A stretch of 64,000 nt of DNA. It comes from Cyanobacteriota bacterium. GTDB taxonomy: Bacteria; Cyanobacteriota; Cyanobacteriia; Thermostichales; Thermostichaceae. The notes beneath the pieces were generated by a model, which saw only the letters and a list, made by a program, of their open reading frames with translations, searched no databases and had not been told where the DNA came from. Positions within the stretch are counted from its first letter, which is position 1. Each line of letters opens with the position of its first letter. Positions 1 to 64,000 of this stretch are shown here, piece by piece. The stretch lies in contig JANRIL010000028.1 of NCBI GenBank assembly GCA_033764955.1, positions 1-64,000 on the forward strand, written 5' to 3'. The position numbers were made by a program, and so were the translations under genes.

Positions 1-142
1 GGAAGACCCTGAGTTTGAAACCTTCTACACCAAGAATATCTTGTTGAACGAGGGGATTCGGGCCTGGATGGCTCCCCAAGACCAACCTCATGCTCACTTT
101 GCCTTCCCTGAAGAAGTCTTGCCCCGTGGCAATGCCCTCTAA
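1..142 (+). CDS. psbD: Photosystem II D2 protein, 3' end (partial)
   Basis: Frame from nt 2 reads [46 protein letters not shown] (TAA 140-142), the conserved D2 C-terminus; not in the ORF track. Confidence 0.97.
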
Positions 143-234
143 CCCAGCTTGGGTTCGTCCATTTTTAAGCAAAATTTTTCTGACTGTTCTGATTTTTTGT
201 CGTTTTGACCTTGCAGCTTGGGAGGCTGTCCTCT

Positions 235-1614
235 GTGACCTCAACAACGTTTAGTTCTGCAGCGATGCAAGACCGGACCCAGGGTGGATTTGCCTGGTGG
301 GCGGGAAATGCTCGTTTGATCAATCTCTCTGGTCGCTTGCTGGGTGCCCATGTGGCTCACGCAGGTTTGATCGTTTTCTGGACAGGAGCCATGACCTTAT
401 TTGAGGTGGCTCACTTTGTCCCCGACAAACCCATGTATGAACAGGGGCTAATTTTACTGCCCCACCTCTCTACCTTGGGTTGGGGTGTTGGCCCTGGGGG
501 AGAAATTGTGGATACCTTCCCCTATTTTGTGGTTGGGGTATTGCACCTGATTTCTTCTGCCGTCTTGGGCTTGGGTGGTATCTACCATGCCGTGCGTGGG
601 CCTGAGACCCTCGAACAGTACTATCCTTTCTTTGGTTATGACTGGAAGGATAAGAACAAGATGACCACCATCATCGGCATCCACCTCATCCTTTTGGGGT
701 TGGGAGCTTTGTTGCTGGTGGCTAAGGCCATGTGGTTTGGCGGACTGTATGACACCTGGGCACCGGGCGGTGGGGATGTGCGGGTGGTTACCAATCCCAC
801 CTTGGATCCAGGGGTGATCTTTGGCTATCTGGCTCGTTCTCCCTTTGGCGGTGAGGGCTGGATTGTTAGCGTTAATAACTTAGAAGACATCGTAGGCGGT
901 CACATTTATGTCGGCATCATCTGCATTGGCGGCGGTGTCTGGCATATTCTGACCAAGCCCTTCGGCTGGGCACGTCGTGCCTTTATCTGGTCGGGTGAAG
1001 CCTATTTGTCCTACAGTTTGGCGGCGGTTTCGTTGATGAGCTTTATCGCCACCTGCTTTGTCTGGTTTAACAACACCGCTTATCCCAGCGAATTTTATGG
1101 GCCAACGGGGCCAGAGGCTTCTCAAGCTCAGGCTCTCACCTTTGTGGTGCGCGACCAACGTTTGGGTGCCAACATCGGTCAAGCTCAAGGGCCAACTGGC
1201 TTGGGTAAATATTTGATGCGCTCTCCCACGGGTGAGATCATCTTCGGTGGAGAAACCATGCGCTTCTGGGATGTGCGCGCTCCTTGGAAAGAACCGTTGC
1301 TAGGGCCGAATGGGTTGGATGTAGACAAACTGAAAAATGATATTCAACCCTGGCAAGCTCGCCGTGCCGCGGAATATATGACCCATGCGCCAATTGGATC
1401 CCTGAACTCAGTGGGCGGGGTGGCCACAGAAATCAACACCATCAACTTTGTCAGCCCCCGCACCTGGCTGGCTGCTCACAACTTCATCTTGGGCTTCTTG
1501 TTCTTCGTAGGGCACCTCTGGCATGCTGGACGGGCACGAGCTGCCGCCGCCGGATTTGAGAAAGGTCTGGATCGGGAAACAGAGCCTGTTTATCGGATGA
1601 AAGAGTTGCGCTAG
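235..1614 (+). CDS. psbC: Photosystem II CP43 reaction centre antenna protein
   Basis: [41 protein letters not shown] (large lumenal loop present, so not IsiA), [18 protein letters not shown]; in-frame GTG at 235 preceded by GGAGG at 221-225. Confidence 0.97.
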
Positions 1615-1672
1615 GAAGGAGATGAGCGCAGCTATTTTCAACCTAATCGTTGACTTCCCTTCATAACTGGTG

Positions 1673-1704
1673 AAGCTGCCTTCTAGAATGGAGGCAGCTT
1701 TTTT
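1673..1704 (+). terminator. Rho-independent terminator after psbDC
   Basis: AAGCTGCCT...AGGCAGCTT inverted repeat followed by T run. Confidence 0.8.
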
Positions 1705-1778
1705 CTGGCTAAGATTGCTTCCAGGAGGTTATTGAGGATGCCCATCAAGTGTGTGGATTGTGCTGTTGTGGATCTGGG

Positions 1779-2753
1779 ATGACTAATCCTACTTATTTTG
1801 AAACGATTCCCCTCCCTAGCCCAGAACAAGCTCTGCTGCTGGCTGGTCTCAATGAGAGTAACCTAAAACGGATCAGCAAATTGACAGGGGCTAAGGTGAC
1901 CCTGCGAGGGCAAGAGCTTTTGGTGCAAGGGGATCCCTCCCAGCAGAAGCAGATTCATCAATGGGTGAATGCCCTCAAACCCATCTGGCAGAGTGGGCAG
2001 CTTGTAAAACCGATTGACGCGGAGATCGCCTATCAAGCCCTGCTGGGAGAACAGACCGCTGATCATCAACAGATCCAGCAGCAGCTTTTGGCACGCAATC
2101 GTAAAGGGGATCCCATTCGCCCGAAAACCCCCCATCAATACCATTACGTGCAGGCAATTCTCTCCCACGATCTGACTTTTGGCATTGGGCCGGCGGGAAC
2201 GGGCAAAACCTATCTAGCCGCAGTGATGGCGGTAGCCGCTCTGCAAAATCGGCAATATGAGCGCTTAGTATTGACCCGTCCAGCCGTGGAGGCGGGAGAG
2301 AAGCTGGGTTTTTTGCCGGGAGATCTCCGCGAAAAAGTGGATCCCTATTTGCGACCGCTTTACGATGCCCTCTATGAATTTATCCCTCCCGAAAAGCTGC
2401 CTGGCCTCATGGAGCAGGGGGTGATCGAGGTGGCTCCCCTAGCCTACATGCGGGGACGCACCCTCAACCATGCCTTTGTTATTTTGGATGAAGCCCAGAA
2501 TACCACCCCAGAGCAAATGAAAATGGTGCTGACCCGCTTGGGCTTTCAATCTCGCATGGTGGTGGCGGGAGACTTGACTCAGACCGACTTGGGCTATCAC
2601 CGCCCTTCTGGGTTGGCGGTTGCTGAAAAGATTTTGAGGGGGGTAGAAGGGATTGCCTTTTGCCATTTTGACCAGCGAGATGTCGTGCGCCATCCTTTGG
2701 TTCAGCGGATTGTGGAAGCCTATGGTCGGCTTGATACGATCCAGTCGGGCTAG
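1779..2753 (+). CDS. phoH: PhoH family ATPase
   Basis: GPAGTGKT P-loop, RPAVEAGEKLGFLPGD, AYMRGRT, DEAQN motifs; ATG 1779 preferred over ORF-track GTG 1749. Confidence 0.93.
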   Translation: MTNPTYFETIPLPSPEQALLLAGLNESNLKRISKLTGAKVTLRGQELLVQGDPSQQKQIHQWVNALKPIWQSGQLVKPIDAEIAYQALLGEQTADHQQIQQQLLARNRKGDPIRPKTPHQYHYVQAILSHDLTFGIGPAGTGKTYLAAVMAVAALQNRQYERLVLTRPAVEAGEKLGFLPGDLREKVDPYLRPLYDALYEFIPPEKLPGLMEQGVIEVAPLAYMRGRTLNHAFVILDEAQNTTPEQMKMVLTRLGFQSRMVVAGDLTQTDLGYHRPSGLAVAEKILRGVEGIAFCHFDQRDVVRHPLVQRIVEAYGRLDTIQSG

Positions 2754-2758
2754 AGGGC

Positions 2759-2786
2759 TGCCAGAGGATTAATGCCAGAGGATTAA
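2759..2786. repeat. Tandem 14-bp direct repeat (TGCCAGAGGATTAA x2) between convergent genes
   Basis: Read directly from sequence. Confidence 0.85.
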
Positions 2787-2822
2787 GATGAGGGATCCGT
2801 AATCCGCTGGCAGATGAGTGGG

Positions 2823-4523
2823 CTAGCGCAAATAGGCTCGCGGATCCACAGGCGCTCCTCCCCCCGGGCGCACCTCAAAATGGAGGTGGGGGCCTGTACT
2901 CCAGCCCGTGCTACCTCGACTCATGATCGTCTGTCCCTGTTGCACGTATTGACCCACCGTTACATAAATTTGGTTGCCGTGGGCATAGCGAGTGACCAAT
3001 CCGTTCGGATGGCGAATATCCACCCGATTGCCATAACCATCACGTCCATAGCCGGCGAAAATGATGGTTCCCTCCATAACCGCCACAATCGGGGATCCGA
3101 CAGGGCCAGGGATATCTACCCCAGCATGAATTCGGCCATTGCGCCAGCCAAAACCAGAAGTAATCTGTCCAGCCACCGGCCAGACAAACCCAGAGGTTAC
3201 GGCGGCAGGGGGTGGGGCTGCTACGGGAGGAGCAGGAGGCGGGGCTACCACCGGAGTAGCAGGCACAGGCTTAGGTTTGGGCTTGGCTGCTACCGGCGCG
3301 GGGGAAACCGGCTTGGGAGTAGCCACCACAGGCAGGGGAGTGTTGGCGGTCGGAATCACCAACTTCTGCCCCAGTTCTAGCCAATGGGGATTTTGTAGGC
3401 GATTGGCGCGGATGATTGCCTGTTGGGAGATTTGATAGCGGGCAGCAATCCGCTCAATCGTGTCTCCCGATGCCACCGTATGGGTGATGGGAATATTGGC
3501 CTGAGCTTCTTTGAGAGCGGCCTGACGCTGGGCTGCGGCGGCTTTCTCTGCTTGCTCGGCTCGTGCCTGAATGTCGGCATTCCGTTGTTTTTGGCGGGCA
3601 ATCAGTTGGCTCACGTCCCCAGGGATAAGCAGCTTCTGACCGATGCTGAGAAAGTCTGGTGAGGTCAAGGGGGTGGCCTGAATAATCGCCCGTTGCCGCA
3701 CTTGATAGCGAATTGCTAACGATTCTAGGGTGTCCCCCTGGGCAACAGTATGAATCAAGCCGGCCTGACCGGGAATATAGAGGGTTTCTCCTGGCTTGAG
3801 TTCCGTTGTAGCTGTGATGCCGTTAGAGATGGTGATCGCTGCCGCATCAATCTGGTACATCTGGGTTAACTTCCAAAGGGTCTCACCCGCCTTCACTTCG
3901 TGCTGGATGATCCCGGAAGGGGTTTTTAGCATGGCCAGTTGCCCCGCTTTGAGGGCTGCACTGGCGGCTTCTCGTTTGGCGGCAAAGTTTTGTTGGAGAA
4001 CCGCCGAGAGCGTTTGGCTGGAAACCGGCACCATCTCCAGGGGAGGCTCTGGTGGGAGGCGATGTTTTTGGGTTAGCCACAACCCCAGAACCCCTAACGT
4101 CATCGCTAAGCCTGCCACCCAACGACTGCTGCGATACTGGGTGTTGGGAAGATCCTCGGTTGGATTCGGTTCGTCTTGCCAGGGATCCCAGAAACAGTCG
4201 GGCTGAATCGGATGGGATTTCGGTTTTTGTAGCCAAAGCAAACCCGCCATGCTGATAGAAACGGCAAAACCCGCCAAGGCGGGCTTCAGCAGGGGAGGGG
4301 AAGCTGAGGGGGGCAATTCCAGCAGCGGAGTGGCCTCAGCACAAGGATCCTCAACCAGAGAGACACCGAGATCAGAGCCAGACTGCTCCAGAGGTTCTCC
4401 GAATTCAGTCAGGCTGGATGGGGAGTTGAGGGGCTGTTCGCTCACGGCAGCGTCAAGCTCACTCAGGATCTCTTGGGGTCGATCCAAAATTGGCTGTTTC
4501 AATCGCGTCTCCTCACAAAACAC
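2823..4523 (-). CDS. LysM-repeat M23 family peptidoglycan metallo-endopeptidase (NlpD/MepM-like)
   Basis: Three LysM repeats (HEVKAGETLW, HTVAQGDTL, HTVASGDTI), Pro/Ala linker, M23 motifs HAGVD, YAH, STGPHLHFE; start uncertain. Confidence 0.9.
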   Translation of the reverse strand: MFCEETRLKQPILDRPQEILSELDAAVSEQPLNSPSSLTEFGEPLEQSGSDLGVSLVEDPCAEATPLLELPPSASPPLLKPALAGFAVSISMAGLLWLQKPKSHPIQPDCFWDPWQDEPNPTEDLPNTQYRSSRWVAGLAMTLGVLGLWLTQKHRLPPEPPLEMVPVSSQTLSAVLQQNFAAKREAASAALKAGQLAMLKTPSGIIQHEVKAGETLWKLTQMYQIDAAAITISNGITATTELKPGETLYIPGQAGLIHTVAQGDTLESLAIRYQVRQRAIIQATPLTSPDFLSIGQKLLIPGDVSQLIARQKQRNADIQARAEQAEKAAAAQRQAALKEAQANIPITHTVASGDTIERIAARYQISQQAIIRANRLQNPHWLELGQKLVIPTANTPLPVVATPKPVSPAPVAAKPKPKPVPATPVVAPPPAPPVAAPPPAAVTSGFVWPVAGQITSGFGWRNGRIHAGVDIPGPVGSPIVAVMEGTIIFAGYGRDGYGNRVDIRHPNGLVTRYAHGNQIYVTVGQYVQQGQTIMSRGSTGWSTGPHLHFEVRPGGGAPVDPRAYLR

Positions 4524-4873
4524 GGAACAACAAAGACAAGCTACGGAAGGAGGTGAGTAGGCTATTATCCATCAGGCGATATGCCCAGGGTAGGGATAGG
4601 CCTGACTTTAGCGCACTCAGGTTAGGTTACCGTAGTTAACAATTCCAGACAAGTTTTTTGGATAACGTATCTGGAAAATGGCTGTGATCCGGATCGGATC
4701 GCCGTCACTGGTAGGGCAATGCAGACTTAGATGATGGAGATCCCACCCCCCGATCTGCCCCTATCGTCTCCGCATGGCCTAGCTATTGCCTGTCCATTCC
4801 TCAGCCGCCAAAATTCTCTAGAATTACCTAAGGATTTGGCTGTAGTTCTCTACACAAAATTTGGATCCCATTC

Positions 4874-6469
4874 ATGCCACTGCTTATCTACAACAGCCTT
4901 TCTCGGCAAAAAGAGGCTTTTCAGCCCATCCATGCTGAAACGGAGCAAGTGAGTGTCCCCTCTCCACAGGCAGGAAATCGGCTAGGACAAGTCTTGATGT
5001 ATGTCTGTGGAGTGACGGTGTATGACTACTGCCATTTGGGACATGCCCGAACCTATGTTGTTTGGGACATGGTACGGCGCTACCTCACTTTTTTGGGATA
5101 TCGAGTTAAATTTGTCCAAAACTTTACTGACATTGATGACAAGATTTTACAGCGGGCTTTAGAACGGCAGGAGTCGATGACGGATCTAGCGGAACGCTTC
5201 ATCCAAGCCTACTTTGAAGATATGGATCGCCTCAACATTTTGAGAGCCGATAATTACCCCAGAGCCACCCAATCTTTATCCTCTATTTTTGCTCTCATTC
5301 AATCCCTAGAACTGAAACAATTTGCCTATCGAATTCGGGTTAATCACACCCCCACAAATCCAACAGAGCAGAGTGATGTTTATTACGCTGTGCGCCAGTT
5401 TGGTGATTATGGACAACTCTCAGGACGCAAGCTAGAAGACATGCAAGCAGGAGCCAGTGGACGGGTCGATAGCATAGGATCCGTAGCGCAGAAACGGGAT
5501 CCCTTTGATTTTGCCCTCTGGAAATCAGCCCCTCAAACGGAGCCTGGGTTTGATTCACCCTGGGGGTGGGGACGCCCCGGCTGGCATATTGAATGCTCGG
5601 CGATGGTCAAAGAAACCTTGGGCAATTCTATTGACATTCATGCCGGAGGAGCCGATCTAATTTTTCCGCATCATGAAAACGAACTGGCTCAATCCGAACC
5701 GATCCTGGGTAAACCCCTGGCACGCTATTGGATGCACAACGGATTCTTAAATATTAATGGCGAAAAAATGTCCAAATCCTTAGGAAACTTTACTACTCTA
5801 CGGGATGCCCTCAAGGTTTATGACCCGATGGCTCTGCGCCTATTTTTTCTGCAAACCCATTATCGTAGCCCCATCGATCTGACCGAAACAGCGATGGCTG
5901 CGGCCAGCCAAGGGTGGCAAACCCTCAGCAAAGGGATGCAAGCAGCTCACCACTTTCTTTCTTCTCTCCACCCTCAACCTGACCATTCTCCACCTTCCGA
6001 GCCGTTCGCTTCGGATCAGATAAATAGGTCAAAGTCAGAGTCAGTCAAACAGTTTCAATCTGCCATGGATGATGATTTTGCAACTCCTGCTGGGGTTGCC
6101 CTTGCCTTTGATCTCGCCAAAGAATTGAGCCGTCAATATAATCTGCTTACCCACCAAGGAGAGGCTCGTCTTCCTCACAATCTCCTCCTGCAAAAGAGTC
6201 AAGATCTTCTCCAGATCACCGAGGTTTTAGGGTTAGGGTTAGAAGACCAACCACCCATTGAGGAGAATGTAGAAGCTACTATTCAAGTGGCAATAGAAAC
6301 TGGCGAAAAGATCAATGTTTCAGAGTTGATTGAGCAGCGCAAACAGGCCAAAAAGGAGCGAAACTTTGCGGAAGCTGACCGTATTCGCAATCACCTCAAA
6401 TCGTTGGGAATTAGCTTGATTGATCAGCCCGATGGCTCAACCCGGTGGCGACAGGGGGATTCTCCCTAA
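4874..6469 (+). CDS. cysS: Cysteine--tRNA ligase
   Basis: MYVCGVTVYDYCHLGH, GRPGWHIECS, DIHAGGADLIFPHHENE, KMSKS. Confidence 0.97.
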   Translation: MPLLIYNSLSRQKEAFQPIHAETEQVSVPSPQAGNRLGQVLMYVCGVTVYDYCHLGHARTYVVWDMVRRYLTFLGYRVKFVQNFTDIDDKILQRALERQESMTDLAERFIQAYFEDMDRLNILRADNYPRATQSLSSIFALIQSLELKQFAYRIRVNHTPTNPTEQSDVYYAVRQFGDYGQLSGRKLEDMQAGASGRVDSIGSVAQKRDPFDFALWKSAPQTEPGFDSPWGWGRPGWHIECSAMVKETLGNSIDIHAGGADLIFPHHENELAQSEPILGKPLARYWMHNGFLNINGEKMSKSLGNFTTLRDALKVYDPMALRLFFLQTHYRSPIDLTETAMAAASQGWQTLSKGMQAAHHFLSSLHPQPDHSPPSEPFASDQINRSKSESVKQFQSAMDDDFATPAGVALAFDLAKELSRQYNLLTHQGEARLPHNLLLQKSQDLLQITEVLGLGLEDQPPIEENVEATIQVAIETGEKINVSELIEQRKQAKKERNFAEADRIRNHLKSLGISLIDQPDGSTRWRQGDSP

Positions 6470-6586
6470 ACAAAAGGGATCCCAGGTGGACTAACGGTGG
6501 TCAGTCGGAAGGGATCCCGGTTGATTGAGGTAAATTCTACTTAAGTATTGTTAAGTATTGAACATTGAACGGAATAGAAATAGCCC

Positions 6587-7222
6587 TTATTTATTGGGCT
6601 GAGGCGTCAAGCGCAAGTAGGGCTTAACTGGAGTAAAGCCTTTCGGAAACTTGCTCTTAGCTTCCTCATCCGAAATAGAGGGCACAATCACCACATCCTG
6701 CCCATCTTGCCAGTTGGCCGGGGTCGCCACACTGTAGTATTCCGTCAATTGCAGAGAATCAATCACCCGCAGCAGTTCATCAAAATTACGTCCTGTGCTA
6801 GCCGGATAGGTCAGGGTCAAGCGTAGTTTTTTGTTGGGATCAATAATAAACACCGAGCGAACCGTCAGGGTGTTATTGGCATTGGGATGAATCATGTCAT
6901 AGAGATCCGAAACTTTGCGATCGGGATCCGCCAAAATGGGGTAGTTGAGGTTTACGTTCTGGGTTTCTTCGATATCCCCTACCCAGCCCTTGTGGGAGTT
7001 GACATCATCCACACTCAAGGCAATGGTTTTGACATTTCGCTTATCGAATTCTGGCTTGAGGCGAGCCACTTCTCCTAGCTCGGTAGTGCAAACGGGGGTA
7101 AAGTCTTTGGGATGAGAAAACAACACCACCCAACTATCCCCTGCCCAGTCATAGAAATTGATCTCCCCTTCGGTGGAGGCTTGGGTAAAGTTGGGAACGG
7201 TATCTCCAAGTCGCAGTGTCAT
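6587..7222 (-). CDS. 1-Cys peroxiredoxin (Prx6 family)
   Basis: FSHPKDFTPVCTTE, YPASTGRNFDE motifs. Confidence 0.95.
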   Translation of the reverse strand: MTLRLGDTVPNFTQASTEGEINFYDWAGDSWVVLFSHPKDFTPVCTTELGEVARLKPEFDKRNVKTIALSVDDVNSHKGWVGDIEETQNVNLNYPILADPDRKVSDLYDMIHPNANNTLTVRSVFIIDPNKKLRLTLTYPASTGRNFDELLRVIDSLQLTEYYSVATPANWQDGQDVVIVPSISDEEAKSKFPKGFTPVKPYLRLTPQPNK

Positions 7223-7480
7223 AAACCTTCAGTCCTGTAGTGTCGATAGATTTTTACGCCCCCATCATGCCATTAAACTCCGGTTTTCCCATCGGTTTTT
7301 AGAGGATTCTTAATATTCACCTGCAGGCTAGTATTTGGGTTCCACAAGCAACCGCGATAGCACAGTGGTTAGGGGACTTTTGAGCAGTCTTGACAAAGCC
7401 GGTTTCCCAACAACCTCGTCCTGCTGATCTGAGTAAACTCTCTAATGGAGGCAGTTGATGAGGAACTAGCTAAAAGTTTG

Positions 7481-7585
7481 GTGTGGCTTCCAGAACTGGG
7501 ACTAGCCATAGGAATTGAGCAAGGCAGCTATTTGGGGGATCAACCGGGAGTGGCTATATTTGGTATGGCCAGAGGGGGGAATGCC
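7481..7585 (+). pseudogene. Degraded Uma2-family endonuclease C-terminal remnant
   Basis: VWLPELGLAIGIEQGSYLG, then across frameshifts GINREWLY and WYGQRGE, resembling the cyanobacterial Uma2 C-terminal pattern W(L/M)PE(I/L)GL.IG.E.G.Y.G..REWLYWYD..G. Confidence 0.6.
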
Positions 7586-7651
7586 GGAAGCGATTGCCCA
7601 GCCGCAACACAAGCTAGCCGCCCTAAGAGTACCTTCACACCATCGTTGTAT

Positions 7652-8854
7652 ATGGGATCCCTCCCGACGGTCGTTTTAGCAGGCTGTGGCTATGGAGCCA
7701 TCGCCACCATGGAGGCACTGGCCGACCAAGCCCATCTGATCGCCATCAACCCTTATCCTTATCTGGTTAATTCCGGCATGACGACCCGTCTCTTGAGCGG
7801 ACGCTTCTCTGCTGATCTCGTCAGGATCCCGATGCAGGGGCATTTTTCCCGCTACGGAGTCAGGTTTTTGGCCGGACAGGTCATCCAGATCGATCCTTAT
7901 CAACAAACGGTTACGCTCCAGCAGGAAGGGGGTAGGCAAACCCTCATTTATGATCGGCTGTTGCTCAATATGGGGCGTCGGGTGGTCAGTTCTGTGGGGG
8001 AGTTTGCCGGTGCTTTTCGAGTGCGCCCGATGGAAGCATTGCTGGCGGCTCATCAGCATATCTGTCGGTGTTGGCAGCAAGCAGCAGCGGGTGATGCTAC
8101 ACCTGGGTTACTAACTTTTGTGGTGGTGGGGGGTGGCTGTACGGGGGTAGAACTGATGGGAGAACTCGTCGATCTCTGCCGCGATCTCAGTCAAGCCACT
8201 GGCATCCCTTTTGCTCAAGCCCGCCTGTTACTGGTTAGCCGGAGTGCCCACCTAGCCGAGGGGATCTCGGAAAGGTTTAGCCGTCTGGTTGAGGGATCCC
8301 TGCGGCAGCAGGGGGTCGAGATACTACTGCACACTTCCGTAGAAGGAATCTTGCCGGATCAGGTAGGGTTGAAAACCCACTCTATTCCCTGCCGGACAAC
8401 GCTCTGGGCAGGAGGATTAACCGCTTCTCCTGTGCTGGCAGAAAGTGGTTTGCCGCTGGGATCCCAGGGGGGAGTGCAGGTGGACCCAACCTTTCAAGTG
8501 GTGGGATTTCCTACCATTTTTGCGATGGGGGATTGTGCTGATTTTCTTCTGGCTCAACCGATTGCCCACTGTCCCGCCGAGCCAGGGCTTTTGCCGAAAT
8601 TGGGAGTCTTTGCGGTGCGGGCGGCTCCGGTTGTGGCTCATAATCTGCGGAGCAGTCTGCACGGTCAGCCCCTAGCGAGCTTTCGTCCCCAACGCAGTGT
8701 GTTTATAAGTGTCACTGTTGGCAATCGGCAAGCGGTCATGCAAAAGGGATCCCTGCTCTGGCGAGGTTATGGAGCAACAGTGTTGAAAAACTGGTTTGAC
8801 TGGCGGTATATGCGTCGCTATAAGCCCGTCAAGTGGCAAGATTTCATGTATTAG
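7652..8854 (+). CDS. FAD/NAD(P)-dependent oxidoreductase (type II NADH dehydrogenase-like)
   Basis: VVLAGCGYG and VVVGGGCTGVELMGE Rossmann motifs, IFAMGDCA; likely start ATG 7652 because the ORF-track extension is a Uma2 remnant. Confidence 0.8.
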   Translation: MGSLPTVVLAGCGYGAIATMEALADQAHLIAINPYPYLVNSGMTTRLLSGRFSADLVRIPMQGHFSRYGVRFLAGQVIQIDPYQQTVTLQQEGGRQTLIYDRLLLNMGRRVVSSVGEFAGAFRVRPMEALLAAHQHICRCWQQAAAGDATPGLLTFVVVGGGCTGVELMGELVDLCRDLSQATGIPFAQARLLLVSRSAHLAEGISERFSRLVEGSLRQQGVEILLHTSVEGILPDQVGLKTHSIPCRTTLWAGGLTASPVLAESGLPLGSQGGVQVDPTFQVVGFPTIFAMGDCADFLLAQPIAHCPAEPGLLPKLGVFAVRAAPVVAHNLRSSLHGQPLASFRPQRSVFISVTVGNRQAVMQKGSLLWRGYGATVLKNWFDWRYMRRYKPVKWQDFMY

Positions 8855-8875
8855 GTTGTGTTGATCTTTTGTTTA

Positions 8876-9823
8876 TCAAGGTTGCGGGGGCAACAAAGGT
8901 GGATTCATGCCTTGGTTAGTTTGGGGAGTTAACGACATCAAATCCTCAATATTGCGGCGAATCATGTGACAAATTGCATCCAAGGGCAGATCGTTAGGAT
9001 CCCGACCAAAGGGGTTTTCGATTTCCACTCCAATCGCTTCAATACCTAGCAAGGTAAAGCTAATTAACCCCACAACTAGACCCGTCAACCAGCCTAAACT
9101 TTCCACCATTTGAAACGGTAGGGAAAAACAGTAGAGCAAAAGTAATTGTTTGAGATGAATGGCATAGGCCAAGGGCATGGGAGTTCGCAAAATGCGTTCG
9201 GATCCCCCCAACGCATCGACCATGCCATTTAATAATTGGTGCATGGCCGTTAGCTGATAAATATTGATATAGCCATTTTGATATTGAGATTGCAAATAAT
9301 CCCCAATCCAAAAGGCAATTTGCAAAGGGGGATGATTCATTGCCTGAAGTTTATGATACTGATTCGGCAAGATTAAGGATTTTAGTTCGGGGTTTTCCAC
9401 GATAGATTCTTGGCGAAGATACAGTTTCATTGCCACTGCAAAAGCTGCCAAAAGATATAGCACTCTCACCTTTTGTTCATGATCTTCAGGAGTTCTTTCT
9501 GATGTAGCCACCCAAATTAGGCGCGCTAAATTACGGATATCATTGTTAAGGCTACCCCACCATTTTCGCCCTTCCCAAAATCGTTCATAGGCCGTATTGG
9601 TACGAAAAACCAGTAACAGTCCTAAAACAATGTTGGGAACAAAGGTTACCAAACTGGGCAAAGCAACTGGATAACCCAGTTGAAACAACAAGGCAATCAA
9701 AAAACCGAAACTAGTAGCCAAAAGGGTCGAGGGTAAGACATCCCCAATCACCGATCCTTTGATTTGTAGAGCTGACGAAAACCAGGCTCGAAACCGCACT
9801 GACTTTATGGGGGGCTTATCCAT
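8876..9823 (-). CDS. Bestrophin family anion channel (UPF0187/YneE)
   Basis: LLLVFRTNTAYERFWEGRK, ERILRTPMP, EIENPFG.DPNDLPL. Confidence 0.93.
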   Translation of the reverse strand: MDKPPIKSVRFRAWFSSALQIKGSVIGDVLPSTLLATSFGFLIALLFQLGYPVALPSLVTFVPNIVLGLLLVFRTNTAYERFWEGRKWWGSLNNDIRNLARLIWVATSERTPEDHEQKVRVLYLLAAFAVAMKLYLRQESIVENPELKSLILPNQYHKLQAMNHPPLQIAFWIGDYLQSQYQNGYINIYQLTAMHQLLNGMVDALGGSERILRTPMPLAYAIHLKQLLLLYCFSLPFQMVESLGWLTGLVVGLISFTLLGIEAIGVEIENPFGRDPNDLPLDAICHMIRRNIEDLMSLTPQTNQGMNPPLLPPQP

Positions 9824-10903
9824 CTATGCTCTCGACCCATGCAAAAAGTCACTCAGTTCTCGATAGTGGCAATGGTAAACCTGCTGGGGTTCGGGATATC
9901 CTTTCAGCTCCATCCACTGGCGACGGAAAAACGACTGGGGGATGGTTTTGCCGTGGTAGAGCTTGTGGGTCCAGAGGGCAGAATGGGTATCTTTGCTGAT
10001 GGCAATATCGGCATCCACATGACGGGTGGCACTTTCTAAGCGAAAGGCCATATTCACCGAATCTCCAATCACCGTATATTCCCGCCGATCCCCTTCTCCC
10101 AACTGACCCACCACCGCATAACCTGTGTTGATGCCCGCTCCAATCCGCAGAGGAACCGATAATGGGGATGTCCGGTTAAGCTCCTGGGTCATCTCAAACA
10201 TGGCGCAAATCGTGCGAAAGGCATCCAACACATCCGGGCTGGGATCCGAATTGTCCTTTTCTTCCTCCTCATCGTGGAGCCACACCGCCATGACGGCATC
10301 GCCGATATATTTTTCTACACTGCTGCCATGATGACGGACGATATCTCCGGCGCGGCGAAACCAGTCCCCTAACACCTGGGAGAGTAACTTTTCATCCACC
10401 TGTTGGGCTAACTGGGTAAAACCGCGAATATCCACCACCATCACCGAGATGAGTCGCCGCAAACGCAAGACATTGGTTTTGTCGGTGTTGTTGGAGAAGG
10501 AATCGGGATCGAGGGTATCGGCTTCCATCGTATGATGAAACTCAATCTCCGAAACCCCTAATGTTAACTGATCCCCATCCTGAAGGAGGGTAGGGATGCT
10601 GACCCGCCGCTGATTGACAAAGGAGCCGTTGGTGCTACCCAAATCAATCAGATAGATACTGCTACTATCCAAATATTGCAGAATGGCATGATGACGAGAA
10701 ATGCTCGTGTCTTTCAGGACAATGCTGTTATCCTTGTCCCGCCCCAAAGTCCAGGCTGTGGATCCCGCCAGCACATGCTTTTCCACCGTGCCATTGTCGG
10801 TTTTCAGGAGGATGTAGGGATAAGCAGGCTGAGAGTGTTCAGTCATCGCTGACAGGAAATTAACGTCCGAGGGAGCCATCTGGGAATAGTCTAGATCACT
10901 CAT
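9824..10903 (-). CDS. FHA-domain class III adenylate cyclase
   Basis: FHA motifs LGR, SRHHA, DLGSTNGS; cyclase motifs DIRGFT, KYIGDAVMA, YTVIGDSVNMAFRLES; start uncertain (10846-10975). Confidence 0.9.
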   Translation of the reverse strand: MSDLDYSQMAPSDVNFLSAMTEHSQPAYPYILLKTDNGTVEKHVLAGSTAWTLGRDKDNSIVLKDTSISRHHAILQYLDSSSIYLIDLGSTNGSFVNQRRVSIPTLLQDGDQLTLGVSEIEFHHTMEADTLDPDSFSNNTDKTNVLRLRRLISVMVVDIRGFTQLAQQVDEKLLSQVLGDWFRRAGDIVRHHGSSVEKYIGDAVMAVWLHDEEEEKDNSDPSPDVLDAFRTICAMFEMTQELNRTSPLSVPLRIGAGINTGYAVVGQLGEGDRREYTVIGDSVNMAFRLESATRHVDADIAISKDTHSALWTHKLYHGKTIPQSFFRRQWMELKGYPEPQQVYHCHYRELSDFLHGSRA

Positions 10904-11092
10904 TCCCGAACACCTTGTATTTAGCCAGAAAAGCCAGCATACCAATCTTAAACCGTTGCTTCCGAAAGTGAGCATTCCTTAGCACAACACCTATTTATCC
11001 CCTAACCTAGGGATCCCCTTACCGATTTTGCTTGATGGTCTGGGGGCATATGAGTAGATTGATAAAGATGTTTATCATTCCTAAAGCAAGCG

Positions 11093-11605
11093 ATGAGCAT
11101 TCCCAATCCTAGCGGCGAATGGAATGGCGTAGTTCCTCTGGAGCAGCAACCGCTGCATCAGTATCAGGAGTTATGTGAATCCTTCTTCTTTCAGTGGCCT
11201 CGCCTGTCGAGGGGATCCTACAGCCAAAGGTTGGCGATGGTCTGGGGTGGGGTGGCGGTCTTGGTGGCTCCCCTAGTGGCGGCCAGTTTTTCTCCCATTC
11301 AAGATTTTGCTCACTTTGGCCTCGTGGGGGTAATTGCTGCCAATAGTTTGCTTGCCCTGGGGTTGCTCCATCTGCTTTTGGGCTGGCACTATATCCACCA
11401 ACGCCTCACGAGCCCAGAGATTCTCTACGAAGAAAGTGGTTGGTATGACGCCGCCACTTACACCAAAACTCAGGAGGAATGGCTCCAGCATCGCTTGATT
11501 GGGCAACACCAAGTTGAGCCGATCCTCCGCCGATTAACCACCACTCTCCTGCTGCTGCTGGGGATAACCGCCGTTGCCGTCGGGTTGTGGATGGGGCTGG
11601 CATAA
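11093..11605 (+). CDS. CGLD27/Ycf36 family membrane protein
   Basis: VPLEQQP..QYQEL..SFFFQWP and YEESGWYD motifs, 3 hydrophobic segments. Confidence 0.85.
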   Translation: MSIPNPSGEWNGVVPLEQQPLHQYQELCESFFFQWPRLSRGSYSQRLAMVWGGVAVLVAPLVAASFSPIQDFAHFGLVGVIAANSLLALGLLHLLLGWHYIHQRLTSPEILYEESGWYDAATYTKTQEEWLQHRLIGQHQVEPILRRLTTTLLLLLGITAVAVGLWMGLA

Positions 11606-11618
11606 GGAAAGGTTGTTT

Positions 11619-12590
11619 GTGCATATCACCTCAGACTTAGCTTACGTTCGTCAACCCGCCCGTGTTGCCATCGGCAACTTTGATGGAGTCCATCGAGGCC
11701 ATCAGCAGGTTTTATCGCCCATTTTGCAAGAGATCTCAACGGTAGGGATCCCACAGCAGGGGGTTAAAAGTGTCTTGACCTTCCACCCCCACCCCCAAGA
11801 GATCCTGACAGGAGCGCAACGCGCTCTGCTAACCCCTCTTCCCGAAAAGTTAGAGTATTTGGAACGACTCGGCGTTGAACAGGTGGTGCTGTTGCCCTTT
11901 ACGCCTGAGTTTGCTTGCCTTAATGCCGACGATTTTATGGAAAAGGTTTTGAGGCAGGGGCTGGGAGCTTGTCAAATCAGCGTGGGTTGGGATTTTTCCT
12001 TTGCCTATCAGCGCTCAGGAACGGTTGCCTCTTTAGTAACCTGGGGCAACGCTCAGGGGATTACTATAGCCGTGGTGCCAGAGACCCAGTGGCAAGGGGA
12101 ACGGGTCAGCAGTTCACGGATACGCATTGCCTTGACCCAAGGGGAAGTCCCCCTGGCTAGGGATTTGCTCGGTAGACCCTACCGCTTGGTGGGAGAAGTG
12201 GTAGCTGGAGATCAGCGAGGTCGTCAGTTGGGATTTCCCACCGCCAATCTATGCCTGCCCCCTGAAAAGTTTTTGCCCAGTGATGGGGTCTATGCGGGCT
12301 GGACTCATCTCCCCTCTGCGAGGGATCCCATTCCCTCTGTGATGAATATTGGCGTGCGCCCCACCGTAGACGGTCTGAAGCGGCAGGTGGAGGTACATCT
12401 TTTGCAATGGCAGGGGGACTTGTACGGATTAACGCTGCGGGTGGATCTGCAAAAGTTTCTACGACCGGAACAAAAGTTTGCGTCCCTAGCTGAGCTACAA
12501 GACCAAATTGCCCGTGACAGTCAGAAGGCTTGGCAAGAACTCGCTTCCCCTCTTGCCAGTGGCAAGTCATCAGGCTGGGATAGTCACTAG
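11619..12590 (+). CDS. ribF: Bifunctional riboflavin kinase/FAD synthetase
   Basis: IGNFDGVHRGH, VSSSRIR, GRQLGFPTAN, NIGVRPT; GTG start 11619 inferred. Confidence 0.95.
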   Translation: MHITSDLAYVRQPARVAIGNFDGVHRGHQQVLSPILQEISTVGIPQQGVKSVLTFHPHPQEILTGAQRALLTPLPEKLEYLERLGVEQVVLLPFTPEFACLNADDFMEKVLRQGLGACQISVGWDFSFAYQRSGTVASLVTWGNAQGITIAVVPETQWQGERVSSSRIRIALTQGEVPLARDLLGRPYRLVGEVVAGDQRGRQLGFPTANLCLPPEKFLPSDGVYAGWTHLPSARDPIPSVMNIGVRPTVDGLKRQVEVHLLQWQGDLYGLTLRVDLQKFLRPEQKFASLAELQDQIARDSQKAWQELASPLASGKSSGWDSH

Positions 12591-12615
12591 CCTTGAGGTG
12601 GGATCCCCAAGACAA

Positions 12616-12648
12616 AGCGGCGTTTCAAAATTTGGTAGAAACGCCGCT
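12616..12648. terminator. Hairpin between convergent ribF and katG (possible bidirectional terminator)
   Basis: AGCGGCGTTTC-N11-GAAACGCCGCT perfect 11-bp inverted repeat. Confidence 0.65.
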
Positions 12649-12693
12649 CGAAAACCTCAGAGACCCTTTTCTCCTAAGATTTTTTTCCCAAGA

Positions 12694-15075
<2,382 letters not shown>

Positions 15076-15581
15076 TTATGTAAACAGTGTGAGTGTGTGC
15101 CTATCCGTACTCCCACAACTTAGGGATCCCTTGAGGGGAAAAAACACCAAGCAGCCTATGCCAAAGACCTCGGACGCCTGACAAGCAGCAGTTGAGAGGG
15201 TGTAAATTCTCAATAGTCGGCAACTTAACGAACAAGTATTACAATCTGTTTTACGGTTGGGATCTCCTCAATTTTTTTACAGGTTATGTCTAATAAATAT
15301 CAATCTCTATAAACTCCGAATCAAGCGGAAATCTTTGTAGGGTTATGGCTTGCCGTTCCTACTTTACGGAGACTTCGCTAAGTCTGCCCAGGCCATTAAA
15401 TTGTTGTTCGCCATTGGTTAGGGGGTCCACAATTGGCGGAAATAGCCCACTTTTCGGTTCACATATCCAACCAGTCTATCCCCACTCCCTAGGTTCTGGA
15501 AAAGCCCCCTCTAGCCAACAACCCCGATTCCGTGCATGATAGATAGCATCAAGGTTACAGTTCTTAATACTTCTTCTCATA

Positions 15582-16451
15582 ATGATGCGTTTCTTTATAT
15601 CCTTCTGTTCGGTGGGGCGGTCATGGCTGACAGCTATAGCCAACCGCCAGCCATCTCTGGCGGCCAGTTTGGGAATAGTGGCTCTCTGGTTTCTGCTGGG
15701 GGGATCCCCTGCTTTGGCTCAAATCGGTTTGCCTGTGGTTGAGATGGAGTTGCCGCAGCCAGCGGTGCCTGTTTTGGATTTAGCCAACGAGTTAAGTGAG
15801 AGTCAGGAACGGCTGATTGCTGAGCAGTTAACGGATTTAGAAGCGGAAACGGGCTGGAAGCTACGGGTTTTAACCCAGTTCGATCAAACTCCAGGTCGCC
15901 AAGTCAAAGATTACTGGGGTTTGGATCAAAAGAGTGTCTTGATGGTGGCCGATCCACGGGGAGGCAATCTTTTGGCTTTTAATGTGGGAGACGCAGTGCG
16001 GCAAGTTCTACCCCGTACCTTCTGGATTGAATTGCAATCCCGGTTTGGTAACCAGTTTTTTGTGCGAGAAAAAGGTAGCAGTCAGGCCATTCTGGATACC
16101 GTTAAAACGCTGGATTTTTGTTTTCGGCAGGGGGGATGTCGGGTGGTGCCGGGGCTGCCGGATGAGCAGTGGGTTCTCACCCTGGTGACCTCTATCACGG
16201 GGGGGATCATCTTTGGGTTTGCTGGCAAACCTCGCCATAGCGAAGAACTTTTTAACTGGCGCTGGGCACTGATATTTTCACCCCTCTGGTTCATTTTATT
16301 TGGAGCCTTTGGGGTGGCTCCGGTGATTAGCCGGACTGCCGATTGGTTGCCCCTCCTCCGCAATATTTTGGGATTTGCGGGATCCGGCTTGGTGATCTAC
16401 CTAGTTCCTATGCCCAGCCTGTGGACGACGCCTAACTCCTCTGCCCCCTGA
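15582..16451 (+). CDS. TPM-domain membrane protein (thylakoid lumen 15 kDa protein-like)
   Basis: Signal peptide ending [35 protein letters not shown]-terminal TM helices. Confidence 0.8.
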
Positions 16452-16525
16452 CTCCCCAGTGTGGGAGGCCAGCGTGGTATGGTGGGACTCGTCTTGCTTG
16501 GCAGACTTACCTTACCCTTGCACCC

Positions 16526-17209
16526 ATGATCACCATTGCCTTGGCAAAAGGATCGTTGCTCGCTGATAGTATTCGCCTATTTCAGAAGGTGGGCATCGAC
16601 TTTAGTCGATTTTTAGATCCCCAAAATCGTCTGTTGCGGATCCCTTCCCCCACCAGTCCCGATGGGGAAGCCTATGAGGGTCTGTTGGTGCGTACCCATG
16701 ATGTGCCGGTCTATGTGGGGTATGGACAGGCGCAGCTAGGGGTGGTCGGTTATGACGTATTGCGGGAAAAATTTGCCGATAGTCAGCAGGCGACGGTTGC
16801 CCAATTGTTGGATTTGCAATTTGGTTTCTGTCGAATGTCGGTGGCTGTCCAGCAAACCAGCCCCTATCGGAGCGCCCTTGATCTGCCAGCTCATGCGCGG
16901 GTTGCCTCTAAGTTTGTGGGTTGTGCCCGCGAGTTTTTTGATCAACTGGATCTGCCCGTGCAGGTGATCGCTCTCTACGGCTCCGTGGAGCTAGCCCCCC
17001 TCACTGGCATGGCCGAAGCGATTGTCGATCTGGTGGCTAGCGGACGCACCCTTCAGGAAAATGGCCTAGTGGAGCGGGAATGCCTGTTTGAAAGCACCGC
17101 CCGCTTAATTGCCCACCCCGTCAGTTATCGCATTGACAAGGGAAATCTGCGGCAGTTGGTGGAGCAGCTCCGTGAACAGCTAGGGATCCCTCAACCTGTT
17201 CTCGCCTAA
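16526..17209 (+). CDS. hisG: ATP phosphoribosyltransferase (short form)
   Basis: [41 protein letters not shown]. Confidence 0.95.
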
Positions 17210-17443
17210 ACGGTCATTTTCAGGTTAAGAATTGTCAAGAAAACCCTTCCCCTACTCCGATCAAAACTCCTTGATAAAGGCGTTAGGAAGGGATCACAAT
17301 TGCGTAAAATAGTAGCGGCTGATTCACCTTGCCAAGCTGAACTTACCCCCATTTAGAATACTCATCACTTTCCAGATTTTGGCGTTGGATCCCTTTCCAT
17401 GCACCATGCGAGTTGTTAACAAGCTACTTTTTTGAGGTTAGTC

Positions 17444-18253
17444 ATGCGGTATCGCCCATTCCTTGCTGTTTTTGTATCGGTGATTGTCACACTCTTTGCG
17501 GTTTGTGGCAGTGCCTCCGCTGCCAGCAAAACTCCTTTGACCTATGATCAAATCCGTAACACGGGCAAGGCAGCCATTTGCCCCACCGTCGGGGATGATG
17601 CTCGGGGCAAAATCGAAGTGCCCCTTGGCAAAACGGTCAAATTGACTGACATCTGCCTCCAGCCAGTCCGAATTGAGGTGGAAGAAGAAAAGCGTAACGG
17701 CGAGAAAGAATTTATTCAGGCCAAGTCTATTCTCCTGCCCGCCGCCTCTCTCGGACCAATCAAAGCAGAAGTGTCCGCCCAAGACAGCACGACTCTTTCC
17801 CTGAGGGTGACGGATGGGATGACCACTCAACCCACCACCGGGCAGATGCCGCGCCGCGAGTTGGTGCCCTTCCTGTTTAGTGTGAAGAACTTGCAGGCGG
17901 TGGCCAAAGGCTCGGATGCTTCCATCAATTCCTCGACTGACTTTGAGGGCAATTTCCTGGTGCCGGGTTACCATACCAGCCAATTTTTGGATCCCCGTGG
18001 ACGCGGCTCAGGCACGGGCTATGAAGTGGCAGTTGGCTTGCAAGGAACTGAGTCGGATGCTTTTGAAACCAACCAGAAAGTGGATGAGATTTCGGAAGGA
18101 CACCTCTCCCTACGGATTGCTCGTGTCGATGGCTCCACCGGAGAACTGGCGGGATCCTTTGTTAGCCTACAACCCTCTAGCACCGAGCAGGGCGCTCTAG
18201 AATCCAAATTAGTGCGTGTCCAGGGCCTGTTCTACGGGCGGGTTGATAGCTAG
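17444..18253 (+). CDS. psbO: Photosystem II manganese-stabilizing protein
   Basis: Signal peptide, LTYDQI..TG.A..CP, C-L-Q-P, VPFLFSVKNL, FLDPRGRG..TGY, TGELAG.F.S.QPS. Confidence 0.92.
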   Translation: MRYRPFLAVFVSVIVTLFAVCGSASAASKTPLTYDQIRNTGKAAICPTVGDDARGKIEVPLGKTVKLTDICLQPVRIEVEEEKRNGEKEFIQAKSILLPAASLGPIKAEVSAQDSTTLSLRVTDGMTTQPTTGQMPRRELVPFLFSVKNLQAVAKGSDASINSSTDFEGNFLVPGYHTSQFLDPRGRGSGTGYEVAVGLQGTESDAFETNQKVDEISEGHLSLRIARVDGSTGELAGSFVSLQPSSTEQGALESKLVRVQGLFYGRVDS

Positions 18254-18366
18254 CTAATGGTAGGGACTTGTTTGCGCCCTATTTGCCTGAGGGTTGGTCA
18301 GGAATGGTGAGTCTTCTCGGCCACGGTTGCGGTGAACTTCCTTAGCTAGTTCTCAATCCTGCTGCA

Positions 18367-18395
18367 TTGACGGACTAGGCATCTTGGCGTAGGCT
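18367..18395 (+). promoter_or_regulatory. Sigma70-type promoter for the leader/DAHP synthase transcript
   Basis: TTGACG-N17-TAGGCT. Confidence 0.55.
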
Positions 18396-18485
18396 ACGAA
18401 TATAAGCTCGATTGAGTCTTTTCCGATCAGCCCTCATCACTCGGTTTCCCTAAAACTTGATCCTAATCTGCTCGAATTTCCCCGT

Positions 18486-18572
18486 ATGACCTTCCATTCT
18501 TACTTTTTTGGCTACTTTACCAGCCCCTGGCATGAGTCAGGGCGAACGGGTACTGAGCAGATAAAAGTCTGA
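18486..18572 (+). CDS. Putative aromatic-amino-acid attenuator leader peptide (MTFHSYFFGYFTSPWHESGRTGTEQIKV)
   Basis: 28-codon ORF with 4 Phe, 2 Tyr and 1 Trp in the first 15 codons, upstream of a terminator and the DAHP synthase gene. Confidence 0.75.
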   Translation: MTFHSYFFGYFTSPWHESGRTGTEQIKV

Positions 18573-18596
18573 ATATGCTTTATCGAATCAAACCCT

Positions 18597-18628
18597 AGCC
18601 CTGAGCCAACCCTAGCTCAGGGCTTTTT
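18597..18628 (+). terminator. Attenuator terminator hairpin in the DAHP synthase leader
   Basis: AGCCCTGAGC-caacccta-GCTCAGGGCT-TTTT, perfect 10-bp stem ending about 60 nt before the start codon. Confidence 0.85.
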
Positions 18629-18687
18629 AATGGTTGTTCCGGTTCCCTTCTGCTTTTCCCTTCGCATTCTAAGGATCTCTGACTGTC

Positions 18688-19758
18688 ATGGTTGTCAATA
18701 CTGAAAATTGCCATATTTTGGAGGCGGTTCCTTTGGTTTCTCCAAATGCTATTAAGGCCAAATTGCCCCTGACCGAGCCAGTGGTGCGGGTAGTGCTGCA
18801 AACCCGTGAGGCCATCCGCGATATTATCCATGGCCGGGATCCCCATCGGTTAGTGGTGATTGTGGGGCCTTGCTCCATTCATGACCCCAGCGCCGCCTAT
18901 GACTATGCCCACCGCCTCAAGCAGGTGGCGGAGGCGACGGCAGAACAACTGGTCATTGTGATGCGTACCTACTTTGAGAAACCCCGCACCACAGTGGGTT
19001 GGAAGGGATTGATTAATGATCCTCACCTAGATGGCAGTTGTGATATCGCTCAAGGATTAGAAATGGCTCGTTCCATTCTGCTCGACATCAATCACTTGGG
19101 ACTGCCCTGTGCGGTGGAAATGCTGGATCCCGTAACTCCCCAATACATGGCGGATCTGGTCAGTTGGGCAGCAATTGGGGCACGCACCATTGAGAGCCAA
19201 ACCCACCGAGAAATGGCCAGCGGTCTGTCCATGCCCGTGGGCTTCAAAAACGGGACGGACGGACGGCTGCAAATTGCCTTGAATGCGATTATTTCCGCTA
19301 GCCACCCCCACAGCTTTTTGGGGATTAACCAAGATGGCATGACGGCTACGGTCAAAACATCGGGCAACCCCGACCGTCATATCGTTTTGCGAGGCGGTGG
19401 CGGTAAGACCAATTATGGAGTCGCAGATGTGGCGGATGCGGCAGCCCTCATGGCAGAACAGGGAATTACCCGTCCGGTGATGGTGGACTGCTCCCACGAC
19501 AATTCCAATAAAGACTATCGGCAGCAGGGATCCGTTTGCCGCGAGGTCTTGCGCCAGTTTGGGGACGGGCAAAAAGCCATCATGGGATTGATGATTGAGA
19601 GTAACCTTAACCCCGGCAAACAATCCTGGTCAGAAGGTTGCCAACTGGATTATGGCGTTTCCATCACTGATGGTTGTATTGGCTGGGCTGAAACGGAAAC
19701 GCTCCTCATGGAGATGGCTCAGATGGTGAAAGGGAAAGATTTCGCTCTACTCCGATAG
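18688..19758 (+). CDS. 3-deoxy-7-phosphoheptulonate (DAHP) synthase, type I-alpha (AroF/G/H-like)
   Basis: GPCSIHD, RTYFEKPRTTVGWKGLINDP, AIGART.ESQTHRE.ASGLS.PVGFKNGTDG, DCSH, YGVSITDGC. Confidence 0.95.
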   Translation: MVVNTENCHILEAVPLVSPNAIKAKLPLTEPVVRVVLQTREAIRDIIHGRDPHRLVVIVGPCSIHDPSAAYDYAHRLKQVAEATAEQLVIVMRTYFEKPRTTVGWKGLINDPHLDGSCDIAQGLEMARSILLDINHLGLPCAVEMLDPVTPQYMADLVSWAAIGARTIESQTHREMASGLSMPVGFKNGTDGRLQIALNAIISASHPHSFLGINQDGMTATVKTSGNPDRHIVLRGGGGKTNYGVADVADAAALMAEQGITRPVMVDCSHDNSNKDYRQQGSVCREVLRQFGDGQKAIMGLMIESNLNPGKQSWSEGCQLDYGVSITDGCIGWAETETLLMEMAQMVKGKDFALLR

Positions 19759-19908
19759 GGCGGGATCCCCTGGAATCTGTTGGAATCTGTTCTGAAATCA
19801 TTCTGCCAAATCCGAAGTATTGTGCCGACCCCTGGAGGATATCCCAGGGGTTTTTGGCGGTGGGTTGGGGATCAAACCCCTGTGGGGCATGACCATCTTG
19901 GGCAAATT

Positions 19909-20595
19909 TCAACGCTGATGGGAATCCAGTTGCCCACTCAGCCAATCCACAATATCCCGTAGGCTCTCGTTAGAAACATGGTGACCCATGTCGTATTCGC
20001 GGTAGGTCAGGTCAACAGCAAAGGTTTGCAGTTGCTCCCGCATCTGCCGCCCCATGTCAATCGGCAAAACCGGATCCTGCCGTCCATGCACCACCAACAC
20101 TGGCATCCCTGTCAGAGAAGGGGTGAGAAGGGGGGCTGGTTCTGGGGGGAGAGTCTCATGGGGAAACCGCCCACTCATCACCACGACACCCGCTAGACGG
20201 TGAGGAGTCGTGAATAAGACACTCAAACTCATCATCCCCCCTTGGCTAAATCCCATTAGATAGAGTTGTTGGGGATCCACCGGATAATGCACCACCACCT
20301 CTGCCAAGAATTGGTGCAGCTGCCCCAAGCTAGCCTGAGCTTGTTGTGGGTTGCCCACAATCCCTTGGGGGGTAAATTCAATCTCAAACCAGCCATAGGC
20401 ATGGGATCCCAGGCTGATGGGGGCACGGGCACTGATCAGAAAAAAACGAGGATCCAGGTAGGGGGCAAGACCCAATAGATCCTCCTCATGGCTACCCACC
20501 CCATGCAGCAGCACCAGGCAAGGGGATCCCTGATCGGTGGGGGTGACCTGAGGGGGACGAATGCGGTGAACCAGAGAAAAGGGATGTTCAGCCAT
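19909..20595 (-). CDS. Phospholipase/carboxylesterase (alpha/beta hydrolase)
   Basis: LLHGVG, GFSQGG nucleophile elbow, HGRQD, MGHH. Confidence 0.9.
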   Translation of the reverse strand: MAEHPFSLVHRIRPPQVTPTDQGSPCLVLLHGVGSHEEDLLGLAPYLDPRFFLISARAPISLGSHAYGWFEIEFTPQGIVGNPQQAQASLGQLHQFLAEVVVHYPVDPQQLYLMGFSQGGMMSLSVLFTTPHRLAGVVVMSGRFPHETLPPEPAPLLTPSLTGMPVLVVHGRQDPVLPIDMGRQMREQLQTFAVDLTYREYDMGHHVSNESLRDIVDWLSGQLDSHQR

Positions 20596-20639
20596 ACCTT
20601 GTCAACATGAAGGGAGCCAAAACGAAGGCAGCGAAAAAA

Positions 20640-22949
20640 TCAGCTTTCCTCCTCGTCATAAAAACGACCTTCCCCAATTACTACCAAATCAATTTGCTGG
20701 CGATAATAGTCCACATTTTTGATCTGCACCTCCACCCGATCCCCTAAACGAAACTGCTTGCGGGCTTTGCGACCCACCAAAGCCTGTTGACGGCTGCGGT
20801 ACTCGTACCAGTCATTTTTTAATGAGCTGACATGCACCAATCCTTCCGCCAAAATCGGATCCACCTGTACAAAAAAGCCGTAGTTTTGAACTCCAATGAT
20901 CAAGCCGGGAAAGGTTTCCCCCAGATGTTTTTGCATAAACTCAGATTTTTTTAGCCCAGTCAATTCCTGTTCGGCCTGCTGCACCCGCTGCCACTGCGGA
21001 TTGAGTAAATCCAGTTGTTGTTGCAGATAGGCACGCCATTCCGCTACCACCTCATCCTCCAAAATCGGCCAGTCAATTTGGGTATAACATTGGCTGCTGT
21101 GCAGATTGACCACATCTTTTTTGGCGCGAGGAGTACGCCGATCCCTGCCCTTGTCAAACAGCAGGTGCAGGGAGCGTTGGTTGACGAGATCCCCGTAGGA
21201 GCGGAAGGGAGCTGTGATGCGACCCAAACCGCCCGCCAGCGATAAGCCAAAGTGCCCCATTTCAGCCGTGGGATCCTGCGGCTGCCATTGATAGCGAATG
21301 GGGGGTAGGGTGGCCAGGAGTTGGGCGGTCAAGGCAGGACTGGATCCGGTTGCCACCACCTCAGGGTGGCTAATACTGGCGGCTAACTGCTGAAAATCAC
21401 CGAGAGTTACTTGCCCCGCATCCGTCAGCACCGAACCGGAAAGATTCAGGTTAGTTGCCAAGCGCAAGAAACTTTGCATCGCCTCAGGACTAGGGGCAGG
21501 CTGCACCTCGGCTAAGAAAGGGATCCCTAAACGATGAAGATGCTCCCCGACGGCACGGTTAGCCAGCAATAGGGGTTCTACCATCCAAGCATGGGCTGGC
21601 CGGCTAGGGCTAATCAGGGGCACACCTACCCGATGGTCATCAGCCGCATGGGGGGGGTAGATATCCGAAAAGGGAAGGTCAAAGCCCTGGGCACGATGGC
21701 GTTGTTGTCGTAAGTGCTGGCTGAGTTGGCGCAAATTGCCCAGTAATGTCATCAATTCTCCGGCAGGCTCACTTGATTCCTCTGGAGGCACCAGCAACGC
21801 TTCCACCTGCTCGTAGGTAAGATGGGCGCGGGTTTTTACCACACTGGGATAGATCTCGAACCCCTGTAGGTTACCTTCTGGAGTCAAGTGCAGCAGCACC
21901 GAGAGGCTAAGCCGTTCCTGCTGGGGGAATAGACCATACTGCTGGTGTAATTCAGCCGGAAACAAGGGTAAAATGGCCGGATCCAAATAGACTACCTGAC
22001 AGCGCCGTTGCGCTTCCTTTGCTAGCGGGTGATCCCCTGGGATCCAGTGAGCTAGATCGCTAATGTGAACCCCCAGCAACCAGCCCTCCCCCTCCGACTG
22101 AAGGGAAATACCCGCGTTTGGGACAAACGCCTGGGGATGTTGCAAGTCCAGGGGTTCAATGGTGACCACCAGCCAATCTCGATAATCTTGGCGGTTTTTG
22201 AGTTCCGTCTTGCTGATTTTTTGCGGTAGGTCAGCAACGGTTGCTAGTAAATCTGCCGAAAATTGTTGGGGTAGATCATACTTGCAGCAAACCAGATCAA
22301 TATCAATGGATGTTTCAGGATTGCTCCCCAGCACCTTGCGTACCGAACCCAGGGGCAGCAGGTTAGCGAGTGGGTAACGGTTGATCTCGATATAGGCAAA
22401 CTGTCCGTCTTGCAAGTTAGGGATGTCGGTTGTAGCCGGATCCTCAACCAACTCCAGCTCAAACAACAGACGATCATCGAGGGGCTTAGCGCGAAATCCC
22501 TGCTCTCCTCGCTTAATTTCTCCCACAATCGTTGGATTTGCCCGTTCGATGACGGCGGCTACCTCTCCCTCTGGACTGCGCTTGCGATTGCCATCTTTGG
22601 TGATCCGCATCAAAACCTGATCCCCATTCCAAGCCCCGTGCAAATTCGAGGCGTGGATATAGATATCCTCTACCCCCGGTTCATCTCGAATGGCAAAACA
22701 AAACCCCTTACTGGAACAGCGTAGCCGCCCTACCACCAGACTGTCGTCACTTTTACGGCGGTAGGCATTATCTCCCACAGCCTCAATAAAGCCCACCTGA
22801 ATCAGCCCATCCAGGGCAATTGCCAATTCGAGGTGCTGTTCGGTGTGGGTAATGCCAAGCTGCTCTTGCAGGGTAGCTAGGTCAATCGGGGAGTCAGCAG
22901 ATGATGTGGCGAAAAAACGCTCAAATAATTGAGGAACAGAAAATTCCAT
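20640..22949 (-). CDS. RNase II/R family protein (Zam-like)
   Basis: Cold-shock domains (KGFCFAI..DIYI), RNB-like region, C-terminal S1 domain (YGFFV..EGLVHVSSL..FRLGDRVEVQI). Confidence 0.85.
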   Translation of the reverse strand: MEFSVPQLFERFFATSSADSPIDLATLQEQLGITHTEQHLELAIALDGLIQVGFIEAVGDNAYRRKSDDSLVVGRLRCSSKGFCFAIRDEPGVEDIYIHASNLHGAWNGDQVLMRITKDGNRKRSPEGEVAAVIERANPTIVGEIKRGEQGFRAKPLDDRLLFELELVEDPATTDIPNLQDGQFAYIEINRYPLANLLPLGSVRKVLGSNPETSIDIDLVCCKYDLPQQFSADLLATVADLPQKISKTELKNRQDYRDWLVVTIEPLDLQHPQAFVPNAGISLQSEGEGWLLGVHISDLAHWIPGDHPLAKEAQRRCQVVYLDPAILPLFPAELHQQYGLFPQQERLSLSVLLHLTPEGNLQGFEIYPSVVKTRAHLTYEQVEALLVPPEESSEPAGELMTLLGNLRQLSQHLRQQRHRAQGFDLPFSDIYPPHAADDHRVGVPLISPSRPAHAWMVEPLLLANRAVGEHLHRLGIPFLAEVQPAPSPEAMQSFLRLATNLNLSGSVLTDAGQVTLGDFQQLAASISHPEVVATGSSPALTAQLLATLPPIRYQWQPQDPTAEMGHFGLSLAGGLGRITAPFRSYGDLVNQRSLHLLFDKGRDRRTPRAKKDVVNLHSSQCYTQIDWPILEDEVVAEWRAYLQQQLDLLNPQWQRVQQAEQELTGLKKSEFMQKHLGETFPGLIIGVQNYGFFVQVDPILAEGLVHVSSLKNDWYEYRSRQQALVGRKARKQFRLGDRVEVQIKNVDYYRQQIDLVVIGEGRFYDEEES

Positions 22950-23216
22950 GGGCTTCTCAAACGGTAAATCTACTGTGAATTTGGGGAATCGAGGGGTAAA
23001 TCTCGGATAGGCAATCGCAAACCAATCCTCTCAAGTCATCGATCTCAAGCCGTCATGCGGGTATGGACAAGTTGAGAGGTCTGCTTGAAAGGGTCGCTCT
23101 CCCACCGGAGCAAAAGTCGTCAGGTGCGCCGGAGACATTACCTGTTAGGTTAGCAGTTAACCTGCTCCTTGCGTCATTAGAAAAAAGCACAAGCAACTGG
23201 AGTCGGGGGATCCGAA

Positions 23217-23876
23217 TCACTGCCGTTGACCGGTCACAATAAAAGCCACCCGTTGACCAATATTGGTGCTGTGATCTCCCAGGCGCTCTAGGTAGCGAAT
23301 CATTAACAACATCAATAGGATAGGCTCGATAGGTCCGCGAATATCCGATTGTTGGGCCAGCGTTGCGTAAAGACTGCTGTAGTCTTCATCCACGGCGTCA
23401 TCTTCCCGTTTAATCCGCAAGCCCATTTCCGCATCCAATTCGGTGAGCGCCGCCAGACTGTGACTCAGCATAAGCTGACAGCGCTGCATCATCACCTGAA
23501 TGCGCCTCAGCTCGAGGGGGGGAGGATAGATCACCATCCGCATGGCTACTTCCGCCAGATCTTTGGCATAGTCACCAATCCGCTCTAGGTCACGAATCAG
23601 TTGCATGAGGGTACTAATCAGCCGCAATTCTTGAGCCACAGGAGAGCGTAGGGCAATCACACGAATGCAGTCTTGTTCAATTTGACGGTAGTAATAATCA
23701 ATTTGTTTGTCTTGCTGGCGAATTTGATCGGCAGCAGCCAGGTTGTGTTCAAACAAGGATTGATAGGCCAAAACCACGGAGAATTCCGTCAGTGCTCCCA
23801 TCCGCAAGACATCTTGCTGAAGTCGTTTAATTTGAATATCAAGATCCATCTGCTTCATGGAGAAAACTCCCTTCAA
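23217..23876 (-). CDS. phoU: Phosphate signalling complex protein PhoU
   Basis: PVAQELR, DLERIGDYA, YLERLGDHSTNI; start may be the second Met. Confidence 0.93.
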   Translation of the reverse strand: MKGVFSMKQMDLDIQIKRLQQDVLRMGALTEFSVVLAYQSLFEHNLAAADQIRQQDKQIDYYYRQIEQDCIRVIALRSPVAQELRLISTLMQLIRDLERIGDYAKDLAEVAMRMVIYPPPLELRRIQVMMQRCQLMLSHSLAALTELDAEMGLRIKREDDAVDEDYSSLYATLAQQSDIRGPIEPILLMLLMIRYLERLGDHSTNIGQRVAFIVTGQRQ

Positions 23877-23973
23877 CCCCTCTTACTTGGGTAGGTTATT
23901 CAATTTAGGAAATGAGAAAGGTTAGATGTAAACTCAAAAATCTTAAAAAAAGAGTAAGAAAATAGAGAGGTTC

Positions 23974-23992
23974 AGGTTAAGAAAAGGGGAAG
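23974..23992 (-). promoter_or_regulatory. Possible Pho box (SphR site) upstream of phoU
   Basis: Minus strand CTTCCCCT-ttt-CTTAACCT: one perfect and one 6/8 unit at 11-bp periodicity. Confidence 0.45.
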
Positions 23993-24387
23993 TTATCTTA
24001 AACTAAAGCTTTTCTCTGGATATTTTCTCTTTTACTAGAATAACTCTCCCGGACTCGCTCTGTAACCTATGCCAACAATCTCTGGGTGAATTCGTACCGT
24101 TTTTGGCTCTCAGCCGCAATCTAGCCACCACCTGATCAACTTAGGCAGACTTCTGTGCTAGCAAAGTAGCCGGAACGATTCGAAAATTTAGCTCTCTGAG
24201 CGGTCAACTAGCCTTAGCTCAGCCTCTCTGGGCTGGAGATCCCGATCCATACCTATCAATATATTGATCGGTATTTGAAGCGAAAGCTTTCTATCACCAA
24301 AGGAGTTATGCAGCTCCTCAAAAAACGGGGAACACAGCCTGATATGGCTATTTTAAACAAAACGTCCAACCAGAAAATCGGACCGAT

Positions 24388-26397
24388 TTAAGAGGCAGAA
24401 GAATTGGTCTGAGATGGAGTTTGAGGAGCGGCTTGGGCGGGATCCTCGCCCCAAAATTGGGGATGAAAATAGTGATAGATCTGCTGAGCGAGTTTGGGGC
24501 CGATGCCAGCCACTTGCGCCAATTCATTGAGCTGGGCGGTTTGAATGCGGCCTATCGAGCGAAATTCTTCCATCAACAGTTTTTGGCGATGTTTGCCCAG
24601 ACCGGGAATATCGTCCAAAGTTGAGCGATGTTGGCGGACTTGCCGTTGTTGGCGGTGAAAGGTGAGGGCAAATCTGTGGGCTTCATCCCGCAACCGTTGC
24701 AGGAGTAAGCGAGCCGGATCATCGGCAGCCAGCTTGATGGATAAGGGATCCCCTGGCCGGAAAATTTCCTCTTCCCGTTTGGCTAAACCGATGATCGGCA
24801 GATGGTCTAGCCCCAGATCCGCCAGCACGGCACAGACGGCGGCCAGTTGACCTTTGCCCCCATCAATCAGGATCAGATCCGGTTGATCTTGGGATCCCAT
24901 GCGGCTAAAGCGGCGGCGCGCCACCTCAGCATGGCTGGCAAAATCGTCCGAATGGCCGGTGCGCACCTCAGGGTTACGAATTTTGTAGCGGCGATAATGC
25001 TGTTTGGCGGGTAATCCATCTAAAAAAACCACTTGACTGGCGACCGCATCGGATCCCTGGATGTGGGAAATATCGTAGCCCTCCAGTCGATGGGGGGGGG
25101 CAGGCAGATCCAACACCTCCGCCAACCGCTCCAACGCCTGAGCATCACGGTCGGCGAGGCGCTGGGTGCGAGCCAGTTCTAACTGGGCGTTGCGCTCCAC
25201 CATCTCGATCAATTCTGCTTTACTTTGGCGTTGGGGAGCCACCAGTGTGACCTTGCGCCCTTTGCTTTGGCTGAGCCACTCCTCCAGTAAATCCGCTTCG
25301 GGGAGGGGGTATTGGGTCAAGATTTCTGCGGGTATTTCGATGGGATCACAGTGCTGGTAATGTTCCTCCAAAACTTTTTGCAAAATCAGCGCCGGATCAT
25401 CCCCCTGCTGATCAGCAATAAAGCCCAGACGACCCACTAATTTGCCGGCGCGCACCTGAAACAACTGAATACAAGCGCGGGTTTCATTCATGGCCAGAGC
25501 TAGGGCATCCCGCGAAACGGTGGAATTGGGCAGAGAGACTTTTTGTGAGGATCCCAACTGCTCCAGACCGCGAATTTGATCCCGCAAGCGGGCGGCAGCC
25601 TCGTAGTTTTCCTGCTCCGCCGCCTGCACCATCCGTTCCTGTAAGGTGGTGATCAGGGCTTCCGTTTGCCCCTGAAAAATCATCGCGACCTGCTGCACCG
25701 TCTGGGCATAGTCGGCAGGACTGATCAACTGTTGGCAAACCCCCGGACAACGCCCCAGGTCATAGTTGAGGCAGGTGCGATCTTTGTAGAGGGGCTTCCA
25801 ACGCTGCCGTAGCGGAAAAATGCGTTTGACCAAACCCAAGGTGTAGCGCAATAACCCCACATCAGTGTAGGGTCCGTAGTATTTGTCGGCTTTGCGATCT
25901 TCTAAGGAAGGGGATGGTGGGAAGGGGTGAGGGATCCCTGGTTGTTTTGCTTTGCCTTTCGATTTGGCAGAAGAGGCTGAGGGGTGTTTTTGGCTATTGG
26001 GGGATTCGAGGCGGCGGTGCCGGGTAATCAACAATTGCGGATAAGCCTGCGACCAGGTGATACACAAATAGGGATATTTTTTATCGTCTTTAAGCAAAAC
26101 ATTGTAGGGAGGCTGATGGGTTTTGATCAGGTTGTCTTCGAGGGCTAGTGCCTCCGATTCAGTATCTGTGACAATAAACTCAATCTCACAAACCTGGATC
26201 ACCATTCGCTGAATGCGGGGAGAAAGATCACTGGTAAATCGGAAGTAGGATCTCACCCGCGAGCGCAGTCGTTTGGATTTGCCCACATACAAAATGTTAT
26301 CGCCGTGATCCCGCATCAAATAAACCCCAGGTTCAGCCGGGATCTCCTTGAGACGAGCCTCCAACACTTCTCGGTTTTGTAGGAGCGGTAATGACAT
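24388..26397 (-). CDS. uvrC: Excinuclease ABC subunit C
   Basis: GIY-YIG (PGVYLM..YVGKSK.LRSRV.SYF), UVR domain, [24 protein letters not shown]-terminal HhH. Confidence 0.96.
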
Positions 26398-26523
26398 AGA
26401 TAGCAAGGTAACAGAAGCAACCCATACGGACAAGGGATCCCTCGGTTGCCCCACCCACGGGATCCTTGTTCTCTGCTAAATAAATTGCAAATAAATGATG
26501 GAAATGGTGTCTCTCCCAACTAT

Positions 26524-26949
26524 CTAAATGGTACGGGTTGCACGGGGTAAGCTAGTCAGCTTAGGGCGGGTATGCTGAGCCGCTGCCAACTGAGTGATGC
26601 GCGGGGCTAGGGCTTGCTGGCTGGCTAGGGAGCGGATGCTGGCCGCCGTTGGGGTGGGTTTACTAGCTAGGGAAGAAGGTTGGGTAGGGGCAGGAGGTTT
26701 GCCAAGAAAAGGGGAGACTTCCTGAATAACCTGGGGTGCTGGCGGTGGAACGGGGGTGGGCAACGATTCCTTAGGCGGAGGGGGGGAGGCAAGGGTCGGA
26801 GCTACCACAGGCTGGGGTGGGGGGACTGGATCGGCAGGAGCCTGGGGTCTGAGGGGCTTCCGCCGCAATGGAGCGGTGGGAGGATCAGCAGGGGGAGCCG
26901 GATTGTTAGCAAACCAACCTTTGATTTTTTCTATCCAGTCTTTCACCAT
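26524..26949 (-). CDS. Hypothetical proline-rich protein
   Basis: ATG with upstream GAGGGG, amphipathic N-terminus (WIEKIKGWF), same strand as flanking genes. Confidence 0.6.
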   Translation of the reverse strand: MVKDWIEKIKGWFANNPAPPADPPTAPLRRKPLRPQAPADPVPPPQPVVAPTLASPPPPKESLPTPVPPPAPQVIQEVSPFLGKPPAPTQPSSLASKPTPTAASIRSLASQQALAPRITQLAAAQHTRPKLTSLPRATRTI

Positions 26950-27144
26950 AATCCCCTCACCCTTGCGTCAAAAGTGGATGGCCGATGTCCAGTTGCCAGC
27001 GATGGGAAGGAAAACTCCTATGGGATCCCAACCCTATCACCCCAACTATTGGCTATCCTAAGCCAGAAAGCGACTGGCCTACCCTCTCTCTATCCTACGA
27101 CTTCACTCGCGGTCACTGACTCATCTCCGCCGCTAGGCTTGAGC

Positions 27145-28242
27145 CTAAGCCAAAGCATTCGATAAATAACCCGCTAGAGCCTGCACCGAGGCGATGGCTT
27201 GTTCGTAGAGCATCCGCGTCGGCCCCAATAAGCTAATGCTGCCGAGGGGGGCTTCCCCACGATGGTAGGTGGTGCCAATCAAGGTGCAATGGCGAATCGG
27301 TTCCAGAGGATTTTCGGTGCCAATATAGACCACCACCTGTCCGGGTTGATGAGGGCTGAGAACTTCCCCCAATGCTTCCTGGTTGGTTTCCAAAAGTTGG
27401 GCTACCGCTTCCACCTGCTGAGTTTGGGCAAACTCCGGTTGCCGCATCAACTCCACCATACCCGCACTAAACAAAGAACCGAGGGAAGGCTTTAGGCACT
27501 TGCGGGCAATGGTTTTCAGCAGTTGACGCAGCCACTGGGCATAGGCGCGCCATTCGCGGTCGAGATCTAACCAGCTCAAGTCCTGAAGCTGAGCAAAGGT
27601 TTTCCCCCGCAACTTTAGATTCAAAAAATTGTTGAGCACCTGCAATTCTTCATCCGCTAGTTCCCCCTGCATCGGCCTAGAGTGGGATGGGGATCCCTCG
27701 GTTTCTCCATCCGATAACGAGACCCCAATCGAATGGGTTTGGTAGGAGTCTGTAACCACCACCACCATCACCCGTTGTCCCTCCAAACGCAGCAATTGCA
27801 GATGCCGGATTGCCACTCCTTCCGCTTGGGGAGGGGTAATTAATGCCATGCAGCCACTCAAACTAGCCAAGATCTGAGCTGCCCGCCGCAGCAGACTGTC
27901 GAGATCTTCACCCCAGTGCTCTCCCAGTTGCAGGGCTAATTCCTGTTGTAGGCGGTGGGGATTGGCGGTACTACCCTCTCCCAGGGCAATGGAGCGCAAC
28001 ACCCCATTCACATAAACTCGATACCCCGAATCCGAAGGAACACGCCCCGCTGAAGTATGGGGCTGAAACAATAATCCCCCCTGTTCCAGAAGCGCCAAAT
28101 CGTTGCGAATGGTAGCCGTGCTCACCCCCAAATCAAAGTTTTCGGCCAGAGACCTAGACCCAACCGGTTCCGCCGTCGCAATGTAGCTACGAACCGTTGC
28201 CCAAAGAATCTTCTGTTGGCGAGGAGTCAGGGTGTGTTTCAT
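27145..28242 (-). CDS. hrcA: Heat-inducible transcription repressor
   Basis: RQQKIL..YIATAEPVGS, ATIRND, QPHTSAGRVPSD.GYR, LGPTRM.Y. Confidence 0.95.
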   Translation of the reverse strand: MKHTLTPRQQKILWATVRSYIATAEPVGSRSLAENFDLGVSTATIRNDLALLEQGGLLFQPHTSAGRVPSDSGYRVYVNGVLRSIALGEGSTANPHRLQQELALQLGEHWGEDLDSLLRRAAQILASLSGCMALITPPQAEGVAIRHLQLLRLEGQRVMVVVVTDSYQTHSIGVSLSDGETEGSPSHSRPMQGELADEELQVLNNFLNLKLRGKTFAQLQDLSWLDLDREWRAYAQWLRQLLKTIARKCLKPSLGSLFSAGMVELMRQPEFAQTQQVEAVAQLLETNQEALGEVLSPHQPGQVVVYIGTENPLEPIRHCTLIGTTYHRGEAPLGSISLLGPTRMLYEQAIASVQALAGYLSNALA

Positions 28243-28683
28243 GGCTACAACCAGGCAGGGATCCCACAGGGAATGGAAGGAAGCTTAAATGAAACCGAAA
28301 GATAACTGACTGATGGCTTTTTTATGCAGGACCTCAGCCAAGGTCATGTGGTGATATTGTAGACGGTTTTTTTGAAGCCCAGGTTGCTAAACGTGGCAAA
28401 TCTGTCGTTGAATGGTCAAAAAATGTAACGTTTTGCAAATATAATGAATCATATTGGTTAATACCAAGCTGATTCAATCTAGTCCAAGGATCCCAGTCAC
28501 AAGCGTATCCTGGAACGCCGTTGGCGTGGGATAATTTGACCGTTCTCTGGTGTTTATGACTGACGTTGGGTTTGATCCAGTGCTTCACATTCGTATTGTT
28601 TGGTTAGCGGATATCGGGTATTTACTGCATGTGGTTCCTGAGCTTTTGTGCCCTCCTCTAGTTGCTCTCTGCGGGTGAGCTTG

Positions 28684-29559
28684 ATGACCTCCCTCAGCCA
28701 ATCCATCAACCTTTGTCGCCAGATCACGGCCAAGTATGCCAAGACCTTTTACTTGGGATCCTTGCTATTGCCTCGACCCAAACGCCATGCCATTTGGGCT
28801 ATTTATGCTTGGCTACGGCAAACCGATGAGTTGATCGATGGACTCGATATGCCCACCAATCAACCCCAAGTCACCCGCAGCCATCTGGAGGTTTGGTCCG
28901 ATCAACTGGAAAAACTGTTTGCCACGGGAGAAGCCACCCACCCCACCGATATTGCCTTTCGGGATGCCATTGAGCGCTATCAGCTTTCTATCCAGCCCTT
29001 TCGAGATATGGTGCTGGGTCAGCAGATGGATCTCGATACCAATCGCTACCCCACCTGGCAAGCCTTGCACCTCTACTGTTATCGGGTAGCTGGCACGGTC
29101 GGGTTGATGTCCTCAGAAATTATGGGGTTTGTCCCCGCCGAGGATGGAACCCAGGAAGCGGTGGCACTGGGGATCGCCATGCAATTGACCAATATCTTGC
29201 GGGATGTCGGGGAAGATGCGCGGCGGGGGCGCATTTATCTTCCCTTAGAAGATCTCAAGCAATTTAACTACTCGGAAAAAGATCTCTTTAACTACGTTGT
29301 GGATGAACGGTGGATAGCCTTGATGGACTACGAAATCAAGCGCGCCCGCCAGTATTATGCTGAGGCGGAAGCCGGCATCCCAAAACTGAGTCCCGATGCC
29401 CGCTGGCCGGTGGCGGCTTCCCTCATGCTCTATCGCCAGATCCTTAATGCCATCGAGCGCAACCAATATCAGGTCTTTCGTACCCGTGCCTATGTCTCGA
29501 CGCTGGGCAAAGCCTTAGCCCTACCGATTTCGTGGTGGAAGGCACAGTATCACTACTAG
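28684..29559 (+). CDS. crtB: Phytoene synthase
   Basis: YAKTFYLG, DELID, YCYRVAGTVGLM, LGIAMQLTNILRDVGED..RGRIYLP. Confidence 0.95.
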   Translation: MTSLSQSINLCRQITAKYAKTFYLGSLLLPRPKRHAIWAIYAWLRQTDELIDGLDMPTNQPQVTRSHLEVWSDQLEKLFATGEATHPTDIAFRDAIERYQLSIQPFRDMVLGQQMDLDTNRYPTWQALHLYCYRVAGTVGLMSSEIMGFVPAEDGTQEAVALGIAMQLTNILRDVGEDARRGRIYLPLEDLKQFNYSEKDLFNYVVDERWIALMDYEIKRARQYYAEAEAGIPKLSPDARWPVAASLMLYRQILNAIERNQYQVFRTRAYVSTLGKALALPISWWKAQYHY

Positions 29560-29625
29560 ATCACCCCCAGTAGATCGCTACTAGTCATTTTCCCCGCTAA
29601 ACACTAACTTTTGACCCAACCATTT

Positions 29626-30447
29626 ATGTCACCGCTTTCCCATTCCCCCGCCCAGGCTATCGTGACCATCGCCGCCGATAGCTTGACGGTCTTCTGGCGT
29701 GACTGGCTGGATCTGCGGGTGCGGGTTTGGCAGATTTTGGCTTCGGGGTTAGTGGCTCCCCTCATCTACATCATGGCCTTTGGGGTCGGCCTGGGGGGAT
29801 CCCTCAACACAGGGGCGCTCAATACGATTGCGGGGGAGTCGGGGGCGGGATCCTACTTGCGTTTTATTCTGCCCGGAATGGTGGCGCTCTCGGCAATGAC
29901 CATTAGCTTTGCAGGCACCACCTTTTCCATCTGCGGGGCACGTTTGTTTACCAAAAGCTTCGAGGAAATTTTGATGATGCCGGTGCATCCCCTATCCCTG
30001 CACATCGGCAAGATGCTGGCGGGCATGACCCGTGGCATGATTACGGCGTTGGGGGTGCTGCTAGTCGGGGTGTTGACCACCCAAGCCTGGGGGTTGCTCC
30101 ATCCCTTAGCTTTATTGATTCTGGTGCTAAATTGTGCGGTGTTTTCGGGGATTGGGGTTTTGATCGGCTTGAATGTTCCTTCTCTAGAAAGTGTGGGAGT
30201 GGTTACGAATTTTTTGATCACCCCTATGTCTTTTTTGGGGGCAACCTTTTTCGATCCGGCGCAACTGCCTTGGTTGATGCAGATTTTGGTCTACTGTTTA
30301 CCCCTCTCCTATGCCAGCATCGGGATCCGAGCGGCTGCCTATGCGCCTCTCAGCCAGTTTCCCTGGTATACCATAGCGGCTCTGCTAGCAATGGCTGCCG
30401 GACTCACCGCCTGGGGAGGGTATCAGTTTTCTCATCAAAAAGACTAA
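29626..30447 (+). CDS. ABC-2 type transporter permease
   Basis: About six TM segments, YL.FILPG, PMSFLGATFF. Confidence 0.85.
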   Translation: MSPLSHSPAQAIVTIAADSLTVFWRDWLDLRVRVWQILASGLVAPLIYIMAFGVGLGGSLNTGALNTIAGESGAGSYLRFILPGMVALSAMTISFAGTTFSICGARLFTKSFEEILMMPVHPLSLHIGKMLAGMTRGMITALGVLLVGVLTTQAWGLLHPLALLILVLNCAVFSGIGVLIGLNVPSLESVGVVTNFLITPMSFLGATFFDPAQLPWLMQILVYCLPLSYASIGIRAAAYAPLSQFPWYTIAALLAMAAGLTAWGGYQFSHQKD

Positions 30448-30624
30448 GTTCTCTTGATCTTTAATGTAAGCAGCGCAGCATAACAACCCGCTGGGGCGGA
30501 TGGGCGAAAGATTCTGGGTGTTGATGCAAAGGTTATCTATCGCCCCTCAGCTAAGCCGTTCAGCAATTGATCGACAGCTTAAGGGAGATTAGGGAATCGG
30601 TACTTCAACATTCCTGCCGGAGCC

Positions 30625-32016
30625 TCACGCCCGTTCAAAATAGCGGGCACGCTCCCAACTGGTCACCACCTGATCAAATTTGTGTTGCTCGGTGCGGAAG
30701 AAATGCAGGTAATGCTCGATCACAGCTTCCCCAAACACCTGCCTTGCCCAGCTACTTTTTTCCATCTCCTGAATCGCTTCCGGCAGGCTGTGGGGGACAT
30801 GCGCTAGCTCCTGAGCGGCATAGACATCCCCCTCAAACATACCGGGTGGTTCGATGTGGTTGAGAATGCCATCCAAACCTGCTGCTAAGGTTGCTGCAAA
30901 ACCCAGATAAGGGTTGGCATCCGCGCCGGGGGCACGACATTCAATCCGCAAACTGGATCCATGTCCCACCACCCGAAATCCCGCCGTGCGATTGTCATAG
31001 GACCAGGCAATGCCGGTTGGGGCAAAGGATCCCGCCACGTAGCGTTTGTAGGAAGCAGGATAGGGAGCATAGAAGGGGAAAATCTCCCGGATATGGGTCA
31101 TCCATCCCCCCAAAAACCAGCGAAAGAGGGGACTGCAATGGATCGATCCCAAAGACTCTTCCCCAGGAAAGAGGGAGCGTTCCCCACGGGGATCCCAAAG
31201 GCTGGCGTGCAGGTGCATACTAGATCCAGCATAGCGCTCATCCCATTTCGCCATGAAGGTGATGGCGGTTTGGCGCTGCCAAGCAATTTCTTTCGCGGCG
31301 TGTTTATAGAGAACATGGCGGTCGGCCATCTCCAAGAAAGGCGCATAGCGCAGGTTGATCTCCTGCTGCCCTGGCCCCCACTCTCCCTTAGAAAATTCCA
31401 CAGGGATCCCTGACCGTTGCAGGTGGTGGCGGATGGCTCCGATCACAAACTCTTCTTTGGTTCCCTGCAAAATGTGATAGTCCTCGATATAGTCGCCAAT
31501 GGGTTCGGGATCCACATATTTTTTGCGGCGGACTCGCTCCAGTGACTCGGCAAACACATAGAGTTCCAACTCAGAGGCTCCCATTGGCAAATAGCCCAGC
31601 TCGGCAGCTTTTTGGATCTGTTTTTTTAGGATGGTGCGGGGAGCCACCTCGATCAACCAGTCCTCTTCTTCGTTATAAAGATCACAGAGGACAATCGCCG
31701 TTTTATCCAGCCAGGAGGCCGTGCGGAGGGTAGTCAGATCCGGCATCATCCGCATATCACCGTAGCCACTCGCCCAACTGGTGAAGGCATAGCCCGGAAC
31801 GGGATCCATCTCCATATCGCAGGCCAGCAAATAATCACAGGCATGGACGCCATGGCCCAAAACGTCGCTGACAAAATAATCTCCGATGATCCGTTTGCCC
31901 ATCAGTCGTCCATACAAATCAGGAAAAACTGTTAGCACCGTTTCAATTTGTTCGTTAGCGATGAGCGTTTTCAGGGTATCGACATCTAACATGCCGCGAA
32001 CGGAAGGAGCATTCAT
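30625..32016 (-). CDS. Glutamine synthetase-like gamma-glutamyl-amine ligase (PuuA/GlnA4-like)
   Basis: DLYGRLMGKR, ASELE, GEWGPGQQEIN, FMAK, GSSMHLH.SL, DNRTAGFR, RIECR.PGADANPY. Confidence 0.88.
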   Translation of the reverse strand: MNAPSVRGMLDVDTLKTLIANEQIETVLTVFPDLYGRLMGKRIIGDYFVSDVLGHGVHACDYLLACDMEMDPVPGYAFTSWASGYGDMRMMPDLTTLRTASWLDKTAIVLCDLYNEEEDWLIEVAPRTILKKQIQKAAELGYLPMGASELELYVFAESLERVRRKKYVDPEPIGDYIEDYHILQGTKEEFVIGAIRHHLQRSGIPVEFSKGEWGPGQQEINLRYAPFLEMADRHVLYKHAAKEIAWQRQTAITFMAKWDERYAGSSMHLHASLWDPRGERSLFPGEESLGSIHCSPLFRWFLGGWMTHIREIFPFYAPYPASYKRYVAGSFAPTGIAWSYDNRTAGFRVVGHGSSLRIECRAPGADANPYLGFAATLAAGLDGILNHIEPPGMFEGDVYAAQELAHVPHSLPEAIQEMEKSSWARQVFGEAVIEHYLHFFRTEQHKFDQVVTSWERARYFERA

Positions 32017-32044
32017 GATGTTTTTGTTATTGGGTTAGAGGTGG

Positions 32045-33487
32045 TTAGCTCTGCGTTGAGATAAAAACACTTTTCCATTCGCTGTAGTGATCCAAAACGG
32101 GCAAGCCTAGCTCCCGTCCCAAACCACTTTGCTTGACACCGCCAAAGGGAGCCTCTAGATGCACGCTATGTCCGGTGTTGATGGACAAAACCCCCGTTTC
32201 GATAGCCCGCGCTACCCGCAGGGCACGCCCGATATCCTGCGTCCAAATCGAGCCGGAAAGGCCATAGAGGCTGTGGTTGGCAATCGCAATCGCCTCCGCT
32301 TCGCTGGCAAAAGGAATCGCACAGACGACCGGCCCAAAGATCTCCTCCTGAGCAATCCGCATCTGTGGATCCACCTCGGCAAAGATAGCGGGACGCAAGT
32401 AGGCTCCGCCCGCCAACGCCGGATCGAGAGGGGGATCCCCACCGCAGACCAGGCGTGCCCCCTCCTGCACCCCCAGCCGCAGATAGCCCTGCACCCGTTG
32501 CCGATGATTGAGGGACACTAGGGATCCCAACTCGGTTGCTTCGGCGAGGGGATGACCCAGTTTGAGGGCTTGGAATTGAACGGCCAGCCGCTCCACAAAT
32601 TCCTCGTAAAGGGGTTGCTCAATCAACAACCGGCTGCGGGCGCAACAATCCTGTCCGGCATTGCCCAAAACACTGTTCATGGCCGCCGGCACAGCTTTTT
32701 CGAGGTTGGCATCGGCAAAGATCAGATTGGCGGACTTGCCCCCCAACTCCAGCGTTACCCGCTTGATGTCCGCCGCCGCCACCCCCATGACATGGGATCC
32801 CATCTGGGTGGATCCGGTGAAGGAGATTTTTCGCACCAGGGGATGCCGCACCAGTGCTTCTCCCGCCGTCCCGCCGGATCCCGGCACTACATTCAAGACG
32901 CCGGGGGGAATGCCAGCTTGGAGGGCTAACTCCCCTAAGCGCAGCGCCGTCAAGGGAGTTAGCGAAGCGGGTTTGAGTACCACCGTGTTACCCATGGCTA
33001 AAGCGGGAGCCAGCTTCCAGGCGGTGATGGCAATGGGAAAATTCCAAGGGGCAATCAGTCCACAGACCCCCAGAGGTTCCCGAAAGGTCATACTAATCCC
33101 GCTAGCCGCCACCGGAATCGTTTGTCCTCCCACCTTATCAATTGCTCCGGCATAGTATTGGAAGCAATCCGCCGCCAATTGCACCTCTTCGCGAGCCTCT
33201 CGAATCGGTTTGCCCACATTACGGCTTTCTAGCTGTGCCAGCTCCTCCACCTCCTGGCGGATCCGGGAAGCCAGATCCAGCAAAATCTGGGATCGGCGAC
33301 GGCTGTTCAAGGAGCGCCAGGATCCCTCTCGAAAGGCGTGATCGGCAGCCTGCACCGCCACCTCCATATCTTCGGCTCCACCAGAGGCTACCGTGATCCA
33401 GACTTGCCCAGTGGCGGGATCCACCAGATCCGTCGTAGCGCCTGTGACCGAGCCGAGCTGCTTGCCTCCGATCCACAATCCTTCCAT
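32045..33487 (-). CDS. NAD(P)-dependent aldehyde dehydrogenase
   Basis: PWNFP, FTGST, LELGGKS, NAGQDCCA, EEIFGPV, PFGGVKQSG. Confidence 0.93.
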   Translation of the reverse strand: MEGLWIGGKQLGSVTGATTDLVDPATGQVWITVASGGAEDMEVAVQAADHAFREGSWRSLNSRRRSQILLDLASRIRQEVEELAQLESRNVGKPIREAREEVQLAADCFQYYAGAIDKVGGQTIPVAASGISMTFREPLGVCGLIAPWNFPIAITAWKLAPALAMGNTVVLKPASLTPLTALRLGELALQAGIPPGVLNVVPGSGGTAGEALVRHPLVRKISFTGSTQMGSHVMGVAAADIKRVTLELGGKSANLIFADANLEKAVPAAMNSVLGNAGQDCCARSRLLIEQPLYEEFVERLAVQFQALKLGHPLAEATELGSLVSLNHRQRVQGYLRLGVQEGARLVCGGDPPLDPALAGGAYLRPAIFAEVDPQMRIAQEEIFGPVVCAIPFASEAEAIAIANHSLYGLSGSIWTQDIGRALRVARAIETGVLSINTGHSVHLEAPFGGVKQSGLGRELGLPVLDHYSEWKSVFISTQS

Positions 33488-33516
33488 ATAACAACCCTTA
33501 ATCCCTTTGTCTCAGG

Positions 33517-35043
33517 CTATTTGCTCATGGGCATTTCGCCGGGATGCTCAATTTCATGCATCGCCGAAGCCACCAGGGCGCTTTCCTCTTCGGGGGCTTG
33601 CGCCACCAGTCGCTTGCTGCTGTAGAAGACGAAGTAAAGGATACTAACCAGCAAAAAGGCCACACATCCATAAACTCCAGGGCGATAGGATTCCACCGCG
33701 AAGCAAGATATCAAAGCAATCACCGCCAAAATTGCCCCCACCACTGCCCCCGGGATCCCGACCGGACTGACATAGGGACGGGGCATCTGCGGACGCTTCA
33801 TCCGTAGGGCAATAAAGCTCAAGAAATTGAGGGTATAGGTAATTAAGGCTCCAAACACTGCCATATTCAGGAGTGCTGCTCCCACACTCCCCGGCAGCAA
33901 ACTAATTAACAACGCACAGCCAAAGGCCACCACTCCCCCCAAAATCAGCGCCACATGGGGGGTCTGAAAACGGCTGGTCAAGGAAATCCAACGGGGGAAA
34001 TAGCCCGCCCGCGACAGGGCAAACAAGACCCGCCCGTAGGCATAGATAATGGTGTGAAAGCTAGCAATCAACCCCGTCAAGGCAATCAACGTTAAGGCTA
34101 CAGAAGCAAAACCGGATCCCAACACTGCTGTAAAGCCAGCTTCCAAAGGAGACAGCGAAGCCCCAATAGCGGCGGCTCCCCGCAGCACTTCCCCGGTTTC
34201 CTCCACCGTCACCTCCGCCGGGATCCCAGAGTTAAAGACCAACACCAATAACGACAACCCCAACAGGGTAAAGATGCCTGTCACCATCGCTTTGGGAATA
34301 TCCCGCGAGACGTCATGGGCTTCTTCTCCCGCCAACGGCAACTGCTCGATCGCCAGATAAAACCAGATGGCAAAGGGCAAAGCCGCCAACACCCCTCCCC
34401 ATCCCTTCGGCAGCCAGGTGGCAGATTGCCCCGGATCTGGCTCAATCGTAAACAAAAGGGCAGGATCAAATTTGCCACTGCCCAGTGTCACCAAGACAAA
34501 AACCCCCAGTACCACCATCGCCATGACAGTGATGACCAGACCAAACTTGAGGGTGAGTTCTACCCCTAAAATATTAATGGTGACAAACACCACATAGGCC
34601 AATAGCCACCACACCCAGACGGGCACACCAGGAATGAGAGCCTGCATATAGCCCCCAATTCCCACCACTACCACAGCGGTAGTCACCACATACTCGATGA
34701 CATCCGTGACGCCGTTAATGTAGCCCCCCAAGGGTCCAAAAGCGTTGCGGGTAAAGGAATAGGATCCCCCAGCATGGGGCAGCGCCGCCGACATCTCCGC
34801 CATGCTAAACACCAAGCAGAGATACATGATTGCCATCAGCACCGTCGCAATGGTTAATCCCCAAAAACCACCCGCCGCCAGCCCAAAATTCCATCCAAAA
34901 AAATCCCCGGAGATAACTGCCCCAACGCCCAATGCCCACAGGAGCACCCAGCCAGCCCCCCGCCGTAATTGTCGTTTTTGCAGATACTCACTATCGACAT
35001 CTTCGTAGCGAGCCATTCCGACCGATTTGGGTTGTTCAGACAT
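33517..35043 (-). CDS. eat: Ethanolamine permease (APC superfamily, Eat-like)
   Basis: LWALGVGAVISGDFFGWNFGL, AEMSAALPHAGG, FAIWFYLAIE, LIASFH.IIYAYGR; ATG 35043. Confidence 0.8.
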   Translation of the reverse strand: MSEQPKSVGMARYEDVDSEYLQKRQLRRGAGWVLLWALGVGAVISGDFFGWNFGLAAGGFWGLTIATVLMAIMYLCLVFSMAEMSAALPHAGGSYSFTRNAFGPLGGYINGVTDVIEYVVTTAVVVVGIGGYMQALIPGVPVWVWWLLAYVVFVTINILGVELTLKFGLVITVMAMVVLGVFVLVTLGSGKFDPALLFTIEPDPGQSATWLPKGWGGVLAALPFAIWFYLAIEQLPLAGEEAHDVSRDIPKAMVTGIFTLLGLSLLVLVFNSGIPAEVTVEETGEVLRGAAAIGASLSPLEAGFTAVLGSGFASVALTLIALTGLIASFHTIIYAYGRVLFALSRAGYFPRWISLTSRFQTPHVALILGGVVAFGCALLISLLPGSVGAALLNMAVFGALITYTLNFLSFIALRMKRPQMPRPYVSPVGIPGAVVGAILAVIALISCFAVESYRPGVYGCVAFLLVSILYFVFYSSKRLVAQAPEEESALVASAMHEIEHPGEMPMSK

Positions 35044-35655
35044 GAGCCTTAGCCTCTCAACGATTAGGTTATACCAAGCATCGGGATCCCGTAGGATCTT
35101 CAAGACTTTCTGAGACGAAACAAACAGCAGGGACTTCCTTCGCTACCAGAATTAGAGTTAGACAGTGCTTATATTTAATGTTTAGTAGCTAACCAAATTT
35201 ACCCGAAGGAATGGATTGTGGCTGAGGCAACTATCAATTCTTTTGGAATCTTTCAGGATCAATGGGTGGATCCAGATGGATCCCTAACAAAACCAAAACC
35301 TAAACTTGCCCAATCCGCAAATTTACGCATACTTCTCCAGGATTTATCGGCTCTGGATGAATGGATATCTTGAGGTGGGGTATGACACTGCTGAGAGAGT
35401 CCCCTTGGGAGAGAGAAATTGAGGAAAGTGAGATCCGGATTGGTAAACAAGAAGGGATCCTACTGGGGAAACAGCGCGGATACACTAGCTCAGGCTCACC
35501 TGGATCATTGTGACCCTTAACCCCCACGACTCATTCACCAAGCGCTATCGGATTGGCTAGGAGGAAGAGCGGGAACTGCTTAAGGATCCCTCACTTCTGG
35601 CCGAGGAGAAAGGATATGCTAAATGATCGCAAAAATCATCGGGACAAAAAACCTC

Positions 35656-36429
35656 ATGCGACTCAAGGAGAAAGTAGCTCTGATCACGGGAGCAGGTAGT
35701 GGGATTGGACGGGAGACAGCCCTCCTCTTTGCCCGTGAGGGATCCCGTGTGGTGGTGGTGGATGTCAACGATGGGGCTGGACAAGAGACGGTAGCGCAGA
35801 TCCACGCAGAGGGGGGCGAAGCCGTCTACGTTCATGCGGATGTGGGGGTGGCGCAAGCGTGTCAACGGATGATTGCCATCGCTGAGGAGCAGTTTGGCCA
35901 GTTGAATGTTTTGTTTAACAATGCTGGCATTATGCACAGCCAGGATGACGATGCGGTTTCCACTTCGGAAGCCGTTTGGGATCTCACCCTCACCATCAAC
36001 CTGAAGGGGGTATTCCTGGGCTGCAAATATGGGATCCCGGCTTTGCGACGGGCTGGAGGGGGATCCATCATCAATACAGCCTCTTTTGTGGCCATTATGG
36101 GGGCAGCTACTCCTCAGGTGGCCTATACCGCTAGTAAGGGGGGGGTGTTGGCCCTCACCCGCGAATTGGCGATCATTCATGCCCGTGAAAATATCCGTGT
36201 CAATGCCCTCTGTCCGGGGCCATTGCGAACCGAACTGTTGATGAAATTCCTCGACACGGAGGAGAAACAGCAACGACGCTTAGTGCATATTCCGATGGGG
36301 CGCTTTGGGGAAGCCCGCGAAATTGCTCAAGCCGCTCTGTTTTTAGCCTCCGATGAGTCGTCGTTTATAACCGGAACGGACTTTTTGGTAGATGGCGGCA
36401 TTACCTCCGCCTATGTAACTCCTCTCTAG
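35656..36429 (+). CDS. Short-chain dehydrogenase/reductase
   Basis: TGAGSGIG, NNAG, YTASKG, VDGG; D after beta-2 suggests NAD preference. Confidence 0.92.
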   Translation: MRLKEKVALITGAGSGIGRETALLFAREGSRVVVVDVNDGAGQETVAQIHAEGGEAVYVHADVGVAQACQRMIAIAEEQFGQLNVLFNNAGIMHSQDDDAVSTSEAVWDLTLTINLKGVFLGCKYGIPALRRAGGGSIINTASFVAIMGAATPQVAYTASKGGVLALTRELAIIHARENIRVNALCPGPLRTELLMKFLDTEEKQQRRLVHIPMGRFGEAREIAQAALFLASDESSFITGTDFLVDGGITSAYVTPL

Positions 36430-36437
36430 GGGCTTGG

Positions 36438-37913
36438 TTAGGCTAGGGGAAATGACAATCCACCCGATGAATTAGTAGGTGAGGGATTACCCCCCGATGT
36501 GGCAGCCTCCGCCGATTCTTGGTGCAACTGATAGAGCTTTTTGAGGGCCTCTTGGGAGCGCTGATAATAGGCTTGTAGACCCTGTTGCAGAAACAAATCG
36601 GTGGCTTTTTGGGTGTCTACTATCGCCTGTTGGAGGTAGCCCATACTCTGTAAGGCTAGGCCACGATTGCCATAGGCTAGGGCAAAGTCGGGTTTAGTGG
36701 CAATGGCTTGACTGTAGTGTTCGATAGCGGCGCGGGGATTGCCTACGTCCACATAAATATTGCCTAGGTTGTAATGGGCTTCGGCATATTGGGGATTGTG
36801 GGTGAGAGCCTGCTGATAATCTTGCAAAGCGGCATTAATGTTGCCTTGACGGGCGTAGGCCAATCCACGATTGTTATAGGCTTCGGCATAATCCGGCTTG
36901 AGCTTGATGGCCTGCTGATAGTCGCGCAGGGCGCGATCCAGTTCTTCCATCTTAGCGTAGGCCACTCCTCGGTGATTGTAGGCTTCGGCCAGAGTGGGAT
37001 CTAAGCGCAACGCCCGCTCCCAGTCATCGAGGGCAGCCCCTATATTGGCCTGCCGATAATGAATCAATCCCCGCCGATGATAGGCCAAGGCAAATTTAGG
37101 ATCGAGCCGCAACGCTTGTGATTGATCGGCAATGGCTTTCGACCACTCTGAGGTTTCCCCGTAGGCTAATCCCCGTTCACTATAGGCGGTGATCAGCTTA
37201 GGGTTGAGGCGGAGGGCTTGGGTATAGTCTCCAATCGCTCCCTCCTGATCCCCTACTTCTAGGCGGAGGCGGGCACGGTGGCAGTAGAGATTAGGGTTAT
37301 CGCTATCTAGGCGCAGGGCATAGTTACAGTCTTGCAGGGATCCCCGTAAATCCCCCTGTTGCTGTCGCAGTTGAGAGCGCCCTTGATACGCCTCGGCATC
37401 GTTGGGGTTGATGGAAAGAGCTTGGGTATAGTCAGTGAAGGCTGCAGGATAATTGTTGAGGTGGCGGTAAAGGGTGGCGCGATGGCGATAGGCTTCCGCC
37501 AGTTGCGGAGAGAGGGTGATAGCCTGCGTGAGATCGGCTAAAGCCAGTTGCGGATTCTCCAGGTGACGATAGGCCAGACCCCGACTCATACAGGATCGGG
37601 CGTCCTTAGGGTTGAGCCAAAGTACCTGAGTGAAATCTTCAACAGCCGCCTGAAAATTGCCGAGGGTGAGGCGTAGGGATCCCCGACTAAAGTAGGCATC
37701 CCCATAACGGGGGTTAGCGCGAATCGCTTGGCTCCAGTCTTCTAGGGCGGCTTTGTGATCCCCTAAAACTAACCGCACTTGTCCGCGGCTATAGTAGGCG
37801 GCAGCAAAGTTTTTATCCAGACGAAGGGCTTGATTAAAATCTTGCAATGCCCCCTTTGGATCCCTGGCCTCTGCTTTGGCTAAACCCCGCTCGTAGTGAG
37901 CAACTGCGTCCAT
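36438..37913 (-). CDS. Tetratricopeptide repeat protein
   Basis: About 13 consecutive 34-aa TPR units (AY..RG...A..D..QA..L.P). Confidence 0.93.
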   Translation of the reverse strand: MDAVAHYERGLAKAEARDPKGALQDFNQALRLDKNFAAAYYSRGQVRLVLGDHKAALEDWSQAIRANPRYGDAYFSRGSLRLTLGNFQAAVEDFTQVLWLNPKDARSCMSRGLAYRHLENPQLALADLTQAITLSPQLAEAYRHRATLYRHLNNYPAAFTDYTQALSINPNDAEAYQGRSQLRQQQGDLRGSLQDCNYALRLDSDNPNLYCHRARLRLEVGDQEGAIGDYTQALRLNPKLITAYSERGLAYGETSEWSKAIADQSQALRLDPKFALAYHRRGLIHYRQANIGAALDDWERALRLDPTLAEAYNHRGVAYAKMEELDRALRDYQQAIKLKPDYAEAYNNRGLAYARQGNINAALQDYQQALTHNPQYAEAHYNLGNIYVDVGNPRAAIEHYSQAIATKPDFALAYGNRGLALQSMGYLQQAIVDTQKATDLFLQQGLQAYYQRSQEALKKLYQLHQESAEAATSGGNPSPTNSSGGLSFPLA

Positions 37914-38202
37914 ACCTAACCCCCTAGCACGATCAAAATATACTGATGAATATATTGAGACTTACATTTTAAGGCTTTAGATTATTTCCGAAGGATCCCT
38001 AACAACAGTAGTTTTCACTACCGATCAAACAAATCAACTATAGAGACAGCAAAATCCTATCTGAGAGGGGGCCAATTTTTAGAGAGCAAATTTACAGAAA
38101 TGGTTTGGGTGGCGGCGCAGAGAGGTGTGGGTGGTTGTGCGGGATCCCTAACGGTGAAGATATCCTGATCTCGGTAATCCCCCAGTTCATTAGGATCTCT
38201 AG

Positions 38203-38664
38203 ATGTTGTCTACTTTACAGAATCTACCTTTTCCGATTATTCCCCTCTGGGCAGTGGCCATCGCCATCCTTTTAATTTATGTGCCGATGGTGTGGGTTGC
38301 TTGGGAGCGATTTCGCCTGGGCTATAACTTGAGTGCCCCCCGCACTATGTTTGACCAACTGCCCCCTTATGCTCAACGGGCATTCTGGGCACACCAAAAT
38401 GCCGTCGAAACCTTTGCTCCGTTTGCGGCAGCGGCAGTGATCGCCTTTGTCACGGGGCCTCACCCCCAACTGGCGTGGGGACAACTGGGGGGAGATGTCT
38501 GGATTGCCGGACTGAGTGGGGGCTTTTTGCTGGCTCGGCTCGGACATAGCCTGTTTTATATGATCGATTGGCCCTATGCCCGTTCTTTTAGTTTTTTGCT
38601 GGGGGGAATTTGCACAGCAGGGATCCTCTGGATTAGCCTGAGGGAATGGATCCCTTGGGCTTGA
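38203..38664 (+). CDS. MAPEG family membrane protein
   Basis: RAFWAHQNAVETF, ARLGHSLFY. Confidence 0.85.
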   Translation: MLSTLQNLPFPIIPLWAVAIAILLIYVPMVWVAWERFRLGYNLSAPRTMFDQLPPYAQRAFWAHQNAVETFAPFAAAAVIAFVTGPHPQLAWGQLGGDVWIAGLSGGFLLARLGHSLFYMIDWPYARSFSFLLGGICTAGILWISLREWIPWA

Positions 38665-38734
38665 GAAGCCTTGTCAATCCCCGTCAGAGTCTTGCCGCCT
38701 GCTATTTTATCCAGCGATCTTTCATAGGAGACTT

Positions 38735-39274
38735 GTGGAGAAACGGATGCCACGCCCCATCTGTCAGCTAGGGGATCCCATCCTCACCCAACCTGCCACC
38801 CCGATTACGGATGTCGGAGATCCGGAGGTGCAACGGCTGATCGCAGATTTGTTGGAGACGATGCAGGAGGCTGAGGGAGTGGGGATTGCGGCTCCGCAGG
38901 TGGGGGTCGGCTTACAACTGCTGATTGTGGCTTCCCGTCCCAACCCCCGCTACCCGACGGCTCCCCAGATGGATCCCTTGCCCATGATCAACCCCCGTTT
39001 GCTGGCGGCTTCGCCAGAACAGGAGTGGGGCTGGGAAGGCTGTTTGAGTGTGCCTAATCAGCGGGGTTGGCTGGCGCGTGCCCAGTCGGTGGTGGTGGAC
39101 TATACGACCCTCACCGGAGAATCGGCTAGGGTAGAGTGGCAAGGATTCGTGGCGCGTATTTTTCAGCATGAGTATGACCACTTGCAGGGTTATGTCTTTT
39201 TGCAACGGGATCCCGGTCAACTGCTCAGCGAAGCTGACTATCAACAGCAGGTTTTGGGGGTGGTGAAATCCTAA
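38735..39274 (+). CDS. def: Peptide deformylase
   Basis: GVGIAAPQVG, EGCLS, QHEYDHL. Confidence 0.96.
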   Translation: MEKRMPRPICQLGDPILTQPATPITDVGDPEVQRLIADLLETMQEAEGVGIAAPQVGVGLQLLIVASRPNPRYPTAPQMDPLPMINPRLLAASPEQEWGWEGCLSVPNQRGWLARAQSVVVDYTTLTGESARVEWQGFVARIFQHEYDHLQGYVFLQRDPGQLLSEADYQQQVLGVVKS

Positions 39275-39331
39275 GTTCATTGGATGCAGTCCCATCTCCC
39301 GTTGCCGTCTTGTCCTCATTTCTCTTTTTGT

Positions 39332-39817
39332 ATGAGCTACACCATCATTTATGACGGCACCTGTAATCTCTGCTCCAATCTGGTGCAGTTTTTAGAAACC
39401 ATTGACCGGGGGCAACGTTTTGTCTACGTGCCGATGCAGGATGAGCAAGCCCTAGTTCAGTGGCAGATCACCGCCGCCGATTGTCAACTGGGCATGATCG
39501 TGATCAACAATCAACAGCCCCAACAACGCTGGCAGGGCAGTGCGGCAGTAGAAACCATCGCCCGTCAACTGCCCGTCGGGGATCTGGTAATGGCCGCCTA
39601 TCGTGGGATCCCTGGGCTGAAATATTGGGGAGACAAAGGCTATGAACAGGTGCGTGACCACCGCTATGATTGGTTTGGTCGCCGTTCCCAGGTTTATCAG
39701 TCCAACTATCCAGCCCCGATGGACTGTGCTGAAAATACCTGTAGCACCGCAACTTTTGCCCCTCCCGCTCCTGAGTCTCTTTCTTCTGTCCCTCCCGAAT
39801 GTCCTACACCCTCCTAG
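39332..39817 (+). CDS. DCC family thiol-disulfide oxidoreductase
   Basis: YDGTCNLC motif, RY.WFG. Confidence 0.85.
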   Translation: MSYTIIYDGTCNLCSNLVQFLETIDRGQRFVYVPMQDEQALVQWQITAADCQLGMIVINNQQPQQRWQGSAAVETIARQLPVGDLVMAAYRGIPGLKYWGDKGYEQVRDHRYDWFGRRSQVYQSNYPAPMDCAENTCSTATFAPPAPESLSSVPPECPTPS

Positions 39818-40719
39818 TGGTCGGTAGCCTCAATATGGATCTGGTGGTTCCTGTAGATCACCATCCCACCCCCGGAGAGACGGTGCTTGGATCCGATCTC
39901 CAAATGTATGCGGGGGGCAAAGGAGCCAATCAAGCGGTGGCGGCGGCTCTGGCGGGAGGAAAAGTTAGCCTGCTGGGCTGTCTGGGTGAGGATGATTTTG
40001 GTCAGCGCCTTCAGGCCAATTTAATAGCGCAGGGGGTCAACACAGCCCACCTCTTCACCACCGGCATCCCGACGGGAGTGGCGCTGATCACTGTGGATCG
40101 GCGGGGGGAAAACATGATTGTGGTCAGCCCTGGTGCCAATCACCATCTCACCCCCGATCGGTTTTCCCTTGACTACCTGGAGGGAGTGGGGTTGGTGATG
40201 CTGCAACTGGAAATTCCTCTGTCTACGGTTGAGGCGGTGGTGAAAGCAGCCCAGGCTCGTCAGATCCCCCTCCTGCTCAACCCCGCCCCCGTCCAACCCC
40301 TCTCAGCGACTTTGCTCAGCCAGATTGACTATTTAGTGCTCAATGAGTCGGAGGCGGCGTTTTTGGGAGGGCAACCCGTCACTAGTCCAGCCACAGCTCT
40401 ACAGGTGGCCAAAAGATTACGGCAATTGGGATCCCGAACGGTCATTATTACCCTGGGGGGAGCGGGTCTCGTCTGGCAAACGTCCTCCGATCAAGGTTAT
40501 TTGGCGGCTCACCCGGTGGAGGTGGTAGACACCACGGCGGCGGGAGACAGCTTTTGTGGGGCTTTCGCCGTTAGCCTCCTAGAAGGCCACCCACTTCATC
40601 AAGCCCTTGCCTTTGCCAACGCTGCCGCCGCCCTCACCGTCACCCAAAAGGGATCCCAACCCAGCTTGCCCCACCGTCAGCAGATCGATGATTTTCTCGC
40701 CGATCCGGCAGATTATTGA
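39799..40719 (+). CDS. rbsK: Ribokinase
   Basis: GSLNMD, GGKGANQA, LNPAP, NESE, DTTAAGDSF. Confidence 0.9.
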   Translation: MSYTLLVVGSLNMDLVVPVDHHPTPGETVLGSDLQMYAGGKGANQAVAAALAGGKVSLLGCLGEDDFGQRLQANLIAQGVNTAHLFTTGIPTGVALITVDRRGENMIVVSPGANHHLTPDRFSLDYLEGVGLVMLQLEIPLSTVEAVVKAAQARQIPLLLNPAPVQPLSATLLSQIDYLVLNESEAAFLGGQPVTSPATALQVAKRLRQLGSRTVIITLGGAGLVWQTSSDQGYLAAHPVEVVDTTAAGDSFCGAFAVSLLEGHPLHQALAFANAAAALTVTQKGSQPSLPHRQQIDDFLADPADY

Positions 40720-40750
40720 CCGCCGGACAACTCCTCCCAACGGTCTCCCC

Positions 40751-42007
40751 CTAATCCGGGATCCCATGATTGGACGGAAGACTGGGATCTGTTTCGGAGA
40801 TAGCCGGAGAAGGGGTGGGATTGAGTAGATTGGGTTCCAAGGGAGCGAGTGGATCCGGAGCAAGCGGATCCGGACTGGTATTCAACTCGCTGGCTGGGCT
40901 AGGTTCGGGGGAGACGGCTGGCGGGATCGCTGGGAGATCGCTGGGTAGGCTGGAGGGCGGCTGAGGGGATCGCGGCAGAAACGGGAGTAAGGAGGGGCTA
41001 GGGGAGGGAGATACGACATCTTGACTACGCACCTCTTGGGTTTGGCTAACCTGCAAAACTAGGGTAAAAGCCTGACTCAATTGACTCAGCACATACTCCT
41101 CTAGTAACTGCACCTGCCTGGGGGTAATGGGTTCGTTAGCCCGCACGCTCAGGAGTACCTCTGGGGGAGATGTCCGCCAGTTAAACTCGGTGTTGAGCAA
41201 CTGCACCCGTTGAAAGGTGACGGTTCCCCGTAGCAGATTGCGCCGCAGAGCTGTTTCCAGATGGGCTTGGGTGAGAAGGCGGCTCAAGCTAGCCCCCAGT
41301 GGCAGCAGTAGCACCCCCACCAATCCCGCCATCCAGAGGAGGGGAAATCGGGCTTTTTGCAAGTTGGCATAGCCCATTGCCCAAAACACCACCATACAAG
41401 CCAGAGCAATTCCCAACAAATTCGTCAAAAACAGGAGCGTCGCGCCCTGGCTAACCGGCCCATCCAGTTGAGAAAGCCCCAGCCCAATCACACAAACCGG
41501 AGGCATTAAAGCGACGGCAATCGCCACTCCCGCTAAACTGTCAGCAATCTGCGTGCGTACCCGTGCAAACGCCCCAATTGCCCCCGCCGCCAGTGCTACC
41601 CCCAAGTCCAGCAGGTTGGGCTGGGTGCGCGCCAAAATCTCGCTCGTCCAGGATGGCAGATCGACCCAGCGCCCCAATAGCCAAGACAGTCCAATGCCAC
41701 AGCCCGTCCCGACCAAAAGTGAGAAGAGCGCCGTTCGAAACAGGACAACATTACCCGTCAACGCTCCCAAGGCTACACCGCGAATTGGCAACATCAGGGG
41801 AGCCACAATCATCGCCCCAATGATCACCGCTGTACTGTTTGCCAACAACCCCAACGTAGCAATCACACAAGAGGAGATGATTAGCATCAGGTAGTTGAGA
41901 CTGGGGCGGGATTCTTCCAGCAAATCGGCAGCCAATCGAGATCCATCCGCTGGCTGCACCTTAGCCGGGATCCCAAGTGGATCAGGGGGTGGATGATCGG
42001 AGGGCAT
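40751..42007 (-). CDS. DUF389 membrane protein with Pro-rich tail
   Basis: IATLGLLANSTAVIIGAMIVAPLM, EILART.P, GVAIAVALMPP. Confidence 0.85.
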   Translation of the reverse strand: MPSDHPPPDPLGIPAKVQPADGSRLAADLLEESRPSLNYLMLIISSCVIATLGLLANSTAVIIGAMIVAPLMLPIRGVALGALTGNVVLFRTALFSLLVGTGCGIGLSWLLGRWVDLPSWTSEILARTQPNLLDLGVALAAGAIGAFARVRTQIADSLAGVAIAVALMPPVCVIGLGLSQLDGPVSQGATLLFLTNLLGIALACMVVFWAMGYANLQKARFPLLWMAGLVGVLLLPLGASLSRLLTQAHLETALRRNLLRGTVTFQRVQLLNTEFNWRTSPPEVLLSVRANEPITPRQVQLLEEYVLSQLSQAFTLVLQVSQTQEVRSQDVVSPSPSPSLLPFLPRSPQPPSSLPSDLPAIPPAVSPEPSPASELNTSPDPLAPDPLAPLEPNLLNPTPSPAISETDPSLPSNHGIPD

Positions 42008-42048
42008 AGCAAATTATAAATAGATATAGAGAAGGGGCTGTTCAGAGC

Positions 42049-42330
42049 CTAAACTGAAGTTCCCTCCAAGAGTCGATCCAACTTGCCCATTGCCTCTAGG
42101 TGGTGAATATCATCACACCCCCCCACGTGCTGATCGTTGATGAAAATCTGCGGTAGGGAGCGGCGACCATGAGCACGTTCCGCCATTTTGGCACGGGCGG
42201 CTTCATCGCCATCAATCGCATACTCGGTGTATTTCACCCCTTTTTGATCTAAGAGATGTTTTGCGCGAATGCAAAAGGGGCAGCTTCGCCAAGTATAGAT
42301 TTCTACGGTGGCAGGCTGGGGTGCAGACAT
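42049..42330 (-). CDS. grxC: Glutaredoxin 3
   Basis: CPFC, SLPQIFI, GGCDD. Confidence 0.93.
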   Translation of the reverse strand: MSAPQPATVEIYTWRSCPFCIRAKHLLDQKGVKYTEYAIDGDEAARAKMAERAHGRRSLPQIFINDQHVGGCDDIHHLEAMGKLDRLLEGTSV

Positions 42331-42642
42331 AGACACTATCAATAATGGAGATAAAATGACTAAGAATCATACTAACATTCTTGATATAGGAATCTTCTGG
42401 AGCAAAATATCCATCAATTAAAAATGGTCTAATAACCTCCCAGATACCCTTGACAACTATACGGAATCACTTCTATTCAAAATCCCTATCAATCACCAAT
42501 TTCCACAAGTTTTTTATAAAGAAGCTGGCATAACAGTCGGCCTGGATGGATCGAACTCGGCTCGTCAATGATGGCCGAGGGATCCCAAAGGATTCCTAAA
42601 GGATCCCTATTCGGGCAAACCGGATGACTAGCCAATAAATAG

Positions 42643-43365
42643 CTATTCCGCAAACTCGGCAATAACTACGGTAATGTTATCTCTGCCCCCGTGAGCTTTA
42701 GCCGCCTCGATCAACTGCATAGGCAGGGTTTCCAGATCCGGAGTTTTTTGGCAAAACTCGGCAATCTGGTTATCATCTAGCTCTTCCGTCAGGCCATCAC
42801 TACAGAGCAATAGGCGATCTCCTACTCGGATCGTCACAGGCTGGACGGCTGGGGATCCAGTATCCGGTCGCCCCAAACAGCGCTCCAGAATATGCCGCCA
42901 GGGATGAGCGCGGGCTTGCTCCACCGTTAACTCCCCTTGCCGGATGGAACGCGCCACCAAGGTATGATCTTCCGTCATCTGATCCATCTTGGAGCCACGC
43001 AGGCGATAGAGTCGAGAGTCACCGATGTGGGCACTCCAACAATTTTCGTTGGGATCCACCATGACAGCGACAACCGTAGTCCCCATATCCGCTCGCTCAG
43101 GGTTACGCCGTTGATCCGCCAGAATGGATTGATTGGCCGACTCGACGGCTTCTACCAACAACTGAGGAGCCTGGACACTTTTCCAGCCCGCCTCGATTTT
43201 TTCACGGATGGCCTCTACGGCGAGCAGGCTAGCTGTCGCTCCGGCAGCATGACCACCCATACCATCCGCCACGATAAAGAAGCGTCCCTCAGGGTCGCAG
43301 TAATAAGCATCCTGATTGTTGCTACGAACTTTTCCAGGATCGGTTGCAGAGGCAAATCGCATCAC
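42643..43365 (-). CDS. PP2C-family Ser/Thr phosphatase (PphA-like)
   Basis: R.NNQD, VADGMGGH, MGTT, HIGDSR, CSDGL, GG.DNIT. Confidence 0.93.
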   Translation of the reverse strand: MMRFASATDPGKVRSNNQDAYYCDPEGRFFIVADGMGGHAAGATASLLAVEAIREKIEAGWKSVQAPQLLVEAVESANQSILADQRRNPERADMGTTVVAVMVDPNENCWSAHIGDSRLYRLRGSKMDQMTEDHTLVARSIRQGELTVEQARAHPWRHILERCLGRPDTGSPAVQPVTIRVGDRLLLCSDGLTEELDDNQIAEFCQKTPDLETLPMQLIEAAKAHGGRDNITVVIAEFAE

Positions 43366-45092
43366 ATCATTCGCTCTGATCGTTCTAGTCTGATCATGAC
43401 CCGTATTAGTGCCGCCGCTGCTAGGCTCGCTAACAGAAGGGCAATGAATGCTAAGGTAGCATGACTGGCCACAAATAGGTGCGTTCCCGCCAGAATAAAC
43501 GTACCAAAAAGTAGGGCATAGATAGTTCCCATCCCGAGGGCAGCAATTTTTCGTAAAAGTCGCTCACTTTCGGTGGCTCTCACCCGTAGCCGCAGATCCC
43601 CCTGTTCTAATTTAGAAAGGGTCATTTCGATGCGGCGGGGTAGGCTGAGGCTGGTGCTGGTAAATTCCACCGCCTGCCGCCCCACCTGAGTCAGCAGGGT
43701 TTCTCCATCCGTCGCATTTAAGGTCAACAATTCGTCCGTAAAAGGACGAGCCACCTCCATAAAATTGAAGTCGGGATCCAACCCTTTGCCCAACCCCTCC
43801 AGGGTGGTCATGGCTCGCATCACAAAGGTAAAGGTGGCCGGAAAACGAAAGGGCTGATCGTAGGCCAGCTCATACAGATCCTCACTGATGGCCGTCATGG
43901 AGATATTCTCTCCGTCAAAGGGGCGATCCATAAAGTGATCCAGCATGTACTGCACCGAGCGGCGCACCGGAGCCATGTCCGCCGTTGGCACCAGCGCCCC
44001 CAAATCCACTAGCGATTGCACCACCAGATCGCCATTCTTGGAGGCAATGCCCGTCAGGGTAACCATCAGCTTTTCTTTGATGTCGGGGCGGATGCGACCC
44101 ATCATGCCAAAGTCATAAAAAACCAGCGTGCCATCCGGTCTAACAGCAATATTGCCGGGGTGGGGATCCGCGTGAAAGAAGCCATCCTTGAGCAGTTGCC
44201 GCAGGTAGGAATGTGCCCCCAGGCGAGCGATGGCTTTGCGATCCAAACCCGCTGCCGCCAAAGCCGGATAGTCACTGACTTTGATGCCCGGCATATATTC
44301 TAGGGTGAGGAGACGGCGGGAGGTATAGCGCCAGTAGACTCGTGGCACCGCCACCTGGGCGAGATCTCGAAAGTTGCGGCGAAAGGTATCGGCGTTCCGT
44401 CCTTCATTCAGATAGTCCACCTCTTCCCAGAGGGTGCGGCGACATTCCTCATAGATGCCCACCCAGTCCCGCCCCCCTTGCCCCCAGCGGGTACGATATT
44501 GAAAATATTCGGCAATCCCCCGCAAAATCTCTAGGTCAATCGTAAAGAGGCGGGTCAGGCCGGGGCGCTGTACCTTGACAACAACTTCTTCCCCTGATTT
44601 GAGTTGGGCACGGTGCACCTGCCCCAAACTGGCGGCAGCTAGTGGGGTAGCCTCAAAATAGGCGTAGATTTCAGGGATGGATTTGCCTAGCTCCTGCTCG
44701 ACGATGGCGGCAACTTGTTCGTAGCTAAAAGAAGGCACTTTGTCTTGTAGTTTAGCCAGCTCCTCCACATATTCGCTGGGGAAGAGATCGGCACGGGTGG
44801 AAAAAAATTGCCCCACTTTGATGAAGGTTGGCCCCAGGTTGAGGAGGGTTTCCCGAATCCAAATGGCACGGGTGCGCCGCCGCTTGGCCTTGCGTTCTGG
44901 GGTGGGGGATCCCCCATAGCTCCAGTTTTTTTGGTCAAGCCAACTGTAGTAGAGCAGGGTCAGGACAAACCGCCAGATATCGATCAGCCGTCCTTGGCGT
45001 GAGTAGCTGTCCCGCGCCCACCGATAGGAGGTGTAGGAGCGGTTAGAGGAAGGGGATCCCAACGAGCGGGAGGGAAGAACACTGGCACTCAA
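43362..45092 (-). CDS. ABC1/UbiB (AarF) atypical kinase
   Basis: LGPTFIKVGQ, AAASLGQVH, VVVKVQRP, FFHADPHPGN, DFGM. Confidence 0.93.
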   Translation of the reverse strand: MSASVLPSRSLGSPSSNRSYTSYRWARDSYSRQGRLIDIWRFVLTLLYYSWLDQKNWSYGGSPTPERKAKRRRTRAIWIRETLLNLGPTFIKVGQFFSTRADLFPSEYVEELAKLQDKVPSFSYEQVAAIVEQELGKSIPEIYAYFEATPLAAASLGQVHRAQLKSGEEVVVKVQRPGLTRLFTIDLEILRGIAEYFQYRTRWGQGGRDWVGIYEECRRTLWEEVDYLNEGRNADTFRRNFRDLAQVAVPRVYWRYTSRRLLTLEYMPGIKVSDYPALAAAGLDRKAIARLGAHSYLRQLLKDGFFHADPHPGNIAVRPDGTLVFYDFGMMGRIRPDIKEKLMVTLTGIASKNGDLVVQSLVDLGALVPTADMAPVRRSVQYMLDHFMDRPFDGENISMTAISEDLYELAYDQPFRFPATFTFVMRAMTTLEGLGKGLDPDFNFMEVARPFTDELLTLNATDGETLLTQVGRQAVEFTSTSLSLPRRIEMTLSKLEQGDLRLRVRATESERLLRKIAALGMGTIYALLFGTFILAGTHLFVASHATLAFIALLLASLAAAALIRVMIRLERSERMM

Positions 45093-45400
45093 GTCGATTG
45101 ACTCCGATATTTGCGTAGTTCTGAACGAAGCTGAGCCACTTCTGCCCGTAGATCGTCAAGGGTGGCTTGCAGGTCATCGGTTTTAAGGGGTTGCTGGGTG
45201 GGATCCCCGACGGCTAGAGCCTCTTCCTGCTCGGCTCGCTGGATCACATCGAATGCAAACGTTTGCCATCCCTCCTGCCACTCCAGCAGGGTTTTGCCAA
45301 ACTCGCTGGCTAGATCGGTGAGGGTATTCTCCATCCGCTCTCTCAACAGATCGGCAGTGGCGCGACCAATAAAAAAAGCCCGAACGACAGGGTTGCTCAT
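45089..45400 (-). CDS. Conserved cyanobacterial coiled-coil protein upstream of ABC1 kinase
   Basis: MSNPVVRAFFIGRA.A, DLQATLDDLRAEVAQLRSEL; 4-bp overlap with the kinase gene. Confidence 0.8.
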   Translation of the reverse strand: MSNPVVRAFFIGRATADLLRERMENTLTDLASEFGKTLLEWQEGWQTFAFDVIQRAEQEEALAVGDPTQQPLKTDDLQATLDDLRAEVAQLRSELRKYRSQST

Positions 45401-45606
45401 GAGGGGACTCTAGGTTGGGGATTGGAGGATTATTGCTAAGTCTTTACATTGGGTTACTGGAATTATATCGAATCTCAGGGATCCCCATCAGCCGAAAAAC
45501 GCGGGTTTCCTGCGGATTGCTCCATTTTGCCGATAGCCATAGTCAACTACCTGCCCCCGTGGTGAGCCGTGGACTAGACTAAGTTAGTGGATTAGATTAA
45601 CGAATC

Positions 45607-45680
45607 ATGAAAACTGTCAACATTTAGAAAGCCAAGGAATCCAAGATAGATCTTCTGCTATCTCGTGTGAAACTAGGAGA
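45607..45680 (+). pseudogene. Phd/YefM antitoxin remnant
   Basis: MKTVNI*KAK then, after a frameshift, LLLSRVKLG; resembles M.TVNIHEAKT.LS.LL.RVE.GEEI. Confidence 0.55.
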
Positions 45681-45689
45681 TGATTAGGT

Positions 45690-45885
45690 CTCGACTCGTA
45701 TGACTCAGTTAGCCGCCAAATCACTAGAAACTACAACCTCTCATGCGTTGCGAGTGTCGGCATTACCCTTACGTCATCGGGATCCTTTTGACCACATGCT
45801 GATTGCCCAAGCTTAGGTGGAGAATATGCCCCTAGTAATTACAGGCTCGGTATTTCATCGAGTGTGAGGTCTCTTTAATCTGAGC
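45690..45885 (+). pseudogene. VapC (PIN) toxin remnant
   Basis: SHALRVSALPLRHRDPFDHMLIAQA*VENMPLV with in-frame TAG at 45814-45816; N-terminal half missing. Confidence 0.8.
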
Positions 45886-46048
45886 CAGTGTTTCATCAAA
45901 ACCTCCCGGAAAGCGTATCCCTTTGTGAGTAGGGTCGTTGACGTTGATGAGTGAATGGAGAGTTTCTGAGATATTGACCCCTGGCGCACGGAAAGTTTAC
46001 CTGTGAATGTTCGAGCTTAATGGCAGCGGATCGCTGAAAATGCTGGGG

Positions 46049-46849
46049 TCATTCTATGGATCCCAGCTCTGATTCGGGGTCACTATCCTGCTCGTCGCTC
46101 TCTGTCCATGTTCGCTGCCCTTCAGCCGACTCATCGATGCCTGGTTGCTCAAAAGCAGACTCAAGATCGGCATCCATAACTGTCATGGGTTGGTGGGGTA
46201 GCCCCTCCGCCAGATCTGTCTTTTGGGGAGCCATTCCTCTCTCCAAAACCCCTACTACTTCATCGAAGATTTTGTAGGCAGCAGATCGATCCATTTTCTG
46301 CACTTGATCGATCGTCATTAGCATGGGATCCAAACCCAATCGATCGCAGACATAATCTCCCAGGTGGCCCAACAAAGCATGGATGATAAATGCCCCCAAG
46401 CGAGTGTTGACATCTAACTCCCCCTGAGCACACCCCTGCCTGACCAGTTGCCAAATATATTTCAAAGAGGTAGCACGCGAGGCTTCCAGAGATTCCGCAG
46501 CAAAAGGCAACTCACCATAGGTAGCTTGGCGCAAAAAACGATTGAGATGGGGTTGAGCCAGTTCAAACTCAAAATTGACTTCCATTAACCAGCGTAAATA
46601 AGGAAAAAAACCCATCCGTTGGCGCAAAAAGGCAAACTTCTGCTGCATCCCCTGCTCTAAGACATAAAGGTAGAGATCCTGTTTATCTTGAAAATATTGG
46701 TAGATACTGCCTTTGGCGATGCCTACCTGAGCTACAATCCGCGACACAGAGGCATTAGTGTAATCATGTCTGGCAAATTCCTCCACCGCTGCCTCTAAAA
46801 TGAGTCGTTGTTTGTCTTGAGAAAGATTGAAAAATGTTTGAGTTGGCAT
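46049..46849 (-). CDS. TetR/AcrR family transcriptional regulator
   Basis: MPTQTFFNL...ILEAAVEEFA...SVSRIV..GIAKGSIYQYFQDK HTH; acidic C-terminal tail. Confidence 0.92.
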   Translation of the reverse strand: MPTQTFFNLSQDKQRLILEAAVEEFARHDYTNASVSRIVAQVGIAKGSIYQYFQDKQDLYLYVLEQGMQQKFAFLRQRMGFFPYLRWLMEVNFEFELAQPHLNRFLRQATYGELPFAAESLEASRATSLKYIWQLVRQGCAQGELDVNTRLGAFIIHALLGHLGDYVCDRLGLDPMLMTIDQVQKMDRSAAYKIFDEVVGVLERGMAPQKTDLAEGLPHQPMTVMDADLESAFEQPGIDESAEGQRTWTESDEQDSDPESELGSIE

Positions 46850-46896
46850 AAAAGCAAGAGGAGGCAAAAGGCATAGAACAGAACTTGAGAGGAAAT

Positions 46897-48219
46897 CTAT
46901 GAGGTTTTTTTAACAAGCTCAGGCCCAGAATACCAAAAGGCAGCCGTTAAACCTAGGGCCAGAAACCCATTAAACACCAATCCCCCTGCCAAGCCCCATG
47001 GACTGATATCCACAATCAGACCGACCAACAGTGGACCCAAAATAAATCCAGCATCACTAATAGACCGAAAGATGCCCATAGCAGGTCCATAGCGATCGTG
47101 GGGGGTAACCTCAGCCGTATAAGCACCGGTGGCCGGAATACAGATTCCGGTGGCAATGCTAAACAACCCCATGCTCACACAAAAGGGAAGAAGTGTATTG
47201 GCCCATGCCAGGAGAAGCAGTGATACAGCACATAAGCCAGAACTCCACAACACCACCAGTTTGTTCCCAAAACGGTCAATGGCGGATCCGACAAAGGGTA
47301 AGGTGAAAAAATTGATAACGGTTGCGGCCATTAGAATAAGTCCGACCGTACCAGCCCCCAAACCAAAGCGATAGTAAATGGCTAAGGGCAATAAGTTTAG
47401 CTTAGCGGCAGTACGGGTAAAGAAGGTGCCAAAGGAGATCAAAGTAATCATTAAAAAGCCAGGGCTACAGAAAACCAAGCGTAAGTCACTCCCCCAATTC
47501 AAAGAATCAGAACCCAGAGAATCAGAACCTACCCTCTGGGAAGGGGGAGCAGTCCTTTTATCAGGGGATAAAGTTTCTGGCAAAGAGGTCAACGCCACAA
47601 CGATTGCCAGCAACGCCAATAGACCAAACACCCAAAAGGGAGCACGCAGCCCAAAGTGAGTAGCAATCCATCCACCAAAGGCTGGCCCTAAGGTTGTCCC
47701 TATGGAAACCGCTCCTTGATAAAGCGCCATCATTCGACCACGGGTTGGTGGGGAACTTAGATCCGCCACAGATGCCATTGCTGAGGTAATATACAGGCCC
47801 GAACCCATCCCTTGCCCAATCCGCCATAGTAGTAACAGTAGAAAGTGATCGGTGCCAGCCGCTCCAAAAGAAGATATTGCCAGGGTAACTAATCCCCCCA
47901 CCAACAAAGGCCGTCGCCCCCATCGCTGCGATAGGGATCCCGCCGGAATATTGATCAGCAAGCGGGCAATGCCAAAGACGGTGATAATCATACCCGCCAA
48001 CGTTACCCCCACCTCAAAGGTTGCTCCGTAAAGCGAGAGGACAGGGGAAACCAAGCCGATACCCATCATCACCAACATGACAATGCTCAAGAGGGGAATC
48101 AGAGCGGGTTGTTCTGCCACAATAGCCCCCCAGGAGGGGCTAGTTGAGGGAGACGTGGGTGGGGAAGCCGAAAGTGTTGGACGTGACATGATCTCAATCG
48201 GTAAGCAACAGCAGGACAT
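46897..48219 (-). CDS. MFS transporter (DHA1-like, about 12 TM)
   Basis: G.LSQRWGRR motif A, WRIGQGMG, RGRMMALYQ..GTTLGP..GG. Confidence 0.9.
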   Translation of the reverse strand: MSCCCLPIEIMSRPTLSASPPTSPSTSPSWGAIVAEQPALIPLLSIVMLVMMGIGLVSPVLSLYGATFEVGVTLAGMIITVFGIARLLINIPAGSLSQRWGRRPLLVGGLVTLAISSFGAAGTDHFLLLLLWRIGQGMGSGLYITSAMASVADLSSPPTRGRMMALYQGAVSIGTTLGPAFGGWIATHFGLRAPFWVFGLLALLAIVVALTSLPETLSPDKRTAPPSQRVGSDSLGSDSLNWGSDLRLVFCSPGFLMITLISFGTFFTRTAAKLNLLPLAIYYRFGLGAGTVGLILMAATVINFFTLPFVGSAIDRFGNKLVVLWSSGLCAVSLLLLAWANTLLPFCVSMGLFSIATGICIPATGAYTAEVTPHDRYGPAMGIFRSISDAGFILGPLLVGLIVDISPWGLAGGLVFNGFLALGLTAAFWYSGPELVKKTS

Positions 48220-48226
48220 GCCTCTC

Positions 48227-49684
48227 TTAGCGGGAACAGAACGCCATTAACAGAGAGAAGACTGTTCCTGTCAAAAACACTGTTCGATGTCCCCCCATGA
48301 ACACTTCGGGGCTAAGCCTATTGCCAGAAGCTGTTCCTAACTGAAATAACACCACCCCCAATGTGGCACCTGTGGCCTGACCGAATACCCGCACAAAGGC
48401 AACAATGCTGCCACCCGTGCCCAATTTACCCGATGGCATGGCATTCATTAGGCGGGTGTTGTTGGGAGCGGAAAAAAGCCCCATACCCAAACCCTGCAGC
48501 AAGAGGGGAAGCATCACCTGCCAGGTGGCAGGGGTAGTGGGCAAAATAGCCAGACCAAGCTGTCCGATCGCTAAGGCCAAGGATCCCAGCCGTGCCAATC
48601 GAACTGTCCCATAGCGATCGGCTAGCCATCCCCCAACTGGAGCAAATAAAGCTAGCACTAGCGAATAGCCTGTCAACAATAGACCAATTTGAGCAGGCGG
48701 CATGGCTAGCCGCTGATCCAAGAAATAGGGCACCATCAAAAGGGTAAAGTAGGCTACCAGAAACGACATAAATCCGGTGAAGGCAGCCAAACTCAAGATA
48801 GGATCCCGAAACAAGTTGACATCCAACAATGGCTGAAGTGATGCCTGCTGGCGGCGAACAAACCAGCTCCCCAAACTGAGACCAATCCCTATAACAGCCA
48901 GCAGCCGCCAATCCAACCCCCACTCAGGGGCTTGCGACAAACTCAAGATCAGACAAAAAGCTGTTAGGGCAAAGGTGATGCTTCCCCCCAGATCAACCCG
49001 CTGATCTGACTGCACGACCTCCTGCCTCGACAGTCGCCACATAAAGATGTAGGCCAAGCTCCCCCCTAACAACCCCAAGGGTAGATTGACAAAAAATAGC
49101 CATCGCCAACTGGCCGCCTGTAGGATCAAGCCACCAATAGCGGGGCCGCAGAGGGTTCCTACGGCGGCTGCCGTTGAAAGAAGTCCAATGGCTTTGCCAC
49201 GGGAGGTTTTGGGAAACACCGCACTCAAAATGGCGATGTTGTTTGCCACTAACATAGTGCTGCCAACCGCCTGCACAATCCGAAAGCCAATCGCCATTGA
49301 TAACGTGCTGGAAAGCCCCACTAAAGCGGATCCCAGCACGAAAATAAAAAATCCTAGGTTGTAAACTCGCGTTGGACCATAAACATCTGAGAGCCGTCCT
49401 ATCGTTGGCAAGAGTCCAGCCACCGTAATCAAAAAACCAGACACCATCCATTTGGCAGTTGCCAGATCTGCCTGCAAAACTCTAGCCATCGTGGGCAGAG
49501 CCGTGTTGACAATCCCTGCCGAAGAAGTGGACATAAAAGTACCAACACAAGTCGCCACCAAAACCCACCAAGGATTAAAGGGCGGGGATGAGGATGGCTG
49601 GGATCCCTCAGGCCGGTTGGGGGTAGGGTTCGTTTCGGGCTGGGGCACAAGCTCCTGTTTCACCACCGTCTTTCTCCTCTGCAT
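48227..49684 (-). CDS. MFS transporter (DHA2/EmrB-like, about 14 TM)
   Basis: IVNTALP, GRLSDVYG, FRIVQAVG, WRWLFFVNLP.G. Confidence 0.9.
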   Translation of the reverse strand: MQRRKTVVKQELVPQPETNPTPNRPEGSQPSSSPPFNPWWVLVATCVGTFMSTSSAGIVNTALPTMARVLQADLATAKWMVSGFLITVAGLLPTIGRLSDVYGPTRVYNLGFFIFVLGSALVGLSSTLSMAIGFRIVQAVGSTMLVANNIAILSAVFPKTSRGKAIGLLSTAAAVGTLCGPAIGGLILQAASWRWLFFVNLPLGLLGGSLAYIFMWRLSRQEVVQSDQRVDLGGSITFALTAFCLILSLSQAPEWGLDWRLLAVIGIGLSLGSWFVRRQQASLQPLLDVNLFRDPILSLAAFTGFMSFLVAYFTLLMVPYFLDQRLAMPPAQIGLLLTGYSLVLALFAPVGGWLADRYGTVRLARLGSLALAIGQLGLAILPTTPATWQVMLPLLLQGLGMGLFSAPNNTRLMNAMPSGKLGTGGSIVAFVRVFGQATGATLGVVLFQLGTASGNRLSPEVFMGGHRTVFLTGTVFSLLMAFCSR

Positions 49685-49835
49685 AAACCTGGCTGCTGGG
49701 AGCCTTTCACGTCGGGATCCCTATAGAAGCCAATCAAAAAGGCCAGGAGGACTGCGGGGGGTGCCTCGCCAAGCCACTGTTTCTGACCTTATTAGCCCAT
49801 AGACTGAGACCCCGCTCAGTAACCAGCCAAAGGAT

Positions 49836-50462
49836 TCAAACCAGTATGGGTAGACGAGTCCACGCATTGATCACTTCTTCGGCTGTCGCCACTACACCAA
49901 AATGACGATTGATGTTAGCCAGCGTGGCGGCATGGGCATCAGCATGACTGGTGGCTGTACAGTCGGACAAAAAGACAATGTGATAGTCGAGCATGAAACC
50001 ATCGCGGGCGGTGGACTCCACGCAAACATTGGTAGCCACACCCGTCATAATCAGGGTCTCTACCTTGAGCCGTCGCAAAACTTGATCCAACCGCGTGCCG
50101 ATGAAGGCGCTGTAGCGATGCTTATGAATAATCAAATCCTGGGGTTGCGGCTTCACCCCAAAAAACTCTGCTCCAAAGCTACCGGGGCGGCAAATGCTCC
50201 TGGAGTGGTGGCTGCGCTCTAGCCAGACATCGGAGTCTGTGGCGTCGGTATGGATAGTCTGAATGAAAATAATCGATACCCCAGATTGACGAGCTGCCTC
50301 GATCAGCCCATTCAGAGCGGGGACAATCGCTTGAGAGGCTTCAGTACTATACCCTCGCTGCCCTAGGGAACCCTCAGGATGACAGTAGTCATTTTGCATA
50401 TCTACCACTATCAAAGCGGTTTTGTGGGGGGCAACTTTTTCGGGTAAAGGCATTTTTGGCAT
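49836..50462 (-). CDS. Cysteine hydrolase, isochorismatase family (RutB-like amidohydrolase)
   Basis: ALIVVDMQND, KHRYSAF, TGVATNVCVESTARDGF (Asp-Lys-Cys triad). Confidence 0.9.
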   Translation of the reverse strand: MPKMPLPEKVAPHKTALIVVDMQNDYCHPEGSLGQRGYSTEASQAIVPALNGLIEAARQSGVSIIFIQTIHTDATDSDVWLERSHHSRSICRPGSFGAEFFGVKPQPQDLIIHKHRYSAFIGTRLDQVLRRLKVETLIMTGVATNVCVESTARDGFMLDYHIVFLSDCTATSHADAHAATLANINRHFGVVATAEEVINAWTRLPILV

Positions 50463-50505
50463 GATGAGGTTCTCCGTTTAGCGTGAAAGAGTAAAATTGA
50501 GACTT

Positions 50506-51510
50506 TTAGGATCCCTTGATAAACTGCATATCGACTAAGGCATCGTAGGAATAAGACCCTTTGTAGAGACCTGAAGCAATCGGGATCTCCATAGCATTGG
50601 TGAGCGCTTGCTCGCTGACAGTGCCATCCAAAGTCCACAGTTGGTCGGCATAGGCACGGTCAAGAGCTGCCTTGATCAACTCCGGTTTGATGCTGGTAAA
50701 TTCCTGCTGAGCAATCTCAAAGGCTGCTTCAGGATTATCGTTGACAAATTTGATTCCCTTGAGCAAAGCATCCACAAAGGCTTGAGCGGTCTCAGGATCT
50801 TGGGTGTAAGTAGACTCTTTAACGTTAATGGTGGAGTAGGCATAATCCCCCAATTCGGCCGGAAAGCTGTAGAAAGGTTCCCCCCACAGACCTTGTTGGA
50901 TCCCTTGGGTAATCTGTGGCTCGGTGGTATAGGAAATATCCCCCTGCTGGGAGAACTGAGCTAGGACTGTCCCGCTATCGGCCAGCTCTACCATCTCCAC
51001 ATCTTTGTCGGGATCCAAACCCAAAGAGGTGATGTAGTACCGAGCAAGCAAGTTAGGACTGCCACCAAACCGTCCACCCACCACCACTTTGCCTTTCATA
51101 AAGTCAGCCATCTGGGAGGGGTCTTCAGGAAGCTGGAGATCGGGCTTAGCCACCATATAAACGTTGGCTTTGTTGACCACATTGACAATAGTCTTCATGT
51201 TTTGACCCTTTTGATTAGCAAAAGCGGCACTCTCCGGCCCACCGATAAAACCCCAGGCATCATCACTAATCACCGTCGAAACATGACCTCCGCCAGCGGC
51301 TGTCAGGATTTCTACATTCAGCCCCGCTTGCCGAAAGTAGCCCTCCCGCACCGCCACATAGAGGGGCAAATAGCCTAGGTTGCGGGCAGGTTCTGAGATA
51401 GTTAAATTCTTTAGGGATTGAGCCTGTAAAGGAAGGTATGTGGAAAGCAATATCACCAAGCAAGCAGAAAGAACAGTTACGGCTAGTGACCCAAACGAAC
51501 GACGACGCAT
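50506..51510 (-). CDS. ABC transporter substrate-binding protein (SsuA/THI5/NMT1-like)
   Basis: Signal peptide MRRRSF..., YLPLYVA..GYF..GL.VE; ATG 51510. Confidence 0.88.
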   Translation of the reverse strand: MRRRSFGSLAVTVLSACLVILLSTYLPLQAQSLKNLTISEPARNLGYLPLYVAVREGYFRQAGLNVEILTAAGGGHVSTVISDDAWGFIGGPESAAFANQKGQNMKTIVNVVNKANVYMVAKPDLQLPEDPSQMADFMKGKVVVGGRFGGSPNLLARYYITSLGLDPDKDVEMVELADSGTVLAQFSQQGDISYTTEPQITQGIQQGLWGEPFYSFPAELGDYAYSTINVKESTYTQDPETAQAFVDALLKGIKFVNDNPEAAFEIAQQEFTSIKPELIKAALDRAYADQLWTLDGTVSEQALTNAMEIPIASGLYKGSYSYDALVDMQFIKGS

Positions 51511-51629
51511 AAAGCTCTCCTTGTAAATTAAGGGGAATAAAGGAATGAAAGTAGCAAATGTCTTAGTTGGATTAACTGGGCTACTGCCACCAAGTCTTAA
51601 AAAGGGGCAATGTTTCAAAACCCTTCCAA

Positions 51630-52481
51630 TCAACGGGTAGAGGCTCCCACCCCAGCTTGGAGGCGAGCTTCGATCACCGCCACAAACCAGTACATCAACA
51701 TCGCCATGATGCAGAGGGTAAACACAGCCACCCAAATAGATTCCATATCGAAAAGCATGGAGGCATTAACGATCATGCGACCTAGCCCACGACGAGAGGA
51801 GATGTATTCCCCGACAATAGCGCCCGTCAAGGCCAGACCAATATTGATGCGAAGGGAGGAGAAAATCCAAGGCATGCTCCAGGGCACAACCACCTTGGAA
51901 AAGACCTGCCAACGATTTGCTCCCAGGGAATAAAGCATCTTTTGCAGATCTTGATCCACGCTTTTCACCCCCCCATAGGCCGCAATGGCTGTCACAGTAA
52001 CGGTCAGCATGATGGCGATGGCCACCTTGGAGAGTAATCCGATCCCCAAAGCCAGGATCAAAATGGGAGCGAGGGCAATCTTGGGGAGAGCTTGCAGGGT
52101 AACCAAGTACGGCTCAACAACTTTGGCGTAGGCATGAGACCACCAAAAAGAAAGTCCAATTGCCCCTCCCAAGCAAGTACCCAAAATGAAACCCAAGATG
52201 GTAGCTTGAGAGGTAAAAAGAATATCTCCAGCTAACTCTCCTGTCACCAGGAATGTCCATGTCCGAAGAGCTATGGTAGAAGGCATTGACCAAAAGAAGG
52301 GATCCAAAATACCTAGGCGCGCTAGGATTTCCCAACTAGCGATCAAGAAGACGACCACGGTAAGCTGCATCGCCTGAATAACAGCCGGAGGAGCGACAGT
52401 TACATCAGAGATCGCACGCCGCCGCGAGGACGACTTAAGGTGTGAGCCGGCCAAGGGTAAGGAAATCGTGGCATCTTTCAT
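51630..52481 (-). CDS. ABC transporter permease (NitT/TauT family)
   Basis: LPKIALAP, EAA-like loop (SLGANRWQVF.KV..P), GAIVGEY...GLG. Confidence 0.92.
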   Translation of the reverse strand: MKDATISLPLAGSHLKSSSRRRAISDVTVAPPAVIQAMQLTVVVFLIASWEILARLGILDPFFWSMPSTIALRTWTFLVTGELAGDILFTSQATILGFILGTCLGGAIGLSFWWSHAYAKVVEPYLVTLQALPKIALAPILILALGIGLLSKVAIAIMLTVTVTAIAAYGGVKSVDQDLQKMLYSLGANRWQVFSKVVVPWSMPWIFSSLRINIGLALTGAIVGEYISSRRGLGRMIVNASMLFDMESIWVAVFTLCIMAMLMYWFVAVIEARLQAGVGASTR

Positions 52482-52541
52482 GACATTACTCGTGACAGAT
52501 CATTTATTGGGGAGTGCAGGACAAATCATTCGTTAAGGGAG

Positions 52542-53348
52542 TTAGGCTGAGGCTGTCATCATGGCAGGTTGAATATCCTCGGTATCAGGAGATTCTTCAG
52601 CTAATAAATCAAGCAAATAGCCTTTTAGGCGGACAAACTCTCGATCGGTAAAGACATGACGATCACGGGGACGAGGCAGAGCAACCTCCAGTACCGTTTT
52701 CACCCGTCCTGGACGAGCCGACATCACGACGATCCGATCCGATAAGAAAATCGCCTCGTCGATGTCATGGGTGACAAACAAAATCGTCTTGTTCATCTCT
52801 TGCCAAACCCGTAGTAACCAAGCCTGCATAGTCACCCGTGTCTGAGCATCCAACGCCCCAAATGGCTCATCCAACAACACGACATCCCGGTCGTAGAGGA
52901 GGGTACGGATCAGGGCAGCCCGTTGCCGCATTCCCCCCGATAGTTGAGTCGGACGACAGTGGGCAAAGTCCCCCAACCCATAGCGCTGCATTAAATCCAT
53001 TGCCTTGGGAACCGACTGGGATTTCGGGATCCCGCTCACTTCCATGCCCAAGATGACGTTCCCTAAAATTGACCGCCAAGGCAGGAGGAGATCTTTTTGC
53101 AGCATGTAGCTAACAATGCCCGCCTGCGCCGTAACATCCTCACCGTCAATCAGAATCACCCCTGTGGTGGGAGAACTCAACCCAGCAATCAGGTTAAAGA
53201 GGGTGGATTTGCCACAACCACTAGGGCCAATGATGCTAGTGAAACGCCCTTCTGGGAATTCCAAAGTGGTAGGAGTAAGAGCCTGCACAATACCCCCCTG
53301 AGCTACCACAAAGGTTTTGGATAAATCTCGGATTTCTAGCATGGGCAT
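52542..53348 (-). CDS. ABC transporter ATP-binding protein (NitT/TauT family)
   Basis: GPSGCGKST, LSGGMRQR, LLDEPFGALD, VTHD. Confidence 0.95.
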   Translation of the reverse strand: MPMLEIRDLSKTFVVAQGGIVQALTPTTLEFPEGRFTSIIGPSGCGKSTLFNLIAGLSSPTTGVILIDGEDVTAQAGIVSYMLQKDLLLPWRSILGNVILGMEVSGIPKSQSVPKAMDLMQRYGLGDFAHCRPTQLSGGMRQRAALIRTLLYDRDVVLLDEPFGALDAQTRVTMQAWLLRVWQEMNKTILFVTHDIDEAIFLSDRIVVMSARPGRVKTVLEVALPRPRDRHVFTDREFVRLKGYLLDLLAEESPDTEDIQPAMMTASA

Positions 53349-53397
53349 TTTTTACTTAATCATGGATTTAGTTGTAGCGGCCTCAGCTCTAAAATAA

Positions 53398-53413
53398 TGT
53401 AAATTAAGATACA
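53398..53413. promoter_or_regulatory. NtcA-binding site upstream of the ABC operon
   Basis: TGTA-AATTAAGA-TACA matches GTA-N8-TAC. Confidence 0.65.
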
Positions 53414-53446
53414 AAATTAGATGTTTTTCTTTTATTTTTCTTTGAT

Positions 53447-53462
53447 ATGACTTAGCGGTCAT
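53447..53462. promoter_or_regulatory. Palindromic operator 1 (candidate TetR site)
   Basis: ATGAC-TTAGCG-GTCAT; motif repeated at 53703. Confidence 0.5.
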
Positions 53463-53620
53463 TTTGTTTTAGCGATTGATTGACGAATCGTTTTAGCAAT
53501 TTTCGCTACTTAGCTATCCCAGGCTCTTTCCCTCTCGGTCTCAGTCTGGGCTGGCCAAAATCCCGAAAAATCTGGCTAAACTGTGATGAGTTTTATCAGA
53601 CATATACGTGTATTCATTAT

Positions 53621-53666
53621 GTTTTGTATCTGGAGATACAAAACGACTCATATTTGTTGATAGTCT
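53621..53666 (+). promoter_or_regulatory. NtcA-activated promoter for the asparaginase-like gene
   Basis: GTTTTGTATC-TGGA-GATACAAAAC perfect inverted repeat containing GTA-N8-TAC, then N21 and TAGTCT (TAN3T). Confidence 0.75.
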
Positions 53667-53702
53667 AACGATTGGCTTAGTTTCGAGCTTAAAATTATAA
53701 AA

Positions 53703-53718
53703 ATGACTTGCTAGTCAT
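53703..53718. promoter_or_regulatory. Palindromic operator 2 (candidate TetR site)
   Basis: ATGACT-TGCT-AGTCAT. Confidence 0.5.
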
Positions 53719-53840
53719 GGCGACTAATCGCTGAAGTTATGAGGTCTCTTGTTTTTGCAAAATAACTTGCAAGATCCATTGATGTCTTCTGTAGCAGGGA
53801 GACTATTTGCTTGTCCCATCCCTACTTGAGGTCAGCCACG

Positions 53841-55532
53841 ATGAAACCCAAAATTGCCATTTTTTCTGGCCCAACAGCTACGATCCATAACAGTGAGCCG
53901 CTAGTAACCAGCAATAAAGCCCGTGCCCACTACGGATTACCCCTGTTGCGGGATGAGGACGGAGATCCTTTGCGTTTTGATGTCTTACGTCCTCAACGCT
54001 TGGCCGCTCCGGTAAAAGTTTATATTGAGCAGTTCAGTGCTCACCCGCTAGAGCAGGATGCCTGTGAATTGTATGCACCTCCCGATGGGTATTTGGATGG
54101 CAGTGGTATATTTCACCGTCAGCCACAATCTCCGCAGGATAAGCCTGTTTATGAGGTGATTCTCCAGCCTGAAGACGGCTTATATCCTTTGCCGTATATG
54201 GCTCGTCAGGCAAATGGCTCAGCTTGGGAGGATGACTGTGCTTATGCTGGCGCGCCACCCGAACATAGCCGCCAGCCTTTTTATCCCGACGCCTCACGGA
54301 TTGTCGAAGAAATCGACCGACTGGGTTATGGCCACGCAGGCATTGGCAGCTTACTCTCCTCGCGGGCGCGCTTTGCTTACTACCGAGCGGCTCCCCCTGG
54401 AGGCTATAAAAAAGGCTTACCTGCCCAGCAACGCACGGATGTAGGGACAGGAGATATTCTGCCGGAGCGGATGGGGCAGGATTTTTTCCCCTATCGCCCC
54501 CGTCACCTTGCTCAAGAGCCTTCGTTAGCAACCTTGGCTCATCTAACCAATGTGGTGGCCGAAGCGATGGCCGATCCTGAGTGCGCCGGCGGAATCTGGC
54601 TAGAGGGATCCCCTTCTACGGAGGAAACCACCTATTGGCTGAATCTGTTGATCGATACAACCCTGCCGATTGTTGGTAATGCTTCCCAACGTCCCCACGG
54701 GGCGGTGAGTAATGATGGGGATCGCAATATCATCGACTCGGTAACCTATATCCTCTCGAAAATCTGGGCGGATGAAACCGGTAAGGATCAGGTGGGTGGA
54801 GTGATGATTCAAGAAGAGCAGATCTTTGCTGCCCGTGATGTGCAGAAAGGAGATGCTCGTCCGGGGGGATATGTGGCCACTGGTGGACATGGTGGCATTA
54901 TCGGTACGATTGGCGATCCGGATCCGGCTACTCTCACCTATTTGCCCAACAAGCGCCATACCCACACTTCCCTGGTCAATCTCAGCCACATTCCTCTTTC
55001 AGTCTTGGGTACGAAGAAAGACCTGTCGGGTCAGTTGGTGCCGCTACCGATTGCGGTGAAAGATGAGGCAGGCAAGCTCTTGGCCACAGCCATTCCTAAG
55101 GTGACTCTGGCCAAATATAGTCGTTACCAGTTGGATAGCACGGATGACGACATCGCTGGAGAAGTGGAGTTGATGGCTCGTCTTGAGAAAAATTTGCAGG
55201 ATTTCCCATTAGCCGGATTTGTTGTAGAGGGCAAATCTCCCTATGGGCGAGGCAATGAGACGATGGAGGCTGTTCTGGAACAAGCAGCTCATTGCGGAAT
55301 GCCTGTCGTGAAGGTGGGGAGAGGGAATGCCGATGGCTTTGCCACATCTGGCAGTTGGTGGATTGGGGGTAGTAATTTAACCGCCACCAAGGCTCGTTTA
55401 CTGTTGATGGCCTGTTTACTCCGTTTCGGCAGTTTGCCTGTTGCTCAGAATCCAACCGCTCCCACCCCAGCCGAAACAGCGGCTCTCAAGCAAAAGGTAG
55501 CCATCTATCAGGAGATTTTCAACTCCCACTAA
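53841..55532 (+). CDS. Asparaginase/glutaminase-fold amidohydrolase, atypical
   Basis: KIAIFSGPTATI (cf. TGGTI), EGSPSTEETTYWLNL (cf. HGTDTMEETAY.L), VGNASQRP....SNDGDRNI, NLTATKARLLLM. Confidence 0.7.
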   Translation: MKPKIAIFSGPTATIHNSEPLVTSNKARAHYGLPLLRDEDGDPLRFDVLRPQRLAAPVKVYIEQFSAHPLEQDACELYAPPDGYLDGSGIFHRQPQSPQDKPVYEVILQPEDGLYPLPYMARQANGSAWEDDCAYAGAPPEHSRQPFYPDASRIVEEIDRLGYGHAGIGSLLSSRARFAYYRAAPPGGYKKGLPAQQRTDVGTGDILPERMGQDFFPYRPRHLAQEPSLATLAHLTNVVAEAMADPECAGGIWLEGSPSTEETTYWLNLLIDTTLPIVGNASQRPHGAVSNDGDRNIIDSVTYILSKIWADETGKDQVGGVMIQEEQIFAARDVQKGDARPGGYVATGGHGGIIGTIGDPDPATLTYLPNKRHTHTSLVNLSHIPLSVLGTKKDLSGQLVPLPIAVKDEAGKLLATAIPKVTLAKYSRYQLDSTDDDIAGEVELMARLEKNLQDFPLAGFVVEGKSPYGRGNETMEAVLEQAAHCGMPVVKVGRGNADGFATSGSWWIGGSNLTATKARLLLMACLLRFGSLPVAQNPTAPTPAETAALKQKVAIYQEIFNSH

Positions 55533-55594
55533 GAGTCTGCTACCACCCACCTTCACCACGGTTCTGTTGCCCAGATAACCAGGACACGGGATCC

Positions 55595-58500
55595 CTATTC
55601 GGTAACGGTTAGTGACTGGCTGCTGCTTTGCCCATACACCTGGGCGGGGTTATACATCTCTTCGGCGTGGGCAGGGGGGATGGAAAATTGACCAGGGATT
55701 TCTGGCCGGAACAGATAGACAAACTCATGGCTGCCGCGGGGCAGTTCGGTGGCAAAGAAGGTGATGCGGTTGTCTCGGATCTCTTGATGCGTCCAAAACC
55801 AGTCCCAACCATAGCGGGAGGGATCCCCACCATCGGTGAGGGTACGTGGATCTTGAGAGAGCACCTCCACGCCACTAGCCAGGGGTTCTTCCAGCATGAC
55901 GTAGTTGTGATCCTGATCGGAGGTGAGGGTGATTTTGCCCATCAGGGTTGTGCCCGCTGCCACCGTTCCAGAAAAGGGACGCTCCTCATAAAGAATGCGA
56001 CCATCCCGTTGTGGTTTGGCTTGCAAACGGAAATAGCGGCGCGTCACCGCTAATCCCTGGGACTCAGCGGGCAGGGGGGATGTAGGGGGGGTGGGTACAA
56101 AGGCTTGCAGATCCAGGCTGGCGTAGAGGGGGCCGGATCCCACCTTTTCCAGTTGCAGGGTTTGGGATCCCGCCCGTAAGAGGGGGCTATTGAGATCGCG
56201 GGGAGTGAGGCGGAGGGTTTGCCGGGGCTGTCCAGGGTTTGCCTGCCATTCGGCTAGGATGGATCCTGTCTGGAGATTTTTCAAGCGAACTTGATAGGTG
56301 GCGGGATTTTGCTGGCTGAGGGTTTGGGTATAGCGGATCAATCCCATCAGAGCATCAGCACTGGCTTTGGTGGTTTGCCACGCGGATCCCTGCCGCTGTT
56401 GCAGTAGCCAATCGGCAAGCTGGGAGGCGCGTTGATCCCGCAATAGGGTAGCCGCCTCCAGCAACGGTCCTGCCACTTCTGCCCCTGCGTAGGTGGGACG
56501 CAGCCAGAGGGGACGGATCCCTAAGACTTGGCTAGCCTGCTGAAACCAACGGTAGCCGCTATTGAGTTGGGCGCTGACCCACACCTGGTCAAAAGAGGCT
56601 TGCGCCAGTTGGCGATCTGCCAAGGCTAAAGCAGCTAGGCTGCGATAGGCTATGCCCAGAGTGGAAAGCTGATCCGTCGGGATCCCCGTCAATCGCGGCA
56701 GGCTGCCTTGCTCATAGAGGGCCAAAATATACTCCGCGAAGACTTGCATGTCGGCATCCAGAGCATTGTCTCGGTTAGGGGGGGCAGCCACCTGAGTCTG
56801 GAGATACGCTAGTCCTCGTTCCACCTGCTCAGGGATGATCGCCTCTCCGTAGCCCGCTTCGGCGGCTTGTCGATAGCCCAACAAAACATAGCTGGTCAGA
56901 TAGGGGTTACTGCGGTCATAACGCCACCAGCCCCAGCCCCCATCGGAGTTTTGGCTTTCTTGTAGACGGCGAATCCCTTGCTGCACCACCTGGGACAACC
57001 GTTCTAGTGTGGAGGACTGGAGCGTTAATCCCAGCGCCGATCTGGCCTGATCAATCGCCAATGCAGGCAAGAAGCGGCTGAGGGTTTGCTCCGTACAGCC
57101 ATAGGGATAGTCCACCAGATAGTCGAGGGATCCCAGCAAAGAGGCGAGGGGGTTGCTGGCCCAATCAATTTGCAAGACAAGGGATCCCGGCACCACGGAA
57201 TCGGGCAGGGAGAGGGAAATGGTTTGGGTTTGGGATCCTGCCAGCAGAGACCTGCTTTCATGAAAGCGCCAATCACGACCCAAGGGCTGAGCGGGGATGG
57301 TCAGTTGCACGGCATCCTGAAGTTGATCGGCTTGGGCGATCACCCGCACGGTGGTGGCTCCAGCCGCCAAAACCTGAGTCGGCCAGACAAGCCGCTGGGA
57401 TCCCTGAGGGGGCAGGCTAATGCGTTGGCTGGGAGCCGTCAAGGGTTGCAGGGTGGAGGGGGTTTCCAGTTGCACGTTCACCGTCTGCGGCTGATCCGTC
57501 TGGTTTTGCACAATCGCAGTCACGCTGAGTTGATCCCCTGTGGAGAGAAAGCGGGGAGTGGCTAATCTGACCAGTAAATCCTTGCTGACCTGTAGGGTAT
57601 GGCGGGCGGATCCCACTTGAGTGGCGGCGGTGGTGGCGCGTGCCGTCAGCCGCCAGGTGGTGAGATTGTCTGGCAACGGAACCGGAACAGTGGCTAGTCC
57701 CTGACTGTCGGTGACAATCGTGGGGAACCAAGCGGCGGTATCCCGAAAGTTTTGTCGTACCTGATTAGCTAATTTGTCCAGCCCCGCGGGATATTGCTGG
57801 GGGAAGGAGTAAGCGGTGTTGACGCGGTTATAGCGTTGTTGATAAAAGAAGCGACGAATATCAGGGGTAGGATCCTCCCGCAGGATGTAAAGGGCGCTAT
57901 CCACCACCCCCAGGCTGACCTCCGCCGGAATAGGTAGACCCTGGGCATCGCGGGTTGAGATCTGGATTTGCGCCGTCTCTCCGGGCTGATAGACCTGCCG
58001 ATCACTCGTCACCTCTACCTGCAAAAAGCGATCCAAAGGAGAGACGCGGATCACCGCTTCCCCCTGATAAATCTGCCGTTGGGATCCCAGTAGGGTAACC
58101 CCATAAAACACATTGGGTCGATAGTTCTCCAGAATGGGCAGGTCAATCTTCGCCACATTGCCCGCCAATTTTTTGACTTGTGCCTGATAAATCGTTACCC
58201 CTTCCACCGTCAACAGGGCATAGGCATCTGGCAACGGCGAGACCACCAATAGGTGGGCAGTATCCCCCACTTGATAGACCTCTCGATCGGGGATCACCTG
58301 AATGCCCTGCTGGGGGCCAGCCCAACGGAAACCGGAGGCATCCGCCTGCGTCACCCAAATGCTGGTTTGATCCTGCATCATTCCCCCTTGACTGTCCCGT
58401 GCCTCCACGATCACCCGATAGTTCCCATTGGGCAGATCGCTAGGTAAGTTGAGGCTAACGGAGCCTTCCCCACCCTCGGTGCGGAAGGGGCTGGTTAGGA

Positions 58501-60418
58501 GGGTGCGCTGTTTTTGATAGCGGTTTTGCTTGGCTTCCCACAGCCATTCTTCAATCCGTAGGTTGCCCGAACGAATAGAAACGGGTTGCTGATCATAGCC
58601 ATAGGAGCGGATCCGATAGGTGAGGGGATCCCCTGCGGCGGCCACATACTGATCTCCTTCCACAAACAGGGCAGCGGATCCCTGGGTAACCCGCAGACGA
58701 GCATCACGGCTGACACTACGGCGACTGATATCGGTGACTTCCACTTCAATTCGCAGTTGCTGAACGGGAGCGGAGCCAAAATAATCTTCCTCCGACCCCT
58801 GCCACTCAAAATCCTTCAACAGGTTAGCGAGGCGAAACCGAGCCAATCCGGTGTCGTCGGTGATGGTATCCCCCTCTAGGATCAGCGATCCATAGCCGCC
58901 ATAGTCATAGCCTCGCTCTCGATCTAACTCATTGCCAAAAAAGTCAGCGGCAGCCGAACGGGGCAAGACTTGATAGCGAAAACCCCAGTCGGGACTGCGG
59001 TAGACGGTATAGTGAACCTGAGCCTGGGCAACGGGGCCACCAAACAGATAATTGGCACGGGCACTCACCTCCACGGCGGATCCCTGTTTGACCCAACTCT
59101 GATCGGTGGTCACGCTCACATCAAATTCCGGCTTGCGATATTCCTCCACCCGCACAAACGCATAGGAAGTGGCGGCTTCCGCCTTGATGATCAATTCATA
59201 GCTACCCAGTTCCCCATCCGCTGGTAGAGCTACTTCCCCATGCACAGTTCCAAAGCGGCTCACCGTCAAGGTTTGAGGGGGTAAGGGATCCCCACGCGGC
59301 GTTGTGACCTGCACCTCAACTGTTGATCCGGCGGGCACAGGAACCAGGGATCCCTGGCCATCCAGGCGGCGGAGAATACTGCGGAAATAGACGGTTTGCC
59401 CAGGTCGATAGAGGGGGCGGTCGGTGTAGGTATAGATGGAGTATTGGTCGGTGGATCCGCCATAGTAATAACTGCTGGCTAGGGCTTCCCAGTTTTGCTC
59501 CGCTAGCCGACCATAGACCAAAAACTGGCTTTGATCCCGCCGCTGTTGAGGAATCAGGATTTGCGTGAGACCGGAAGCATCAGTGGTTGCCCGTAAGGGG
59601 GGTTGGGTTAAATCGTCCTGTCCATACACCCGCACCTCCACATTGGGGATGGGTTGTAAGGTAGCGAGGTCGACCGCCTCCACCACCATGCGATCGCTGG
59701 CCTGTTTTTGGATCAAGCCCAGATCGGTAATGGTGAAGATCAGACCAGCCGTCAGCGGTTTCTCGGTCTCCAGGTTGGCTTGGGCGCGCAGGGTATAGGA
59801 TCCCACCTCCAAATCGGGCAAATCCAGGGTAATGGCTGACCAGGCATCTTCTCCTATGGGCAGGGGTTGTTGCCAGGTGCGAATCGGCTGAGCCGTAATC
59901 CCCTCCATCAAGCCATACCCATAGGGATCCGCCAATTCCCGCAGCTCGTCACTACCCAGATAGTCCTGGATCTGGAAGCGAGCCAACTGCAACTGCACCG
60001 ACTCAATCCCTGAGGCGCGCAGATTGATTTGGGGTTCTTCCTGGCGAGTAAAGACTTGGCTGGTAAAGGAAAAGTAAAGGGCGGGGGTGAGGGCGGTTAA
60101 GGACGTGGCGGGTAACTCCAGTTGTTGCCCTTCTTTCACCCTCACCTGTTCTTGAATAACGGTGGATTCATAACCCTGGGCGGTTGCCCGCACCCGATAG
60201 GATCCCTGGGGCAGTTGGCGAATGGTAAAGCGTCCATCCTTGCCAACATGCACCCCCCGCACCACCGGACCATAGGCAATCGCCTGAATATCGGCGGCGG
60301 GTTGATCGGCAGCCAGCACCACCTGCCCACTCAGAGATCCCCTAGGAGGTTCTGCCATAATCACGGCGGATCCCAACCCCAAGAGCAGCAGCAACGCCAG
60401 CAACCATCGTCCCAGCAT
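55595..60418 (-). CDS. Bacterial alpha-2-macroglobulin family protein
   Basis: Signal peptide, ITDLG, YTDRPLYRPGQTV, VEEYRKPEF, LPDNLTTWR, thioester motif YPYGCTEQ (CTEQ 57086-57097), QNSDGGWGWW, PPAHAEEMY. Confidence 0.93.
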   Translation of the reverse strand: MLGRWLLALLLLLGLGSAVIMAEPPRGSLSGQVVLAADQPAADIQAIAYGPVVRGVHVGKDGRFTIRQLPQGSYRVRATAQGYESTVIQEQVRVKEGQQLELPATSLTALTPALYFSFTSQVFTRQEEPQINLRASGIESVQLQLARFQIQDYLGSDELRELADPYGYGLMEGITAQPIRTWQQPLPIGEDAWSAITLDLPDLEVGSYTLRAQANLETEKPLTAGLIFTITDLGLIQKQASDRMVVEAVDLATLQPIPNVEVRVYGQDDLTQPPLRATTDASGLTQILIPQQRRDQSQFLVYGRLAEQNWEALASSYYYGGSTDQYSIYTYTDRPLYRPGQTVYFRSILRRLDGQGSLVPVPAGSTVEVQVTTPRGDPLPPQTLTVSRFGTVHGEVALPADGELGSYELIIKAEAATSYAFVRVEEYRKPEFDVSVTTDQSWVKQGSAVEVSARANYLFGGPVAQAQVHYTVYRSPDWGFRYQVLPRSAAADFFGNELDRERGYDYGGYGSLILEGDTITDDTGLARFRLANLLKDFEWQGSEEDYFGSAPVQQLRIEVEVTDISRRSVSRDARLRVTQGSAALFVEGDQYVAAAGDPLTYRIRSYGYDQQPVSIRSGNLRIEEWLWEAKQNRYQKQRTLLTSPFRTEGGEGSVSLNLPSDLPNGNYRVIVEARDSQGGMMQDQTSIWVTQADASGFRWAGPQQGIQVIPDREVYQVGDTAHLLVVSPLPDAYALLTVEGVTIYQAQVKKLAGNVAKIDLPILENYRPNVFYGVTLLGSQRQIYQGEAVIRVSPLDRFLQVEVTSDRQVYQPGETAQIQISTRDAQGLPIPAEVSLGVVDSALYILREDPTPDIRRFFYQQRYNRVNTAYSFPQQYPAGLDKLANQVRQNFRDTAAWFPTIVTDSQGLATVPVPLPDNLTTWRLTARATTAATQVGSARHTLQVSKDLLVRLATPRFLSTGDQLSVTAIVQNQTDQPQTVNVQLETPSTLQPLTAPSQRISLPPQGSQRLVWPTQVLAAGATTVRVIAQADQLQDAVQLTIPAQPLGRDWRFHESRSLLAGSQTQTISLSLPDSVVPGSLVLQIDWASNPLASLLGSLDYLVDYPYGCTEQTLSRFLPALAIDQARSALGLTLQSSTLERLSQVVQQGIRRLQESQNSDGGWGWWRYDRSNPYLTSYVLLGYRQAAEAGYGEAIIPEQVERGLAYLQTQVAAPPNRDNALDADMQVFAEYILALYEQGSLPRLTGIPTDQLSTLGIAYRSLAALALADRQLAQASFDQVWVSAQLNSGYRWFQQASQVLGIRPLWLRPTYAGAEVAGPLLEAATLLRDQRASQLADWLLQQRQGSAWQTTKASADALMGLIRYTQTLSQQNPATYQVRLKNLQTGSILAEWQANPGQPRQTLRLTPRDLNSPLLRAGSQTLQLEKVGSGPLYASLDLQAFVPTPPTSPLPAESQGLAVTRRYFRLQAKPQRDGRILYEERPFSGTVAAGTTLMGKITLTSDQDHNYVMLEEPLASGVEVLSQDPRTLTDGGDPSRYGWDWFWTHQEIRDNRITFFATELPRGSHEFVYLFRPEIPGQFSIPPAHAEEMYNPAQVYGQSSSQSLTVTE

Positions 60419-60420
60419 AG

Positions 60421-60768
60421 CTACCTCACCAAGCCATAGGTTTGAAACAACGCCGGATAACCCAGAGCCACCACTATCAACAGCGCCAAGAGGGGCAAAA
60501 CGCCCAGCAAAAGATGGGTCAAGCGTTCCACCTCAACCGTAGCAGGCAGCCGCCAATAGGCAACGCTCCCTACCCCAAGCAGGGATCCGACAAGGACTAA
60601 TGAAATCGGCTGACCCATCACTTGACTAGTCGCCAAAACAAAAGCAGTCAATCCGGGCAGTTCACCCCTTAACCCTTCTTGATAGAGAGCTTGTAGGTAG
60701 GGAGCCACACCGATCAACAAAACCCCATTGATCGCGGTCAAGACCAGAACTAACACTCGCTTTCCCAT
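60421..60768 (-). CDS. Small 3-TM membrane protein resembling the membrane segments of PilC
   Basis: GELPGLTAF vs PilC GELPAFTQF; C-terminus IVVALGYPALFQTYGLVR vs IIVAMYLPMFKVFELVK. Confidence 0.7.
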   Translation of the reverse strand: MGKRVLVLVLTAINGVLLIGVAPYLQALYQEGLRGELPGLTAFVLATSQVMGQPISLVLVGSLLGVGSVAYWRLPATVEVERLTHLLLGVLPLLALLIVVALGYPALFQTYGLVR

Positions 60769-60831
60769 GATGCTATGGCCGTAGCTCGAGCACCGACATG
60801 GATCCCTTAAGTATTTGAGTATTTATTTACC

Positions 60832-62052
60832 TTACTTAACCAATTCAAACACCTTAAACATCGGCAGATACATCGCCACGATAATGCAGCCCACCATGCC
60901 CCCCAGCACCGCGATCATCAACGGCTCCATCAAACTGGTCAAGGCTTTTACGGCTTGCTCCACTTCTAGCTCATAAAAGTCAGCCGTCTTCATGAGCATG
61001 GCATCCAGTTCCCCCGTCTCTTCACCCACGCTGATCATCTGCACTGCCATAATCGGGAATACCTTGGCTTTGTCAATGGCGGGAGCAATTTGTCCCCCTT
61101 CCGAAATGGCCTGACGGGAGGCATCCACCGCATTAGCGATTACCTGATTCCCTGCTGTATCCCGCACAATCTCTAGGGAGGTCAAAACGGGCACACCAGA
61201 GCGGGTCAACGCACCGAATGTCCGGCAAAAGCGAGCCACTGCTGTCTTTTGAATCAGGTCACCAAAAATCGGCAGCTTGAGAGAAAGGGCATCAATCGTC
61301 TCTCTACCCGCCGGAGTGGAATAAAAGCGCCGATAGGCAAACCCCAGCGCCACCAAGAAGCCCACCAACCCCAAGCTGTATTGGGGAGTCCGCAAAAACT
61401 TACTGATCGTTAGGAAAAACTGAGTAAAGGCGGGCAATTCTCCTCCCAATTCCTCAAAGATGCCCTCAAAGGTAGGCAAGATGAAAATTACCATCCCCAA
61501 AAAAATCAGGGTAGCCAAAATAGTTACGGTTACCGGATAAGCCATTGCCGATTTGATCTGTTTGGCTAGTTTGTCCATATCCTCCAATAACTTGGCCAGA
61601 CGGTTGAGCACTTCATCAAGCACACCGCCGACTTCCCCCGCCTGCACCATGCTGCAATACAAGCCGTCAAAGGCATCGGGGTAAGGGCGAATCGAGTCCG
61701 AGAGGTTTTTGCCCGACTCTACATCCGCCCGCACCGCCTTCAAATATTTCTTTAATTTGGGATTGGTGGTTTGCTCAGTCATGATCGTGAGGGAACGCAC
61801 CATCGACACCCCTGCGTTGATCAAAGCGGCAAACTGGCGGGAAAACACCGCCTTGTCCCGCACATCCACCGTGCCCAAATCAATGGAAGAAAGATTGAAG
61901 GCAAAGGGGTTTTTCACCTCTTGAATATCTTCGTTTTTGGCGTAAATACCCTGCTGGCGCAACAACGAGCGGGCTGCCGTGAGAGACTCTGCTGTAATCG
62001 TTTTCCGCACGGGTTGACCAGCCTGTAACCCTCGAACCTGAAACTTTGGCAT
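60832..62052 (-). CDS. pilC: Type IV pilus platform protein (GspF family)
   Basis: FSRQFA.LINAGV, AGEVGG.L, IKSAMAYP, VGEETGELD, AMYLPMF; ATG 62052 inferred. Confidence 0.95.
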   Translation of the reverse strand: MPKFQVRGLQAGQPVRKTITAESLTAARSLLRQQGIYAKNEDIQEVKNPFAFNLSSIDLGTVDVRDKAVFSRQFAALINAGVSMVRSLTIMTEQTTNPKLKKYLKAVRADVESGKNLSDSIRPYPDAFDGLYCSMVQAGEVGGVLDEVLNRLAKLLEDMDKLAKQIKSAMAYPVTVTILATLIFLGMVIFILPTFEGIFEELGGELPAFTQFFLTISKFLRTPQYSLGLVGFLVALGFAYRRFYSTPAGRETIDALSLKLPIFGDLIQKTAVARFCRTFGALTRSGVPVLTSLEIVRDTAGNQVIANAVDASRQAISEGGQIAPAIDKAKVFPIMAVQMISVGEETGELDAMLMKTADFYELEVEQAVKALTSLMEPLMIAVLGGMVGCIIVAMYLPMFKVFELVK

Positions 62053-62306
62053 ACCGTCATCCTGTGTATATCTGATTGCTAGGGGATCCCTATCCAGGCT
62101 CCCGACATCAAACCCATTCACCCAAGTCAGCCATCGGTTGTACGGCCAAGCCGCCATCCTTAGCTAGAGCTTAGCCATAATCTTTTGTTTTTGCATCCTG
62201 CTGACTTAGAAATTCACCGAATAGGCTAAATCAACCCACAAAGTAGATCTGCCGCGGGATCCCCAAATAAATCAGCAGGATTTGAGCAATGCGAGGTCGT
62301 CAGGGG

Positions 62307-63425
62307 TTAGCGACGTCCCGCCATCTGGGGATTTTGAGCCGCTTGTACCACCGAGGCTCCTAACAGGCGTTGCAGTTCCTCTGGGCGGGAGGTTTTGGAC
62401 ATGGCGACATCAAAGCTAATCTTGCCATCGATGTAGAGATCCGCTAGATCCCGCTCCAGAGTCTTCATGCCCAACTTACCCCCTGTTTGAATGGCGGAAT
62501 AAATTTGAGCGGTTTTGCCTTCTCGAATGAGGTTGGCAATAGCAGGGGTAACGATCATAATCTCTTGCACTAAAACCCGTCCCCGTTCACCGGGCTTGGG
62601 GTTGAGGCGAGTGGCTAGCGTTTGGGTAAATACCGCCCGCAGCGAGTTGGATAGCTGCACCCGAATTTGTTGCTGCTGTTCGGGGGGAAACACATCCACC
62701 AGACGGTCAACGGTTTGAGCCGCAGAACTGGTGTGAACCGTGGCGAAGCAAAGGTGTCCAGTTTCTGAGGCGGTGATGGCTAGCTGAATGGTTTCTAGGT
62801 CGCGCATCTCCCCAATCAGGACTACATCAGGATCCTCCCGCATGGCGGCTTTCAGGGCATTGGCAAAACTTTTGGTGTCTTCCCCCAGTTGCCGTTGATG
62901 GACGATGCTTTTGATCGGGGTATAGACATATTCAATCGGATCTTCGATGGTCAAGATGTGTTCGGCTCGCTCGCGGTTGATCATGTCGATCATGGAGGCG
63001 AGGGTGGTGGTTTTACCGGATCCAGTGGGTCCTGTTACCAGCACCAAGCCTCTGGGAATCTTCGCCATCTCTTTACAAATGTCCGGTAGACCCATTTTGT
63101 CGATATGGGGAATTTCGGTGGAAAGGGCACGCATGGCACAGGCGTAGGTTCCCCGATCTTTATAGACATTCACCCGAAAGCGCCCGATGCCCCGCACGCC
63201 ATAGGAACAGTCCAATTCCCAATTTTGCTCCAACATCTTGCGCTGAGTATTGTTGAGCATACTGAAAATCATCTTCTGCACTTCTTCCGGTGTCAGGGGA
63301 TCATGCTCAGTTGGCTCTAGGTGACCGTTCACCCGCAAATAGGGGGGCAAGCCACAGGAAATATGGATATCGGAACCGCCCTTTTGCACAACGGCTTCCA
63401 TCAAGTCTTCAATCATCAAAACCAT
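62307..63425 (-). CDS. pilT: Type IV pilus retraction ATPase
   Basis: GSDIH, RFRVNVY, GPTGSGKTT, TIEDPIE, MREDPDV.LIGEMRD, AIANLIRE. Confidence 0.96.
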   Translation of the reverse strand: MVLMIEDLMEAVVQKGGSDIHISCGLPPYLRVNGHLEPTEHDPLTPEEVQKMIFSMLNNTQRKMLEQNWELDCSYGVRGIGRFRVNVYKDRGTYACAMRALSTEIPHIDKMGLPDICKEMAKIPRGLVLVTGPTGSGKTTTLASMIDMINRERAEHILTIEDPIEYVYTPIKSIVHQRQLGEDTKSFANALKAAMREDPDVVLIGEMRDLETIQLAITASETGHLCFATVHTSSAAQTVDRLVDVFPPEQQQQIRVQLSNSLRAVFTQTLATRLNPKPGERGRVLVQEIMIVTPAIANLIREGKTAQIYSAIQTGGKLGMKTLERDLADLYIDGKISFDVAMSKTSRPEELQRLLGASVVQAAQNPQMAGRR

Positions 63426-63559
63426 GAGACTATCTCCAAAATGAGCGAGGGTAGGTTGGGGTGGTTGGGTTCACCAGTTGGGTTTCATCACTATAGGGGC
63501 TGGGCAGCAGGGATCCCCTGAAATTCAACAAAATCAAAGGGATCCCTATCCAGCCTGGG

Positions 63560-64000
63560 TTAAATAAACTTGGGAGTGAGACAGTAGGGACAGTCCATCC
63601 ATTCCAGATGGAGGGCAGCTCCACAGGTGCGACAGGTACTCAGGCTCTTGGCTTTTGCCTTCAGCTCGCTTTCTAGACCTTTGTCGGTGAGAGTGACGCG
63701 ATCCACTTCTTCGAGGGTGGTGTGGCCTTGTTTGACCAACATGAGGCTGTAGGCCAAGAGGGTCTTCATGCCCGATTCTACGGCAGCTTCTTTGATCACT
63801 TCGGTGGGAGCCTCTTTGTTGATCAAATCGGCAAGCCGATCATTCATCCGCATAAACTCATAGACCCCAACGCGGCCTTTGTAGCCCACCCCGTTGCACT
63901 TTTCGCAGATGGGCTTGCCCGTTGCTTTATGCTGCTCCACCTCCTTAGGATTGAGTTTATTGGCTCGGTAGAAAGTAATTTGTTCGGTGCTACCGGAGCT
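63560..64000 (-). CDS. pilB: Type IV pilus assembly ATPase, C-terminal part (partial)
   Basis: CEKCNGVGYKGRVGVYE, TTLEEV.RV, cyanobacterial C-terminal zinc ribbon CRTC...CPYC. Confidence 0.92.
   Translation of the reverse strand, partial: SSGSTEQITFYRANKLNPKEVEQHKATGKPICEKCNGVGYKGRVGVYEFMRMNDRLADLINKEAPTEVIKEAAVESGMKTLLAYSLMLVKQGHTTLEEVDRVTLTDKGLESELKAKAKSLSTCRTCGAALHLEWMDCPYCLTPKFI

Follow-up and report, generated by a model that had tools for sequence, protein, structure and literature searches.

A putative Phe/Tyr-sensing attenuator before the class I-alpha DAHP synthase gene of a cyanobacterium, with similar leaders in other phyla

Genes and RNA features of the locus

The window, meaning the whole stretch of DNA analysed here, comprises 64,000 nt of Cyanobacteriota bacterium GCA_033764955.1 (JANRIL010000028.1:1-64000). 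It contains a gene for a class I-alpha DAHP synthase downstream of psbO, and between the two genes there are a short upstream open reading frame (uORF) and four RNA segments with alternative pairings. The features are as follows.

17432..18253, + strand: psbO, the upstream neighbour (PF01716, 269 bits), outside the conserved unit
18367..18395, + strand: predicted sigma70-type promoter (-35 TTGACG 18367-72, 17-nt spacer, -10 TAGGCT 18390-95)
18486..18572, + strand: leader uORF of 28 codons (28 aa), predicted from sequence
18516..18531, + strand: segment 1 (1a 18516-21, 1b 18525-31), 5' arm of the protector or pause helix 1:2
18536..18552, + strand: segment 2 (2a 18536-43, 2b 18548-52), within the uORF, pairing with segment 1 or 3
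18591..18606, + strand: segment 3 (3a 18592-95, 3b 18597-606), 3' arm of the antiterminator 2:3 and 5' arm of the terminator 3:4
18597..18628, + strand: intrinsic-terminator hairpin 3:4 (perfect 10-bp stem, 8-nt loop, U5 tract 18624-28)
18615-24, + strand: segment 4, 3' arm of the terminator 3:4
18670..18676, + strand: Shine-Dalgarno-like AAGGA before the DAHP synthase start, overlapping none of the four segments
18688..19758, + strand: class I-alpha DAHP synthase (AroF/G/H family), 356 aa (TIGR00034 484 bits, PRK12755 514 bits)

The promoter-like TTGACG-N17-TAGGCT reported by the first-pass annotation is in place, with a score of only 8/12, which was below the threshold of the consensus scan, so the promoter was unlisted there. 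Transcription is predicted to start at about 18402. Eleven family genomes fall outside genus g2, and 10 of them have a similar motif, TTGAC[G/T]-N17/18-TAnnnT, 5' of the uORF; the 12 genomes of g2 have a conserved TATAnT -10 element before the uORF. This positional conservation is what suggests a promoter, and we regard the low promoter score as a weak point of the reading.

Seven of the first 15 codons of the uORF are aromatic (F3, Y6, F7, F8, Y10, F11 and W15), as the first-pass annotation had counted. With the aromatic codon frequency of the genome (7.9%), the binomial probability of at least seven aromatic codons among 14 is 4e-5. No Shine-Dalgarno sequence was seen before the uORF, and a purine motif like AAGGA was also present before the DAHP synthase start in the homologues displayed. 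The uORF extends beyond segment 2, and 24 nt separate its stop codon from the terminator.

Helix 1:2 and the alternative helix 2:3 are found in the window at the coordinates first given for them, and they are conserved in 21 leaders. Each also has an extension that had been overlooked: 18518-21 pairs with 18549-52 in helix 1:2, and 18548-51 pairs with 18592-95 in helix 2:3. The two helices are mutually exclusive and both are overlapped by the uORF. Calculated energies in the window were -15.6 kcal/mol for 1:2 with its extension, -25.5 kcal/mol for the 2:3 conformation and -19.2 kcal/mol for 3:4, whose perfect 10-bp stem and U run were confirmed. The leader fold had z = -3.7 against 200 shuffles.

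A rough scan of the same genome gave 65 arrangements of terminator, uORF and downstream ORF, none of which was convincing as another amino-acid leader. Only two arrangements, the one at this locus included, reached six aromatic codons in nine, and the other had a weak hairpin (-9.6 kcal/mol).

Conservation within the family

Among 41 genomes searched, 39 had the class I-alpha gene. The proteins of 22 same-family relatives were 70-81% identical to the window copy, and the full-length matches in all other cyanobacteria 50-57%. We take the family to be most likely Thermostichaceae; records of Synechococcus sp. H60.4 and Thermostichus sp. have an 81% identical DAHP synthase and the same leader. 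The window genome belongs to another genus than g2, and the 12 genomes of g2 dominate the family sample.

The leader was present at all 23 family loci. A covariance model, for which the 23 genomes are largely the training set, also detected a single copy per genome and no further ones. The uORF, whose lack of conservation had been named as evidence against an attenuator, is conserved in all 23: an in-frame start (21 ATG, 2 GTG) lies 14-17 codons before an invariant Trp, and four to six Phe/Tyr codons precede this Trp. For codon positions we used 21 leaders, with L003 and L006 omitted as near-copies of L002. Tyr at -5 and Phe at -4 from the Trp are invariant (21/21), Phe is at -7 in 19, and position -2 has Phe in 14, Tyr in 4 and Ser in 3. 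At -2, -7 and -8 there are Phe/Tyr interchanges together with synonymous changes, and -12 to -9 vary freely. This codon pattern has the appearance of a coding signal. In all 23 genomes the stop codon comes after the segment 2 core.

The helices were conserved as well. In 21 sequences the 6-bp core of helix 1:2 was 99.2% paired and its extension 85.7%, and all six core pairs of the antiterminator 2:3 were retained in 21/21. RNAalifold, unprompted, returned 2:3 with its extension from alignment A1. In the model-fitted alignment A3, 99.5% of the cells of the terminator were paired; the U-tracts are interrupted in L017, L018 and L020. On the same alignment, which has 29 sequences and is itself fitted to the structure, 1:2 plus 3:4 exceeded all 500 shuffles. 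Covariation inside the family was not above shuffles for 1:2 or 2:3, as the helices vary too little there.

The upstream gene differs among the genera: psbO is absent upstream in the other 22 genomes, and some of the upstream genes are divergent. No leader with terminator was found before the class I-alpha genes of other cyanobacterial families (0/27, being 7 plus 20 picked loci). Among 151 genomes of the class there was no strong match to the leader model outside the family, with 22 candidates scored in each, so that weak members could escape.

Leader in other phyla and covariation

Outside the family, the closest proteins show 66-73% identity and, where a name is given, belong to Binatia/Deltaproteobacteria, Nitrospirota, Planctomycetota and Myxococcota. 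Eighty loci were fetched; two were too short and two belonged to the family, leaving 76 non-family loci with enough upstream DNA. By manual reading, 16 of these 76 showed the same leader design: Myxococcota 8/12, Binatota 2/8, Actinomycetota 2/2, Spirochaetota 1/1 and unassigned 3/6. Among the carriers, aromatic codons are few in L085, and L097 is divergent. The leader was found in none of 44 loci of Nitrospirota, the nearest large group.

Model R1, built on the family alone, was run on the window and on 97 of 116 loci. It recovered ten held-out leaders, all preceding class I-alpha genes from other phyla; nine had E-values from 4e-10 to 9e-3 and one had 0.04. In addition, metagenomes were searched with a pattern that was blind to the gene and had no 3' terminator arm. 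It gave 49 matches (42 distinct), and 44 of the 46 evaluable ones precede DAHP synthase, 43 adjoining it by tblastn and one more by blastp; three matches end within 44 nt. The other two evaluable matches (one sequence) are chance hits with no terminator. The 3' terminator arm followed in 47 of the 49.

In 67 distinct leaders, eight of which the regular expression had missed, one base seems to covary through segments 2, 3 and 4, which is supportive of the alternative pairing. Between segments 2 and 3 it is A-U in 56, G-C in 8, G-U in 3 and A-C in none; between segments 3 and 4 the same base gives U-A in 48, U-G in 11, C-G in 8 and C-A in none. Because the leaders are kin, and the eight G-C cases are related, p-values of covariation overstate the signal. 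The alignment check suggested by the first-pass annotation gave conserved F/Y/W codons within the family and a compensatory change across the 67 leaders, and failed to give covariation above shuffles within the family.

Rfam held no significant family for the window, L009 or L047 (4227 families), and the best leader-type match was Leu_leader with 11.9 bits against a gathering threshold of 50. T-box and riboswitch readings were dropped, there being no T-box among the matches listed to E 10. It appears that the leader represents an RNA family that Rfam lacks and to which leaders from Myxococcota, Binatia and metagenomes also belong.

Predicted switch

We modelled the ribosome as a mask with its leading edge 13 nt beyond the first base of the A-site codon, and folded the transcript cut before segment 4. 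The model was calibrated on E. coli trpL and pheL, which both switch at the right codons. As a mean of 21 homologues, segment 3 was sequestered at 0.98-0.99 when the A-site codon lay at -8 to -1 relative to the Trp, at 0.55 for the Trp and at 0.23-0.32 beyond it and at the stop codon; the pattern was unchanged at 55 C. Because of these values, stalls on Phe or Tyr codons are predicted to cause read-through, and completion of the leader to cause termination. Folding of the alternative structures, which had been proposed as a check, returned 1:2, 2:3 and 3:4, and stalls on Phe/Tyr gave 2:3 in the model.

Without a ribosome, 2:3 formed at 0.02-0.99 (window 0.97, mean 0.57; trpL 0.08), and 1:2 did not reliably beat 2:3 in this equilibrium model, the helix itself being conserved. 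Since the stop codon lies beyond segment 2 and 2:3 often forms unaided, ribosome run-over of segment 2 would be the main off-signal, and helix 1:2 may serve mainly as a pause or default helix. The original proposal, in which a stall on F/Y codons masks segment 1 and frees 2:3, therefore agrees with the mask model as far as the stall goes, but it does not describe the whole switch. With segment 4 present, the terminator won at equilibrium at nearly all ribosome positions, as in trpL; switching therefore presupposes co-transcriptional kinetics, which are assumed here.

The proposed course of events is the following. RNA polymerase would start at about 18402 and probably pause at helix 1:2 as a ribosome begins translation of the uORF. 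When Phe and Tyr are plentiful, the ribosome would pass Trp15, run over segment 2 and reach the stop codon; segment 3 would be free, 3:4 would form and transcription would end at about 18628. When Phe or Tyr is scarce, the ribosome would wait on codons 3-11, where segment 1 is weakened or masked and segment 2 is free. Helix 2:3 (7+4 bp) could then capture segment 3, and the DAHP synthase gene would be transcribed. Shortage of Trp alone would give little read-through.

From the conservation, covariation and geometry together, we consider it very likely that the leader is a ribosome-mediated transcription attenuator of DAHP synthase that senses charged tRNA-Phe and tRNA-Tyr, a reading that upholds the pheL/trpL-type Phe/Tyr attenuator first suggested for this locus. 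The sensing of Tyr is not assured, by analogy with Corynebacterium glutamicum, in which Tyr is ineffective despite a Tyr codon in the leader, according to PMC11802643.

Alternative explanations

The first-pass annotation went further and let one leader sense several aromatic amino acids; its Phe and Tyr parts agree with the mask model, and its Trp part does not. Sensing of all three through Trp15 is the same attenuator with one more control codon. It would fit the invariance of the TGG codon (21/21), the Trp-Trp tandem at the same place in many metagenomic homologues, the extra Trp at codon 3 in 6/23 family leaders and the 4-bp extension 2b:3a, which stays free. With an 11-nt footprint the window scores 0.81 at Trp15, but the score drops to 0.50 at 13 nt and 0.02 at 15 nt, and the cover of 12 nt beyond the codon given in PMC4833913 is the 15-nt case. 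A stall there leaves three of the six core antiterminator pairs, the same residue as the Thr13 stall in E. coli trpL, and Thr13 is one codon past the last 'on' codon of trpL. The invariance itself may come from the RNA: TGG is forced by helix 1:2 as the sense codon that preserves it, and TGA, which would match segment 3, would be a stop. Homologue L033 has Gly at this place, with the Trp moved upstream among the control codons. As a ribosome at Trp15 already covers segment 2, Trp sensing is doubtful; Trp15 is probably not a control codon, and we hold the three-amino-acid reading to be unlikely. The YFxxPW motif, which is conserved and keeps a set distance of 14-17 codons to the start, could also belong to an arrest peptide, in which free aromatic amino acid or another ligand would stall the ribosome at or after Pro-Trp over segment 2 and cause termination, similar to TnaC and opposite in output. 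For positions from W to +2 the mask model does predict termination. But the codons for Pro, Trp and Gly fall on bases that pair in the RNA, homologues have Thr, Ser or Ala instead of Pro, the residues around the motif vary freely, and the stop codon shifts, standing directly after WR and between segments 1 and 2 in the metagenomic L169 and L179. Codon sensing explains the Phe/Tyr cluster, and an arrest peptide seems to us very improbable.

Another reading keeps a translated, Phe/Tyr-sensing leader and lets transcription outrun translation, so that control would be post-transcriptional (RNA stability or downstream translation) or would need a long, protein-assisted pause. Uncoupled 'runaway' transcription may be widespread, as PMC7858274 states, and 1:2 is weak relative to 2:3. 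Against this, the switch ends in a hairpin with a U-tract and the downstream Shine-Dalgarno lies outside all segments. In a rough scan of this genome, used without a control genome, 5 of 68 terminators behind long ORFs lay at most 12 nt from the stop codon, with a median of 53 nt, which is unlike the runaway signature. We regard this reading as improbable, if slightly less so than the arrest peptide. A last reading leaves the uORF untranslated and makes the hairpin a constitutive terminator, which would end transcripts from psbO or some other gene upstream, or would damp the DAHP synthase promoter to a fixed extent. In its favour, psbO is on the same strand at a distance of 232 nt, with no more than a weak hairpin behind it, and the uORF has no Shine-Dalgarno. 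However, termination of psbO was rejected on synteny, since the upstream gene varies and is sometimes divergent. In several phyla the hairpin occurs together with the uORF frame and segment 2 before DAHP synthase, and a constitutive terminator needs neither a covarying segment 2 nor Phe/Tyr codons. It is the least probable of the readings, and the Phe/Tyr attenuator remains the one that we prefer.

Comparison with known attenuators

The putative attenuator at this locus shares with E. coli pheL-pheA and trpL-trpE the four-segment design of 1:2, 2:3 and 3:4. Clustered codons of the product, a terminator with U-tract and an exclusive antiterminator are all present in the sequence, and under one footprint rule the predicted control codons lie in the 'on' zone, as in trpL and pheL. 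It differs from them in its target, DAHP synthase, in its mixed Phe/Tyr codons and in the leader stop beyond segment 2; in all 23 family genomes the stop comes too late for the narrow definition of the trpL/pheL type, which places it no later than the beginning of segment 2. The end of pheL, Phe-Thr-Phe-Pro-stop, has the same 14 bases in five of the six leaders checked, with Trp replacing the stop. Yet the family models fail to recover pheL (best 13.5 bits, E 0.46; absent to E 0.5 with R1), and the resemblance may or may not mean kinship.

On the same enzyme, a tested precedent is C. glutamicum aroR-aroF (Neshat et al. 2014, as described in PMC11802643, PMC4046766 and PMC7356990), in which a leader peptide with Phe-Tyr-Phe precedes DAHP synthase. 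Stalling under Phe limitation raises transcription and Tyr is without effect (PMC11802643). Compared by description, both leaders put Phe and Tyr codons before the DAHP synthase gene, but aroR is actinobacterial and has Phe-Tyr-Phe instead of the four to six Phe/Tyr codons seen here. Control of DAHP synthase by a uORF or terminator is likewise predicted for the uORFC-13-1 motif before aroF of Acholeplasma (PMC8632094), for aroA-I-alpha-tyrA of Vibrio (PMC1173090) and for aroF of Shewanella (PMC2659441); these cases belong to other phyla, are computational, and are compared by description.

In the full-text literature we found no published leader-peptide attenuator of DAHP synthase in cyanobacteria; subscription papers and supplements, which are outside this scope, could hold an earlier prediction. 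A 2016 survey (PMC4833913) stated that there were no reliable data on attenuation in cyanobacteria. Synechocystis Sml0012 was suggested as an attenuator peptide for translation of aroQ (bioRxiv 10.64898/2025.12.20.695498), a different gene and arrangement. The mechanism is textbook knowledge, with the tested precedent in Corynebacterium, and what is new here is the RNA family, the proposed run-over geometry and a phylum for which no published case was found.

Origin of the gene and other DAHP synthases

Two trees were made by quick searches with SH-aLRT supports, their non-cyanobacterial rows being picked by similarity to the query. Tree 1 had 72 rows out of 130 proteins, redundant rows being omitted. 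The family formed one group (96) inside a clade supported with 99 together with Myxococcota, Binatia and Nitrospirota, and 15 other cyanobacterial copies, relatives of the same order included, formed a separate clade (97). Tree 2, with 50 rows and a mixture model, agreed (supports 95, 99 and 98). Forcing the family and core cyanobacteria together cost 40.7 log units, with a marginal p-AU of 0.04. It is likely from these trees that the DAHP synthase gene was acquired by transfer from another phylum, and gene and leader were probably acquired together by the family ancestor from a lineage of Myxococcota/Binatia type. The marginal p-AU, the choice of rows by similarity and the lack of the leader in the Nitrospirota loci count against this.

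The window genome also has a class I-beta aroF with a ferredoxin-like domain, situated behind rpsO and a PAM68-like gene, and no leader was found before it. A class I-beta query had no match in the 5/5 relatives tested, and class II DAHP synthase was not found in five of five genomes (four relatives and the window genome). Because both classes were undetected in G001, G019, G014 and G003, the class I-alpha gene is the sole DAHP synthase found in these four. Weak model matches in G128 and G053 were ordinary terminators behind other genes, a further weak match occurred in G026 (E 0.025), and one at 53498-53627 of the window (E 0.09) was not recovered genome-wide.

We are somewhat inclined to think that the class I-alpha gene and an undescribed family of Phe/Tyr attenuator RNA, shared with Myxococcota and Binatia, make up a portable cassette, which would have entered the family ancestor, taken the place of the native enzymes in most of the family and remained functional to this day. 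If it is true, a regulatory RNA crosses phyla together with its gene, and in hot-spring Thermostichus-type cyanobacteria, here an early-branching family, the sole gate of the shikimate pathway would be run by 'run-over' attenuation, in which translation melts the antiterminator. It would also mean that cyanobacteria couple transcription to translation and that attenuation of the DAHP synthase step was recruited at least two times. A working leader would account for the gene-level setting of shikimate flux where family members often seem to be without another DAHP synthase, and it would give a direct single-locus test of transcription-translation coupling in cyanobacteria.

Metatranscriptomes and class I-beta leaders

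The region of a relative was present in 24 metatranscriptome runs, of which four were examined, all as contigs. The contigs bridge the leader, the terminator and the gene; as contigs they cannot show strand, ends or level. In run X1, one of the four, an adapter-joined contig has its first base at L011:1293, which is 13 nt 5' of the leader ATG, and it was not counted.

The first-pass annotation knew of no leader-peptide attenuation described for cyanobacterial shikimate genes. The leader is not the only cyanobacterial case, since the short class I-beta aroF copies of other cyanobacteria carry another aromatic leader. All 20 picked loci had an aromatic uORF with a terminator, and 19 had two uORFs. 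These leaders resemble that of the window in placing a uORF rich in Phe, Tyr and Trp with a terminator before the gene. They differ in enzyme class, in being mostly tandem, in having Trp inside the aromatic cluster and in their terminator sequences, whereas the window unit has a class I-alpha target and occurs as one leader unit per genome. Model R2 matched the class I-beta leaders weakly, with 15-24 bits.

Codon choice and stop position in the leader

The Tyr codon at position -5 from the invariant Trp was TAC in 21 of 21 leaders (18513-18519 in the window), and TAC is the rarer Tyr codon of the window's genome (0.76% vs 1.93%). In the homologous leaders of two metagenome contigs (L169 and L179), the stop codon comes after segment 1 but before segment 2, the two arms of helix 1:2, and this placement is the classical trpL layout. 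So the stop position is plastic among the leader homologues.

Comparison of E. coli pheL (L113:300-347) with the leaders of loci L008, L009, L012, L021 and L199 revealed 14 shared bases, which in pheL span the final four codons plus two bases of the stop codon (its first and second). Where E. coli pheL has this stop, the five leaders have Trp. The match may reflect either convergence or remote kinship.

Leaders outside cyanobacteria

Among the non-cyanobacterial homologues, a -10-like hexamer lay no more than about 15 nt from the start of the leader in L043, L047, L049, L074, L091, L098, L104 and L042, which suggests from sequence that these leaders are translated in a leaderless or near-leaderless manner. 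In Nitrospirota, no Phe/Tyr leader was found before DAHP synthase in 44 of the 44 loci examined (L036-L096), although the enzyme is closely related.

Other aromatic leaders and DAHP synthases in cyanobacteria

Leaders rich in Phe, Tyr and Trp, with terminators, were also present 5' of short class I-beta aroF copies in 20 cyanobacterial genomes (L128-L147), and they stood as a tandem pair in 19 of these 20 loci. By their sequence features, they are a predicted second attenuator unit of the cyanobacterial phylum.

The window's own genome (G000) retains a class I-beta aroF that includes a ferredoxin-like domain (G000:C48:30548-31264; L112:1222-2289), preceded 5' by rpsO and a PAM68-like gene. An aroF of this type had no match in 5 of 5 relatives tested. 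In locus L028 (G035:C1:63403-64449), the class I-alpha DAHP synthase match contains one internal TGA.

In a genome of the same order, the covariance model of the leader gave a weak match at G026:C108:25226-25351 (26 bits, E 0.025), which does not adjoin the contig of that genome's class I-alpha gene. The upstream neighbour psbO (17432-18253 in the window) is single-copy in the assembly according to tblastn.

What the first reader, a model, noticed from the sequence alone, without database searches (positions are those of the whole stretch)
46049..55532. NtcA-linked nitrogen-scavenging island for an unknown amide or ureide substrate
Seen: a leftward run of NitT/TauT ABC importer, RutB-like Cys hydrolase, two MFS transporters and TetR, plus a divergent asparaginase-fold enzyme. 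The shared spacer carries two GTA-N8-TAC boxes, one with a properly spaced -10. Known: NtcA activates nitrogen-scavenging genes, and isochorismatase-family members include ureidoacrylate, biuret and guanylurea hydrolases. Inference: an N-rich compound is imported, ammonia is released by two amidohydrolases, and the carbon skeleton is exported via MFS. I do not recognise this as a described pathway.
Basis: partly seen in the sequence, partly recalled or inferred. Interest (0 to 1): 0.7.

Follow-up and report, generated by a model that had tools for sequence, protein, structure and literature searches.

The report
Nitrogen-scavenging amide cluster with odd asparaginase
A cyanobacterium carries a real, rare gene cluster that probably switches on under nitrogen starvation to import an unknown amide- or urea-like compound and strip ammonia from it, using an asparaginase-shaped enzyme that has lost the residue needed to bind asparagine.

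Summary
Observation confirmed. All eight genes and both NtcA-type boxes are there; box 2 has a -10 at 21 nt, kept in the orthologous locus of another genus. It occurs twice here and twice in each of three related spacers: a candidate TetR operator.

The cluster is a mosaic. The ABC importer and RutB-type Cys hydrolase group with a Bacillota module; the DHA1 MFS and TetR match a paralogous module.

The binding-protein family occurs in 5 of 401 cyanobacterial genomes. Of its 6 loci, 5 hold an asparaginase-fold gene, a family found in only 15 of 201 genomes. All five lack the Asp90 equivalent, in three different forms.

The 563-aa enzyme has the class 1 asparaginase fold (Z 28) and keeps Thr12/Lys162 equivalents, with Ser-Pro for Thr89-Asp90. 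The scan noted this family before on other DNA (e1-688900).

Best reading: NtcA-activated, TetR-gated uptake and two-step deamination of a ureido or acyl-amide compound. It is not Rut, not BiuH and not an L-asparaginase. Substrate, induction and export are untested. Verdict: new variant of a known kind.

The parts
46049..46849 (-). TetR-family regulator (TetR_N + TetR_C_5-like), candidate binder of the RTGAC-N6-GTCAY sites
   Evidence: (only close homologue among 40 relatives is 49% identical, in G018, beside the paralogous cluster)
46897..48189 (-). DHA1-type MFS transporter (start may be 48219)
   Evidence: 47-50% to the MFS of the four paralogous cyanobacterial clusters, 39% Neorhizobium
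48227..49666 (-). DHA2/EmrB-like MFS transporter (GTG start inferred from RBS and G005 orthologue; the listed ORF begins at 49684)
   Evidence: EmrB model 199 < 230 cut-off; 32% to the same-slot gene of two Bacillota clusters
49836..50462 (-). Isochorismatase-family cysteine amidohydrolase, RutB-type motifs, triad D21-K114-C147
   Evidence: 54-58% to the Bacillota cluster enzymes
50506..51510 (-). NMT1/THI5-like ABC substrate-binding protein with signal-like N-terminus
   Evidence: tree
51630..52481 (-). ABC permease, NitT/TauT type
52542..53348 (-). ABC ATPase, NitT/TauT type
53371..53376 (-). Candidate imperfect -10 (TACAAC) 22 nt from box 1, for the leftward operon
   Evidence: kept at the same distance in G005; function inferred
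53398..53413 (.). NtcA-type box 1, TGTA-N8-TACA
53447..53462 (.). Palindrome RTGAC-N6-GTCAY copy 1, candidate repressor operator
53625..53640 (.). NtcA-type box 2, TGTA-N8-TACA
53661..53666 (+). Candidate -10 (TAGTCT) 21 nt after box 2, for the asparaginase-fold gene
53703..53718 (.). Palindrome RTGAC-N6-GTCAY copy 2, downstream of the rightward -10
53841..55532 (+). 563-aa long asparaginase-fold amidohydrolase; T14 and K336 kept, EGSP in place of HGTD, about 240 extra residues, no signal-like N-terminus

Best explanation
A divergent nitrogen-scavenging unit for a small neutral or anionic ureido / acyl-amide compound, most likely a ring-opened pyrimidine- or purine-type product. Step 1 (inferred from conserved boxes): under nitrogen limitation NtcA activates both promoters. 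Step 2 (inferred): the cluster's TetR sits on the two RTGAC-N6-GTCAY sites and lets go when the substrate or a product appears, a two-key logic like NtrC plus RutR. Step 3 (inferred from family): the NitT/TauT ABC system imports the compound. Step 4 (triad shown, substrate inferred): the RutB-type Cys hydrolase cleaves its carbamoyl group, giving ammonia directly or through carbamate, and exposes a second amide. Step 5 (fold and residues shown, reaction inferred): the Asp90-less asparaginase-fold enzyme hydrolyses that amide, which has no free alpha-amino group. It fills the slot that amidase-signature enzymes (AtzF-like) fill in related clusters. Step 6 (weakest): the MFS proteins export the spent acid or a toxic intermediate. 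The unit is a mosaic of a Bacillota-related core and parts of a paralogous module.
For: Binding protein + isochorismatase-family hydrolase + MFS occur together in 11 of 11 loci read. An asparaginase-fold gene lies in 5 of 6 cyanobacterial loci, in three different forms (EGSP, NGTW, HGTN), although PF00710 is in only 15 of 201 cyanobacterial genomes and in G000, G018 and G1319 the in-cluster gene is the only match. Amidase-signature genes sit in the Neorhizobium and Roseomonas clusters. A separate G1334 locus pairs a BiuH-clade hydrolase (334 < 370 bits) with another Asp90-less asparaginase behind an NtcA-type box. Among 18 cyanobacterial PF00710 hits, 7 of 10 that lack Asp90 lie beside isochorismatase-family or amidase genes, against 0 of 8 that keep it (+-1.5 kb views). 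Position 258 is Pro in 119 of 120 homologues and never Asp; T14, S257 and K336 are kept in 120 of 120. Asp90 is called invariant and critical for substrate binding (PMC6667453, passages). The fold is class 1 asparaginase (Z 28.2, rmsd 2.8 A, 303 aligned). NtcA-type boxes lie in 6 of 6 cyanobacterial spacers. Operator pairs lie in 4 of 4 family-f1 spacers and 0 of 7 others, including the LysR-bearing ones; in G018, 2 of only 3 genomic sites are in that spacer.
Against: No substrate, binding or expression data. The 3 Bacillota loci, nearest to the window's importer and hydrolase, show no asparaginase-fold gene, so the core can work alone. In 17 non-cyanobacterial genome loci the long enzyme has varied neighbours and often a signal-like N-terminus (read by eye from ORF starts). 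The loci with short asparaginases carry a different hydrolase subfamily (25-27% identity), so their substrate may differ. Asp90 loss also occurs in 3 unrelated cyanobacterial loci (L075, L076, L083). The counted genomes include kin (G1319/G1334 one genus; G000/G005 orthologues), so about three independent lineages. G005 has four operator copies but no TetR match (460 contigs, and both clusters end at or near contig ends). G005:C419 has no asparaginase-fold gene.
Confidence: 0.55

Rival explanations
1. Two nitrogen-scavenging functions share one NtcA-controlled spacer but act on different compounds. The left arm is the self-contained Bacillota-type module (import, one deamination, export of the product). 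The right arm is a stand-alone amidohydrolase recruited locally.
For: The Bacillota module lacks the asparaginase. The long family has scattered contexts. Each arm has its own box and -10.
Against: Three unrelated asparaginase-fold forms recur with this importer family, and both arms share the same operator pair.
Confidence: 0.25
2. The long enzyme acts first, as an acylurea (ureidomalonase-like) hydrolase that releases urea or a ureido fragment rather than ammonia. The extra 240 residues house the larger leaving group.
For: In a Rhizobium tumorigenes plasmid the gene lies between an acetamidase/formamidase-family gene and a full urease cluster. The Asp90 equivalent is lost; the Ser58/Gln59 positions look changed too (offset mapping, tentative).
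Against: Only one such locus was seen; no urease gene lies in this cluster; insertion regions are low-confidence in the model.
Confidence: 0.1
3. A detoxification or efflux unit (TetR plus two drug-type MFS plus hydrolases) for a xenobiotic or reactive amide, where nitrogen gain is incidental and the boxes are only weakly used.
For: Both MFS resemble DHA1/DHA2 efflux pumps; a RidA-like gene lies in the Neorhizobium cluster; the N8 spacing is not enriched genome-wide.
Against: A high-affinity ABC importer leads the operon; NtcA-type boxes recur in 6 of 6 cyanobacterial spacers.
Confidence: 0.07
4. An ordinary L-asparaginase next to a Rut-type pyrimidine operon.
For: The database names and best PDB hits are L-asparaginase and RutB.
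Against: Asp90 is absent; scores are far below cut-offs (asnASE_II 51 < 314; RutB 135 < 378); no RutA over cut-off in the genome (best 117 < 498).
Confidence: 0.03

Closest known systems
E. coli rutABCDEFG with RutR (pyrimidine utilisation)
   Same: RutB-type Cys hydrolase (best PDB match, same triad and KxRYSxF / ATNVCVEST motifs). TetR-family regulator, and a palindrome sharing the TGAC-N6-GTCA core of the RutR box TTGACCAnnTGGTCAA (PMC2475637, passages). Nitrogen-activator control (NtrC role recalled).
   Different: No RutA/RutF/RutD/RutE/RutG in the cluster and no RutA over cut-off in the genome. ABC importer and two MFS instead of RutG. TetR scores 38 < 368 on the RutR model. Asparaginase-fold partner.
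Biuret/triuret/guanylurea pathways (BiuH, TrtA, GuuH followed by AtzF)
   Same: An isochorismatase-family hydrolase releases nitrogen from a ureido group and a second amidohydrolase finishes the job, next to an ABC importer (PMC7948467, PMC5806882, PMC12625717, passages).
   Different: BiuH model 98 < 370; Tyr where BiuH has the essential Lys145; the second enzyme has the asparaginase fold, not the amidase signature.
Class 1 (type II) L-asparaginase / glutaminase-asparaginase
   Same: Whole two-domain fold (Z 27-28); Thr12 and Lys162 equivalents kept.
   Different: Thr89-Asp90 is Ser-Pro; about 240 extra residues; 20-25% identity; no Tyr25 equivalent was identified.
Uncharacterised Bacillota module (MpsC-like, ABC, RutB-like hydrolase, DHA2 MFS), e.g. 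Geobacillus plasmid CP011833.1
   Same: Same gene order; 47-60% identity for the ABC genes and hydrolase; sister clade in the binding-protein tree (100/100).
   Different: No NtcA boxes, no operator pair, no asparaginase-fold gene, no DHA1 MFS or TetR in the stretches read; itself uncharacterised as far as my searches show.

Membership tests
Class 1 L-asparaginase | Two-domain class 1 fold | tested here: met
   model pLDDT 71.8; Foldseek E 3e-12; Z 28.2, rmsd 2.8, 303 aligned
Class 1 L-asparaginase | Thr12 nucleophile and Lys162 | tested here: met
   K336 aligned. T14 is assigned by motif (GPTATI for GGTIA), with no residue-level structural alignment seen. Both 120 of 120
Class 1 L-asparaginase | Thr89-Asp90 (HGTD) | tested here: not met
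   EGSP; Pro in 119 of 120, Asp in none; invariance of Asp90 from PMC6667453 and PMC8256714 passages
Class 1 L-asparaginase | Tyr25 of the flexible loop | tested here: inconclusive
   region replaced by a low-confidence insertion
Class 1 L-asparaginase | Hydrolysis of L-Asn | not testable with these tools
   needs an assay
RutB / Rut pathway | Asp-Lys-Cys triad in the isochorismatase fold | tested here: met
   D21, K114, C147 invariant in 9 of 9 cluster enzymes and aligned to RutB
RutB / Rut pathway | TIGR03614 equivalog cut-off | tested here: not met
   135.2 < 377.95
RutB / Rut pathway | RutA monooxygenase in the cluster or genome | tested here: not met
   5 matches, none over cut-off, best 117 < 498; the genome is 89% complete
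BiuH / TrtA | NF050097 cut-off and Lys145 (K+3 after the catalytic Lys) | tested here: not met
   98 < 370; KHRY in the window enzyme; role of Lys145 from PMC5806882 and PMC7948467 passages
GuuH guanylurea hydrolase | Signature residues or clade | not tested
   no model in the libraries hit; the defining paper PMC8208167 was not held
NtcA-activated class II promoter | GTA-N8-TAC with TAN3T about 22 nt downstream (consensus recalled) | tested here: met
   rightward: TAGTCT at 21 nt, TATCTT in G005; leftward: only TACAAC at 22 nt
NtcA-activated class II promoter | ntcA gene in the genome | tested here: met
   TIGR03697 390 > 245 bits
NtcA-activated class II promoter | NtcA binding and induction on nitrogen step-down | not testable with these tools
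   needs EMSA or RNA-seq
RutR regulator | TIGR03613 cut-off | tested here: not met
   38.2 < 368; only the operator core resembles the RutR box

The most novel reading that the evidence does not exclude
Asparaginase-fold proteins that have dropped Asp90, both the long EGSP family (spread over many phyla) and short HGTN/NGTW/HGSN forms, are a new functional class of threonine amidohydrolases for non-amino-acid amides or N-carbamoyl intermediates. They were recruited several times as the finishing enzyme after an isochorismatase-family hydrolase, in place of AtzF-like amidases. This cluster would then be an undescribed NtcA/TetR-controlled route by which cyanobacteria use an unrecognised organic nitrogen source.
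Probability: 0.35. Interest if true: 0.72.

Novelty: new variant of a known kind. Interest (0 to 1): 0.52.

Why it matters
Class 1 asparaginases are treated as having an invariant Thr-Asp-Lys triad and amino-acid substrates. A conserved family with Ser-Pro there, repeatedly tied to ureide-type hydrolases, points to a different reaction on a much-studied fold and to many mis-annotated 'L-asparaginases'. This locus gives that orphan family an informative context: a binding protein, a partner hydrolase, a regulator and a candidate operator, each usable as an independent ligand screen. It would also add an organic nitrogen source to those known for cyanobacteria. The design itself (nitrogen activator, importer, amidohydrolases) is familiar, which caps the score.

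Tried and rejected
Rfam: no riboswitch in the region; 1 hit in the window, IsrR at 643-829. A guanidine-riboswitch link is not supported.

Generic sigma-70 and terminator scans were at chance level: 7 vs 10.0 and 13 vs 13.0.

No RNA holder was listed, so no reads were laid.

Empty insertion site not shown. The flanking DUF6825 and alpha-2-macroglobulin genes have other neighbours in the 5 and 4 relatives with a match and lie far apart in G001. GC of the cluster (0.48-0.54, spacer block 0.44) is not distinct.

Wider searches that found little:
- Long asparaginase: 0 of 400 further phylum genomes and 2 of 401 in the class of G436.
- Binding protein: 0 of 401 in the phylum of G436.
- Viral contigs: 3 distant hydrolases (28-29%), not read.

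Rows not read: L047 and L048 (29%, short), plasmid hits below H3 (31% or less), H32 and H35.

The operator-like match near the G005/G013 stand-alone asparaginase overlaps the start of the neighbouring gene and was rejected as a coding effect. The N6 spacing of the operator is not uniquely enriched genome-wide (5, 6, 2, 13, 12, 2, 6, 13 for N3-N10).

glnA has only GTA-N8-CAC upstream, while ntcA and the formamidase/urea-ABC-like spacer have exact boxes (gene names read from ORF starts).

Named substrates (oxalurate, ureidomalonate, maleamate, guanylurea) were considered from recall; none could be tied to the sequences.

Paper searches found no description of this cluster or enzyme family: searches gave 0 papers; some searches listed only general or known-pathway papers. 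Subscription journals are largely missing from that library and no supplements were read. The insertion was not folded separately.
Full report
1. Observation. The window is contig C43 of a 3.8-Mb, 89% complete cyanobacterial genome (IsrR; NtcA over cut-off). The loose GTA-N8-TAC motif is not enriched in the window (6 vs 3.76). The two spacer sites are extended TGTA-N8-TACA boxes: the only two in the window, 2 of 13 in the genome, and the only such pair among 1161 intergenic gaps. The N8 spacing is not enriched genome-wide, so conservation carries the argument. In the orthologous locus of G005 (another genus; proteins 79-88% identical) the spacer has diverged. Yet both boxes (the second as GTA-N8-CAC), the TAN3T 21 nt after box 2 and a TACAAC 22 nt after box 1 are kept. 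The NtcA consensus itself is recalled, not taken from a paper read here.

2. A second control element. RTGAC-N6-GTCAY occurs twice in the window, both in this spacer (0.14 expected, 0 of 100 shuffles). It occurs exactly twice in each of the three other family-f1 spacers and in 0 of 7 other spacers. In G018, 2 of 3 genomic sites are in that spacer. The core equals that of the E. coli RutR box TTGACCAnnTGGTCAA (PMC2475637, passages). The only close homologue of the window TetR among 40 relatives lies beside the G018 cluster, and the clusters with LysR lack the palindrome. I infer a TetR operator. Against this: G005 has four copies and no TetR match, though both of its clusters end at or near contig ends; and the TetR is not RutR (38 < 368).

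3. The core module and its mosaic origin. Binding protein, isochorismatase-family hydrolase and MFS lie together in 11 of 11 loci read: six cyanobacterial (window, L001, L040, L041, L070, L071), three of the Bacillota type (a Geobacillus plasmid and two metagenome contigs, L045 and L046, whose taxon is inferred from the tree), Neorhizobium and Roseomonas. More distant hits were not read. The binding-protein tree (43 rows: 10 from loci and 33 of the 120 listed homologues) has two groups. The window clade is sister to a clade whose named members are Bacillota; the other group holds G018, G005:C419, G1319, G1334, Neorhizobium and Roseomonas. The hydrolase follows the same split: 54-58% to the first group with RutB-type motifs, 25-27% to the second with NicF/CSHase-like motifs (label recalled). 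The DHA1 MFS, however, is 47-50% identical to that of the second group's cyanobacteria, and the TetR and operator are shared with G018. The window cluster thus combines both module types. It is rare: binding protein in 5 of 401 cyanobacterial genomes, long asparaginase in 2 of 41 relatives and 0 of 400 further phylum genomes.

4. The asparaginase-fold enzyme. It belongs to a conserved family; the best 120 homologues are 63-100% identical over the full length and are named only 'L-asparaginase', 'asparaginase domain-containing' or 'hypothetical'. The model (pLDDT 71.8) matches class 1 asparaginases over both domains (Z 28.2, rmsd 2.8 A, 303 residues), with about 240 extra, partly low-confidence residues. 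T14 (Thr12 equivalent, by motif), S257 (Thr89) and K336 (Lys162) are kept in 120 of 120. The Asp90 position is Pro in 119 and Ala in 1. Asp90 is described as invariant and critical for binding canonical substrates (PMC6667453 and PMC8256714, passages). That it binds the alpha-amino group is recalled. So the enzyme probably works like an asparaginase on an amide that is not a free amino acid, but it fails membership. The scan noted this family earlier on another genome (e1-688900).

5. Are the two arms linked? For: PF00710 is in 15 of 201 cyanobacterial genomes, yet 5 of 6 cyanobacterial loci of this importer hold such a gene, as three different forms: long EGSP (G000, G005), short NGTW (G018) and short HGTN (G1319, G1334). 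Neorhizobium and Roseomonas have amidase-signature genes in their clusters, divergent in Roseomonas. An unrelated G1334 locus puts a BiuH-clade hydrolase directly before an HGSN asparaginase behind an NtcA-type box. Of the 18 hits, 7 of 10 without Asp90 neighbour such hydrolases, against 0 of 8 with it (short views, kin included). Against: the three Bacillota-type loci show no asparaginase. The long family's 17 non-cyanobacterial genome loci show varied neighbours (read by eye). The three annotated plasmid loci differ too: flavin monooxygenases with an ABC system; an MFS; an acetamidase/formamidase with urease. Three Asp90-less cyanobacterial genes stand apart from such clusters. The link is therefore recurrent but not obligatory.

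6. Mechanism. Shown: genes, boxes, their conservation, the Cys hydrolase triad, the fold and the altered site. Inferred: NtcA activates both arms; TetR represses until the ligand appears; the ABC system imports a ureido or acyl-amide compound. The RutB-type enzyme then cleaves the carbamoyl group, either releasing ammonia as BiuH does or carbamate as RutB does (PMC5806882, passages). The asparaginase-fold enzyme removes the next amide, as AtzF follows BiuH (PMC12625717 and PMC7948467, passages), and the MFS proteins export what is left. I put this at 0.55. Independent arms get 0.25, a urea-releasing acylurea hydrolase 0.10, detoxification 0.07 and ordinary asparaginase plus Rut 0.03. No specific substrate can be named from the evidence.

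7. Comparison and novelty. It works like the Rut and BiuH-AtzF designs but is a member of neither: RutB 135 < 378, BiuH 98 < 370, no Lys145 equivalent, no RutA over cut-off. Guanylurea hydrolase membership was not tested; PMC9800807 (passages) shows that identity is a poor guide to substrate in this family. Ten paper searches showed no description of this cluster or of the long enzyme family. That library lacks most subscription journals, and I read no supplements. Verdict: real, a new variant of a known kind, interest 0.52. The boldest reading not excluded is a new Asp90-less amidohydrolase class serving an undescribed organic-nitrogen pathway (probability 0.35, interest 0.72).

Noticed in passing
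L090:7969-12232 (G1334:C2): PotABCD-like ABC genes and an AsnC-like regulator, then an NtcA-type box, a BiuH-clade hydrolase (334 < 370 bits, no Lys145-type residue in its KPGN motif) and an HGSN asparaginase-fold gene: a second, independent hydrolase plus Asp90-less asparaginase pair.
   Followed up: partly
L040:4236-13824 (G018:C14) and L041 (G005:C419): Paralogous cluster with NicF/CSHase-like hydrolases and an alpha/beta hydrolase on the divergent arm; in G018 also a short NGTW asparaginase and the TetR homologue. Same operator pair.
   Followed up: yes
L054:1-16729 (NZ_CP117262.1): Long asparaginase-fold gene between an acetamidase/formamidase-family gene and a urease cluster, behind a peptide ABC system, with two divergent amidases.
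   Followed up: partly
L045:5609-5980, L046:963-1343, L049:7750-8112: A small gene precedes the ABC genes in all three Bacillota-type clusters; Pfam MpsC (DUF2294) matched in L045, none in L049, L046 not scanned. Possible regulator; role unexplained.
   Followed up: partly
G000:C45:149643-159380: ntcA lies 1.5 kb from a formamidase-like gene and a divergent urea/amide-type ABC operon whose spacer has an exact TGTA-N8-TACA box (names read from ORF starts).
   Followed up: no
G000:C34:19588-26403: A second isochorismatase-family hydrolase with a RidA-like gene, a BMP-type ABC system and a GntR-like regulator (read from ORF starts).
   Followed up: no
G000:C35:2002-23468: Cluster of several luciferase-like monooxygenases with sulfonate-type binding proteins; none is RutA.
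   Followed up: no
window 30625-36429: Glutamine-synthetase-like (PuuA-type) gene, aldehyde dehydrogenase, amino-acid permease and a divergent SDR: another probable amine-utilisation cluster; a GTA-N8-TAC site lies further right at 38008.
   Followed up: no
L091:4130-13224 (G1241:C37): HGTN asparaginase-fold gene divergent from two long amidase-like genes, with a third nearby.
   Followed up: no
window 55595-60418: 1607-aa bacterial alpha-2-macroglobulin convergent on the cluster; a core-like gene found in 4 of 5 relatives searched.
   Followed up: partly
window 643-829: IsrR antisense RNA (Rfam RF01419, 159 bits).
   Followed up: no
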